Source of the DNA: Mobula hypostoma | Lineage: Eukaryota | Direction: 5' to 3' | Length of the DNA: 64,000 bases | Assembly (NCBI RefSeq): GCF_963921235.1 | Contig: NC_086097.1 | Location: 73,782,001 to 73,846,000 of the forward strand | In this document: one piece after another, positions 1-64,000 of the stretch | Layout of the letters: the number at the start of each line of letters is the position of its first letter | Position numbering within the stretch: position 1 is the stretch's first letter | Position numbers and translations under genes: made by a program | Notes under the pieces: model-generated | The model's input: only the letters and a program-made list of their open reading frames with translations | What the model was told of the DNA's origin: nothing | Databases searched by the model: none

Positions 1-2041
1 AGAAAGAGGCAGCGACACTGTCAGACTCTGCTAGGTTAGCAGACGAATATGCCTTAACTCATAAGGTTAGGTTTTTTCCGAAGAGGAGCTACCAAAAGGG
101 TAATAGAGATAATCCACCGGCTAAACCAGAAAGTAAGCCAGGAACTAGAGACAAAAGTAAGGAGGAAGGAAAGCAGTTGGGGGAAAATTTCCCAGTTTCA
201 AGTGTTACTTTTGTGGGAAACCTGGTCATGTGGTGTCCAATTGTCTTGCTATGAAAAGGGAAAAATGAAAAGAGAAAGAGAAAACCCCAAATGCCTGTGT
301 TCAGACGGTTAAAACACCACTGAAGAAGGAGGGGTCTGACTGTGTTCAAGAGGGGCTCAAGAGATTTATTTCAAATGGGTTTGTGTCTGTGAAGGAGGGG
401 TCAACCCCAGTTCCAATGAGAATCTGGAGAGATACTGGAGCTTTTCAGTCACTGATATTAAAGAGTGTTTTGGAATTTGGTGCTGAGACGGAGACTGGTG
501 AAGTGAATATTATCAAAGGTATTGGAAAGGGGACTGAGGCTGTGCCTTTGCATAAGACAGTTTTGAAATGCGGTTTGGTATCCAGACCAGTCACAATAGG
601 GGTACGATCTGAACTACCGATAGACAATGTTGATGTCTTACTCTGTAATGACCTTGCAGGTGGAAATGTTTACCCAGCAGTTCAGCTCACAAGTAAGCCT
701 GCTGTTGCTGAGGACCCGCCCATAGATGCTGATGTGTATCCTGTCGACAAAGTCTGCTAATGCTAATGTTGATTTATCCAAGACTTTCCTACCGTCCCTA
801 TATCAACAGGACTTAGAGGGTAGTAAGGCTGGGGACAGTAAGGAGGGTGAGAAAGACTTGTCCTTATGAAGAAAGGAATTTATAGAGGAACAAAATAAGG
901 ATCCTGAAATTGTGGCTTTAAAAGAGACAGCTCTCTCTGAGGATGAAATTCAGAAAGAGACAGTGGGATATTACCTTAAAGATGGGGTGTTGATGAGGAA
1001 GTGGAGACCAGCCACTGTGCCTGCAAGTGAGGATTGGGCTATTGTGCATCAGGCAGTGGTTCCAAAGGTTTACAAGGGTGAAATTTTAAACCTGGCCCAC
1101 AAGATGCCTTTAGGGGGACATTTTGGAGTAAAGAAGACAGTGCAGAGGATTATGAGGGAATTTTATTGGCCTAACGTGAGGAAAGATATTGTCAATTACT
1201 GCAGAGGGTGTCATACCACTTCGGCTGATACCTGCTTTTGGTGAACCATTTTCCAGGGTCATAGTGGATTGTGTAGGCCCATTGCCAAAGACTGCAGTTG
1301 GTCATCAGTACTTGTTAACAATTATGTGTGCTGCATCTAGGTTCCCTGAAGCCGTGCCTCTCAGAAACATCCAGGCCAAGATTGTGGTAAAGGCACTCAG
1401 CAAGTTTTTCGTACTGGTAAGTTTACCAAAAGAAATTCAATCTGACCAGGGTAGTAACTTTACTTCGAGAACATTCCAGCAAATAGTTTCTGATCTGGAA
1501 GCTAAACAAATTGTGTCATCTGCCTACCACCAGGAGTCTCAAGGGGCTTTGGAGCGGTTTCATTCCACTTTAAAGACCATGATTAAAACCTACTGTTATG
1601 AGAATGACAGGGACTGGGATGAAGGGATGCACTTATTACTTTTTGCCGTGAGAGACACCATTCAAGAGGCCCTGGGGTTCAGCCTGTTTGAGCTCATTTT
1701 CGGCCATAGGCCCAAAGGACGTCTGACCTTCCTCAGGGAGCAACGGTCTAACCCAAAAGTGTGTGTCAGCATGTTAGATTATGTTTTGAAATTTTGCGGA
1801 AGACTTAATAAAGCTTGAGACCTTGCCAAGAAAAATCTGCAAAACTCCCAAATTAAAATATAACATTGGTTTGATAAGAGAGTGAGGGAGCAGGTGTTCG
1901 AGGTTGGAGATAAGGTGCTGGTGCTGTTCTTCTTGGTGACCAACCCCCTCCAAACACAATTCCATGGACCATACCACATAATTAAGAAATCTGATTCTTT
2001 GAATTATGTTATCGAAACTCCCGACAGAAGGAAGGCGACCC

Positions 2042-4897
2042 GGGGGGACTTCCGGGTCATCAAGGGAATGGCGGCGTAAGGAAAAGGTCTCTCGACAAAA
2101 AAGAAGGTAAACTGCCCCAAAATCGAATTTAGACAAATACTTAATATTGCATAACTATATTAATAAAAGGGGCAAGGATGATGTCTAAGAACAAGAATAA
2201 AAAGTCCGCTTCGAAGGCTGATAAACATAAAGAGATGCAGCAAGGCGACGGGCCTAGCTCTCCCACGGCAAGCCAGGACGGAGATAATGAGGGGGAATCG
2301 GTGACTCTGTCTTTGATTCTCGGAGAGATTCGCGAGTTCCGACAAGATAACAGCAAACAGCTGGAAGATATTAAAGCAGAAATAGTAAAAACTAACTCGC
2401 GGATAGATGAAGCCGAAGCGAGGATTGTTGGAATTGAAGAGAAGCTACAAAACGCAGAGGAAGTGATAGCAGAAATGCTGGAGCTACAAGACCAACTCCA
2501 GTGGAAACTAATAGATCAAGAAGGCCGTTCGAGAAGGGAAAATGTGAGGATCTACGGAGTTCCCGAAGGAACCGAAGCTAAACCCGGATTGATGATTCCC
2601 TTCATAGAGAAGCTGCTTAGAGAGAACCTTGATATACCGGCTGCAAAAGACCTACAGATAGAAAGGGCTCACCGCGCATTGGCACCACAGCCTCCGGCAG
2701 GCGCCCAGTCCAGATCGATTCTGATCAGATTTCTCAATTACAGAACGAAGGAAGAGGTGCTTAAAAGAGCATGGCAAAAGAAAGGTTTCATGTGGAACAA
2801 CTGCAAAATCAGTTTAGACCACGACTACGCACCGGGGATTCTTGCCAGACGGAAGGAATATACGGAAACACGGAGAGTCCTGAAGGAAAACAACATCAGA
2901 TTCCAGACCCTGTATCCAGCTCGGCTGAGTCTTTTACGACGAAGGGACAAAAACTTACGCTACGGTGGAGGAGGCAACGTCGGACCTGGCGGACCGGGGA
3001 CTACCTATTAAAGTTATCACCCAACCGGAGTCGCTACTGGAGAGGATTCGGCTGAAGTCGTGGCAGTTAGTGGGGCGAGGACGGTCCACTCGAACCAGAG
3101 TGTCAAACTACAAGGAAAAGCTGCAAATATTCAGACGCGAATGTACAGAGAATACAGATTAATTAAGAGAAATGACTGAAAAGAGTAAATCGGACTTAAA
3201 AGTAAAATGAAAACTGGTAATTGAAAATAAACTAGGCGGAATAACTTGAATGATAGCAATATGGTCGAGACATAAATAGGAGAAAATTCTCTTATGATTA
3301 TTCAAACTGCTGAGGGCCCTCTAACACAGGGTGAAGATAGAGGTTATCCCTCTGAACTGAGGCGGGTCGGTGCTCAGGCCTCACTCGGAAGTCGGGGAAA
3401 ATTTTCAAATGTTATACGTTCAGAAATGTCTAGGGTGTGGTTATATGTCTTGGTTTACTGTTGAGAAGGGATTGCTTACTGTTTGGTTAGAAAAGGAGAG
3501 TGCTTTTTTTCTACTAGAGAAAAATGCAAACTGAATTGGTAAAAATAATTTCCTATAATGTTAATGGGGTTTTGAATCCAATTAAAAGAAATAAGATTAT
3601 GTCTAAATTGAAAAAAGAGAGGGCACAAATAGCTTTCCTCCAGGAAACACATATGAGCCAATCTGAACATGGAAAATTAAAAAGAATGGGCTTTAAGCAT
3701 GTATTTTATTCACCATATAAATTGAGTCACAAAAGAGGGGTAGCTACTTTAATATCAAGTACTCTTAATTATGAACATATTTCAGAGACTAGACAAAGAA
3801 GGACGGTTTGTAAAAATCACAGGAAGAATAGAAGGTACAGAAATAACATTGCTGAATGTTTATGCTCCTCCAGATAGTGAATGGTCATTTTATAGACACA
3901 TTTTTGACCTAATGGTCAGTTCTCGAGGGGTAGTAATTTGTGGAGGGGATTTTAATATTAGATTAAACCCTATATTAGATTCTTCAAGAATAGTTACTCA
4001 GAATAAACGTCTGACTCGGAAAGTGAATTCATTGATGGAGGAGTTGGGAATTATAGATGTCTGGAGGGAATTACACCCTACTAGTAAAGATTATACATAT
4101 TACTCTTTCCCTCATTCAGCCTATTCAAGGATAGACTATTTCTTTATCTTAAATACAGATAGACTCAGGATAAAAAACTGTAATATTGCAACAATTGATC
4201 TGTCGGATCATAGCCCAGTCTCTATGTCTCTAATCCTGGAAAGGAAAATGAGGAAAACACTATGGAGGCTAAACTCACATATTTTATCAAATCTGGAATA
4301 AATGGATTGAATATATAACCCCAATGCGAGCAGACTTTAGATGACTCTCCTAATGATTTATATTGCTCTTCTCATCAACACAGTAATATTGCTAACGTAA
4401 GCACCCCTAGTCTAAATGTTTGTTGTTTTTTTTTGGAAAATAGAGAATTAACACAAGTAAAGGGAAAGATTTGGGAAAGGGATAAAAAAAAAATGAAAAA
4501 ATTAAGTAAATAAGTACATAGGGATTGGATAACTATGTCTGCGGGCAGGAACAAGCACGAACAAATTGGGATATAAACACCTACAATGGTTGGTATATAG
4601 GCTTGTATGCAACATTTTGGACCAGTGGAAATGGTCCAGAAGGGTTGTATGGAAACTATTATTACCATTTTTCTTAACAACTAATTTCATTACTTAGCCT
4701 AATAGGTTAGATTTATCACAGTACATAATTATCTATTTAAATGTTTATTTTCCTTTTATATCATCTCAATGTCTACTTAAGAATGTATAAATAATTGTGG
4801 TTTTGTACATATAAAAAAAATGGAAAAGGTTATATGTGTGAAAAAAGTACATGATAATTGTGAATTCCTTATCCAAATAAAAATAAAATTAAAAAAA
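2042..4897 (+). mobile_element. L1-clade LINE with both ends, ORF1 and the endonuclease, but RT deleted
   Basis: GGGGG 5' end; ORF1 (RRENVRIYGVPE, IERAHR) at 2178-3162; APE endonuclease (SYNVNG, LQETH, GGDFN, SRIDY, SDH) at 3524-4290; poly(A) tail; 14-bp TSD AAGGAAGG(C/T)GACCC at 2028-2041 and 4898-4911. Confidence 0.92.
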
Positions 4898-6621
4898 AAG
4901 GAAGGTGACCCAATTGGTACACTTAAATATGCTGAAGCCTTATTATGACTCTGAGACGGTACCAATAAGTACTGTTATGAAAACAAATGGGGCTGAGGAA
5001 TTTGATAATGAGGGGCAAGATCATTTTAACAAACTGAATATTATATCAACAAGACTTGAGAATTCCACTATTTTGAAAGACCTTACTGATAAAAGTCTGG
5101 GATCTAGAGCCTATACAGAGAGAACAATTGCAAGAACTAATTAGCAAGCATAAAGATTTATTTCCTGACATTCCAAGACGGTGCACAGGTGCAGTGCATG
5201 ACATCATTATAAATTCAGCCCAGCCCATTAAACAGCATCCTTACAGAATGAACTTTGAGAAAAGCAAAGGGGTTGAAAAGAAATTGGCTACATGCTAGCA
5301 ACCGGTAGCATTAGGCAATCTACCTCAGACTGGGCGTTGCCCTGCGTTCTTGTGCCTAAACCAGACGGTAGCATGAGATTCTGTACTGACTACAGCAAAA
5401 TCAATGCAATAACCAAGACAGATGCTTATCCTATCCCAAAAGTGGATGACTGTATTGATAAGGTGAGAAAGGCTAGGTACCTCACAAAAATCGATTTACT
5501 GAAAGGATATTGGTGTGTTCCTTTGACCGAAAGGGCCTAAGAAATCTCAATGTTTGTCACACCTTCGGGGCTGTAAGAATATAAAGTTTTACGCTTCGGG
5601 ATGAAAAATGCTCCAGGAATATTTCAAAGAATGATCAATTCTGTGATTAGAGGATTAGAAAACACAGGGGCTTATATCGATGATTTAGTAGTCTGGAATG
5701 ACACGTGGGAAGAGCATATTGCAGCGGTAGAAAAACTGTTTGACAAGGCTGTCCAAGGCTAATCTTACTGTGAACCTCACTAAAAGTGAGTTTGGCCATG
5801 CCACAGTTACATATCTGGGCTATGTAGTAGGCCAGGGGCAACTGGCTCCTGTACAGGCCAAGGTTCAAGCTACTGCTGAGGTTCCTGTTCCGACTGGCAA
5901 GAAAGCTTTAAGAAGGTCTCTAGGAATGGTTGGCTATTATCGTAAGTTTTGTAAGAACTTTGCTGATATCGCTCTCCCCCTCACAAAATTACTAGGGAAG
6001 AGTGAAAGATTTGTATGGAGTGAACTTTGCCAGGAGGCATTTGAACGTCTGAAAACCATCCTGTGTTCTCATCCTGTGCTCAAAGCACCTGATTTTTCCA
6101 AGCCATTTTCTATCGCAACAGATGCTGGTGACGGAACTGCTGGGGCGGTACTGTTACAGAAGGGTGTGGATGACATTGAACACCCAGTAGCTTATTTCTT
6201 AAAGAAATTTAATGGGCACCAGAAAAATTATTCCACTGTTGAAAAGGAATTGCTAGCACTTATTCTGGCTTTACAACATTTTGAAGTCTGTTTGTCCTGC
6301 TCAGAGACCACTTGTGGTTTACACAGATCACAATCCGTTGGTGTTTCTAACTAAGATGAAGGGTGTTTCCAACCAAGATGAAGGATAAGAATAGAAGGTT
6401 ATTAAACTGGAGTCTGATATTGCAAGAATATGACCTGAAAATCAAACATGTGAAAGGTACTGACAATATTATAGCTGATTGTTTATCCAGATGTTAAGTC
6501 AGAAATTGTACACATTTTTACTCTGTTATCTGATGATCATACATGTATTGTTTCAAACTCTGTAATTTCCAGTTAAACTAAAATTTTGCCTGCGTCAAAA
6601 TTTTTTCTAAAAGGAAGGGGG

Positions 6622-7407
6622 TGTGATGGGGTCCTGAATTACCCCTATGAACTGTGTTTTTGAAAAGAGAGAGAGAGTTGTTCAACACCAGACACCTTGT
6701 TAAAAAGAGAGAGAAAGAAAGAGAGAGAGAGAGGCGAAGACTGCTCACAGTTTGCTTATGCTTTCCAAGTTCTTACAGAGAGAGAAGGGAGGAGCTGCTT
6801 GATGGACAGCTGGAATTCAGCACGGTGAGATAAATAGAAGGTCAGCTGTAAGACCTACAGACACATAGTTTTGGACACTGAATGAGCTTTGTTGTGCCCA
6901 CAGAAAAGGTGGGTTTTGGAGGATCGATCAGTGGCTCTCGCAGTGTGAAAAGGGTGTGACCAGTGGGGAGTTACTCATGTGTTCAACCCTCGCATGGGTT
7001 GATAATTCCACCACAGAAGAACGGTCCCCTTTGTTGTGGTCACAGTTGGTAACTTCTAAAGGATTTTGGAGGACAACAGGAAGATCGACGGTGTCAGCTC
7101 ACCTAAAGACTCAAATCTCTCCCTCTCTCTCTCTCTCCATCACTACTGAACTCAATACCACGAACTGAACTGAACTTTACTCATCTTCGTAAGACTATCT
7201 ATTTACCTCCAGACTTGAAGAGGCGTGGTTTTTATGTATATTTCCACATTTACTTATATATAATCATTGCTAACCTGTTTTATATATCTAATTTTATACT
7301 ACTGTATTGCGTAGTTACGAATAAATACCATTAGTTAATAGCAATACTGGACTCCAAAGTGTTTTCCATTTCTGCTGGTTCTTTAATCCGTCATGGGGTA
7401 TGTGACA
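6622..7407 (+). repeat. 3' LTR of the Gmr1-like element
   Basis: Polypurine tract AAAGGAAGGGGG immediately before TGT at 6622; AATAAA at 7320; ends ACA at 7407, where Tc1 sequence begins. Confidence 0.75.
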
Positions 7408-8458
7408 TCATTGTCTTGCTGCATCATCCAACTTCCATTAAGATTCAGGTGACAGACAGCTACCCTGACATTCTCCTGTAAAATGTCTTGATACAATTTT
7501 GAATTCGTTGTTCCCTTAAGCTGTTCAGACCCTGGGCAGCAAAGCAGTCCCAAACCGTGATGCTCTTTCCACCATGCTTCACAGTTACGAGGTTTTGGTG
7601 TTGGTGTGCAGTGTCCTTTTCCCTCCAAACATAGTGTGCGTTTTTGCCACAAAGTTCAACTTGAGTCTCATCTGTCCATAGAACATTGTCCCAGAAGTGT
7701 TGTGAAACGTTCAGGTGGTCTTTGCAAACTTGAGGTATGCAGCAATTTTTTTTGGAGAGCAGTGGTTTTCTCCATGGTGTCCTTCTATGGACACCATTCT
7801 TGTTCAGTGCTTTTCATATAGTGGACACATGAACAGAGACTTTAGCAAGTTCTAGAAATTCCTATAGGTCTTCTGCTGTTACTGGGTTATTTTTCACCTC
7901 CTTAAGCTTCGCATGTTATGCTCTAAGTGTGATCTTTGCAGGATGCCCGCTCCATTTGAAGACAATTTCACATACTGTGGACTGACGAATACGCAGGTCT
8001 TGAAAAATGCTTTTGTAGCCTTTTCCAGCTTCATGCATCTCTACAGTTCTTCTGAGGTCCTCTGAAAGTTGTTTTGATCAAAGTATGGTGCACATCGAGA
8101 TCTTTCTTGAGAAGCGCAGTTTCTGTCAGTAACCTGACTTTGTGTGTCTCTCTTTTAAAGAGCAGGACACCTCTACAACCCACACCTCCAATCGCAACTC
8201 TTTGAACATCTGACTACAAATAGCTTTTGTAGAAAGCATTACTCCAAAGGTTCATATACCTTTTTCGAACCTAGACTGATTGTTTAAATGGTGTACTCAG
8301 TATTGACGAGAAGTAGTACAATTGTTCGTGCGTTATTAGTTTAGGCAGATTGTGGTTGTCTATTACTGTGACTTAGATGAAGATCAGACCACATTTTATG
8401 TAATTATTACAGAAAACCAGGTAATTGCAAAGGGTTCATAAACTTTTTCTTGCAACTA
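7408..8458 (-). mobile_element. Tc1/mariner transposon remnant (5' part), interrupted by the LTR element
   Basis: Degenerate transposase YQDILQENVR...WMMQQDND cut at the LTR boundary; Tc1-type terminus (T)AGTTGCAAGAAAAAGTTTATGAACCC near 8432-8458. Confidence 0.8.
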
Positions 8459-8767
8459 TGTGTTCTCTATAAAATGTGTAAATTAGCCAAGTTTTGAAGA
8501 CAATGATGGCTTTAATGATTGTAGTATTCTCTGTCCAATTTTTTAAACTGAATTCAATGTCAAATGGTAAAACTGAATTTAATTCTCAGAATTTCTTTCT
8601 GTAATATTCTTCCTGCTTAGAAAGAGTGTGAAATTTGAATTTTCTTTCACGTAACCTTGGAAGCAGAAACCATCATCATGATATAATTTTTTAATTTGCT
8701 TAATTGTTCTAAAGCTCTTCGTCTGTGCTATAGAATATTAGATTTTGACAGATTCAACTAAACTCAC

Positions 8768-8937
8768 CTTAAAGTTATTTTCTTTAGGTTTTCTTCTCAT
8801 GATAATGTTGAAGGTTTCATAAACATCTTCTGCCCCATTCTGAACTGAAAAAGTCATATCCTGCTGATATTGGTTGGGATCCAGCCATACTCTGTAGGTT
8901 CGTGAATCTCCCTTCAGCTTTGGTTTAGGTTCAGGAC
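8768..8937 (-). CDS. AQR: AQR coding exon 19
   Basis: [56 protein letters not shown], 170 nt, donor GTGAGT. Confidence 0.95.
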
Positions 8938-11900
8938 CTGTGACAAAAAGTAATAATCCGAGTTACATTGGAAACATAAAAATATATTCGAGGTATGAAA
9001 AATATATTTATCCATTCAACTGGATAACAACAAATTCAATACATCTTCTGAGCATCTTAATGTGCTTTACACAAGTATTGTGCTTTTACAGTATAGCCAC
9101 TCTGCTCTTATTATTAAGGTAGGCACGGTCACCACTTTTGTGAAGAAAATTTCAACAAAAAGGGTGATCCTTCAGTCATATCAGAAATGTTATTGAAGAC
9201 TTCAAATAGAATCTAATCAGAAAGACAGCACCTCCACACAGTAGCATTCCCTCGGAAGTGAAATATTAAAATAAATTCTCCACTACAGTCCTAGACTGAG
9301 GTTTGAACTGGGATCCTTTGCTTCCAAGGTGAGGGCACTGCCAACTGAAATAAAACAGTGTGAAGCATGCTACACTACATACATGCTGGAAAGGCTCATT
9401 TTAAAAATATCCCATGCTGTTCTGCAAACAAAAGCACAAAACTGTACCTTCTTCAATGACCCGCCCTTTCTCATCCAGCATGCCTTGAATTTCACAACCA
9501 CGCACATACACGAGTCCAGTTTGCTCGACAAATGGTTGTTTTCGGTCAAATTTTGTGCCATAAGCCAAGACTGGGCGGACAGTTATAAGGAAACAGACAT
9601 CATGTTTGCGAAGAGCTGCAGTTTGAAAAATACAACACATAAATCCAGAAATAAAGAAAAAGCATATTACGTGGCGCTTTGATTCCTCAAACACAGTCAC
9701 CACATCTGCCTAAAGATTTACTCAGTTTACCATGTTTTATTAATATGTGCTAACCCAAAAACAATTCAGAAATTTATCAATAAACACATCAGTAATTAGT
9801 CTTTGCTCCATTCAGCAAAACCAAAATTCAGATTCATTCATTCTCTTAACTTCCTCTGAGTAATTTACTGTTTATTAAAAAAAGTGTCTGGAATTGCCTT
9901 CTGATTCATGATTTCTATCCCATTTTAATCTGGGAATACTTGTACACATCCTATGCAAAACAGGAAACAATATTCCATATATCTGCTGGAAAATAAGTCC
10001 TTGGAATTACCTTCCCATTCCTCTTTGATTTCATATCGAACATTCAAGTTGATGGTTACATCTGCCCGGACTCTGGCCGGCCAGTTCTCACCGATATTGG
10101 GTTTCGACACTTCTACAATGGAGAATGTGACAATAGGTTGTGCCATTCGAGCCCAGCCACCAAAGACAACACCTCCATACTCTCCTTGCCTGCAATATTA
10201 ATAAACATATTCAGATACTAAGTTTAGGCCAGGGACTGAAACATTCTCATAGAATATTTTAGATGTTTTAAAATTCCAACAAAATGCTGGAAGAACCCGG
10301 CAGGCCAGGCAGCATCTATGGAAAAAAGTAAACAGTCGATGTTTCGGGCCGAGCCCCTTCATCAGGACTCTTAGGTGCCGCTGGCCTGCTGAGTTCCTCC
10401 ACTATTTTGTACGTGTTGCTTGGATTTTCAGCATCTACAGATTCTCTCTTGTTTGTTTAAAATTACAAATTGCTTTTCATCAGTGGACACCAAATTAAGG
10501 TAAATAAGTTATTCTGATCCACATGTTAAATTGTGTAAAAGTATATATTAAAATTTAATGAAAGAAGTGAAAGATTTGAACTCATTTTTTAACATTGTAT
10601 TCCCAGGACTGGCATCAAGATGTTTTTGAAAAAATAATACATTTCAGTGGGAGTTGCTAGTTTAAATAGGCTATAAATACTGGAAGAACATAGAACATTA
10701 TACCACAGGAAAGTAGGCAGTCGATGGAGCAAAACTGCAATCAGATGGATGGGCTGAGTGTGTCTATTTAATGCAAGAAGTATCAGGGTGATGAACTTTG
10801 AGCATGGATCAATACATAGAACTATGATACCATGGCCATTTCAGAGACTTGGCTGTTACAAGGGCAGTAATGACTGCTGGATGATCTGGGGTTTAGATGT
10901 TTCAAAGGGGACAGGAAGGGCAGTAAAAGAGGTGAGGGATAGTGTCACAGCTACAGGAGAGAAGACATTGTGGAGAGATCATCCACTGAGTCAGTGTGGG
11001 TGAAAGTTAGAAAAATGAAGACAGCAATCACTCTATTGGGAGTTTTCTATGGACCCCCACCTCCCCCAACAGCAACAGAGACATTGAGGAACAGAGCGGG
11101 AAGCAGATTTTTGGAAAGGTGAAAAAAAATAACAAGGTAGCTATCATGATGCCTTGAAGCGAAGAGCAGTGGTAGGGAAAAAAAACTTGAATTTATCAGA
11201 TAAAAAAATGTCAAATTAGTAAAATATTAATTATTAATTAAATTAATTTTGCACAAGGCTCATGAGTACAGAGAAAATGCAGACTTCTGCTTAAGCTCAA
11301 AAGTGAAACTGCTCTTATTTTGACTCTGAGGTAAACTGTGCAGTTCAATCCCATCTACTGCATGTAACTTCCTTCCATTATGAAGTGAAGTCAGCAATGT
11401 AGCGTCATCAACTATAGAACAGACTGAGAGGTGCAATTCCCAGCCCTTGTGGAGTAGACTGGGCAGCAAAACTTGCTCACACTACAGAATGGACTAGATT
11501 CTACAACTGCTTCTGAGGAAAGGACCACACATCCCATCTATCACAGTGAATAATGGGAATTAAAATTACTCCTACCATGGAGGGGACTAAGCAGTGTATC
11601 TAACACTAATGCAAAGCAGCAATGTGATTCTGACCCACTGTGGTTCAGACTTGTCTGGGTAACTCCCAAATTATTGTAGAACTGTATAGGGTAGAGTAAC
11701 ATGAACACTTATCTGCACTGTGGTGTGGGGTGAGTAATGTAACACCTGTGAGCTGTGGGAACCGTTAATGAGGGAACCATTCCCTCTGTATAACAGTTAG
11801 CTATTTTACAAATATTAATTTGGCAGCTTCAGCAGATATACAAGCATACTTAAAAGGGAAAGCAATCTGAAGAATTCAGATAAAATGTTTTCAACCAGTC

Positions 11901-14900
11901 TTAATAGTTTACAGCAGATCCAACAACTGTCAAAAACTGACTTGGAGGGAAAATGCATTTAAACACAGGCATATTAATACCCACCATGGTTTAAGTCTGC
12001 TAATTGCATCCTCGACATCCTGCCTAATTTCATATGTAGATTCCAAACGGAAGAGATTAAAATTCCTCAGCAGATAGTCATGTAGAGTCAAGAACTGTAA
12101 ATTCAGCTTCGGTAATGCAAGGCAGCCTGGCATAACAGAAACATATGGTCAAATCAGATCAGATTAGTTTGTCATATACACTAGGGTACAATGAAATTCT
12201 TTGCTTGTGTGAAGCTCAGAGAGTAATATTTTTCCTGTAGGACATGGGTTTTCAACCTAAGTGGAACCCAGCAGTGAATAAGAAATAAAAAAACTCCACA
12301 AGCGCATGATTCATCATACCTTCACCAGAGTAATATTCTGTTGGAACAATATTTTCATCCCAAATAATTTTTTCTGTGGGATAAAGGGGCATTTCATTTA
12401 ATTGTTGGATTTGAGATGTTCGCCGTTCATGTCGGGACACCTATTAAAAAGAAACAACTTTAAGTGAACAATTTCCTGCATTTAAATCATGTTGATTAAT
12501 ATTCTCATCACTGAAATACTGACCAACATCTCCAAGAGAAAATCCTTTTCATAACATGTATCCACTTCCTCAGGCAGGGTTGGCAAAAGACAAAGGTATG
12601 ATGCCACTCTGTGGAGTGTGTTGGGACTGTAATTGGGAAACAAGAATAATGTATTTTATATCCATGTAGATATGTTCACACAAGCTATGTTTGCAGAAGA
12701 ATAAAACATACAAAAAAGAATGAAGTTGACACTAGTTAACCCAGAAATATCAGCTAAAATGGGCAGAGATCACAACGTGGAACTTTGCTTTCAGAGAGAG
12801 CAGGGGAAGGTGGTGAGGGGAAAGAGCAGGAAATGGGTGACAGATAATATGCTGCTTTTCCAGCTTACTTTGTGCCTTGTTCTAACAGTGCAGTGGACTA
12901 CAGACAGATCGATCAGAATGGGATGGAGGAAGTGACTGGCAACTGGAGGCTCCTGCAGAACAAATGCATGTGAACCACATATCTCGTGAAGAGGAGATCA
13001 CCTAATGGAGTATTATACAGTATACAGTACACTAGATTAGAAGTGCAAGCAAATCTTATGGTAAGGATATTGGTTCTCTGGATAATGGGAAAGGACATGC
13101 AAAGAACAGATATGGATCTCTTGCAATTGTATGGAAAAATCGCACAAGACCTGGAATGGTTGGAGGGGATAGAAGAGTTACCCATGGAATTGTAAAGGAA
13201 ATGCTGGATGAGAAGGAAAGAAGTATATTATGGGTGAATCTTGTTGGATCTGTCAGAAATGACTAAAGATGATTGGTTGAGTGCTGAAACTGATGGTGTG
13301 GAAAGTGAGGATCCAGGGAACACTGTTCTTGCTTCATGTAGGAGTGGGGATGAGAACAGATGCTCTGGATAAAAGACATGTTCGAAAGCTCTGTTGACTA
13401 TTGATAAGAGTGGAAATCATGGTCTAGAAAGAGGCTTGGTGGGCCTGATCTGGTGTTCACTTCCTACACTCAACATTTCATGGATTTTCATGTCCCTTTG
13501 TGTTCTCTCCAAATGTGTTTGTTGAATTATCAACCAGATGAATACATCAACAGCTTATCACCATGTCAATTCTGGCCTTACCCAAATAGATCCTATCCAT
13601 TCAACAGTTAAATCTATTTTTGTATTTTAAATGCTATTCAATATCATTTGAACTCAAAGTTGTGCAGAAGCAGTTGCAGACAATTCAAGAATTTAAAAAT
13701 CACCTACCTAAGTGACCCAAATTGCCTCACAAGAGATTCTCGAGTATCAACTGCTGCCACGTTAGACAAAGCAAAATCATGTAGTTCTGGAAAATGAGCA
13801 AACGCTGCCCTCTGCAATGTAAAAGAGTAAATTTCTTCAGACATAGCAATCACTTCAATCTCATACTAGATGTCATGTATATATGGTGAAAGGGGATACT
13901 GTAAATTGAAACGAGATGTGTAGTGGAGAAAAATATGATAGAGGTGTTTAAGAGGCTCTTAAGATAGGCACATGAATGTGCAGAAGATAAAGGAAGGAAG
14001 GAACGGTTAAGTTTAGTTAGACGTTTAATTACTAGTTGGTTTGCATAAGTCTCTACAATGCTTATTTTCATTGACACAGAGAAAGTGATGTCACAACCAT
14101 CAGGAAATGCAAGCACTCATATTTAATGCATTTAAGAAAATAACTTCCTGAAAATCGAATGCATACTGCAGATATAAATCCCCAAGATATAATATAAATT
14201 AAAACAAAATAAGCTTTAAAAAAATTAATTATTTTAAGCATGTATGTAGCACAGTAGGTATTGTTGCTGTCAAAACACTAATTTGAACCTGAGCTCGGAT
14301 CTTGCCTATTGTTTTTTAAGGTGTAATTTGAATTGGTTTATTGTTTTCAAATGTACTGAGATACAATGAACAGCTTGCCCTGCATACTGTTAATATAGAT
14401 CAAGTCACTACACAGCGCATGGAGATAGAACAAAGTAAGACAATAACAGAATGCAGAATAAAGTAAAACAGCTACAGAAGTGAAGTACAGGTGAACGATA
14501 AGGTGCAAGATCATTACATGCAAGTCCCCTCTAATTTGTAATGACCAGAGTGCACAAAAAACTTGTGAAGCACTTTTTGCCCAGTGACAACAACATGTGC
14601 ACACTGAATTTTATATACAGAGGTATTCATTTTAATAGCTAGCAAAACACTGGCAATAAGAACTTTAATCTCCTCTGGCTTTGACTGTTTTCGCTCTCAT
14701 TCATCTGCACTCTCACAAAACACATGCAGCAGACCTGTAGCGGGTAATGAAGGATTTTGCACACTGTCCATATGTAACTTGCCTGCTTTAAAAAGTCAAG
14801 TTTCCAAATATCATTCCACTTCTTCCCACTTGCAAATTCTCCAGCCACTTTTGCATTGCAACAATACACACAGATAACACCAGTTTCTGTATTGTACATA

Positions 14901-16544
14901 AATATTTTTCGTAGCTGCACATTCCTAGCCTCATGAGCTTTTGTTATAGCAGTTTCTACTGTTTCAGTAAGCCATTCCACTTTAAACCAACGTAGAAAGA
15001 ACCACTAACCACACGGGTAACACTTGGGTTTTCTGGTTTCTTTCCACTGTAAATTCCCATTGGCGGAGATGGGCGCTGGAAGATTGAGGGAACTCATGTA
15101 TGTGAGGGAGAATAGGTCTTATGGAATGGAATGAAGAATAGATTTCAGGGAAAAGTAGTGGGTTGTAATAAGTGAGGGTGCTTCAAGATCTGGCATAGAG
15201 CTACTGGTTCCCTCTGCATCAATGACCTTCTTCTTTATCATATGAAAATATAATATGACAAATAATTCCAGTGTATTTTTCTTGCCAGCAAAGTTGAAAT
15301 TCTGACACACAGTCAAGTACTTTAATCTCTATATAAAAGCAGAGATTGATGTTAACCCCTTATCATGAAGTTATCCACATCTGGAAATGAAGACATCCCT
15401 AAAAAAAGCTTTTGTTTCATACCTGAAGAGAAGTTATGCGATCATAATGTATTGTAGTCATTTCATTCTCTGTCAGAGCATTTCCAGTCTGATCATTTAT
15501 TTCAAAGCCAGTATAAAACTTCAACATATCTAACAACTACAAAAAAGAAAATAAATACTAATGAGTCAAAGACAATGCAATGTTCTGATACATCCAAAAC
15601 CCTATCTCAAAGAGTTTAAATTCAGTGAGAAATTTGTTTTGTGGACAATGTAAATTAGATCTAAGAATAATGAGTGACATGCGTCAATCCAAGAATAATA
15701 TGAATAAAATCAACACATTAGAAATCTTTAGTGTATAGATGCCCGGAAGTAATGCAATAAAGATATGGTAAAATTGACAGAAAGTACATAACCAAACACA
15801 AAATTTTACAGTCAGTGATATTCTACTCCTCTGCAAGGTCTACTTTGCTATTTGTTTGAATGTATATTGACTGCATCTGAAAATTTCAAACTTTTCAGTT
15901 GTAATCAATGAACTTCGTTTTTTTTATTTCAACTTCATTGACTTCTGTATAAAAATCAAAACTCTCAAGCATTGATTTAATAAGGAGGACTGAGTATTTA
16001 TAATGTATCAAGTCATAAATCTTGATTAAAAAGTTATAGAGCATGAGAAACTAAGTTTATAATCACATGGTTTCATTTGCTGAGAACCATTTAAAAACTG
16101 ATAGCACACACAAAGTGCTGATTCAATCTTGATAAATGGTCTCAGTTCAAAACTTTTGACTGTTCAATCATTTCCAGAGATGCTGCCAGACCTGCTGAGA
16201 TTCTCCAGCATTTTGTATGTGCTCTGGATTTCCAGCATCCGCAGACTGTCTTGTGTTTATGAAAACTGATGCTTTTCTAAAATGGGCCTTCCTAAAGATC
16301 CTTTTATCTTTAGCTTTTCTGTATGATTTATTAGAATAGGTGGTGACCTTGCTAACCTGTTGCCGAATGCCACACATCCAAGGTTGAAAAATACCTCTAT
16401 TCTTTCATTGTTATGCTGAATCTACTGCCTAAATTCACAAGGATCCCTATATTGAAAGGGAGAGATAGAGAGAAATGGAGAGAGAGATAGATGGAGGGGG
16501 GGGGAGAGAGAGAGAGAGACAGACAGAGATAGAGAGAGAGAGCT

Positions 16545-16581
<37 letters not shown>

Positions 16582-19500
16582 CTGAGCTGCCCTTGTTTGT
16601 ATCAATGAACTGACAGCTAATCTTCCAGCAGAATTCTGTGCACAGGATCTGCAAAGAACACACTGGATCAGGGCAGAACCAACCAGTACTTTAACACAGC
16701 AAAGGATCCTTTAATTTTTTTAACCACTTTTCTTGTCTATAATGTGGTATTATTAAATTACACGTGAACCAAATTATATTCAAAATGTTATGAAGCCAAA
16801 TCTCCTTTTAAGACAGACTGCTACTTTGAAATACTTAAACAAGATTGAGTATCTAAGGAAATCATTTTACATTTTGAAATTTTGGGTTGTTTTCCTTCAA
16901 TTTAGATACGAACATATTCTTTAAATGAAATGTCATTCATTCTCAGCTGATATAGTGTAAAGATATATTATACTAGCTGACCATTCCACCCATGTAAAAT
17001 TGGAACCACTGGCTATCTAAACAAGCACAGAACATCCATCATAATATACAGCCTTAAAGGCCTGGCATGTCCCTCGCTTCTCTAACAAAATTAGGCCGAA
17101 TGATTATTCCAAGTTTAAAGAGGAATGCAGAAGGGCATGAGGAACAGGAATCAAAAATAGCACTAGACATAGCTACCAGGAAAATGCCAACCTAAAAGGT
17201 GCAACATGGGACTACAAGAATGCTAAACAGAATAAACTAGTTGCAACAGACAAGGGTTCAGTGATCCCATAATCAACAGAATCAGAAATATTATCACTGA
17301 CATACATATGAACTTCGTTATTTTTTGGCAACAGTACAGTGCAAAGACATAAAATTACTATAAATCACGAATTATTGGTATTAGCTTATTATTGTCACGT
17401 GCCAAGGTACAGTGAAAAGCCTGAATTGCACATTGGTCATATAGGTCAAATTACTACATAATGCACTGTAGAACAAGACAAAATAATAACAATGCACGAT
17501 AAAGTGTAAAAGCTACAGAGATGGTGCTAGTAAAAAAAAACAAAGTGCAAGATAATAATGAGGTAGATTGTGAGGATAAGGGTCCATTCTATTGTATAAG
17601 AGGAACATTCAACAATCTGATAGTAGCAAGATAGTAGGGGTCAAAATAAGTAGTGTAAAAGGTAAAAAAATAGAGCCGATCAAATATTTGCTGTTATTCC
17701 ATATTTGGCTATGAATGGCAGATTTGTTTTTAATTCATATTTTATTTATACATACTTCAGCTTGTGTGTGTCATCAAGGCGATTTCAAAAGATATATCTT
17801 TGATATTGTAACTCTCCGAGTTGCAATTTCAAAGGACATTTAAGTATCAACCACATTGGTAGTCATATACAGTATAAGCCAGACTTGGTAGGATGACAAA
17901 TTTAGTTCCACCCCACAGCAATGTGTTTTTATGACAATCCTGTATTTCTGAGGCATATCTTTACAAACATACACTAATATGAATTGGTGTATCAATGCAT
18001 ATCTTTAGGAAAATACTCCAATATTTGGTGCTATATCACATGCAGAAGAAGATGGTTATGACTGTTGGTCAATCATCCAAGCCTCAGGACAGTATTCCAG
18101 ATGTTCCTGAGGTTGGAAAATTGATTCAGTTACTTCTTCAATGACAATACTTTGAGTCATATATGTCAGAAATTGTCATTTTTTCTCTACATTGAAGTTT
18201 ACTTAATTAGTTGATTTAATTTCCCTAGCTGCCAAATCGGATTTCAAAATAAGCTTCAACATACTGGACTACATCTTTTTCTTTCCAAAGGATTTTGCGA
18301 TGAGAGGCTACAATTCCACACAATCTTCTTCAGTCACGAGGACCAGGCAGACATGTGCGTCACTGCTAATGTCCAAAAGGTGAGTAAAAGTTACTATTAC
18401 CATCCAACATTTTAGTTGATCGTGAAAACTCAATCTGCGGTCATGCCACAACCTCAATTTTCCTACATGCATCCCCTTTTCTTCCAGGATTTCAGGAGGT
18501 TTATTAGGAGATTTTCACCATACTGTTTCCTTCTACAATGAGTGAAAGTGATTGCATCTGTTTGTTGCCACCTCTCACCTGACTGAAAAGTCGTCCTTCC
18601 TTTTCTCTCTGAACGAGGTTTGATAGATAGCAGTGAGTAACTAAATGAGAATCATCCAGAACTGTGCTGAACCAACGCCGAGTTGGGAGCAGTGCCTTAA
18701 AAAAATACAAATGGTGCAAATTAAAAGGATCTTACTGCATTTCAATCATCCATAATAGGATCCTATTTTGTAATTTCAAACTGAAGCATCTATTCCTAAG
18801 CAAATTTAATGAAATACTCTGGTCATTGTCACTTTCATTTATAAAATGTTTTTGTTTGTGGAATGTGGACATTGCTCGCATTGTCCATACAAATGCACTT
18901 GAAGTAAAAGGACTGCAAAAAGCCAACCGTACTAGTGTAGTTAAATAAAACTAATCTTTTTTTAAAAAGATTTTTAAATATTTAGTGGATCTGCAGTCAC
19001 ACAAGCCAGACTGTGCAGTAATGCTTGATCTCTATCCTTGAGGACATTATTCAACCAGAGGGATTTTTAATTACAATCCAGTAGTTCCATTGTTATAATT
19101 ATGGAGACTATTATCTACAATTCAAAATTCAGTTAATTACTTGATTTTAAATACCCCAAGTAACAATATCAGATATGAACTTGCATCAGTAGTCTGGAGC
19201 TCACATTGCCTGTTCAGCAAATTAAAAACAATATTCATGTCGGCAAAATTAAAGAACTGATTACTGACTTCAGGAAGGGAAAAGAGGGCAAAGATGCACC
19301 GGATTACACTGGGGGATTAGTGGTGGAGAGGGTTAGAATCTTTAAATTCCTGAGTGTTAACATATTGGATGACCTAATGTGAGTGCAGAACATAGTAGCA
19401 ATCACAAGTGCACCAGAGGTTAAGTTTGTCACTGAACACTAGTCAGCCAGCTTACGTTGTGACCACAGAACCCAAAAGAAAATTGAGCAAACAGTTTCTC

Positions 19501-22500
19501 CTTGTACAGACTCCGTCCTTGGAAGGTGTCACAAACTTCTACGGATGTATTTATTGTTGAAAATATCCTGACTGGTTGCAACATAGTCTGGTACAACACA
19601 TCAAATGCACAAGAATATAAGATGCTGCAGAGGGTGGCTCAATACATCATGAACACATCCCTCCCCACCATTGCTACTATCGATAGGAGGTGTTACCTCA
19701 TGAAGCCAATATCTATCATCAAAGGTGCCATGAGCCTGTGATGTTGCTACAAGTAAGCTTTTCATTGCACCTGTACATATACCTATGTAACTGTGCATAT
19801 GATAATAAACTTCAACGTTGACTTTCATACCACATCTGAATACCATTTTTTGATTTGTTAATCACCCATTTTAGAATTTATATGCACATACATAATGGGG
19901 AAAAAATCGACTTACCTCCAAATCTATCATAAGTTCAACAAATCTCTCACAATGATGAACCATATCCATGCTGACTGGCCCTATGTACAAAGTGAAAAAT
20001 ATCTGAATATAATCACGTAAAATATAGATCAACGTAAATCAGTTCATATTTTCTTACTTTCCTCACAGTGGAAGATCGCAAGAATGACTATTTCCCCAGG
20101 AAAACAATTGCGAACATGGACACTCGGGGGGGAGATGGGAAAAAGGAACATGAATGAAAAATGAAAATCACAAAATGAAAAATGCAATACTCAAGATCTT
20201 CAACTGAGATTAGCTTCAGAAAATGATTGATAACAATTGAGAGTCATGAGATCAAATCAGTTTCAATAAAAGCTCCCTCACAAATAACTAATCTTTAAAA
20301 GTGTGATGCACAGAAGTGAAACAGATCTGAGTTATTGATCTCTCATACCTGAAAACGTGAAAGATAAAAATAAAGGGTTGTTGAGCTTGGACAATAAGCA
20401 GTTGGAATATCATGTGACATTCTAGACATCTACTGTAGGAAGGATATCACAGCCATGTAAACACAACAGTGAACATTCACTAAAATAAATGTAGGAATGA
20501 GATATTCCAGTCCTGAAATGCAAGGAAACTACCCATTGCCATTGGAAACAAGAAGCTCAGCAATGGAATCAAAAGGAAGTTTCAAATTGATTATAAAGGA
20601 CACTTCAGAGTGGGCATAAAGCAGCACTTGTGACCAGCTGCAGAATCAGAGTTATTATGCTTAGTGCCTTTCACCAGTTGATATCTGAGGCACATGATAA
20701 TACCACTACCTGTGAAGCAGGGGAGAGAGAAAAGAGATTCCAGTCGATAGTTGCAGTTGAGGAACTGGTACTGCAGAGGTTATTGTGAATAAAAAGGATT
20801 CAACACTTTTTGTTAATTTTAGTTCTAAGACCAATACAAAAACACCATCCTCCAATTTATTAAGCTAAGCTGCACATGATCTAAATTTGTATGGCATAAT
20901 TTTATATTTTTAATATCAGGATTTCAGAAAAATTTAAAAGCCATTGAAAAAGAACGAAAAAATTTAAGCTAAAAATTTCAAAATTGCAACACACGAATAC
21001 ACTGAAAAACAAAAAAAAAGTTTCCAATACACAAAAGAACCTCATTCTGTACTGAATTATCAGGCCAGAACTTACTACTAGATTTGCTGCTGACATACAT
21101 CTCAAGTGTGGACTTAAAGCCATAAGATATAGAAGCAGAATTAGGCCATTTGGCCCTCTGAGTCTGCTCTGCTATTTTGGCATGGCTGATCCAATTTTCC
21201 TCTCAGCAGCAATCTCCTGCCTTCTCTCAATATCCCTTCATGTCCTGACCAATCAAGAATCTATCAACCTCTGCCTTAAATATACATAAACACTTGGCCT
21301 TCACAACTGCCTGAGGGAAAGAATTCCACAGATTCACTGCTCTCTGGCTGAAGAAATTCCTCATCATTATGCTAAAAGGACACCCCTCTATTCTGAGGCT
21401 GTGTCCTCTGGTCTAAGATTCTCCCACTCTAGGAAACATCCTCCCACATCCACGCTATCACGCCTTTCACCATTCAAAATGCTGCTGGAACGCAGCAGGC
21501 CAGGCAGCACCTATAGGAAGAAGTGCAATCTATAGATGCTTCTTCCTATAGATGCTGCTTGGCCCGCTGCATTCACCAGCATTTTGTGTGTGTTGCTTGA
21601 ACTTCCAGCATCTGCAGATTTCCTCGTGTTTGCCTTTCACCATTCAATAGGTTTCAATGAGACCACCCCTCATTCTTCTGAATTCCAGTGAATACAGGCC
21701 CAGAGCCATCAAACACACTTCATATGACAGCCATTCAATCCTGGAATCATTTTCTTGAACCTCCTTTGAACCCTCTCCAGTTTCAGCACATCCCCTCTAA
21801 GATAAGGGGGCCAAAACTACGCATAATACTCCAAGTGAGACATTACCAGGGCTTTATAAATTCTCAACATTACTTCCTTGCTTTTATATTCTGTCCTCTT
21901 GAAATGAATGCTAACATCGCATTTGCCTTCCTCACCACAGACTCAACCTGCAAATTAACCTTTATGGAATGCTGCAAAAGGACTCCAAAGTCCCTTTGCA
22001 CCTCAGTTTTTTTTGTATTTTCTCTCCATTTAGAAAATAGTCAATCTTTTCGTTTTTTTACCAAAGTGGATGACCATAACTTCCCGACACCATATTCCAT
22101 CTGCCATTTCTTTACCCATTCTCCTAATCTGTCTAAGTCCCTCTGTAGCCTCTCTACTTCCTCAAAACTACCTGCCCCACCTCCTGTCTTCATATCATCT
22201 GCAAACTTTGCAACAATGCCATCAATTCCATCATCCAAATCATTGACATACAATGTAAAAAGAACAGGTTCCAACACAGACACTTGTGTCACACCACTAG
22301 TCACCGGCACCCAACCGGAAAAGAGTCCCTTTATTCCCAGTCTTTGCCTCCTGCCAATCACCCACTGCTTTATCCATACTAGAATCTTTCCTGTAATATC
22401 ATGGGCTCTTAGCTTGCTAAGCAGCCTCATATGTGGCAGCTTGTCAAAGGCCTTATGAAAATCCAAGTACACAACATCAACCAATTCTCATTTGTCTATC

Positions 22501-25500
22501 CTGCTTGTTATTTCTTCAAAGAATTCCAATAGATTTGTCAGGTAAGATTTTCCCTTAAGGAAAGCATACTGACTAGGGCCTATTTTACCATGTGCCTCAA
22601 AGTACCCTGAGCCCTCATCCTTAATAATCGACTCCAATATCTTCCCGACCACTGACGTCAGACTACCTGGCCTATAATATCCTTTCTTCTGCCTCTCTCC
22701 CTTTTGTGGAATGACATCTGCAAGTTTATAGGTCTGGAACCATTCCAAAATCTAGTGATTCTTGAAAGATTATTACTAATGCCTCCACGATCTCTTGAGT
22801 CACCACTTTCAGAACCCTGGGGTGTACACCATCTGGTCCAGGTGAGTTACCTACCTTCGGACCTTCCAGTTATGGTAACTTCACACACTTCATGATCCCT
22901 GACACCTGGAACTTCCACCATAGTGGTACAGTCTTCCACAGTGAAGACTGATGTAAAATACTTATTCAGTTTGTCTGCCATTTTCGTGTCTCCCATTACC
23001 TACTCTCCAGTATTGTTTTTCAGTGGTCCAATATCCACTCTCACCTCTCTTTTATATTTTATGTATCTGAAGAAACTTTTGGTATCCTCTTTATCATTGG
23101 CTAGCTGACTTTCATATTCCATCTTTACCTTCTTAATAAGTTTTTTTAGTTACCCTCTACTGGTTTTTAAAAGCTTCCCAATCTTCTAACTTCCTACTAA
23201 TTCTTGCTCTATTATATGCCCTCTCTTTGGCTTTTATGTTGGCTAGACTTCTCTTGTTAGCCACGGTCATGTCATCTTGCCTTTAGGATACGTCTTCCTC
23301 CTTGGGATGTGTATATCCTGCACCATCTGAATGGCTTCCATAAATTTCAGCCATTGCTGCTCTGCCATCATCCCTGCTAGTGTTCTTTTCCAATCATTTC
23401 TGGCCAAGTCCTCTCTCATGCCTCTGTAATTCCGTTTACTCCACAGTAATACTGATACATCTGGCTTTAGCTTCTCCTTCACAAATTTCAGGGAGAGTTC
23501 CATCATATTATGATCACTTTCCCCTAAGGGTTAAGACCTTAAGCTCTCAAGTTTTCCTATCCACCCGTGTTGAACTGCTGCCCTAAAAAGCATGGATTCA
23601 TGAGTGGGTGAGGGAAAAAAAACACGCCCATCTCACAATGTAGCAGGGAAGAAACCATCAACTGACAAAGCCATCACCCCAGGATCAGATAGCTCCCTAG
23701 AGAGTTGGGGATAGTGGGAGAGTCTAGGACCTGAGGGCACAGCCTCAGAATAGAAGGATGTCCCTTTAGAACAGAGGTGAGAAGGAATTTCTTTAGCCAG
23801 AGGGTAAACAATCAATGGAATTCATCGTAACAACAGACTGTTGAGGGGACCAACAGATGTTGATAGGTTCTTGATTAGTAAGAGTGCCGAAGACTACAGA
23901 GACAAAGTAGGAGAATGGGGCTGAGCAGGATAATAAATCCGTCACGATGAAGTGGTGGAGGAGATGAGATGGACTGAATGGCCTAACTCTGCTCTTATGC
24001 CTTATGGTCTCTCAAAGATTTTAAATGCTTCTAAACGTCCCTGCTAATCAGAAAAAAATTTAAAGCTATTAAAAAAAATAAAGTATGAAAAATAAATACG
24101 GTAAATATTTAAAAACAGCAGCACATAAATTCACTTAAAAGCAAAGAGACTTAATTCACTAGTAATTTTTTAAAACAGTAAATCTTCTGATGTTTCCTGC
24201 AACTATTCCTTTTCATTCACATCAATAGGTATGCTGCTTAGCGTGGGCCAGCTCTAACTTTGCTCAGGTTCAGTTGGAAGATCTCACAGTCTGTCAGCTG
24301 GGGAAATGTAGCAAGGTATCTGAATCAAGAGTACAGCCTGGAAATTTCATACTGTCTGCTGTGTTTCTCAGCAAGCTTCATCAATTACTCTTTATCCAAA
24401 AGACTAAGTTACAGGAAACCCCATTAACAAGATAAAACTGATGTATCAGATGTACATATCAGATATAAACAGTTTGATACACTGTCATGATCCCACCATT
24501 ATGCTACCAGCAGCTGATTTCATCATGATTGATTGTCAATATGAACTGTACCCCAGATTTCAGCACTTCCTCACCAAAATCACGTGCAACACGTTTTCAA
24601 CAATGAAAATTACACTTCGTGCATTTGATTAACAATTAAAAGAAAAAGAAAACAAAAGTGCATAAACAATTACCTGTAAGAGGAATACATTTTAAAACTT
24701 GAAGGAATTTGCTGATCAGACAAGACAGGAATCGTTTTTCTTGCTCTGCCCTTTTGGTTAAGAAACAAATGTTGGTATACTTGTGGTCCTGCAAATCATT
24801 ACTTCACAGGTTTTAAAAACAAATCTTTCTCTTGCTTCAAAAACTTGAAAGCAAACTCAAGTTTAGTGAAGAAAATGAAATGCAAAAATGTAATATACAC
24901 ATTTATATTGCGAAATTTGAAGTAGCATACATGTATAATGGTTATTGAGATCCCAAAAATTATAGAATATAAGCAAGCCAATTACTGGTGATTACAACAC
25001 ATACTGTTCTGCAGCGTTTTCATCCATTTTCTCTTCCTTTTTCTTGATCATGTTCCAGAATTTCTTCAGCTTTGGTGTCTTCTTCAACTCGTGTTCAAGG
25101 CGTGACTGGTAACAAAATAGATTAAATGTTAGTAATATCCTGGGAAGGAATCTTCTTCTAGACCAACATTTTATAAATGCACCCATAATTACAGCAAAGA
25201 TATAACCATTTTTGAAAATATTGAAAATATTTGTTGAGGGATGAAATGCAGTACAATTGCTCAACAAATATGCTTATCATGACTACTTTCAGAGACTTCG
25301 AATGGCCTTCGAACTTACCGAGAGTAAACAGATCCACATTGGGAGAGAGATAAGACGTTGCACCTGCTCTCGAATTAGATCCACTTCCTAATAGAAGATA
25401 ACAACATTATCCTTAGGCTGAAATCATACTCACAACATGACGGACACTGATTGAAACAATGCTGCACTGATAATTTAATTGGAGAGTAATCATTAAGTCT

Positions 25501-28500
25501 GATACATTATTATGATTCCTACCTGCCAAAAATACTGTGAAATAAGAACAGGAAATGACTTGTGCAAAGGTAGATGCAATATGCAGAGACTGTGAGGGCA
25601 GATAGGCAGAAATACAGTAGTTGGATGGGTTGAAAGGTGTGGAGGTCCTTAATTGATAATTTACTTAATGAATACTTTGAGAAGGGATTTTGACAATTGC
25701 AAGGTCCAAGTAAAATAAGTTAAATGTGCTGAAGTATGTCAAGGTTAAGAAAGAGGCACTGTTGGAGCTTTCAAAAAGCATTAGGATAGAAGGGTCTTTA
25801 GGTCCAGACAGGATATACTCCAAATTACCACAGTGAGCAAATAAAGAGATGGCTGGGGCAGTGACAACAATCTTTCCCTCCTGCATGGCCAGAGCAGTAG
25901 TGCCAGAGAATTAGAGGATACGGCAAATGTTGTTCTGTTATTCAATAAAGGCAATAGGGATAATCCTGAGAATCTTATGTCACTGGTGAGCAAATTAATG
26001 GAGAGGATTCTTAGCGACAGGAATTACAAGCATTTGGAGAAGCATAGTATTGTTATGGATAACCAGCCAGCTTTGTGAGGAGCAGCCCATGCCTTATGAC
26101 CCTGATTAAATTTTTGATTTGATGGAGTGGTTGATGTGGTGTATATGAATTTTAGCAAGGCATTTGACAAGGTTCCCCATGGTAGGCGCATCCAAAAAGT
26201 CATGAGTCATGGGATCTATGGAAACTTGGCTGCATGAATTCAGAACTGGCTTGTCCACAGGAGGCAGAGGGTGATGGTTGATGGAGTGTATTGTCTGGAG
26301 GTGGGGGACCAATGATGTTTCACAGGGATCTGTTCTGGGAACCCAACTGTTTGTGATTTTTATAAATGACTTGGATGAGTAAGTAAAAGGGTGCAAGATT
26401 GCAGATGACACGAAGGTTGGTGGTGGTGTTGATAGTGTAGATTAGTGGTCACCAACCTTTTTAAGCCCATGATCCCCTACCTCGGCCTTAGTGAAAGGTA
26501 AGATCTACGTACTAAATGGTTTAGAGAAAGCAGCTCAGATTGTACTTCCAACTTGAGGCCTTTTATTTGGGCTAATTGTATTTGAATTACATAAAATGCT
26601 TTTGTCAAACTTTCAAATTAATTAAACCAAGAAAACACTGTAACTAGCATATCAAACAGGTCATAGCTGTCTTTCTTTAAGAATATTACAATACTTCATA
26701 CCTTTAATTCTAAGTTTCATTATTTAATTTTATTTCAACACAAAAAATAAATGAATAAAAATTGGCTGTGCACTCAGTGTGATGATTAGGCTGAATTCTT
26801 TCTGCTAGTTCCCTGAAATTTGGTTCATAACTACAGCCAGTCTTAGACAGTCTGTAAGGTGTCTGTCAGTAAGACAGCTCCTGTACTTAGATTTAATAAT
26901 TTTCATCTGTGAAAATGTAATAGGGTGCCGTGCACAATCCTGATTTGATGGAGACAGACGTGAGAGCACGGAGGAACATCTGCTGAAACTTCCGAAATGC
27001 CTGCTTCGCTGCCACTGCTACTGTGTGATCCTGAATCTCGGGAGGGGAAGGCCCCGAGTCCTCGGCTTTGCTTGTTGCTCGGCAGCCGGGGCAGGGTCAA
27101 AGCGCTCGGCAGAGATGGTGGTCGGTGCTTGGTGTCGGAGGCTCGAAGTTTTCGGACGGACTCAGAGTTGGCTGTGGTCGGGTGCTTCCAGGGTGCTGCA
27201 TCGGCAAGTTGGCAGCGCTGAAGGTTCATTGCAGGGAGAGTTTCTCCCTTCTACCGTCTGCGTGAGATGATGGGCTATCAGGATTTGAGATTTTTTTTTA
27301 CCATGCCCATGGTCTGCTCTTTATCAAATTACGGTATTGCTTTGCACTGGTGTAACTATATGTCATAATTATGTGGTTTTTGTCAGTTTTAGTCTTGGTC
27401 TGTCCTGTGTTTCTGTGATATCATACTGGAGGAACACTGTATCATTTCTTAAGGTATGCATTTCTAAATGACAATAAACGAGGAGGACTGAGTGTCCTTA
27501 TAATCTAATCTAATCTAATAAATTGACCCGAAGTAGGCACTGAATTTTAGTGCACATGTGGTGAGATGAGGAAACTTCTCCCTGCTGACAAGCCTCCAGA
27601 AGTCACCGTCCCCTGATCTTGCTTTAAGCTTGATGTCATTTTGCAAATCAATTATTTCTATTTCAATATCACTTGGCGCACCAAATACTTGCTGGAATTT
27701 GGCTGCTATCTGTTCTATATCGATCGGCAGAAATGGGTTTGAAATAAATGCAGCAATATCTTTCATGACGTTTAACTCCCCAAAGCGCCGATTGAACTCT
27801 ATTGCCAGTTTGTCTAGGTAAGCACAGTACTGCTCAGGGCCATAAGCATTTTTTTTCTTGATGGCCTGTAACATTTTTTCCAAGTTGGGAGAGTGTGTCA
27901 GCCTCCCGTTCTTTAAATTTGAAACCCAAACACCGAGCTTGGCCTTAAATGCATTTACTGTGCATATCATGTGGGGCAGGTGTCGGTCTTTTCCCATGAG
28001 CTCGTTGTTAAGTGTGTTTAATTTAGCCGTTAGGTCTGTCAGAAACCCTAAATCCAGTAGCCACGCATCATCTGACAGTTCCTCGTGCTCCTTGTTTCTT
28101 AGCGACAGGGAAGTCTTTATCTCAGGCAGCAAGTCAACAAATCCTTGCAGCACTTTGCCACGACTCAACCACTGAACATCAGCATGAAGAATTATGTCTC
28201 TGTAAGCGGCATCGAGCTCATCCAATAACGCCTTGAATAAGTAGTGCTGAAGTGCTTTTGCTCGAATCAAGTTTATCAGTTTGACCACCAGTTTCATTAC
28301 ATGAGAAAAGTCCATGACCTTCCCATCCAAGGCCTGCTGATGAATCACACAGTGATAATCCAGGAAGTCGGGAAAATCAGGGTCATTACAGCACAGTGCT
28401 ATGAAACCAACGTGCACACCATGCATTGCTGGGGCCCCATCAGTAGTAATTGCCACCAGTTTATGTCATGTTAACAGACATATTTTTTAAACTCATTGTA

Positions 28501-31500
28501 AATATCCTCACCTCTAGTTCTCTCCTTTAAGTGCCAAAAGAGTGAGGAATTCCTCCTTAGTTGTAAAATCCTGGGAAGCCATTCTGACAAATACAACAAG
28601 CTGAACTGTTTGCATTAGGATTCATCAAACTGTAGTGAAAAATATTCACAGAGTGACAAGTCCTTTAACACTTGTCGATCCACGTCCTCTGACAGAGACT
28701 CTACCCTCCTTGTCACTGTTGCAGGGCCAAGCGGTATATTATGTATATGTTGTGATGTTGTTTTTGTTTTTAAAGTCATTAAAAACAGTCTCTGTGGTAA
28801 TGGCCGTTGCTTCCTTGAATAAATCGCCATCTGTAAAAGGCTTTTTGTGTTTAGCCAAAAGGTGACTTACACAAAATGATGCTTCAATAGCAGCCTTATT
28901 TTGAGCAGCATGCTTTGTGAAAAACGATTGCTGGGCCTTCAACCCAGATTTCAGCTCCTCAACCTTCCTGGCACGGATTGCGCTCTTTGGGGCGGGGGGG
29001 GGTAGGTGTTTTAAAATTTCTGGTGGTTGGTGTTGTGGTGCCGCTCCAGATTCCCTCTTTCAGTCAGTGCTTGTGTTTGGTGGCACAACATACGTACACA
29101 CTTGTCTTTCACCAAGGTAAACAGAAATTCCTCTTTCCACTGTGGATGGAACTTGTACGTTTTTGCCTTCTTTTGTGGAGCCTCTGCCATGCTGGCTAGC
29201 TAACTTGCAGGATATCATGAGCGAGTGCCATATATTGATGTTTGCGATGGTCTGTACTCTTACCTAATCTAATTGGTCACTTTGATGAAGCACAAGCCAC
29301 GCTGAAACTGCAGTGCATGGGGAAGGGGCTATACACACATACGCACTGGGCAGAAAGAACAGAACTAAAACCCTGCAACCTGGAAACAATCTCTCTTTAC
29401 AAACAGCTTTCTGTAGCGGGAGTATTGCTATATTACCATTAACCTAATTAGTATTACTTATTTTTATAATGCTCACATTACAACAGTATTTGTGTATTTA
29501 TTTTTCATTTTCTTTCAGGGATCTACTGGGAAAGTCTCAAAGATCGACCGGTTGACGACCATTAATGTAAATGGTTGTCACAGGTTACAGTTGGGATATC
29601 AATAGGATGCAGAGCTGGGCTGAGAAGAGGCAGATGGAGTTTAATCTGGAAAAAATGTGAAGTGATACAGTTTGGAAGATCAAACTAGAGTACAGAACAC
29701 AGGCTTAAAGGCAGGATTCTTACCAATGTGGAGGTACAGAACGGATCTTGGGGTCTACGTCCATAGATCCTTCAAAGTTGCTCTGCAAGTTGATGGTGTG
29801 TTTGAGAAGCCGTATGGTGTGTTGGCCTTCATTAGACAGGAGACTGAATTCAAGAGCAGTGGCGTAACATTGTAGCTCTGTAAGAGTCTGGTTAGACCCC
29901 AGATTGAGCACTCTATTTAGTTCTGGTCTCCTCATTAAAGACATGGAAGCTTTAGAAAGGGTGCAAAGGATGCTGCCTGGATTAGATAACATTTCTTGTG
30001 GGGAAAGGCTGAACGAGCTGAGGCTTTTCTCACTGAAGAAAAGAAGGATGAGAGGCAATTTGATAGAGTTAAATAAGATGCATAGATAGAGTGGATAGGC
30101 AGTGCCTTTTTCCCAGAGCAGCAATGGCCAATACCAGAGGACAACTGTAAGGTGAGTCATAGGTCATTTTTTTTTTACACACAGAGAGTGGTAGGTGTCT
30201 GGAGCACATTTCTGGGCAGTAGAGGCTTATACTAAAGGCCATTTAAGAGTCTCTTGGTTAAGCATATGGATGTTAGAAAAATAGAGGGTTATGGGCCATG
30301 TAGGAGGGAAGAGTTAGATTGATCATGGAGTAGGTTTATATAGGTTGGCACAATATCATGGGATGGAGGGGCATGTACCGTGTTGTACTGTTCTGTGTTC
30401 TAATCAATGCAATGTTTCCTTTAAAACTCAAACTTTAATATATAATAAGGCTTTGCTAAACAAGAAATGTTTAGTTGACATCAGAGAGTGAGAATATTAA
30501 CAAAATATTTTCTCAAAATGTTTTTACATCACTTATCTAACTAAGAGGAAGGAGTTTGACATGATTCTCAGTTCATGTCTCCAAAACATTAAACATGCAT
30601 TTGAAGTAAAGTTAGCATGCTCAGCTGAGGCCCCCTAATGGTGTAGGTTGGTATTACCCAGAATCAAACTGCACATTGTGAACAAAGGTTGAAAAACAAT
30701 GCTTTACAAAGTTACACTGATCAAACTCACAAATATAACTGATCATAAAAAAGCCTCCTTACAGATGAAACAGAATTCAAAAAATCACAAAAGTCAGCAG
30801 TGAAATCAGAATACAAGTCATTGAAGCACAATACACAAAGCCCAAAAATGCCAGATGAATACAAGCTAATTAGTCAACTCTTATCAATTGATGGATGACC
30901 CAACTTCTCGTTTATCTACATTCTCTACCTTTAAAACCAAACTAAAATCCAACACAAAACCTGGACATGCTGCAAGCTTCACATTGGATATAATGCAAAA
31001 TTATATCCGGGTATTCCCTAACCGGAAACCTTGGATGAATTATGAGGTCAAGTCCCTTTTAAAGGCTAGAGCTGCAGCTTTTAGGTCCGGGGATACCAGT
31101 CACTACACGGAATCCAGGCGTGAACTCCGGAAAGCCATTAAGGGCGCCAAGAGGCAATCGAGCCAAGTCCGAAGCCCAGGCTAGCTGAAGGGATGCCAGT
31201 AGACTATGGCAGGGTCTAAATGAGATCACTGGGCGCAAAGATAAGGCTGGGAATATCAATAACTGTGGCGCTTCTCTTCCTGATGAACTTAATGTATTCT
31301 ATGCAAGATTCGAACAGAAGAGGCGCATCCCGCTCCCTCCGGATGAACAGGACCTGGTGGCATCAAGATTCATCGTCACCCAGGAGGACGTTAGAAGGGC
31401 GTTCCTGAAGATAAATCCAAGGCCCAGATGGCGGCCCAGGACGGGTTCTCCGGGCCCATGTAAGCAAGCTAGCTGGAGTGTTCGCTGACATCTTCAACTG

Positions 31501-34500
31501 CTCCTTGCTTCAGTCTAAGATCCCCTCGTGTTTTAAGAAGGCAATGATAATCCCAGTGCCGAAGAAGAGCAAGGTGGCATGCCCGAATGACTATCGACCT
31601 GTGGCTCTGACATCAATTGCTATGAAGTGCTTCGAGAGATTGGTTGTGGCACACATCAACCACAGCCTACTGGTCAACCTCGACGCTTTGCAATTCACCT
31701 ACCAGAGCAACAGGTCAACGGCAGATGCCATCTCTCTGGCCCTACATTCCTCCTTAGAACACCTGGGGAATAAAGACGCATACGTAAGGCTCCTTTTCAT
31801 TGACTACAGCTCTGCCTTTAATACCATCATTCCAAATAAACTGATTCCTAAGCTCTGGAACCTGGGCCTTAGCACTCAGATCTGCAGCTGGATCTTCAAC
31901 TTCAGACAGGACCCAGGCTGTAAAAATAGGGGACAAGCTCTCCTCTACAATCACTCTGAGCACCGGTGCCCCACAAGGTTGTGTACTCAGCCCCCTGCTG
32001 TACTCACTGTACACCCATGATTGTGTAGCCAAGTTTCCATCAAATTCAATATATAAGTTTGCTGATGACACTACAATTGTAGGCTGTATCTCGGGTAATG
32101 ATGAGTTTGAGTACAGAGAGGAAATTAAGAACCTGGTGGCATGGTGCGAAGGCAATAACCTATCCCTCAACATCAGCAAGACGAAGGAATTGGTTGTTGA
32201 CTTCAGAAGGAGTAGCGGACTGCACAACCCAATTTACATCGGTGGTGCGCAAGTGGAACAGGTCAAAAGCTTTAAGTTCCTCGGGGTCAATATTACAAAT
32301 GGCCTGACTTGGTCCAACCAAGCAGAGTTCACTGCCAAGAAGGCCCACCAGCGCCTTTACTTCCTGAGAAAACTAAAGAAATTTGGCCTGTCCCCTAAAA
32401 CCCTCACTAATTTTTATAGATGCACCGTAGAAAGGATTCTTCTAGGATGCATCACAACCTGGTATGGAAGTTGTCCTGTCCAAAACCTAAAGAAGCTGCA
32501 GAAGATCGTGAACACGGCGCAGCATATCACACAAACCAATCTTCTGTCCTTGGACTCACTTTACACCACACGCTGTCGGAGCAGTGCTGCCAGGATAATC
32601 AAGGCCACGACCCAGCCAACCGGGAGAAGGTTCAGACGCTTGAAGACTCGTACAGCCAGCTTTGGGAACAGCTTCTTTCCAACTGTGATAAGACTGCTGA
32701 ATGGATCCTGACCCAGGTCTGGGCTGTACCCTCCAAATATCTGGACCTGCCTCTCGGTTTTTTTTGCACTACCTTACTTCCCATTTTTCTTTTTTCTATT
32801 TATGATTTACATTTTAAATTTTTAATATTTACTAATTTTAACTATTTTTAATATTTTTAGTATTTGTAATCCAGGGATTGAGAAGTGCAGAATCAAATAT
32901 TGCTGTGATGATTGTACGTTCTAGTACCAATTGTTTGGCGACAATAAAGTATAAAGTAAAATTAACAGTTAATAATTAAACTTGTTCATAAGTTGGAGCT
33001 ATGAATTCCAGTGCATAATAAACAGGGTTTAATACATTATGTGATGATTGCAAATCAGTGGGAGTAACGGAGCCAATGTGTGCAGTCTTAATGTTCAATG
33101 TATAATCATGCCAGCAATAATTTCAGTTAAAGATTTTGCTATTCCCATTTCTGGCATCTCTAGATTCATCATTCATTCCTTTGCATGCCCCATTGCATCA
33201 TTCGCTTTTCACCAACATCCCTTGCCACTTAATCTCCTCTGCCTTCCCCAGCATCTTATTTATTTTTATCTCTGACTTTTTCCAGCTCTGATATATGAAC
33301 ATGGATCTGATGCTGATCTGAAGACTGCCGCAATTTCCTGTTTTAACACAAGTGACAGTAGTGTAAATTTCCAAACTACAATGACAATCACAGGTAGAAT
33401 TTAGCATAAAAAGATTACAGTTCAGTCTGGTCTTCAAAAAAGATTGAAAATTGGTCAAAAAGACTTATTTGAGGGAAGTGCCTTTAAAGAACACAATTAA
33501 GCGTCTTGGTTTTAGATTTATGCTAGGTCTTACCTTTGCTGGACACAAATTACAATAAAAATATAACATTGCACACACAATTTGAAAAGTACCAGAACTG
33601 CTTTCTATGCAGAATGAGGCCAATCACTATGCTGTGAATAAATAAAATCTGTTCCATATCAAAGTGCCCAGGCACATTTAAAAATCATGGAAATCTAAGG
33701 AGCAAAGATGTTGAGTATTAAGACAAAATATTAGGAAAAGATGATTGTTTCATACTCAAACTTACCAAGCTGTTAAAGCAGTGATCAAGAAAGACCAACA
33801 GAACAGTTTGCTCGCGTAATGTAAAATTACTTTCTTCAGCAAGAGATGCGGTCAAAATACACTTGAAGAAATAGGGAAAGTGTTCAGGCTTCTGTGTAAA
33901 TGTCTATAGTTTTAAAAAAAATAGATATTTCCTTAGGTTAAAGTTAGAAAAAGAAATAAACCATTAACAATATTGACTAAATGTGAATATAGCACTAGAG
34001 CAAGGGTTCCCAAACTTTTTTATGCCATAGACCCCTACCATTAATCGAGGAGGACTCCAAGGTTGGAAGCCCCGCATTAGAGGTAGTTCACTTCTTCATC
34101 CAGCACAGCATTTCATAAGTTAATTTAAAATTCAACTTGAGATATATTTTTTCTATTTGCAAAACATGTGTGTTTGATATAAAAGGAACATTTCATCCAA
34201 AAATGCTCAAATGTTGATTGTATCAAGTGAAGCTGTTTCAATTATGCATATGCTAATGCAGTTACAGTACAGGCATTTCACCTTGACAAGTGTCTTTAGA
34301 ATATCTGTTGCTTTATATAGTTCTGAGTCTTCATTCACAGCTGCTCAACATAAAATGAAGTCCCCTCTAGTTCTCAAGTAAAGACAAGTGAGTGTTCTTC
34401 CAGCAGACGATAATATGCTACTTACATCAAGCTATTTATTAGGCCTGCAGTTTTATTTATTTTTAATACAGGAGTGAGAATGAGTGAAGAGTTTCTGCCT

Positions 34501-37500
34501 GCAACTGTTTCCTTTTTTCAAAATCACAGTCTGACATCTTGGAGGAGCAACGCCTCATATACCGTCTAGGTAGTCTCCAGCACCTTGGTATGAACAGAGG
34601 ATTCTCCAACTTCTGATAATTCCCTCCCCCTCCCTTCCCCTATCCCTAAGTCACTCTGCCCCCTCCCCCAGCTGCCTACCACCTCCCTCATGGTTCCGCC
34701 TCCTTCTACGACCCATTGTGTTTTCCCCTATTCTTTCTTCACCTTTCCTGCCTATCACCTCCCTGCCTCCCTTCCCCACCCCTTTTTCTTTCCCCTTACT
34801 GGTTTTTCACCTGGAACCTACCAGCCTTCTCCTTCCCACCCTCCCCCCACCTTCTTTATAGGGCCTCTGCCCCTTCCCCCTACAGTCCTGACGAAGAGTT
34901 CCCACCCGAAACGTCGACCAATCTTTTCCACGGATGCTGCCCGACCTGTTGAGTTCCTCCAGCGTGTTGTGAGTGTTAGTCTGACATCTTCACAGCATCA
35001 CTCCTTAGTACAGCAGTGTGCGATTACAGACCTTTGGAATTCAACTATGATGCTAACAGAAGGATAGGTAGCAGCATTGCTTTATACAAACAGATAACAA
35101 ATGCCTCTTACCTCCCACGCAGGAACGTTTTCTCGAAACTTTTCATTTACCATACAGCAAATGGACATTAGGTAAGCGTTACTGGATACAGCTGGGGAGT
35201 AATTTGGCCAGAGATAGTTCTCTAGATACTGGCTGTCCATTTTGTAAAAGAAGAACAAATTGGATGATTAAGGGTTTTAGAAATGGTGCAAGCATGTTAA
35301 AAACTTGAAAAAGAAAAATCTAAAACAACAAAAAAGTACCTGAATTCAAGCAGCATAATTTTTCTAATGGCAAATCTGGGGGAAAAAAAGCAAATATTCA
35401 AGAAATTTGTAATTTATAAACATGTTTCTTTAGCCTCACTCTCATGATTACCAAAATTTACAAAGTCCCAGATTCAAATTTTCCAAGCGCCCAAAGAAAC
35501 ATTTCATTTACCTTCTCTGAACATATGAAATGCTAAGTGGTTAAGGTTTAAATCCTTAATTTCTCTTCAAATGTAGATAAATAATACTGAATTAAATCCC
35601 ACTTCAAAAATTTATATCTTTTACTTTCTGGTCAGCCAAAAGACAATATACTTTAATGTGGCTTTTCAATAGAAAAGAATTGGATTTCATGAAACACAAG
35701 ATGCATGATTCACTCATATCTCTATCTGATATCCGAAATCAGAAGAATGGGTGGTGCATTTTTGTGCCATGGTTTAAATTCTCATAGAAATGTGCAAGCT
35801 GCTAAACTTGTCTTATGGTTATTTGGCAATATCAATTATCTCCCATCTTGCCCTGTTAGTTAAGTAAAAGGTAGAAATTCATTTAATTTCTCTCGAACTC
35901 ATTGTTTAAAGGGGACACCTGGTATTAAAACAAATAAATAAGACCATAAAACATAGGAACAGAATTATTCAGCCCATCTTCCTGTAACCCATTTTCCTGT
36001 CTTTTCCTTGACACGCTCATTAATCAAGAACCACTGTTTGCTTTAAATATGCCCAAAGACTTCACCACCCAATGGCTGATGAAATTCCTCCATCGCTGTT
36101 CTAAACAGACATCTCTCCAGACTCTGTCCTAGACCCTACCACTATAGGAAGCATCCTTACCATGTCAACTCCATCTCGGCCTTTCAATATCCTATAGGTT
36201 TCAATGAGATCTCCCTTCATTCTTCTAAACTCCAGTGAGTACAGGTCCAGAGCCTTGTGACACTTCCTTAACCCTTTAATTCCCAGGATCATTCACATAA
36301 ACCTGCTCTTGTCCATTTCCATAAAAGCATCATATTACAGATTATGGAAAGATGAAACATAATCTGATGAAAGATCAAGCTGTAATTCTGTTTTTGTCAG
36401 TAGGGAGAGCAGAACTGTTGAGCATTTCAAGCACTATATTTAAATGGACCATCAGGTGTAACAATAAAATTGATTATATTCCATTGTAAAAACATGGGGG
36501 CAGATCTTCCTGGCCCTGACCTACAATCAGGATTTGTCTTTCATGGCTCCTGCCCACTGTCCTCGCCTGGAGCAGAATTGGAGAATTAATCTCCTTAACC
36601 AACTGTACCCAGAATTTGGACAGTAAGCTCACAAGTACTGTAGCGGTAAGGCCCTGCTCCCTTTTCTGATATTCATACACTTTTGAACATTTAAATTGAT
36701 GCAAATAAAATTATGAAAAAAAACATCATAGGAACACATCAAAGCATTCAACTGAAATTAAACACTAGAAATAATAACTTGTTTCCTCAGGATCTCAATC
36801 CAAGGATCTCCAATGAGATTGATGAAGTATGTAAAGGATTAATACAGTTGGTTAAGCATAGCAAACAACAGGAATTCTGCAGATGCTGGAAATTCAAGCA
36901 ACATACATCAAAGTTGCTGGTGAACGCAGCAGGCCAAGCAGCATCTATAGGAAGAGGCGCAGTCGACGTTTCAGGCCGAGACCCTTCGTCAGGACTAACT
37001 GAAGGAAGAGTGAGTAAGAGATTTGAAAGCTGGAGGGGGAGGGGGAGGGGGAGATGCAAAATGATAGGAGAAGACAGGAGGGGGAGGGATAGAGCCGAGA
37101 GCTGGACAGGTGATAGGCAAAAGGGGATACGAGAGGATCATGGGACAGGAGGTCCGGGAAGAAAGACAAGAGGGGGGGTGACCCAGAGGATGGGCAAGAG
37201 GTATATTAGGAGGGACAGAGGGAGAAAAAGGAGAGTGAGAGAAAGAATGTGTGCATAAAAATGAGTAACAGATGGGGTACGAGGGGGAGGTGGGGCCTTA
37301 GCGGAAGTTAGAGAAGTCGATGTTCATGCCATCAGGTTGGAGGCTACCCAGACGGAATATAAGGTGTTGTTCCTCCAACCTGAGTGTGGCTTCATCTTTA
37401 CAGTAGAGGAGGCCGTGGATAGACATGTCAGAATGGGAATGGGATGTGGAATTAAAATGTGTGGCCACTGGGAGATCCTGCTTTCTCTGGCGGACAGAGC

Positions 37501-40500
37501 GTAGATGTTCAGCAAAGCGGTCTCCCAGTCTGCGTCGGGTCTCACCAATATATAAAAGGCCACATCGGGAGCACCGGACGCAGTATATCACCCCAGTCGA
37601 CTCACAGGTGAAGTGATGCCTCACCTGGAAGGACTGTTTGGGGCCCTGAATGGTGGTAAGGGAGGAAGTGTAAGGGCATGTGTAGCACTTGTTCCGCTTA
37701 CACGGATAAGTGCCAGGAGGGAGATCAGTGGGGAAGGATGGGGGGGACGAATGGACAAGGGAGTTGTGTAGGGAGCGATCCCTGCGGAATGCAGGGGGGG
37801 GGGACGGAAAGATGTGCTTAGTGGTGGGATCCCGTTGGAGGTGGCGGAAGTTACGGAGAATAATATGTTGGACCCGGAGGCTGGTGGGGTGGTAGGTGAG
37901 GACCAGGGGAACCCTATTCCTAGTGGGGTGGTGGGACGGTGGAGTGAGAGCAGATGTACGTGAAATGGGGGAGATGCGTTTAAGAGCAGAGTTGATAGTG
38001 GAGGAAGGGAAGCCCCTTTCTTTAAAAAATGAAGACATCTCCCTCATCCTAGAATGAAAAGCCTCATCCTGAGAGCAGATGCGGCGGAGACGGAGGAATT
38101 GCGAGAAGGGGATGGCGTTTTTGCAAGAGACAGGGTGAGAAGAGGAATAGTCCAGATAGCTGTGAGAGTCAGTAGGCATCAGTTAGTAGACATCAGTGGA
38201 TAAGCTGTCTCCAGAGACAGAGACAGAAAGATCTAGAAAGGGGAGGGAGGTGTCGGAAATGGACCAGGTAAACTTGAGGGCAGGGTGAAAGTTGGAGGCA
38301 AAGTTAATAAAGTCAACGAGTTCTGCATGCGTGCAGGAAGCAGCGCCAATGCAGTCGTCGATGTAGCGAAGGAAAAGTGGGGGACAGATACCAGAATAGG
38401 CACGGAACATAGATTGTTCCACAAACCCAACAAAAAGGCAGGCATAGCTAGGACCCATAGGGTGCCCATAGCTACACCTTTAGTTTGGAGGAAATAGGAG
38501 GAGCAAAAGGAGAAATTATTAAGAGTAAGGACTAATTCCGCTAGACGGAGCAGAGTGGTGGTAGAGGGGAACTGATTAGGTCTGGAATCCAAAAAGAAGC
38601 GTAGAGCTTTGAGACCTTCCTGATGGGGGATGGAAGTATATAAGGACTGGACATCCATGGTGAAAATAAAGCGGTGGGGGCCAGGGAACTTAAAATCATC
38701 GAAAAGTTTAAGAGCGTGAGAAGTGTCACGAACATAGGTCGGAAGGGATTGAACAAGGGGTGATACAACAGTGTCGAGGTATGCAGAAACGAGTTCGGTG
38801 GGGCAGGAGCAAGCTGAGACAATAGGTCGGCCAGGACAGGCAGGTTTGTGGATCTTGGGTAGGAGGTAGAAACGGGAAGTGCGGGGTGTGGGAACTATAA
38901 GGTTGGTAGCAGTGGATGGGAGATCCCCTGAGCGGATAAAGTCGGTGATAGTGTGGGAGACAATGGCCTGGTGCTCCTTAGTGGGGTCACGATCGAGGGG
39001 TAAATAAGAGGAGGTATCCGCGAGTTGTCGCTGTGCCTCGGCAAGGTAGAGGTCAGTACGCCAGACTACAACAGCACCCCCCTTATCAGCGGGTTTAATA
39101 ATAAGGTTAGGATTAGTGCGGAGGGAGTGGAGAGCAGAGCGTTCCGAAGGAGTGAGGTTGGAATGGGGACAAGGTGCGGTGAAGTCGAGACGGTTGATGT
39201 CCCGTCGGCAGTTGGCAATAAAGAGATCCAGAGCAGGCAGAAGACCAGAGCGGGGTGTCCATGAAGAAGAGGAGGGTTGAAGACGGGAGAAGGGGTCATC
39301 AGTGGGGGTGGAAGAGTCCTTGCCGAAGAAGTAGGCTCGGAGACGGAGACGGCGGAAGAAAAGTTCCGCATCATGGCGAACACGGAACTCACTGAGGTGT
39401 GGGCGAAGGGGGACAAAGGTGAGGCCCTTACTGAGAACAGAGCGTTCTGCCTCCGACAGTTGAAGGTCGGAGGGGATGGTAAAGACCCGGCACGGATGAG
39501 AGCTGGGATCAGAGGGGGGAGGGGGGAGGCTGGGGGTGTCAGTGGAGAGGGGAGGGTTGGGGTGAGAGAAAGATGGAGCCTCTGAGGGCCCAAGAGCTGA
39601 CGGTGGGATCTGAGGAAGACGGGGCTGCGGAGTGGTGGTGGGTGAAGGGGAGATGGGAGTCACACTAGCAGCACATAAAGACCCGGCCTGGTGTTCAAGG
39701 CTGGAATCTTGAGAGCTGGGATCAGAGGGGGGAGGGGGGAGGCTGGGGTGTCAGTGGAGAGGGGAGGGTTGGGGTTAAGCATAGCAGCCCGTTTTTCTGC
39801 AAGAAACCGCTGATAATCAACAGATGTGCTAATCTTGCTATTAAATGCTGAGCAATATTTCTTCTTGTAGTTAAGCCAGTTAGTGCTTCAAGGTCCTTGT
39901 CTCTTTGTACTGTCCTGCACATAGATAAGACCAGCTCCAGCCTGTCCTGTGTGGGTGTATGTGAGCAACTATATCTACCCTGCAAGAGGAACTGCCAGTT
40001 GGTTGGTGGACTGAGCAGGAACAGTCTTTAAGTGACTTTATCCGGATTTGACTTCCACAAGATGAATACTCTTAGATCTCACACCACACCTGACCCAGTG
40101 CAAAATCTGACTACTGACTCCCCAGCATGACTAGGTGGAATCTAGAACATTTTAGTAGTACATGTTCAGACTGGGACTTCTGTAAGAATGTCTGAATGCT
40201 CATGGGCAGCTAGAAAAAAGATCAGCATTTTATCCTGCTAAATGCAACGATTTTGACAATGTGAAAAGAGGTTTGTGACAATAAGTAATATGCTTGTAGA
40301 TTTTGAAGATATATAATATAAAATATACAAATTGCACAAGGAAAAGATACTTCACACAAACAGGTAATAACTTACTTTGTCTTTACAATTTCTTTCTCAT
40401 AGACATCTTCAATGACCTTTAGCAACAGAGGAAAAAAGGGAAAAATACAGAATGAGCTGATGTATTTGTAATTTCTCATTATAAAATCTTCATTTTGTGA

Positions 40501-42384
40501 GACTAGTTCAGAGTCAAACTGTTCAGTTACCATGTAGTCCAACCAGATTAGAATTCAGATATTGCAGTGCAATGGTGGCTGTGTTATTGATGGACTGCAT
40601 ACTACGGTAAAGCACAAACGTGCTCACAGAGCTTAATGATCCACAATCTGGTTCACTCATTAGTCCAGAATGTGAGCTGGGTGTGCAGGCAATGTCAGGG
40701 TTCTGAAGTGTGGTCAGGGCCATGAAATGGAATGGGGTCAAGTGTGCAGTTGAAGCCAGGGCTGGCGTTTGAAATATCAGGTTTGGAACACAAGATGGTA
40801 GCCAGAGTCAGGGTCTAGAGCAATTGTATGCTTCCTGTTCCCTTCAAATCCCTTAGGCTCACCCTTTTACGTAATACACAAAAAAGTTCATTCTAAGTGT
40901 GCTTTGTTAGTAATAGGAGTAAGATCCAAATGTTTGGAAAATCTGAAAGACTAGTAAAATCCCAAGGGTGCCAGATTATTGGAGGTTTACTATAATAATC
41001 TATGATTATACAACATATCTAATTATTTAACACTGCCCAAATATAAACACAGTTTTTGTCCATGTTCTATTGGTTATGAATCAGAGGTAACAAATCCTCT
41101 ACTTAGCTGGTGCTATCCCATTTCAAAACATTCTGATGCATGTGCTTGGAACTGAAGAAGAAACTAAGTGAGGAGTACCTTTGAATCAAATGTCAGTTTT
41201 TTCTTCACATGAGGTGCCCAGTATCTATTTGATAACTGAAAATACAAAGGTATGAAAATATTATAAACACATCCATAGCACTGCTTACCGCAAACTGGTT
41301 TGATAGAAATATGAACATTTTTAGTATGCCTTTCATTATAAAGTCAAAGAGCACAGGCACTAAATTAATCAAACTGGACAGTTGAAACTCCAGTGATCAA
41401 AACACAAAGTTCTCCAAAGTCAGCATAAAAAGACTTGATGTTGATGTGATTGATGTTAACAGCATGTGGACCTCTCACAATAAGGTCCAACAAGAGAAAA
41501 TCTGGTGTGCACATACAATAGACCTGGAAATATACAGTTCTTGGAAAAAAGGGCTAACTCAGTGTTTGCATCACGTTGGACCAACAAACTCTTCATTTGA
41601 GGGCCTCAGCTGTAAAATGGTGCAATGCTCAAAACCTTATATATTTTGGTCACCAATCAGCTTTCGCTTCATGTTGGGAGACTGTTGATCTGGAGATGTT
41701 CTGCTTGAGAAGAGGTGGAAGGAGGAGCAGCAGATAGGAAATACTGCTGAACAGGAATCAGGAGTGGTTAATGGAGTTCGGTGGGGAGGTGAGTGTAGCA
41801 GTAGGTGAGGTGTGGCCTAATGGATAGCAAATAAGACTTTCATGAGGCAGGTACCCACTGCCAAATTCCAAGACCTGATCCATGTTCAAGCAGGACCCTC
41901 TTATTTAGTAATCACAATGAGGTCTGACAAATGTCTGTTGGAAAGGCCCAAGTGATGTGTCAGACATGGATGTAAGACATGCATTGGATGACACAGTGAA
42001 GGCCTCCACATCTGGTGCACTGGATGCGTCAGAAAACCAGGATCAAAAAAATCCTAGAATTCATGTGCCTTGGAACAAGTTCTTGATTTTTCATTATTGT
42101 TGTTTTTTTTATATTGAAATTGTATGTGTAGCACCCACAAATGTTGCCGTTCACAATTCTGGACCACAATTCTGCACACATACTCAAAAAAAACTACTAT
42201 CCCATATTATGAATAAACCCACAATGAAAAAGATCTAATTGTTCTCAATCATTAAGTCGTGAGAAAGCTGACAAAACCTATAGTATTCTGCACATCTCAC
42301 ACTCCTTACCTGAGTGACATATTCAGCATTTATCTGAGATACGGTAGGTGCAACCATTTTCTTTCCTTGTGGCACAGCTTCCAT
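8768..42384 (-). CDS. AQR: AQR, RNA helicase Aquarius (IBP160); 5' part, 19 coding exons, 666 codons, continues beyond the left edge
   Basis: The spliced translation [25 protein letters not shown]...[12 protein letters not shown] is colinear with vertebrate AQR as recalled. All introns are GT-AG and the exon phases are consistent (sum 1998 nt). Confidence 0.97.
9170..9348 (-). mobile_element. Old tRNA-headed SINE fragment (DeuSINE/SacSINE1-like)
   Basis: Minus strand has A-box-like TCAGTTGGCAGTGC, B-box GTTCAAACC, then GAGGGAATGCTACTGTGTGGAGGTGCTGTCTTTC resembling the DeuSINE body as recalled. Confidence 0.5.
9448..9615 (-). CDS. AQR: AQR coding exon 18
   Basis: [55 protein letters not shown], 168 nt. 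Confidence 0.95.
10011..10189 (-). CDS. AQR: AQR coding exon 17
   Basis: [59 protein letters not shown], 179 nt. Confidence 0.95.
10277..10455. mobile_element. Short fold-back Penelope 3'-end derivative containing a hammerhead motif
   Basis: Inverted arms (AAAATGCTGGAAGAACCCGCAGGCCAG / CTGGCCTGCTGAGTTCCTCCACTATTTT) homologous to 36864-37000; possible TSD TTTAAAATT. Confidence 0.75.
10333..10370 (-). ncRNA. Minimal type I hammerhead ribozyme motif (variant)
   Basis: GAGTC-CTGATGA-AGGGGCTCGGCCC-GAAAC-ATC-GACTG on the minus strand. Confidence 0.55.
10740..11150 (+). mobile_element. Degenerate CR1 LINE endonuclease fragment
   Basis: CLFNARSIR start motif and following degenerate APE-like sequence. 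Confidence 0.6.
11985..12126 (-). CDS. AQR: AQR coding exon 16
   Basis: [46 protein letters not shown](W), 142 nt. Confidence 0.95.
12320..12440 (-). CDS. AQR: AQR coding exon 15
   Basis: [40 protein letters not shown](G), 121 nt. Confidence 0.95.
12524..12626 (-). CDS. AQR: AQR coding exon 14
   Basis: [34 protein letters not shown], 103 nt. Confidence 0.94.
12720..13430 (-). mobile_element. Old degenerate Penelope fragment
   Basis: Minus translation [12 protein letters not shown] resembles the GIY-YIG region of the element at 37.3-37.7 kb. Confidence 0.55.
13708..13811 (-). CDS. AQR: AQR coding exon 13
   Basis: [34 protein letters not shown](S), 104 nt. Confidence 0.95.
14520..14990 (-). 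mobile_element. hAT-type DNA transposon fragment (zinc-finger N-terminus)
   Basis: [31 protein letters not shown] resembles hAT/ZNF862-type N-terminal finger regions; terminus-like CCCTCTAATTT near 14528. Confidence 0.5.
15423..15536 (-). CDS. AQR: AQR coding exon 12
   Basis: [38 protein letters not shown], 114 nt. Confidence 0.95.
16095..16262 (+). mobile_element. Degenerate Penelope 3'-end short copy
   Basis: AGATGCTGCCAGACCTGCTGAGATTCTCCAGCATTTTG...TTCCAGCATCCGCAGA preceded by a decayed hammerhead region and a short inverted arm. Confidence 0.6.
16457..16580. repeat. (GA)n/(GACA)n microsatellite
   Basis: Directly visible. Confidence 0.95.
18579..18695 (-). CDS. AQR: AQR coding exon 11
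   Basis: [39 protein letters not shown], 117 nt. Confidence 0.95.
19230..19825 (+). mobile_element. Degenerate Rex1/Babar-like LINE 3' fragment
   Basis: [13 protein letters not shown]...LQRV is similar to the copy at 32.1-32.7 kb. Confidence 0.6.
19916..19980 (-). CDS. AQR: AQR coding exon 10
   Basis: (G)[21 protein letters not shown], 65 nt. Confidence 0.93.
21118..23550 (-). mobile_element. CR1 LINE, 5'-truncated, degenerate ORF2
   Basis: [39 protein letters not shown]1-type 3' tail near 21118. Confidence 0.9.
21478..21631 (+). mobile_element. 154-bp fold-back Penelope 3'-end element inserted into CR1
   Basis: Perfect 16-bp TSD GCCTTTCACCATTCAA at 21462-21477 and 21632-21647; internal inverted arms. 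Confidence 0.85.
23705..24010 (+). mobile_element. CR1 3' fragment
   Basis: GGGCACAGCCTCAGAATAG...AATTTCTTTAGCCAGAGGG...GAATGGCCTAACTCTGCTCTTATGCCTTATGG. Confidence 0.8.
24674..24750 (-). CDS. AQR: AQR coding exon 9
   Basis: [25 protein letters not shown], 77 nt. Confidence 0.9.
25005..25105 (-). CDS. AQR: AQR coding exon 8
   Basis: [33 protein letters not shown](Q), 101 nt. Confidence 0.94.
25319..25387 (-). CDS. AQR: AQR coding exon 7
   Basis: [23 protein letters not shown], 69 nt. Confidence 0.93.
26443..29564 (-). mobile_element. hAT Buster/Charlie-type DNA transposon, full length, transposase disrupted
   Basis: TIRs TAGTGGTCACCAACC / GGTTGACGACCATTA; 8-bp TSD GTGTAGAT/ATGTAAAT with central TA; transposase motifs [38 protein letters not shown]; likely start ATG at 29190. 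Confidence 0.9.
26920..27515 (+). mobile_element. Unclassified non-LTR 3'-end insertion with a (TAATC)n tail, inside the hAT transposase
   Basis: Interrupts FGSIY...[19 protein letters not shown] followed by TAATCTAATCTAATCT. Confidence 0.65.
30995..32958 (+). mobile_element. Rex1/Babar-like LINE, 5'-truncated
   Basis: [66 protein letters not shown]; tail AATAAAGTATAAAGT. Confidence 0.85.
33766..33903 (-). CDS. AQR: AQR coding exon 6
   Basis: [46 protein letters not shown], 138 nt. Confidence 0.93.
34001..34074. mobile_element. 74-bp hAT (Charlie-type) MITE
   Basis: Ends CAAGGGTTCCCAA / TTGGAAGCCCCG; 8-bp TSD CACTAGAG (33993-34000) and CATTAGAG (34075-34082). Confidence 0.7.
34530..34980 (+). 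mobile_element. Penelope 3' fragment with a degenerate hammerhead (34883-34920)
   Basis: [15 protein letters not shown]-terminus, pyrimidine-rich UTR, then CAGTC-CTGACGA...GAAAC-GTC-GAC. Confidence 0.8.
35112..35232 (-). CDS. AQR: AQR coding exon 5
   Basis: [40 protein letters not shown], 121 nt. Confidence 0.95.
35340..35375 (-). CDS. AQR: AQR coding exon 4
   Basis: [11 protein letters not shown](S), 36 nt. Confidence 0.92.
35938..36320 (-). mobile_element. CR1 3' fragment
   Basis: [24 protein letters not shown]. Confidence 0.8.
36864..39772 (-). mobile_element. Penelope-like retroelement, Neptune type (RT + GIY-YIG), 5'-truncated, young
   Basis: [45 protein letters not shown]. Cys-rich linker [45 protein letters not shown]. 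14-bp TSD GGTTAAGCATAGCA at 36850-36863 and 39773-39786. Two frame breaks (~38460, ~38180). Confidence 0.93.
36960..36997 (-). ncRNA. Minimal type I hammerhead ribozyme motif in the Penelope 3' repeat
   Basis: TAGTC-CTGACGA-AGGGTCTCGGCCT-GAAAC-GTC^GACTG: helix I, CUGANGA core, helix II, GAAA, loopless palindromic ACGU helix III, GUC triplet. Confidence 0.7.
40376..40416 (-). CDS. AQR: AQR coding exon 3
   Basis: [13 protein letters not shown](K), 41 nt. Confidence 0.92.
41179..41235 (-). CDS. AQR: AQR coding exon 2
   Basis: [19 protein letters not shown], 57 nt, AG/GT flanks. Confidence 0.92.
42310..42384 (-). CDS. AQR: AQR coding exon 1
   Basis: [25 protein letters not shown], 75 nt, donor GTAAGG. 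Confidence 0.92.
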
Positions 42385-42654
42385 TTTTTGTTTGTTTATT
42401 AGCTTACTTTGAGATTTACAACTGCTAAAACAAATGTTACATATTATTAAAATTTAATATTGGTAAGAATATAAAAACATTTTTGTATAACACATTCTTA
42501 GTATAACTACATAAATAGAATATCTATATTTTTGCTCTCTGAAGATGAAAAGATCAAATAAATCCAGATCGTTTCAATTTATTAAAGGGTTTTCATTGTT
42601 TTGTATCTCAACAATATTTATTTGTAAAATTATGTAAACAATTGGAAATTTCCT

Positions 42655-43610
42655 TCAATTTGCCATCAACCTCTCTAACCACCTTGTCAAAAACTCAATC
42701 AAGTTGTTATGACACGACATACCCTGCACAAACCCATGCTGGCTCTCCCTAATTAGGCCGTGGGTCTCCAAATGCTCATATATGCTATCCCTAAGAATTT
42801 TCTCCAGCAATTTCCCCACAACTGACTTGAGACTCACCGGTCTCTGGTTCCCAGGATTTTCCCTTGTTCCCTTCTTAAATACAGGTACAACATTAGCTAC
42901 TCACCAGTCCTCTGGAACCTTGCCTTAGCCTAAGAGAGGACAAAGAGATACTGGTCAAGGGCACATCAAGTTAGTCTCATCTCCTTCAATCACTTGGGGT
43001 AAGGCCGTTGGGACTTATCTACCTTAGTACTCAATAAGAAGCCCAACACTTCCTCTTCTTTGACCTCTAAGCACCCTAACATAATTATACACTCAGCACT
43101 GATCTCCTGGTCCTCCATGTCCTTTTCCTCGGTAAATACTGAACCAAAGTACTCATTAAGTACCTCAGTCACATTCTCCACATCGAAGCAAAACCCTCTT
43201 ATTCTTGGGTGGTCCCACTCACTCTCTAGTTATCCTCTTGATGTATGAATTGAATACTTTAGGATTCACCTTAATCGTACTTGCCAAGAACTTTCCACGC
43301 ACCGCCCCACCCCAGCTTTCCTAATTCACTTTAGTTCTTTTCCGGCTTCTTAATTCTGCTAATGTGTTTTGCTTGATCCTAACTTCCAAATGTACATATT
43401 TTCCTTTTTTTTTTTACCTCTCTGGACATCCAAGGTTCTTATCTTTCCATCCCTGTCCTTCCTTCTAAGAGGAACATACCTTTCCTGTACTCTGTGCAAT
43501 TGATCTTTAAACACCCTCCACATGTCTGATGTGGACTTACCAGAGAAAAGGTGTTCCCAATTAACTCTTCTTAGTTCCTGCCCAATACCCTCATAATTTA
43601 CCCTACTTTG
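42655..43610 (-). mobile_element. CR1 internal fragment
   Basis: EVLNEYFGSVFTEEKD; SVVGKLLEKILRDSIYEHLETHGLIRESQHGF. Confidence 0.85.
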
Positions 43611-44239
43611 TCCAACATCGCCTTTGCCTTCCTGTCTACTGAACTAATACGTAAGCTTTCAGTACTTTGCATACAAGGACACCCAAATACCTCAAACATC
43701 CACATTTTGCAATCTCTTACAATTTAAAAAATATTGAACCATGGACTGGTCTTCCAAATACTTAGTTGTCAAGGCAGTCATTGTTCATTCGATATAAGAA
43801 GTTGGTCAGGCACTGCGACGAGTCAGACAGTGCAGGGAAGAGAGGTTGTGATGAAAACAAGGAGGGGAACTTCAGAAGTGTGTGCAAGCAGACATTATAT
43901 TTTCAGATAACATGCAGTATATGACAGAGTGATTTGGACAACTCTGGACATAGGCTGTGGGAGCGTGAAAGAAAACAGCTGTGGGTAATTTTCTGGCAAA
44001 AAAAAGGGGAGGTAAAATGTGAGTCAGAAGAGCAGTCCACCCAGTTAGATGTCAGATAGTGTTGCCAAGTCTGCACACAAAGGAAAAAGCCTGCAGTTTA
44101 ACTGGGCCATAGTTATTTAAGGCAGATTTTAGGGGCCAAGGACAACTCATTCTTACACCTGATCTATTGCCCTGAAGAACCCAATGTGGAATCTACAGAC
44201 CAGCTTACAGGTAGGGGAAGTGATGCTAGAATGGTGTTA

Positions 44240-45450
44240 GAATTTTGGTAAGAGAAATCAAAAGACAGGTTATCCTAATGGAGAGGGACTGCAAATGAGT
44301 GCATTGCTTGAGACAGAAATTGTGGTCTCCTGCAGTTTATAACCCATCTCCAGATGCTCCTTTCTCTGAAGCTCAGTACCTTCCCAGGTATTCTTTTTCT
44401 CCTTCTGCGTAGCCATAGACCAGGATTTTCATAACAACGAAAAGGGTCACATAGGAAACTGATGGATAAATTAAAAGCCGATGGTATCAGAAGAAGTGAG
44501 TTAGAATGCTGCTTTTCAGACTGGAAGGAGATAACTTGCAGATACTCTAGGGATCAGTTACTGGTTTGCAATTGTCCACTAGTTTCGTTAACAACTTGGG
44601 GAAGGAACAACATGGAAGGCTTCCAAATTTGCTTATGAAACAAAAATAGGTGGGGGACATGTTGTGATACAAGTGCTGTGATTTGACAATGAGATACAAA
44701 TAGATTGAGTGAATGGGCAAAAGATTGACAAATAGGGTTTAATACGGCAAAGCGTGAGGTCATACACTTCAGTAAAAGAAATCAAATGGCAGGTTATCGT
44801 AACGAAAGGGGGACACAAAAGTGTAGGGAAGTTCTTGTACATGAATCACCAAGTAAATACCAGTAAGTAGTTCATTCTGGCCTTCATTGCAAAGGGTTTG
44901 GAATTAAAAACAGGGAGGCTTGCTGCAACTGCACAAGGTGTTGGTGAGGCCTCACCTGGAATACTGAATATGGTTTTGGCCCCTTTATCTTATAAATCTG
45001 ATATAGTAACACTGTAGGACATTCACCAGACTAATTCTTGGGATCAGAGGGTTATCCTGCCAGGAGAGACTAAATACCTAGCTTGGACCTGCATTTCTTA
45101 GATTTTAGAAGAATGAGGGGTAAAATCCTAAGGGAGTTTGACAAAGCAGGTATTGGGGTATCTTCACTCGTCGAAGAGTTTTGAACAAGGGATATAACTA
45201 AAAAGTAAGGAAGGCCGGTTATTATAAACTGATCAATGTAGAAATTCCTTCTCGCAGAAGATGGTGAACGTTCTGAATTCCCTGCCCCAGCAAGTAGTGG
45301 AAGCTAGATCATTAATAGTAATTAAACTGGGGGGGGGGTTAAATATTTGATAGATCGAGGAATAGAGACTCATGGAGAAATAGCCCGGAATAGAAGTTGA
45401 GACCAGAACACATCAGTAATGATATTAAAAGGCAGCACCGGTTTTAAGGC
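44240..45450 (+). mobile_element. Old CR1 3' part, degenerate
   Basis: AGATTGAGTGAATGGGCAAA, GTGAGGCCTCACCTGGAATA and TTCTCGCAGAAGATGGTGAAC match other CR1 copies in the window. Confidence 0.7.
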
Positions 45451-45860
45451 CTATCCCCCCGACAATACTTTGGGTATCTGGGTCTGGGTCGAGGTTCTTC
45501 TCAGCTGAGTAGTGAAGGGGCCAGGGACATGAACGATTGAGGACGGCATCAAATAAACTCCGACCATCGACCACCCCCGAACCAAGTCCTGGAACCCTCG
45601 CCGCCCCCACCCCACACTGGGTCCCAGGCTCTTCCCACACCGGCCCGGCTCAGCTCTCTCCATCATAAACCCACTCACATTCAGTTCACAGCTTCAGCCT
45701 TGGTCCGCCACTACCTCGCACTTCCGTTCCAGTTGCTCAAAAATACCCCCGAAAACAACGACCCAAACTGCGTTCCGGGGCACAAAACAGAGCGGCACCC
45801 AGTGTCCTGAGATCGCTGCGTTCCGTCAGCAGATAATTTGTTGTTCCGTCAAGGCCATTG
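45450..45860 (-). promoter_or_regulatory. Probable AQR CpG-island promoter with a non-coding first exon (about 45730 down to 45679)
   Basis: The segment is CpG/GC-rich with an ETS-like CGGAAGTG (minus strand, near 45720) and repeated TTCCG motifs. A consensus donor GTGAGT lies at 45678-45673. The ATG exon has an acceptor (TTTTAGCAG) at about 42422-42430. Confidence 0.6.
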
Positions 45861-46199
45861 AAAAACAGCATAAATTCAATATGTTTTTACTTTTATATAT
45901 TGACCATTTGACAGAATGTAAAAATTACTCTGGCTCGAAATGTCAATTTATTTTAGAGATATTTCTTGTTTCAATTTCCTTGGGCAGCTTTCAACCTCAC
46001 AAAATCTGTAAAGGTTATTTTCTAAGGAGCCAGATCTATGTTTGTGTAAGTTAATTTTTTTAAAATAATAGACCCTTGCAGATTTGCAGCTCATTTGTAT
46101 TATGCTAGCATTTCGTAGCACTGAGTCCATGCTCTTCAATGTCACTACGTTTCAAGTGCTCCTTCAAATGCGTTTTAAATGTAGTGCTGATAACTTGCT

Positions 46200-47530
46200 T
46201 TCACCAGCCCCTGAGGAATACGTTCTAGATTTCAGTGACCGTCCCGGCGGGAATAAAACATTACTTTAAGTCCCCTCTAAGTCTCCTAACCCATACCTTA
46301 AAACTTTGCCCTCCTCCACTTGTGGGTGGGAGTAGGAGTTTCGCACTGCCTAGTTTATCCATGTTTTTTTGTACTCTATCCATAACACTGATAAATTTAG
46401 CCTTCAGTGCTCCAAGGAAAAATAATCCAATTTATCTGGTCCCTCTTCCTGTTCTTATATTCGGGGGATCAAGGCAAGTATCCCATGTGGCTTTTTTAAT
46501 CACTTTAATTAACCGTGTTGCTACCTTTAGTGCTTTAGGGAGCCTTGGACAGATGCACCAAGATCCCAATTATTATGTTTTGAATACCCCAGAACACTAA
46601 ACTAACCCAAAGGATGACACGAGAGTGCGAAATGTAAGTCTAACTCCGTGTCTTATTTTAACCGAAGCGGCTATGAATCACGTAGGACCGTGATAACGTA
46701 TCCATCACGTAATGAATGATTACGAACAATAGTGCTTAATCAAACTATATCTATCTATCTATATATGATTATGCAAATATTACTGAAATATGTAATACAC
46801 AACACTGTTCCTCAGTACTTTCTAGGATCTTCATATTCAGTATGCATTTCTGAGCTTTATTAATCCTCCCAATTTACATCACTTTTTTCAGGATTAAGTT
46901 CCATCTGCCATTAGTCTGCCCATCTTCCGCACTGATTAACAGCTTTCTACAGCTGAAGATTGCCCTCGTCACTGTGAACAACACAAACAATTTTAATGTC
47001 ATCTGTGAATTCACTTATCGTGTTTCCTATATCCAGACTGATAACGTACATTAATAGTAAAGACCTGGCATTGGTGTTTGTGCAACGCCGCTGGTCACGG
47101 CTTCAAGATGCAAAACAAGCCCTCGATCATCATCCTATCTCCTGTTATTAAGTCAATTTCGGATCTATTTTATTTTCCAGTTACCTGGGCTCATGATCTA
47201 CCTTTGGACTTTGTTGAAAGCGTTATCGAGGTTCAACTGAAACAGCTTTTATGATAGGCTTAGTTACAATTTCAAAAAAATCATTCAGATTTGTCAGACA
47301 GCATTAACAAAACCATGCCAATTATTCTTGATTAATTTCAGCCTCCAAGTGCAGATTAATCACTTTTCAGGACTTCTCCAATGATTTACTTACTTCATTT
47401 GTTAAATTCATACGCCTATTATCTCCAGAGAAAAGTTGAAAAATTCTGTTAGAGCTCCAGCAATCTTATTCCTTGCATCCCACAGCAGTCTGGAATACAT
47501 CTCACCGGGCCAAGTGGATTGGCCCACCTT
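46200..47530 (-). mobile_element. Old CR1 fragment with an LTR-like insert (~46576-46804)
   Basis: Degenerate CR1 RT sequence (GTCATCTGTGAATT, AGATTTGTCAGACA); the insert runs TGTT...AACA. Confidence 0.55.
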
Positions 47531-48274
47531 TTAGTTTCTCCAATGTTCTTTCTTCACTGACAAATAATTGCTCCTCATTCATTTTCAACCTTTTGGTGTC
47601 CATTATTTACAGACTTTTTTTTGTCTTTTCTGAAGGCAGATATAACATATTTTTATCTTAGACAAATCTACATTTGTTAAGCTTTGCTTTTTTATAGTCA
47701 TAGCTTTTAATGTAAGTTCCCAATCCACTATAGCCACCTCAGTCTTTATACTTCCACAGTTCCCTTTTAGATTTAAGACCAAGCTTTCAGATTAATTAAA
47801 TCAGCTTTAATTTCAATATAACTTGATATGATCATTCTCTGTATCTTTACAGGTTTAGACCATTGCTGGGATGTGAAGTCCATGAGCTGCACCCTACAAT
47901 ACTGTGAATGACCAGGCTGCATGAAGTTTGTTTTCTGTCTACAATGGAAGTAGCAAGTTGGCTTTAATTGTATCATGTAATGTCTGCTACTGTTTAAAGT
48001 GACTAACCAATGACTCCCGCTTTACATCTGGTATTAGAAAACCTGATGGAAAGAGCATCCTGGAGTTGAGTAGTAATGGGAAACACCTTGGGCTGTTCCA
48101 CTGCGTTGTCTGTATAATAGTCATGCGCCTTGAATTGGAAACATAGCATTACGCCTTCATTATCACTGTGTCTAAATCCTGATGGAACCTACCCCACAGA
48201 ACTGCTTGACTACCTTCACCAGAGAGATTGCAGCAGTGCATGAAGGCAACTAATAGCCATTTTAATGTCACTTT

Positions 48275-48830
48275 CCATTCTCATGTTTGTCCACAGCCTC
48301 CTCTATTGCCAGGTTGAAAATAGGCACAGATTAGAGGAATAGCGCCTCATATCTTCTTAGTAGTCTCCAACCTGATGGCATGAACATCAATTTCTCCAAC
48401 TTCCAGCCTCCTCTGTCCCTTTTGTTGTCCCCCTAACCCACTGACCCAATGCTCATCTACTTCAGCCCCACCCTCTCCATCTCTGCATCACCGCACATTT
48501 CTCCCTCTGGTTTCCGCCTCACCTACTTCCCTCTATTCCTCCCACTGACCTCTCCTATCAGATTCCATATCTTCTTCAACCTTTTGTCACTTCCATCTAT
48601 CACCTCCCAGCTTCTTGGGTCTCTTCCCCCCTCCCCCACCTGGCTATCACCCTCCTCACCTGGATCCAACTATCTCAGCCAGCTCTTGACCCAAATCATT
48701 CCCCCTCTACCTTTTTATACTGGCCATCTCTACTCTTTCTTTCCAGTTTTGAGGACGTCCCCACCTGAAATGTCGGCTGTCCACTCCCTCCACTGATTCT
48801 GCCTGACCAGTGGAGTTCCTCCAGCCTTTT
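48275..48830 (+). mobile_element. Old Penelope 3' fragment
   Basis: AGTCTCCAACCTGATGGCATGAACATCAATTTCTCCAACTTC ([14 protein letters not shown]), pyrimidine-rich UTR, decayed hammerhead. Confidence 0.75.
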
Positions 48831-49409
48831 ATTGTGAGACAGCTCATCACTGCCCTCCTAAAGGTAATAAAGGATGCAAAGGAAATGCTAGCTTTTCCTG
48901 TGACATCCAGATACCAAGAATAAATTTGAAAAGTTGTGCATATTAATTTTGCATCCTGTCATTGTAGGGCTCCTCTTCATGTTTCTCTGTTGCTATCAAT
49001 TCAACCTTGTTCCGGATTTATTTTCAAAACAGAATATTTAATTCTTTCCCCTATAAGGCTTTTCTTCAAAGATATTTGCATTTTATTTGTTTTTCCTTGG
49101 GTTCAGCTATAATAAATATGACTTTCCTTTGCATAATTAAGCTTAGTAAAACCCTCTCTGCAGCAGAAGCTATTTCCTGTGGTACAGTAAAGGAAACAGA
49201 GTATCTTGACTTAAGTAACCAGTGAAACAGAGTCACCATACTCCCATTCTCATCTCTCTAACCTGCACCCCCTGCATTGACCTAATGAAGCAGTTCACCT
49301 TCAAGAAACCACACTACATTTGCAGCAAGGCAAATTACAGCCTACCAGACCCAACATTCACTTCCATAATTCCAGTGAACAATTCAGTTATTATAATTAC
49401 AAAATCCAT

Positions 49410-50610
49410 GCATTTTGATAAGGTGATAAATCTATGATAAGGTGCCATATAAAAGACTTATCCATAAGTTAAGGAGGCGTAGAGTTGGGGGTAACGTATT
49501 AGCATGGACAGAGGATTGGTTAACCATTAGAAAGCAGAGAGTTGGAATAGATGGGTGTTTTTCTGGTTGGTGATGTGCCGCAGGAATTGGTGCTGGCCCC
49601 ACAACTTTTCATGATATACATTAACAATCTGGAAGAGGGGACCAAGTGTAGTGTATCTAAGTTTGCTGATGACACTAAATTGAGTGGAAAAGCAAATTGT
49701 GCACAGGATATGGAGATCCTGCAGAGAGATATACTGTAGATAGGTTAGGTGAGTGGGCAAGGGTCTGGCATATGGAGTGCAAAGTTGGTAAATGCAAGGT
49801 CATCCACTTTGGAAGGAAAAATGGAAGATCAATTATTTAAATTGTATTTAAATGATAAAAAAACTGCAGCATGCTGCTGTTCAGAAGGACTTGGGAGTGC
49901 TTGTGCATGAATCACAAAAGGTTGGTTTGCAGGTACAGCAGGTTATCAAGAAGGCAAATGGAATGCTGGCCTTCATTGCTAGAGGGATTGAATTTAAGAG
50001 CAGGGAGGTTATGCTGCAACTATACAGGGTACTGGCGAGGGCGCATCTGGAGTAATGCGTGCAGTTCTGGTCTCCTTACTTGAGGAAGGATATACTGGCT
50101 TTGGAGGTGGTGCAGAGGAGGTTCATCAGGTTGATTCCACAGCTGAGAGGGTAAGACTATGAGGAGAGATTGAGTCGCTTGGGACTATACGTGCTGGAAT
50201 TCAGAAGACTGAGAGGATATCTTATAGAAACATATAAAATTATGAAAGGGGTAGATAAGATAGAGGCAGGAAAGTTGTTTCCATTAGTAGGTGAGACTAG
50301 AACTAGGGGACATAGCCTCAAAAATTGGGGGAGTAGATTTAGAATAGAGATGAGGAGGAACTGCTTTTCCCAAAGAGTGGTGAATCTGTGGAATTCTCTG
50401 CCCAATGAAACAGTGGAGGCTACCTCAGTAAATATATTTAAGACAAGGTTGGATAGATTTTTGCATAGTAGGGGAATTAAGGGTTATGAGGAAAAGGCAG
50501 GTAGGTGGAGATGAGTCCATGGTCAGATCAGCCATGACCTTATTGAATGGTGGAGCAGGCTTGATGGGCCAGATGGCCGACTCCTGCTCCTATTTCTTAA
50601 GTTCTTATGC
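49410..50610 (+). mobile_element. CR1 3' part
   Basis: SKFADDTKL, KKANGMLAFIARGIEFK, RNCFSQRVVNLWNSLP; 3' tail. Confidence 0.9.
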
Positions 50611-51269
50611 ATACTTTTGTTTCTTCATTTGCCTCCCTCCATTAACCCTTATATCATTTCATGTCTCCAGCATTACACCCTATCAAGAACCTTCCCTGTA
50701 GGTATTTCCTCCACTTTTACCTTTCTCTGCATCAAAAATTTTGTCTGGCTCTATCACTTCCAACTTCTGCTGGAAGGTCATCAAACTGAAATGTCTACAA
50801 ATGCTGAAAAGTTACAGCATTTTCTGCCTCATGTCAAATGGAGGTGCCAAGCAATAAAATCTAAAAGACAAGAAAGTCTTAGGCAATTACGGCAGGCAAC
50901 ATTCAGAAATAATATTCAGACTTACGGTGCATACACACGCACACCCTTTCTAAAGCCCAGGTTCCAATGAAGATATTTACCAGTTTCAGAATTCACTGGT
51001 ACTTTAAGTGGAAGATGTTTTACAGAAATCTTAGATAACCAAGCAATGATCGGAGTCCCATAAGTCTAGGCAATCGAGCAATGATCAGAGTAAAATACAG
51101 TAGTTTATGTTTACAGTTAAATGTTACTTCTGCTTAGTTGCCTAGATCCAAAGACTACATCTTCAAAAACATATTATGTTAACATTAATGCGCAAGATGC
51201 ACTCAAACATCAAATATGCATTATTCCTCTGTTATAAGACAATTGAATCTCCCCCAGTACAATAAAAAA

Positions 51270-51388
51270 AGCTTAGAAAAATAGAGGGCTATGGGTAACC
51301 CTAAGTAATTTCTGAAGTAAGTGCATGTTCGGCACAGCATTGTGGGGCGAAGGGCCTGTATTGTGCTGTTGGTTTTCTATCTTTCTAA
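51270..51388 (+). mobile_element. CR1 3'-UTR stub
   Basis: Inverted near-copy of 55205-55325. Confidence 0.7.
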
Positions 51389-52199
51389 AATGGACTCTAG
51401 ACCTCACAATCTATTTCACCTTGCACCTTATCACCTACATGTATTGCACTTTCTCTGTAACTGTAACACAGTATTCTGACTGTTGTTTTACTCTGTGCTA
51501 TCTCAATCCATATTGGAATGAAATGATCTGTAAGGATGGCATGTAAAACAAAGTTTTTCACTGTAACTCAGTACTTGTAACAATAATAAAACAATTTTTA
51601 TCAATTTAACCATTAATCTGCCATTTAAACTGAAATTAAAGCCTGATTTGTGCCTTTACTTTAGAATAAAGGGTATAAAAACAAAGCCACAATAGAATTG
51701 AATGTCACACAGTAAAAGCAAAACGTGTTGCAAAAATGCCATTGAAACTATAATCTAATCTTTATAATTAGAATAATTTAGACTTTAGAACAGTCAATAG
51801 ATTGATTCAATCTCAAGAAAAATCTGTACATTTATCCATTTGAAAGCAGAAGAAACTGTGAATACCTAAGCAGTTTTCAGTGTCATTTTTTTCTAAATAA
51901 TCTAAGTTCCTCTTTGCATTATACTTCTGGATGGATGTGCGGTGAATTTTCAATCAGCTCTCTCAACTTTTGCACTTAGTGTAGTGGACATTTCCTGGAT
52001 ATTCTTGGACCAATAAACTAATAATGTGCTGCCAGATTGAAGGGTGTATCACACAACCCCGATATTTTAAATTATTTAAGCGTGAAACAAACTTAAAGCA
52101 AACTATATCAGCTGCTGGAAAATTAAGATAAAAACAGAAAGTGCTGGAAAATACACAGTGGGTCAAGGCAGTGTCTGTAAGAGAATTAACTGCGTTTCA

Positions 52200-53150
52200 A
52201 AGATTTCTCGTCAGCAGAGCCCCTCCACCTGCTGCTCGCTAGCTAATTGCTCTTCCAGTCGTTGGTGGCCGTGCCTAGTACACGCAATGGCAGGCAGAGC
52301 GGCTAGTAACATCTTATCAGTACTACCAGACGCTGCCAAAGTTCTGACACAACGACCTGCTCCTGCTGACACGGCCATTTACCACCATCACATCCAGCGA
52401 GATTTCTCTCTCTCCAAATGCCCACACACGATACAAAGTGACTCTTCCGGCACCGTCCCGCTGGGTCGGGGATAATTCACAACGTTGTTGCCCTGGAAAC
52501 AATTGAACACAGTATTAAAGCAAATGGCGTTCAGCTCTTGGAAACCAGGTACGGTGCAACTCTCTAATGCCTTCGAACAGCACCTTCGCGATGGACAGCC
52601 CGAGAGGCGCCTTTCGTCCCACAGGCAAGTTTCAAAATATTTCTCCACTGTCCGAGGCTTAGGCAGACGATGCGTGGGACATGCGGATGCAATGTTAACA
52701 AAGTCTATTTTTGAAGCAATTCAACGAATGTTCTGGGCTCTGATTTTAGGTGCAAGAACGGACGAGAGAGTTGAAGTTCGAGACTGGAAACGGCACGTAT
52801 CAATGGGTTGGGAAAGACTTCAAGAATGCACCAGCGGCAGCAAACAACTGAAGTCTGTGAAGATAGGTAGGAAACGCCGAGGCTTTGTTAGCACGACCCG
52901 ACCTGGCCGGCAAATGCAGTGATCACGAACAATTCTAATTAACAACAGAAACATTACATCATGGCCCAGTTTTTCTCGCTTCACCGGAGCTAGGGATCCT
53001 GTGGTCGCCCGGATTAATCTTCCTTGTCTTCGACAAACTTACATTATACTACACTCTTCCAGCAAGTAGATTACGAGCGACCAACACCTGGTCGGCAACC
53101 ACTCTTGAGGTCTTGTGAAAGATGACAGTTTGAACGTATTATTTAAAGTT
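52200..53150. promoter_or_regulatory. Orphan CpG island
   Basis: Roughly 50 CpGs in about 950 bp by manual count, against CpG-poor flanks; no recognisable repeat or protein. Confidence 0.5.
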
Positions 53151-53878
53151 TGAGCAACAGTGATACAAGTTGGGAGCAGTCCACGCTTCCACTAAATAGT
53201 TGACTACTACAATCGTGAAAGAGCAAGCATTTGATGTACTTTCTTATGAATAATAAAAGCAGAGGAATCATTGGATTACTTCTGTTGGAGAGATTTAGAG
53301 TTCAAGGTACTTGTGTAATTTTAGCTACTTTTGGGAAGTCTTTGGACTTGAATTCCACCCACCCCACTCCATAATTCCAGCATTTTTATATTTCCATGGA
53401 CAATTATCTGGAAGCACAGGACTCCTGTGTCAGAGTGAGCAAGTGCAAAGGCCCTGAATTTCTTCAAAAGTACTCAGCAGGTTTTGATGATTATTGTGTG
53501 TTATTGAACACTTCATGAAGTGCCAATTTCCTGAAGTTACCCAGCATCTACACCTGGCAGCCTGCCCATTGAACCCATGCCAGGTTAAAGCTGGCTCTGC
53601 TTCCGCAAGACAACGAACTTAATAGCAAAGAAACAGTTGCATGTTTCAGATAATGTATACTTTTTGGAATTAATTGGGATTTTAATTGTTTTTATGCTTT
53701 TTAGCATTCTGTAACATTGCTGGGGGAACCAGATAATGCAGCTGCACAGAAACCTTTCCCACTTGCAACTGACCCCACAACCAACACCATCAGTGTTAGT
53801 ATTTTTATGTCTAGAAGTTCAAATATTAAAATATTAATAGCTTGAATAACTTTAATAGTTTTTGGAGGTTGAGTCTTG

Positions 53879-54600
53879 TGTTATGTACCAGCAGCAATAA
53901 GTCACAAATTGAGTCAGGCTTTAATGTTAAAGCCACTATATTTATTAGTATCTACTCAAAATATAAAAAAATTAAATGAAATAAACAGAAGGTAACAGTA
54001 TTATGTGTGTGTGGCTCCCAAACTGTCAAGCTAAAGTCTTAAGATGGCAAGCTAGAAAGGTCCAGTAATCCACGGAATAAATGAGGGGAGAAACTTGTAA
54101 ATCCACATTAAAATGTAGAGAGGAGGCGATCACAAAGAATTCCACAGGTGCCACGCTGGGAAAATGAAGTAACAGTCGCCGAAGATCTTGTCCATTGAGT
54201 CGTCCCGAAATCCACGTAGAAATATCACAAGGTGACAGTCACAAAATATTCCTTGGCATACCCAAAATCATGTAAGGGTTAACAACAGTGGTCGCCACAG
54301 GATACTCCGACAAAATCCACGTATGGATCGTACGAAGTGACAGTCACACATCCAGTGTGCACTGGGTGCTGCTGATCAACCCAATTCTTCGGGCGTGGGA
54401 AAGTATCAGACCTTACCCATTGCTGCAGCAAGCTAATACCAGCAGCTTGCGGTCCAAAGCTTCCACATGCCCTCTCACTCTCCTCCTCCTCTGAAAGTCC
54501 CAGCGGTCTGTCGCAGCTTGTTATACTGACGTCATAGTCCCGCCTCATCCAGGCGTTTGAAAGTGACACCCACAGTAAACGAAACTATGGTCATATAACA
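53879..54600 (-). mobile_element. Solo LTR, 722 bp
   Basis: TGTTAT...ATAACA termini; 4-bp TSD CTTG on both sides; AATAAA on the minus strand near 53945. Confidence 0.8.
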
Positions 54601-55202
54601 CTTGAGCATCAGGTACATCAGAGACATTCACAAATGTTGAATTTGCTAATGGTTTTGGTAGCTAGGTCTGAATGCACAGCTTAGCAAACTGCAAAGACTT
54701 TTGTCACCATTTCTGTGGTTCCAGGCAAAAGATCTCAATCCATTTCCTGTCCATGACTGTCCATTTCCTTCCTCAGTTGCTACCAGAGTTCCTCCAGTAG
54801 TTTGTACATTGCTTCAGATTCCAGTATCTGCAGTCTCTTATGTGATGGGAGCTTGCTCCACCTATAGATACAGAAGGCTTGCTGAGCAGATTGGAGAATG
54901 ACTCCACTGGAATGTCCACTCAAGGAAACTGCGGTGCTTGTGTGAAGATGAGCATCAAATTTTGTCAGCTTAAATTTCTGCAAAACTCTGGCTGTTGCTT
55001 CCTCACACAGCGAAGTTTACCTCTTCAATAACTCTATATTTGAACCCATTCATTCAGCTTTCCACACTTAGTACTGAAGCCACGGGAAACTCCGTCCTCA
55101 TCTTTCTTTACCAGGCTGAAGCTTTTGCTGTAGCTGGCTACACCTTTGTAATCTAGAGCCTCTACTCCACTGCTCAACTTTGTCAGACTGTGCTCTAGAA
55201 AG

Positions 55203-56210
55203 ACTTAGAAACGTAGAAAACCTACAGCACAATACAGGCCCTTCGGCCAACAAAGCTGTGCCGAACATGTCCTTACCTGAGAAATTACCCAGGGTTACCC
55301 ATAGCCCTCTATTTTTCTGAGCTCCATATACTGTCCAGGAGTCTCTTAAAAGGCCCTTTTGTATCCCCCACCACCACCGTTGCCAGCAGCCCATTCCACA
55401 CACTCACCACTCTCTGCGTAAAAAAACTTAGCCCTGACATCTCCTCTGAACCTACTTCCAAGCACCTTAAAACTGTGCCCTCTTGTGCTAGCCATTTCAG
55501 CCCTGGGGAAAAGACCTCTGACTATCCACACAATCAATGCCTCTCATCATCTTATACACCTCTATCAGGTCACCTCTCATCTTCCATCACTCCAAGGAAA
55601 AATGGCCGAGTTCACTTAACCTGTTCTCATGAGGTATGTTCCCCAATCCAGGCAACATCCTTGTAAATATCCTGTGCACCATTTCTATGGTTTCCACATC
55701 CTTCCTATAGTGAGGCGACCAGAACTGAGCACAGTACTCCAAGTGGGTCAGACTAGGGTCCTATATAGTTGCAACATTACTTCTCAGCTCCTAAACTCAA
55801 TTCCACGTTTGATGAAGGCCAATGCACCATATGCCTTCTTAACCACAGAGTCTACTTGCACAGCAGCTTAGAGTGTCCGATGGACTCAGACCCCAAGATC
55901 CTTCTGATCCTCCACGCTGCCAAGGGTCTTACCATTAGTACTATATTCTATCATCATATGTGACCTACCAAAAATGAACCACCTCACACTTATCTGGGTT
56001 GAACTCCATCTGTCTCTTCTTAGCCCATTTTTGCATCCTATCAATGTCAAATTCTAACAGCCCTCCACACTATCCAGAACACCCAACCTTTGTGTCATCA
56101 GCAAATTTACTAACTCATCCCTCCACTTCTTCATCCAGGTCATTGATAAAAATCACAAAGAGTAGGGGTCCCAGAACAGATCCCTGAGGCACACCACTGG
56201 TCACCGACCT
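55203..56210 (-). mobile_element. CR1 3' part
   Basis: GTGCCTCAGGGATCTGTTCTGGGACCCCT and AAATTTGCTGATGACACAAAG on the minus strand; TRGHSFKV; 3' tail. Confidence 0.88.
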
Positions 56211-57221
56211 CTTACCTATCCATTTGGAGAAAGAGGATCACTGCAGCAGATTCCCTTCTCACTCCTGCACCAGAACCTCCATTGGATTTGCCTGATGATC
56301 CATCCTTCACCTCTACAGTTTCTCATCCAAATGTTGTCTTTCAGCTTCACCTGCCAAAAGTCAGTTTCCCCACACACTTTGCTGACACTCAGCTTCACAG
56401 CACCACCACCTCCCTTGACTTCTTCGTGATCTTACATACATCTCACCATTTGTCCTGCATGTGATCTTTTGCAAATTACTGTGAAGGCAAAATATGAATC
56501 CAAGTCACTGTTCCTGCTGTACATTCCAGTGGGTTGCAGGAGAGCAGTTCACTTCACCAGCAGCTTGGCAATAGATACCTGCACAAGATAATATAACTGA
56601 ATACTTGCTTCACTGGAGCCAGTCACAATCCCTCACTATTGGACAACCTACAGTGGTTCATTATTTGCATCTGACCAAGAAGTGCAAGGGGATTTTGCTA
56701 CATGGGTCATTGCCTCTCCACTCCATGATGGAGCTGCATAGTTTTAATGAAGGCATGTGCATTCTGCTGCAGTTGTCAACAAGACTACTGCATTCACAGA
56801 CCTTCATGCTTATTTTGATGAATCAAAAGCTGTGTACTTTATAACTTTCATCTTGAGTGAGGGGTCCATGTGACTCAGCTGTAGCAAGAGGCCAAATAAA
56901 GTTTCCAAGGAGAGGTCACCAAGGTGTTATAGGATTCAAGAGATCCCTGTACAGGGAACTTTGCCATTTGGCACTGCCTTAAGTGACACCACCAGTTTGT
57001 TCCTCCAGCCTTCTCACACCCTCAAACAAATCTCTCTTCTCTGCCTGGACACAGCTTGGTAATCTGACAGTCACGTCACTCCTTTCAAAGGTATATTCAT
57101 TTCCAGTGGCAGAGCATGAAACTGAGCTCACTGCAAATTATTTGCCATGGAATTGTTCTGTCAGTGATTTGCAATGTTTCCCAAAGCAATCAGAAGCTTT
57201 CCTCTCACCTCATTTTCCTTT

Positions 57222-57302
57222 AACATCACACAAAATGCTGGAGAAACTCAGCAGGTCAGGCAGCATCCATGGAGAGGTATAAAGAGCCAATGTTTTGGGC
57301 CA
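57222..57302 (-). mobile_element. Penelope 3'-end stub
   Basis: CACAAAATGCTGGAGAAACTCAGCAGGTCAGGCAGCATC...; similarity ends within the hammerhead region. Confidence 0.65.
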
Positions 57303-58014
57303 TCTTGAAAGAAGTTCTTTTTTTTTGCTGGGTGAGAGGTCAATACCAGGTCTTCCGATTACATTGTATAATCATTGTCTGAAGAGACTCATGCCAATGG
57401 CTATTTCTGCTCGTCACAACCCCTCCAATCTACAACATTGCTTTTCTTTCCCCACATACAGGCACTAGGTCCTCTCAGGCAGTAAGCCTCTGCCAAGAGA
57501 TTATTTGACTCGTGTAAGTCACTTCGTCTGAAGCATGCCACAAGCTTCTGTTATTTAAGACTGATCATACAGTATTTCAGATATAGAATTATACAAGAAC
57601 TCTTTACATCTGTAGATATGGAGATATGTTGATTAAGTAACTAGAAATAGAGAGTTAACTAATCAACAGTTTAGAATTACCACAAAGGCATTTTGACAAA
57701 ATGAACTACTTATCAGGAGAATATGCCCATTACCCCTATTAATCAGAAGTGTTTGAAAAATGTTACATTATTATCGTTTTTATATGAGATAAATCCATTC
57801 TAATTTGTCACAGTAATAATTTCCATCATTTTTAGAAACAACCCTTAATGGGCTGGAGCCTCTTGACAATTTTAATGTAGACTGGAATTTCAGTGGAAGA
57901 ATGCTGTCAGGATCAGCACTGTTAATGGAGCCTGGATCTAGCTCATGTGAATGCTTTATCCAATGCCATACTGGACCTAGCTCATGTAAATGCCACACTG
58001 CACTGGCTGGCTTA

Positions 58015-58262
58015 AAGGAGAACCTGAGGGGGAATTTCTTCACTCAGAGGGTGGTGAAGTGTGTCGAACAAACTGCCAGCAGAGGTCATGGATGCGTATT
58101 CAATTTCACTATTTTAGAGAAATTTGGATGAGTACATCAATGGGAGGGGGTAAGGAGTGCATTGGTCCAGGTGTGGATTGCTGGGACTGGGCAGATTAAT
58201 AGTTCAGCACAGATTAGATGGGCTGAAGGGCCTGTTTCCATGGCGTAGAGCTCTATGACTTA
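58015..58262 (+). mobile_element. CR1 3' fragment
   Basis: LRGNFFTQRVV; GGGCTGAAGGGCCTGTTTCC...CTCTATGACT tail. Confidence 0.8.
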
Positions 58263-60177
58263 TAACAAGCTATATTCATCCTAAAATAACAGTGCTCGGT
58301 ATGCTTCAGTAAAACAACTCAGATTAACCTTGTGGCATGTGACAATGAATTGAAGCTGTAGTGTTTCATAGCTGTCCCAGTCAATGTAATGTAATAATTT
58401 CAGGAAAATCTGCCAGATTCACTCACAAACCAAACCCCTGGCTCAGATACAGCTTTGGTTTGAAATTCAGAGTCTCCTACTGGTATTTTGATTGGCTGTG
58501 AATTAAAATAACTTTAAAAAGACTTCTGTGCAACATGAAAGACATCAGTTTAATCAAGTAACACTGCATTCTGGTGTACACCAGTAACATGGAGTTAATT
58601 GCATTTCGTGTTGCTTTTACTCAACCTGTCTGCAGATTAAATCAAAGTTCCCCTCACATCTCCTCTCACTGCTTAACTATTGGAAAGAACATGATACCCT
58701 TTGTAGGTTGCCTGCACTATCGGTTAATAAAGTTCGTGTATTTTCTTCGATTATTCGATTCTTGGATGGTCTTCGTAACTTACACATTTCCTTAACTGGC
58801 TTCTTTTATTACAGCAATTTTTCCTCTTTTCAGTAGCATTATCTGTGCACACATTCCTTCATGTGCCTCAAAATTCTCTATCATCCAAATCCTTGCCACA
58901 GCTGTTCAGTTACTTCTTCACCATTTGGGCACAGAAGACGCAAGGTCACATTAACTAGACAGCCCATCCCACTGACTTTAATCAAAAATGCAGCTTTTTG
59001 TCTTAGACAACAATATGTAGCCTTGAGAGTGATTTTTTTAGTTTTCTTATTCACCTCCTCATTCCCTCTGGAAAAAAGCTAACATATGATTGTTTTTATT
59101 TTCATCAAATTATGATTCAGTTTTAATATAATGTTTTTCTTTCCGGACAGAAGTGAAATCTGTTTTCCCTCAGGATTCCCTTTCTATATTACAGTCCTCC
59201 CTGGTTTATAGATGTCCATTTTAAAGACACTTCTGCATATAAACAAACTTCTCCAAATCCGTTCACATATAAGCTTCCCACAGTGAGCAGGCACCATTGT
59301 CTTTTAAGAACATAAGCTGCCAGTTTCACCATATGAGGCCACTTAAGGGAGTTGATTTGGAAATTGATAAACTATCATTTCTATTGATACTTGTCCAACT
59401 ATACTCTAATAAACAAAATAACATGCAATTGCATTTATAGAAGAATAGTGAGCATTCAATTTAAATACAGAAGTTTATTAAACTGTATTGATTTCCAACT
59501 TAATTTTCTCTTTTTCAATTCCTAACTTTCACCAGGTAACAATAAAGTGAACAGTTCGTTGTGTGCAAAATCCAAATCTGCCCATTTCACTCACAACACA
59601 ACTAACAGCCAGCTGCAAATGAATTGCAGATTAATTCACTTGGTGAAAAAGCCTCCTCAGTATCATCTGCACAGAAGGCATAATGTGAAGTACTGGTATG
59701 AAGAACCAAGGGTTGGTATGGGTAAGTGGCATGATATTACTATTTTTGTTAATTCCAAATATAGCAGAATTGGTATTGAGATGAGAAAATAACCTCGGGC
59801 ATCATCTGAAACAAAATGAACATTACTGTTAGCCTTATTCATGTAAATGCATTTGCCCCCTTTTGGCAATGGATGTTTGTACTAACTGTTCAAACAAATT
59901 TCTTGGTGGTTCTTACCATTGTTGGATGCAGTCTCTTCTGAGGTCAACAGTGCTGTCAATTCCCAGGTGGCAGGGATCCTCGACAATACTTCAGGCCCTT
60001 CATATACAAAGCTCCCAGATAAGCCTCTTCACCTCCTTGAAATGCCAGCTCATCTTTGTTATAGAAGAGGCCAAAGTTGATGATGCTGAGGTGGCAAATC
60101 AATGACTAACATTGACGAATGGCAGAGTAGTACCGAAGGACCGGATGGCCTGCTTCCGCTCCTAATCATTTCTCCCC

Positions 60178-60545
60178 CTACTACTACTACTGCTACATCA
60201 ACTCAGGCCTAGGGGGCCGGCATCAGGCACGATGATGGACTCTCCACTTCTCCTTCTCCCTCATCAATGTGTTCAGTTCATCTACATTAGCCGCACCACT
60301 GCCTTCTAGGAGCGTGTTGACCATAGTCTTGGGAGGGCGCCCTGGGTTCATCCTCCTGTGCTTGGGCTCCCATATGATGACTGGGCTGGCAGATAGCTCA
60401 AGGTGGCGTAGACAGTGCCCCGCTAGTTGCAGTCTTTTCGCCTCGATTTTAGTGGTGAGCATCGGTAGGTTGTTATAGAGCTCAACGTTCGTTATGTGCT
60501 GTTGCCAACTCACGTCCAGAGCCATCCGGAGCATTCGTGTACAGC
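60178..60545 (-). mobile_element. RTE-clade LINE 3' end
   Basis: TRMLRMALDVSWQQHITNVELY...RLQLAGHCLRH...GRP; (TAG)n tail. Confidence 0.75.
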
Positions 60546-61342
60546 TACCCACTACAATGATCCCCCTACAATGGGATCTAACTATTGGACCAAAAGGTGT
60601 GCAATGTCTTCTCTTGTTATCCTGTCTATTGGATGGGCCCTAATCATTGTCTATATAAGGCAACAAGGTGTGGCTGTTCTTTTATCTAATTCACAATATT
60701 TGCTGCTCAGAATCCAGGCTCTACCATGATATTAAGCATAGAGATAAATAAGAACAATATTTTACATCTGTCCAGAAATGCAACCCCGATCTAAACATGC
60801 TAATTTTCCCTTATATGTCTACTCAGGTTCATTTATCTGACATCTTACAATGTGTCTTGTGCTTCCCACAAAACAGTTGAGAAGATATGTATCATGCAGT
60901 TTTAAGAGCTGCCAGGAAAATGTTGCCATATACCACCAGAGCCATCTTGTTCAAATGTCACTCCAAAAGCAAAGTTTTCTCTATCTCCCTGTTTTCAATA
61001 TTAGGTTTGCTGATCATATCCTCCATGTTCTTTACAGTGCAGGTTCCTGGAGACATGGATGGGTCAAGTAAGGTCTTAGGAAAGGAGCACATACCTTCCC
61101 ATTCGATTGCTAAAAGTCTAATATAATGAGGAAAGTAACAATGGAAGTATAGTGATCCAGGTTAATGTCTAATGTCTTTGTTTTGAGCTTTTGGTTGCAC
61201 TTTAAATTCTGCTGTTTAATTTAAACTGCTAATATTACATATTCATCATTTACACAAATATTCCTCTCATGACAAGTGCCTCAGCATCCTTTTAGTTAAT
61301 CACACTTCCATTATTTAGCTAACCTCTTAATTTCTTTAATAC

Positions 61343-64000
61343 TGTGGCGGGCATTCAGTCCATGATAATAGAGGCAAAAAGCATGTTTATCTCAACTGCC
61401 GTTTTTATTGTGACAAGAACAATAATAGACAGAGCACAATGGCTCAGTGACAATTAACTCAGTCACATACAGTCAGGGGAGGTGAAGATTACACACCTCA
61501 GTTACATAGACACACACGTGAATAACTGTATAGCCCGAGCAAAAATAAATGAAGTTGAACATCTCGCTATAACTCTACTGAACACATACACCATGAGTGC
61601 ATTTGAAAACAAGAACAATAAGTAGCGCTGTCTGCTAGGAATGCTGGGACAAGCTGTTGACCACTGCCCCCACCTGGGGGGTCAGCCATTCCTGGCAACA
61701 CCAGAGTCTACAACAAAGTCCAAAAGTTCTGGTTGTGGTTGACACTGCGTCTGGGGCGCTGAGGGATGTCTGTAGCACCCCCCCCTCCACCAGGGGAGGC
61801 ACTGTTTGGTAAGCCAAGAGGCAGGGCACCTGGAGTGTCACCTCCTTCGCCCTGCCTTGCTGGGTCGGTGGTGGTCAAGGACTGATATGGTGCTAGCCAC
61901 TCCCAGTGCAGCACGACCGCCTTCCGCTGCTCAGGCAGCCGTGACTTGTATATCACATCAGAGGTGTGGTCGGGCGCCTCTCTCAGCCCCTTCCAGTGGC
62001 TTCCGAGCTTGGTGGATCGTCCCTTCTTCTGGGTGGCACAGTAGACACATACTTGGTTCCCCCCAGTAAAGTCCTGACCCAGCTGGGGGCATCGCAAGCC
62101 CGTTCTTGACGGCCGCTAGCTGCGCTTTGGTTCTGCCAAGCCACATCGTGAACAGACGGCCGGTGCCCCCTGAGGTGCTGCAGGTACTCCAACCTGGCCT
62201 CCCCAGGAATCTCTGGCTCAGGAGGAGGCCAAACACCAGATCCACCGGCGTGCACAGCTCCCGCCCGAACATGAGCACAGCCGGCGTACATCTGGTGCTA
62301 GGGGGAGGGGGAGGTGGCAATCCCAATCAAGCTGGTGCTTGTTGACGGGAATGGCAAGTTGCGTAGCCAGCATGGGGTTAAAACATTCCAGCAGCCCCTC
62401 ACTTTGCGGGTGCAGGGGGGTGGTCCATGTTTTGGTGATTCCCAGCCACCTGCAGACCTTGCCAAGCACTTGCACGACAAAGTTCTCAGGGGCGTGAAGA
62501 CGGCAGAAGAACTCCTCTACAAGTCTCTCAGCGATTGTAGTAGTAGTCCTCTAGTCCGGCACTGTGTACGCCTCAGACCATTTTGTGAAGTAATCCAAGG
62601 CCATGAGAACGTAGTGGTTCCTATCATCAGTGCAGGAGAAGGGGCCCAGGCACCAGCCCGTGCATCACGGCGTGGAGTCCCTGGGGGAACCGCCAGTTGC
62701 AGGAGATGTCTGTCGTCCATCGCCATGAAGAGCAACCTGTGGTGCACCTCCAGCATGCGCCATTGAGACTGGGGTTTGGTGTCTGGATCCAGGGCGGAGA
62801 CCTCAGCCCACTCCAGCTGCTATTCCACCCTCAGCCATCCCCCCATCCGGGCCAGCACAGAATCACTCTACTGCTCGCTGCACAGCTGCTAGTGGTTAAT
62901 GGTGGGGGGGGGGGCTCTACTTCGCCGCCGGCTGCCACTGCTTTTTGCCCCTGGTTCCGCTCCTTGAAGCAGCGACAGTAGCGACACTCAGTGACCTCAC
63001 AGGGACGGCGAGAGAGGGCATCAGCATTGCCATGGTGCCCTTCAGCCACAGCCAAGAGCTCCCGGCTGGTGACACAATAGTTGCGTTCAGGGCGGCTTAG
63101 GGTGCGGCTGAAGTGCACTGCAGTGTGTTCTCCTTGGTCCCTCTCCCGTGACGTCACTGTGCCAAGCCTCCCCTCCCCCTCTGCTGGCGTCTGTGTCAAC
63201 AATGAAGGGACATGCTGGATCAGGGTGCACCTGGGTGAGCGCAGTTCAGAGCTGGTCAAAGGTGGCAGCACAGGTGAAGGGCCTCCATTTTGGCGAACTG
63301 GCAGTGGTGGCGAAGTCCTTACTAAACCGGTGGTAGTGTGATGCCAACCCCAGGAAGCTGCGAAGCTCGGAGACATCGGGGGTGGGGGGGTGGGGGGGTG
63401 GGTCATTCCCTGACTGCCATTACCTTCTCAGGGTTGGTTGCCACTCCTTCTGCACTCACCTTGAGCCCCAGGAACTTGATCTGTGGGCGTAGCAGGCAAC
63501 ATTTTGTGAGGTTGAGGTGCAGGTTCGCCTGGCGGATGGTGGCAAAGGTCTCTTCCAGGTTCTGCAGAGCATCAACAAAATGGCGGCAGTGTGCAGCAGG
63601 TGATCGTCCAAATAGATGACACAGCAACTCCGCAGAATGTGAGCCAGCATCCTCTCCAGCAACCGTGTCTCGAATGTGGCCGGGGCGTTTAACAGGCCAA
63701 ACTGCATTACCCAGAAGTGCCACAGCCCTTGACCAATGGTGAAGGCAATCTCAGGTTGGGCCTTCAGGGCCAGTGCGACCTGCCAATAACCACAGCGGAC
63801 ATCGTGAGCACTGAACCAGGTGGAACCCACGATACAGTCCAGGGCATCATCAATTTGGAGCAGCAGATAGGAGTCCCTCTGGGTCATGGCATCCACACAG
63901 AACCGTCATGACCCAACTTTCTTCTTGACCAACATCGCTGGAGCTGCCCACGGGCTGTCGGATGACTCAGTGATACCAGCCGCTGCCATCTCTTTGATCT
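61343..64000 (-). mobile_element. Degenerate canonical Ty3/gypsy element (RT-RH-INT-3'LTR), runs off the right edge
   Basis: SPWAAP, GYWQV, MQFGLLNAPATF, IYLDD; ERNYCVTSRELLAV, HGNADALSR; TTPLHPQSEG; purine tract followed by a probable LTR at ~61663-61343 ending ACA. Confidence 0.85.

Follow-up and report, generated by a model that had tools for sequence, protein, structure and literature searches.

A hammerhead motif that lies in the sense strand of a host intron raises the question of whether it cuts the pre-mRNA that carries it. An earlier note on this locus had concluded that such a motif, in a young Neptune element between coding exons 3 and 4 of AQR, could cleave the pre-mRNA of a spliceosomal helicase. 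We approached this question through the sequence of the motif, its host element, its relatives and its predicted folds, using the whole 64-kb stretch of DNA around it, hereafter the window. On the minus strand of the window, the motif and its parts are as follows:

36960..36997, minus strand: minimal type I hammerhead motif, by sequence reading and by the descriptor of PMC4209133 Fig. S7
36997-36993 with 36964-36960, minus strand: helix I arms, UAGUC/GACUG, 5 bp, outer pair U-G
36992-36986, minus strand: core box CUGACGA
36985, minus strand: extra A after the core box
36984-36973, minus strand: helix II, GGGU/GCCU closed by loop CUCG, 4 bp including two G-U pairs
36972-36969, minus strand: GAAA box
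36965, minus strand: C17, with the predicted cut at 36965/36964

Helix III is the palindrome ACGU, without a loop and followed by C17, and for helix II a 3-bp register fits as an alternative. The strand, core boxes, helices I and II and loopless ACGU are all as the earlier note had read them between 36997 and 36960, and together they match the published descriptor, which combines CUGANGA and GAAANNUH boxes with stems I and II of 3-7 bp (PMC4209133 Fig. S7). This descriptor matches twice in the 64-kb window, at 36992 and 10365, and produced one match in 300 windows randomized by dinucleotide-type shuffles. Both marks of the minimal type I hammerheads of Penelope-like elements are present, namely an extra base between positions 9 and 10.1 (A at 36985) and a palindromic 15.2-16.2 without loop 3 (PMC4209133). 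The motif lies in the sense of the element's open reading frame, 306 nt past its stop and about 100 nt from the element's 3′ end; because the 5′ repeat is missing, the 5′ border of the terminal repeat cannot be set. The distance of 101 nt from the predicted cut to the 3′ end, as first given, applies if the whole 14-bp target-site duplication is target sequence, and since the last 3 bases of the duplication also match the family's end, the distance is 101-104 nt.

The search with covariance and motif models that the earlier note proposed gave a divided result, in that the published minimal descriptor matches while Rfam returned no hammerhead family at gathering score over the whole window, nor at E values up to 10 over 36500-37500. 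A weak Rfam match to UnaL2 (36866-36919, E 9.6) was treated as chance. The fold of the isolated 38-mer is not unusually stable relative to shuffled sequences (z = -1.24). To judge from its letters and its setting, the motif is a genuine minimal type I hammerhead signature of a Neptune-type Penelope element.

The host element and its borders comprise the following features:

36864..39772, minus strand: 5′-truncated Neptune-type Penelope-like element, 2,909 nt
36850..36863: target-site duplication, 3′ copy, 14 bp, of which the last 3 bases (minus strand) could be the element's end
39773..39786: target-site duplication, 5′ copy, 14/14 identical
38461..39501, minus strand: N-terminal and reverse transcriptase part of the open reading frame, with a DKG motif and a frameshift near 38460
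37298..38460, minus strand: rest of the reverse transcriptase with thumb, linker and GIY-YIG endonuclease, with an in-frame stop near 38183
about 37702-37678, minus strand: C-x4-C-x2-C linker, from the translation
36998..37297, minus strand: pyrimidine-rich 3′ untranslated part, with a predicted competing hairpin between its final bases and the core box
36864..36959, minus strand: 3′ end of the element downstream of the hammerhead, common to short copies in the window

The reverse transcriptase part (38461-39501) has no Pfam match of its own and is 75% identical to a bamboo-shark protein (P0121) that has an RVT_1 match, while the GIY-YIG match (E 1.6e-4, 22.3 bits) falls slightly below the Pfam cut-off of 22.6. 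The assignment to the Neptune type is supported: the order of reverse transcriptase and C-terminal GIY-YIG endonuclease, the DKG motif, the CX2-5CxxC linker and a hammerhead near the 3′ end are all shared with the Neptune clade as described by Craig et al. 2021 (10.1101/2021.04.23.441226), as is the presence of short inverted copies nearby in the window. Neptune in particular rests on the linker, which in the published descriptions marks Neptune and Nematis and is absent from Penelope and Poseidon (10.1101/2021.04.23.441226, PMC3846280), and on two indirect links, one being a relative, described below, whose motif resembles a published Neptune motif, and the other a preprint in which Neptune and Poseidon are the only ones given for vertebrates (10.64898/2026.07.22.740005). 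Departing from the clade so described, the AQR-intron copy lies in non-microsatellite DNA, has neither an adjacent inverted repeat nor a 5′ repeat, and carries an open reading frame broken twice, by the frameshift near 38460 and the stop near 38183. No 5′ pseudo-LTR and no second hammerhead were found between 36864 and 39772, and as read from its sequence the copy is unable to make its protein and has a single hammerhead only.

The description of the element as young is borne out by the perfect 14-bp duplication and by an observed/expected CpG ratio of 0.59 in the element against 0.17 in both flanks, which indicate a fairly recent insertion. The element's 5′ end (39727-39775) repeats, at 86% likeness, a segment 212 nt further in (39515-39563), a repetition that might reflect a template jump where the copy was truncated or else a repeat that the family carries internally. 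Contig depth over the 5′ flank (about 39790-40030) is several hundred, compared with about 20 for unique DNA, so the element appears to have landed beside or in another, lower-copy repeat.

The host gene is AQR. On the minus strand, the frame at 9401-9709 has matches to Aquarius in both Pfam and PDB, with sharks as the top named full-length homologues, and tblastn with shark AQR proteins placed exons over residues 1 (Met1, 42384) to 670 (8759), the remainder of the gene lying outside the window. The first five exons join into an open frame across GT-AG introns, and the insertion falls into the third of these introns:

40376..40416, minus strand: AQR coding exon 3, 41 nt
35340..35375, minus strand: AQR coding exon 4, 36 nt
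40375 to 35376, minus strand: AQR intron 3, GT-AG, 5,000 nt

Without the element, intron 3 would measure 2,077 nt. Exon borders and strand agree with the placement in the intron between coding exons 3 and 4 in pre-mRNA sense, and it follows from this position that the motif is transcribed with the intron RNA. In one sequencing run (X9), which we guess to be RNA, there is coverage of the bins with exons 2-5 and none of several unique intron bins, although no joint of exons 3 and 4 stands among the 15 joints listed for its contigs (1,777 more exist). Among the contigs listed from a related organism (B), none bridged either junction of the element or the empty site. The link to AQR itself seems fortuitous, these element tails being so numerous in the genome, and a literature search in which AQR was not used as a name returned no study of this Neptune family or of a hammerhead in AQR.

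We then asked what the motif's relatives reveal about its fold. Relatives were gathered from metagenomes by reverse transcriptase homology, and motif scans covered 80 loci (L010-L089), the best 80 of 504 confirmed. With our own descriptor, 15 of the 80 loci yielded 17 motifs in all, whereas 20 shuffled sets yielded none. The core boxes were then searched alone to avoid circularity: both helices and the palindrome accompany 12 of 28 core-only matches in the sense orientation and 1 of 4 in the antisense orientation, whereas the roughly 122 matches from 50 shuffled sets include no such case. The 11 distinct motifs show two to four pair types at each of the six helix positions counted. The covariation in helices I and II whose absence, together with missing cleavage, the earlier note had named as a refutation is therefore seen across distant relatives, and it supports the hammerhead fold at the level of the class, as far as sequence comparison reaches. 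Of the 22 loci that extend 500 nt or more beyond the endonuclease, 17 lack a downstream motif by our own descriptor, which may reflect decay, variant motifs or longer 3′ parts. The link to a published Neptune motif comes from locus L087, whose reverse transcriptase is 56% identical to that of the AQR-intron element over residues 169-323 and whose motif is two letters apart from the published Acropora digitifera Neptune motif. Three further loci have two motifs flanking the open reading frame, direct in L024 (269, 3421) and L080 (2063, 7035, with a variant helix III) and inverted in L064 (1087, 3582); this two-motif arrangement is the full form that the window copy is missing.

The term intact-looking, as applied to this copy, was correct for the core boxes and the palindrome and less so for helix II, where position 11.1 is U in the AQR-intron copy and C in the two best-preserved other copies in the window (10365 and 34888). 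The U leaves a helix II of 4 bp with two G-U pairs, weaker by about 1.9 kcal/mol in the predicted fold and short relative to the motifs of PMC4209133. We considered the U as a disabling change and rejected this reading: among the 56 rows of the published motif set, the 10.1-11.1 pair is G-C in 43, G-U in 8, A-U in 3 and U-A in 2, and the motif tested in PMC4209133 is itself one of the eight G-U rows. Our relatives show G-C in 10 of 11 and G-U in 1 of 11. As a natural variant in 8 of 56 published motifs, G10.1-U11.1 need not inactivate the AQR-intron copy.

The predicted fold depends on the sequence context. When the flanks are short, both helix I and helix II are predicted (0.92 and 0.96), whereas with flanks of 40-70 nt a predicted competing hairpin (37011-36983 on the minus strand), in which the upstream pyrimidine tract pairs with the hammerhead core box, buries that box. 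The predicted pairing of helix II in context is 0.0 in the AQR-intron copy, compared with 0.24-1.0 in 10 of 11 relatives; helix I is predicted to be lost in context in 6 of the 11 relatives too. The folding programs behind these values score neither the hammerhead core nor co-transcriptional folding and its kinetics.

These observations can be assembled into a mechanism in which the motif is a passenger of its intron. It entered AQR intron 3 in one fairly recent, 5′-truncated insertion. Since the motif was copied jointly with the 101 nt that follow it, the template RNA of this insertion was evidently uncut at this site. A helix III without a loop cannot close, so two motifs must swap strands. 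The two terminal repeats of a tandem Penelope transcript would supply such a pair (PMC4209133): the ACGU palindromes of the two copies would join as a helix III of 4 bp, the 5′ arm of helix I in each copy would pair with the partner's 3′ arm, and each core would cut its partner after C17, probably releasing unit-length or circular RNA, as the account in PMC4209133 suggests. This dimer dependence, which the earlier note gave as background, agrees with that paper as far as it describes Penelope-like elements; there a single S. mansoni motif gave no detectable cleavage and dimers and trimers cut weakly. The lone AQR copy is, by its position, transcribed as intron RNA. With no partner close by, a helix II that is weakened and a competing hairpin predicted over its core, it most likely seldom cuts, if it cuts at all; it would then be spliced out with intron 3 and have no selected role in AQR expression. 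We regard it as highly probable that this is an ordinary Neptune 3′-repeat hammerhead, carried as a passenger in the intron, that rarely or never cuts and has no selected role in the expression of AQR. We would not retain the earlier note's proposal that it could cleave AQR pre-mRNA: given the missing near partner, these predictions and the published behaviour of a monomer of this class, meaningful cleavage of AQR pre-mRNA by this copy is not supported. The counterpoints are that all core boxes and the palindrome are intact, and that the family may be abundant enough for partners to come from other transcripts.

The family is hugely amplified, as judged from summed contig depth, which in the motif's bin of one run (X1, possibly the window's own sample) is about 5e6 compared with 17-34 on the unique flanks, a measure that is not a copy number. 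At least 99% likeness was found in 77,134 of 341,951 contigs of this run, which also speaks for a fairly young element. Published counts of roughly 4,000 motifs in coelacanth and 9,000 in Xenopus (PMC4209133) appear to be far exceeded, by this judgement from contig depth. Loose contig ends pile up at 36960 in three DNA runs (287, 218 and 25 records), and contigs of other subfamilies stop fitting at this same position, the exact last base of helix I, which shows that the motif is conserved and that the sequence immediately downstream varies. DNA-pattern scans for copies of the family gave none in metagenome contigs, none in prokaryote genomes and none in viral contigs, and nine viral matches to a 19-mer were taken as chance.

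Within the 64-kb window, nhmmer with the element's 3′ end gave 11 further matches (E up to 1.3), of which 10 were aligned and the weakest left out. One other hammerhead in AQR sense matches the descriptor, 26.6 kb downstream of the motif in intron 3 and many introns later:

10333..10370, minus strand: only other descriptor-matching hammerhead in AQR sense in the window, palindrome broken (ACAU), helix II 3 bp

This motif belongs to a head-to-head insertion (10267-10464) with a 9-bp duplication, in which the minus arm opens on the hammerhead's 5′ edge (10369), 32 nt upstream of the cut. Another head-to-head mini-insertion of the same Neptune family (21478-21631) is flanked by its own 16-bp target-site duplication, the whole spanning 21462-21647; its minus arm opens at 21530, which corresponds exactly to the base following the predicted cut, and its other arm opens 6 bases further in. 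The start at 21530 is a possible trace, in sequence, of hammerhead cleavage in vivo, and it fits reverse transcription of a cleaved 3′ product, which one clean case cannot show. An old tail copy (54755-54833) likewise begins to match at the cut site; short repeats of its initial bases stand in front of it, and its junction is ambiguous. Older and more decayed Penelope-type fragments lie at 13190-13372 and 48258-48832, and other retroelement remains at 269-6354, 22041-22487, 31415-32711 and 61700-63905 comprise integrase and RT-RNase H pieces of LTR-type elements, a LINE endonuclease nested between them and reverse transcriptase fragments.

The abundance of the family opens a different reading, that AQR intron 3 is measurably cut in vivo when the motif pairs in trans with transcripts of other copies, and that splicing tolerates the cut and AQR output is unchanged. 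The intact core and palindrome of the AQR-intron copy, the very high abundance of the family, which extends to the run guessed to be RNA, and the short copy whose minus arm starts exactly after the cut, a hint of cutting in vivo, would all fit such pairing. Energies speak against it, the active dimer scoring -11.5 kcal/mol where two folded monomers reach -22.0 and the best predicted dimer -30.3 (the core being unscored), as do the hairpin predicted in context and the low activity reported even for linked dimers (PMC4209133), and we consider trans cleavage of this intron unlikely. An extension of the same idea, in which lone intronic copies generally find partners in trans, so that the family acts as a genome-wide cutter of sense introns, AQR intron 3 included, and inserts of the 21530 type are its cleavage record, strikes us as a somewhat longer shot again.

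A stronger effect on the host, in which cleavage at the motif lowers or alters AQR mRNA and the insertion thereby affects a spliceosomal helicase, is very improbable in our view. The motif does lie in sense within intron 3, non-LTR retrozymes are reported to be depleted from Xenopus introns (10.64898/2026.07.22.740005), and a fast ribozyme can abort splicing (Fong 2009, in PMC2995048). Such an effect needs a fast cut, however, and the minimal class of Penelope-like elements is slow in the published assays (PMC4209133, PMC6765202); as reviewed in PMC2995048, hammerhead cleavage within an intron left its splicing efficient, and it took a faster ribozyme to block splicing (Dye 2006, Fong 2009). 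Tail copies within the AQR span of the window, at three sense (the intron 3 copy included) and four antisense, give no clear sign of sense loss, these being small numbers. The motif moreover came with a young insertion and is no conserved intronic hammerhead of the kind found in RECK (PMC6155905). The amniote intronic hammerheads of RECK and DTNB share with it the type I form and the sense orientation in a host intron, but are described as highly conserved and canonical-like with tertiary contacts, whereas the AQR-intron motif is minimal, dimer-dependent and part of a young transposon (PMC6155905). The closed helix III of the monomer-competent RECK type is replaced here by a helix III without a loop, and the young age of the insertion argues against conservation at the orthologous site.

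Hardly credible, finally, is the reading that the family's conserved letters are mainly a non-catalytic signal, such as a binding site for the reverse transcriptase/endonuclease protein, and that the ribozyme never cuts: Cervera and De la Pena left functions other than cleavage open (PMC4209133), Naiad elements are reported to proliferate without hammerheads (10.1101/2021.04.23.441226) and the core of the AQR-intron copy is predicted to lie within an alternative hairpin, but relatives keep the catalytic boxes, the extra base, G10.1 and the palindromic helix III while helix letters change, as would be expected under selection for hammerhead catalysis. Being a reading of the family, it leaves the verdict on AQR unchanged.

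The reading of the motif as an ordinary intronic passenger places it in a well-described class. Minimal type I hammerheads occur in Xena, Poseidon and Neptune elements, with thousands of solo copies in vertebrate genomes, and a single 3′ motif in a 5′-truncated element, as here, is among the forms reported (PMC4209133). Non-LTR retrozymes likewise carry a type I hammerhead related to Penelope terminal repeats, but as described they are short non-coding tandem repeats, whereas the present case is a single motif ending a protein-coding element (PMC7229834; 10.64898/2026.07.22.740005). Table S1 and Fig. S3 of PMC4209133 include no cartilaginous fish, and a 2026 preprint samples one; its supplements may already list this Neptune family (10.64898/2026.07.22.740005).

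On its own, the AQR-intron motif matters little, being one more copy of a described motif. The large young family to which it belongs would permit statistics on the strand bias of intronic copies, on 5′ ends at the cut site and on selection in the helices. If trans cleavage of intronic copies proved true, it would constitute a new route by which a transposon acts on host pre-mRNA.
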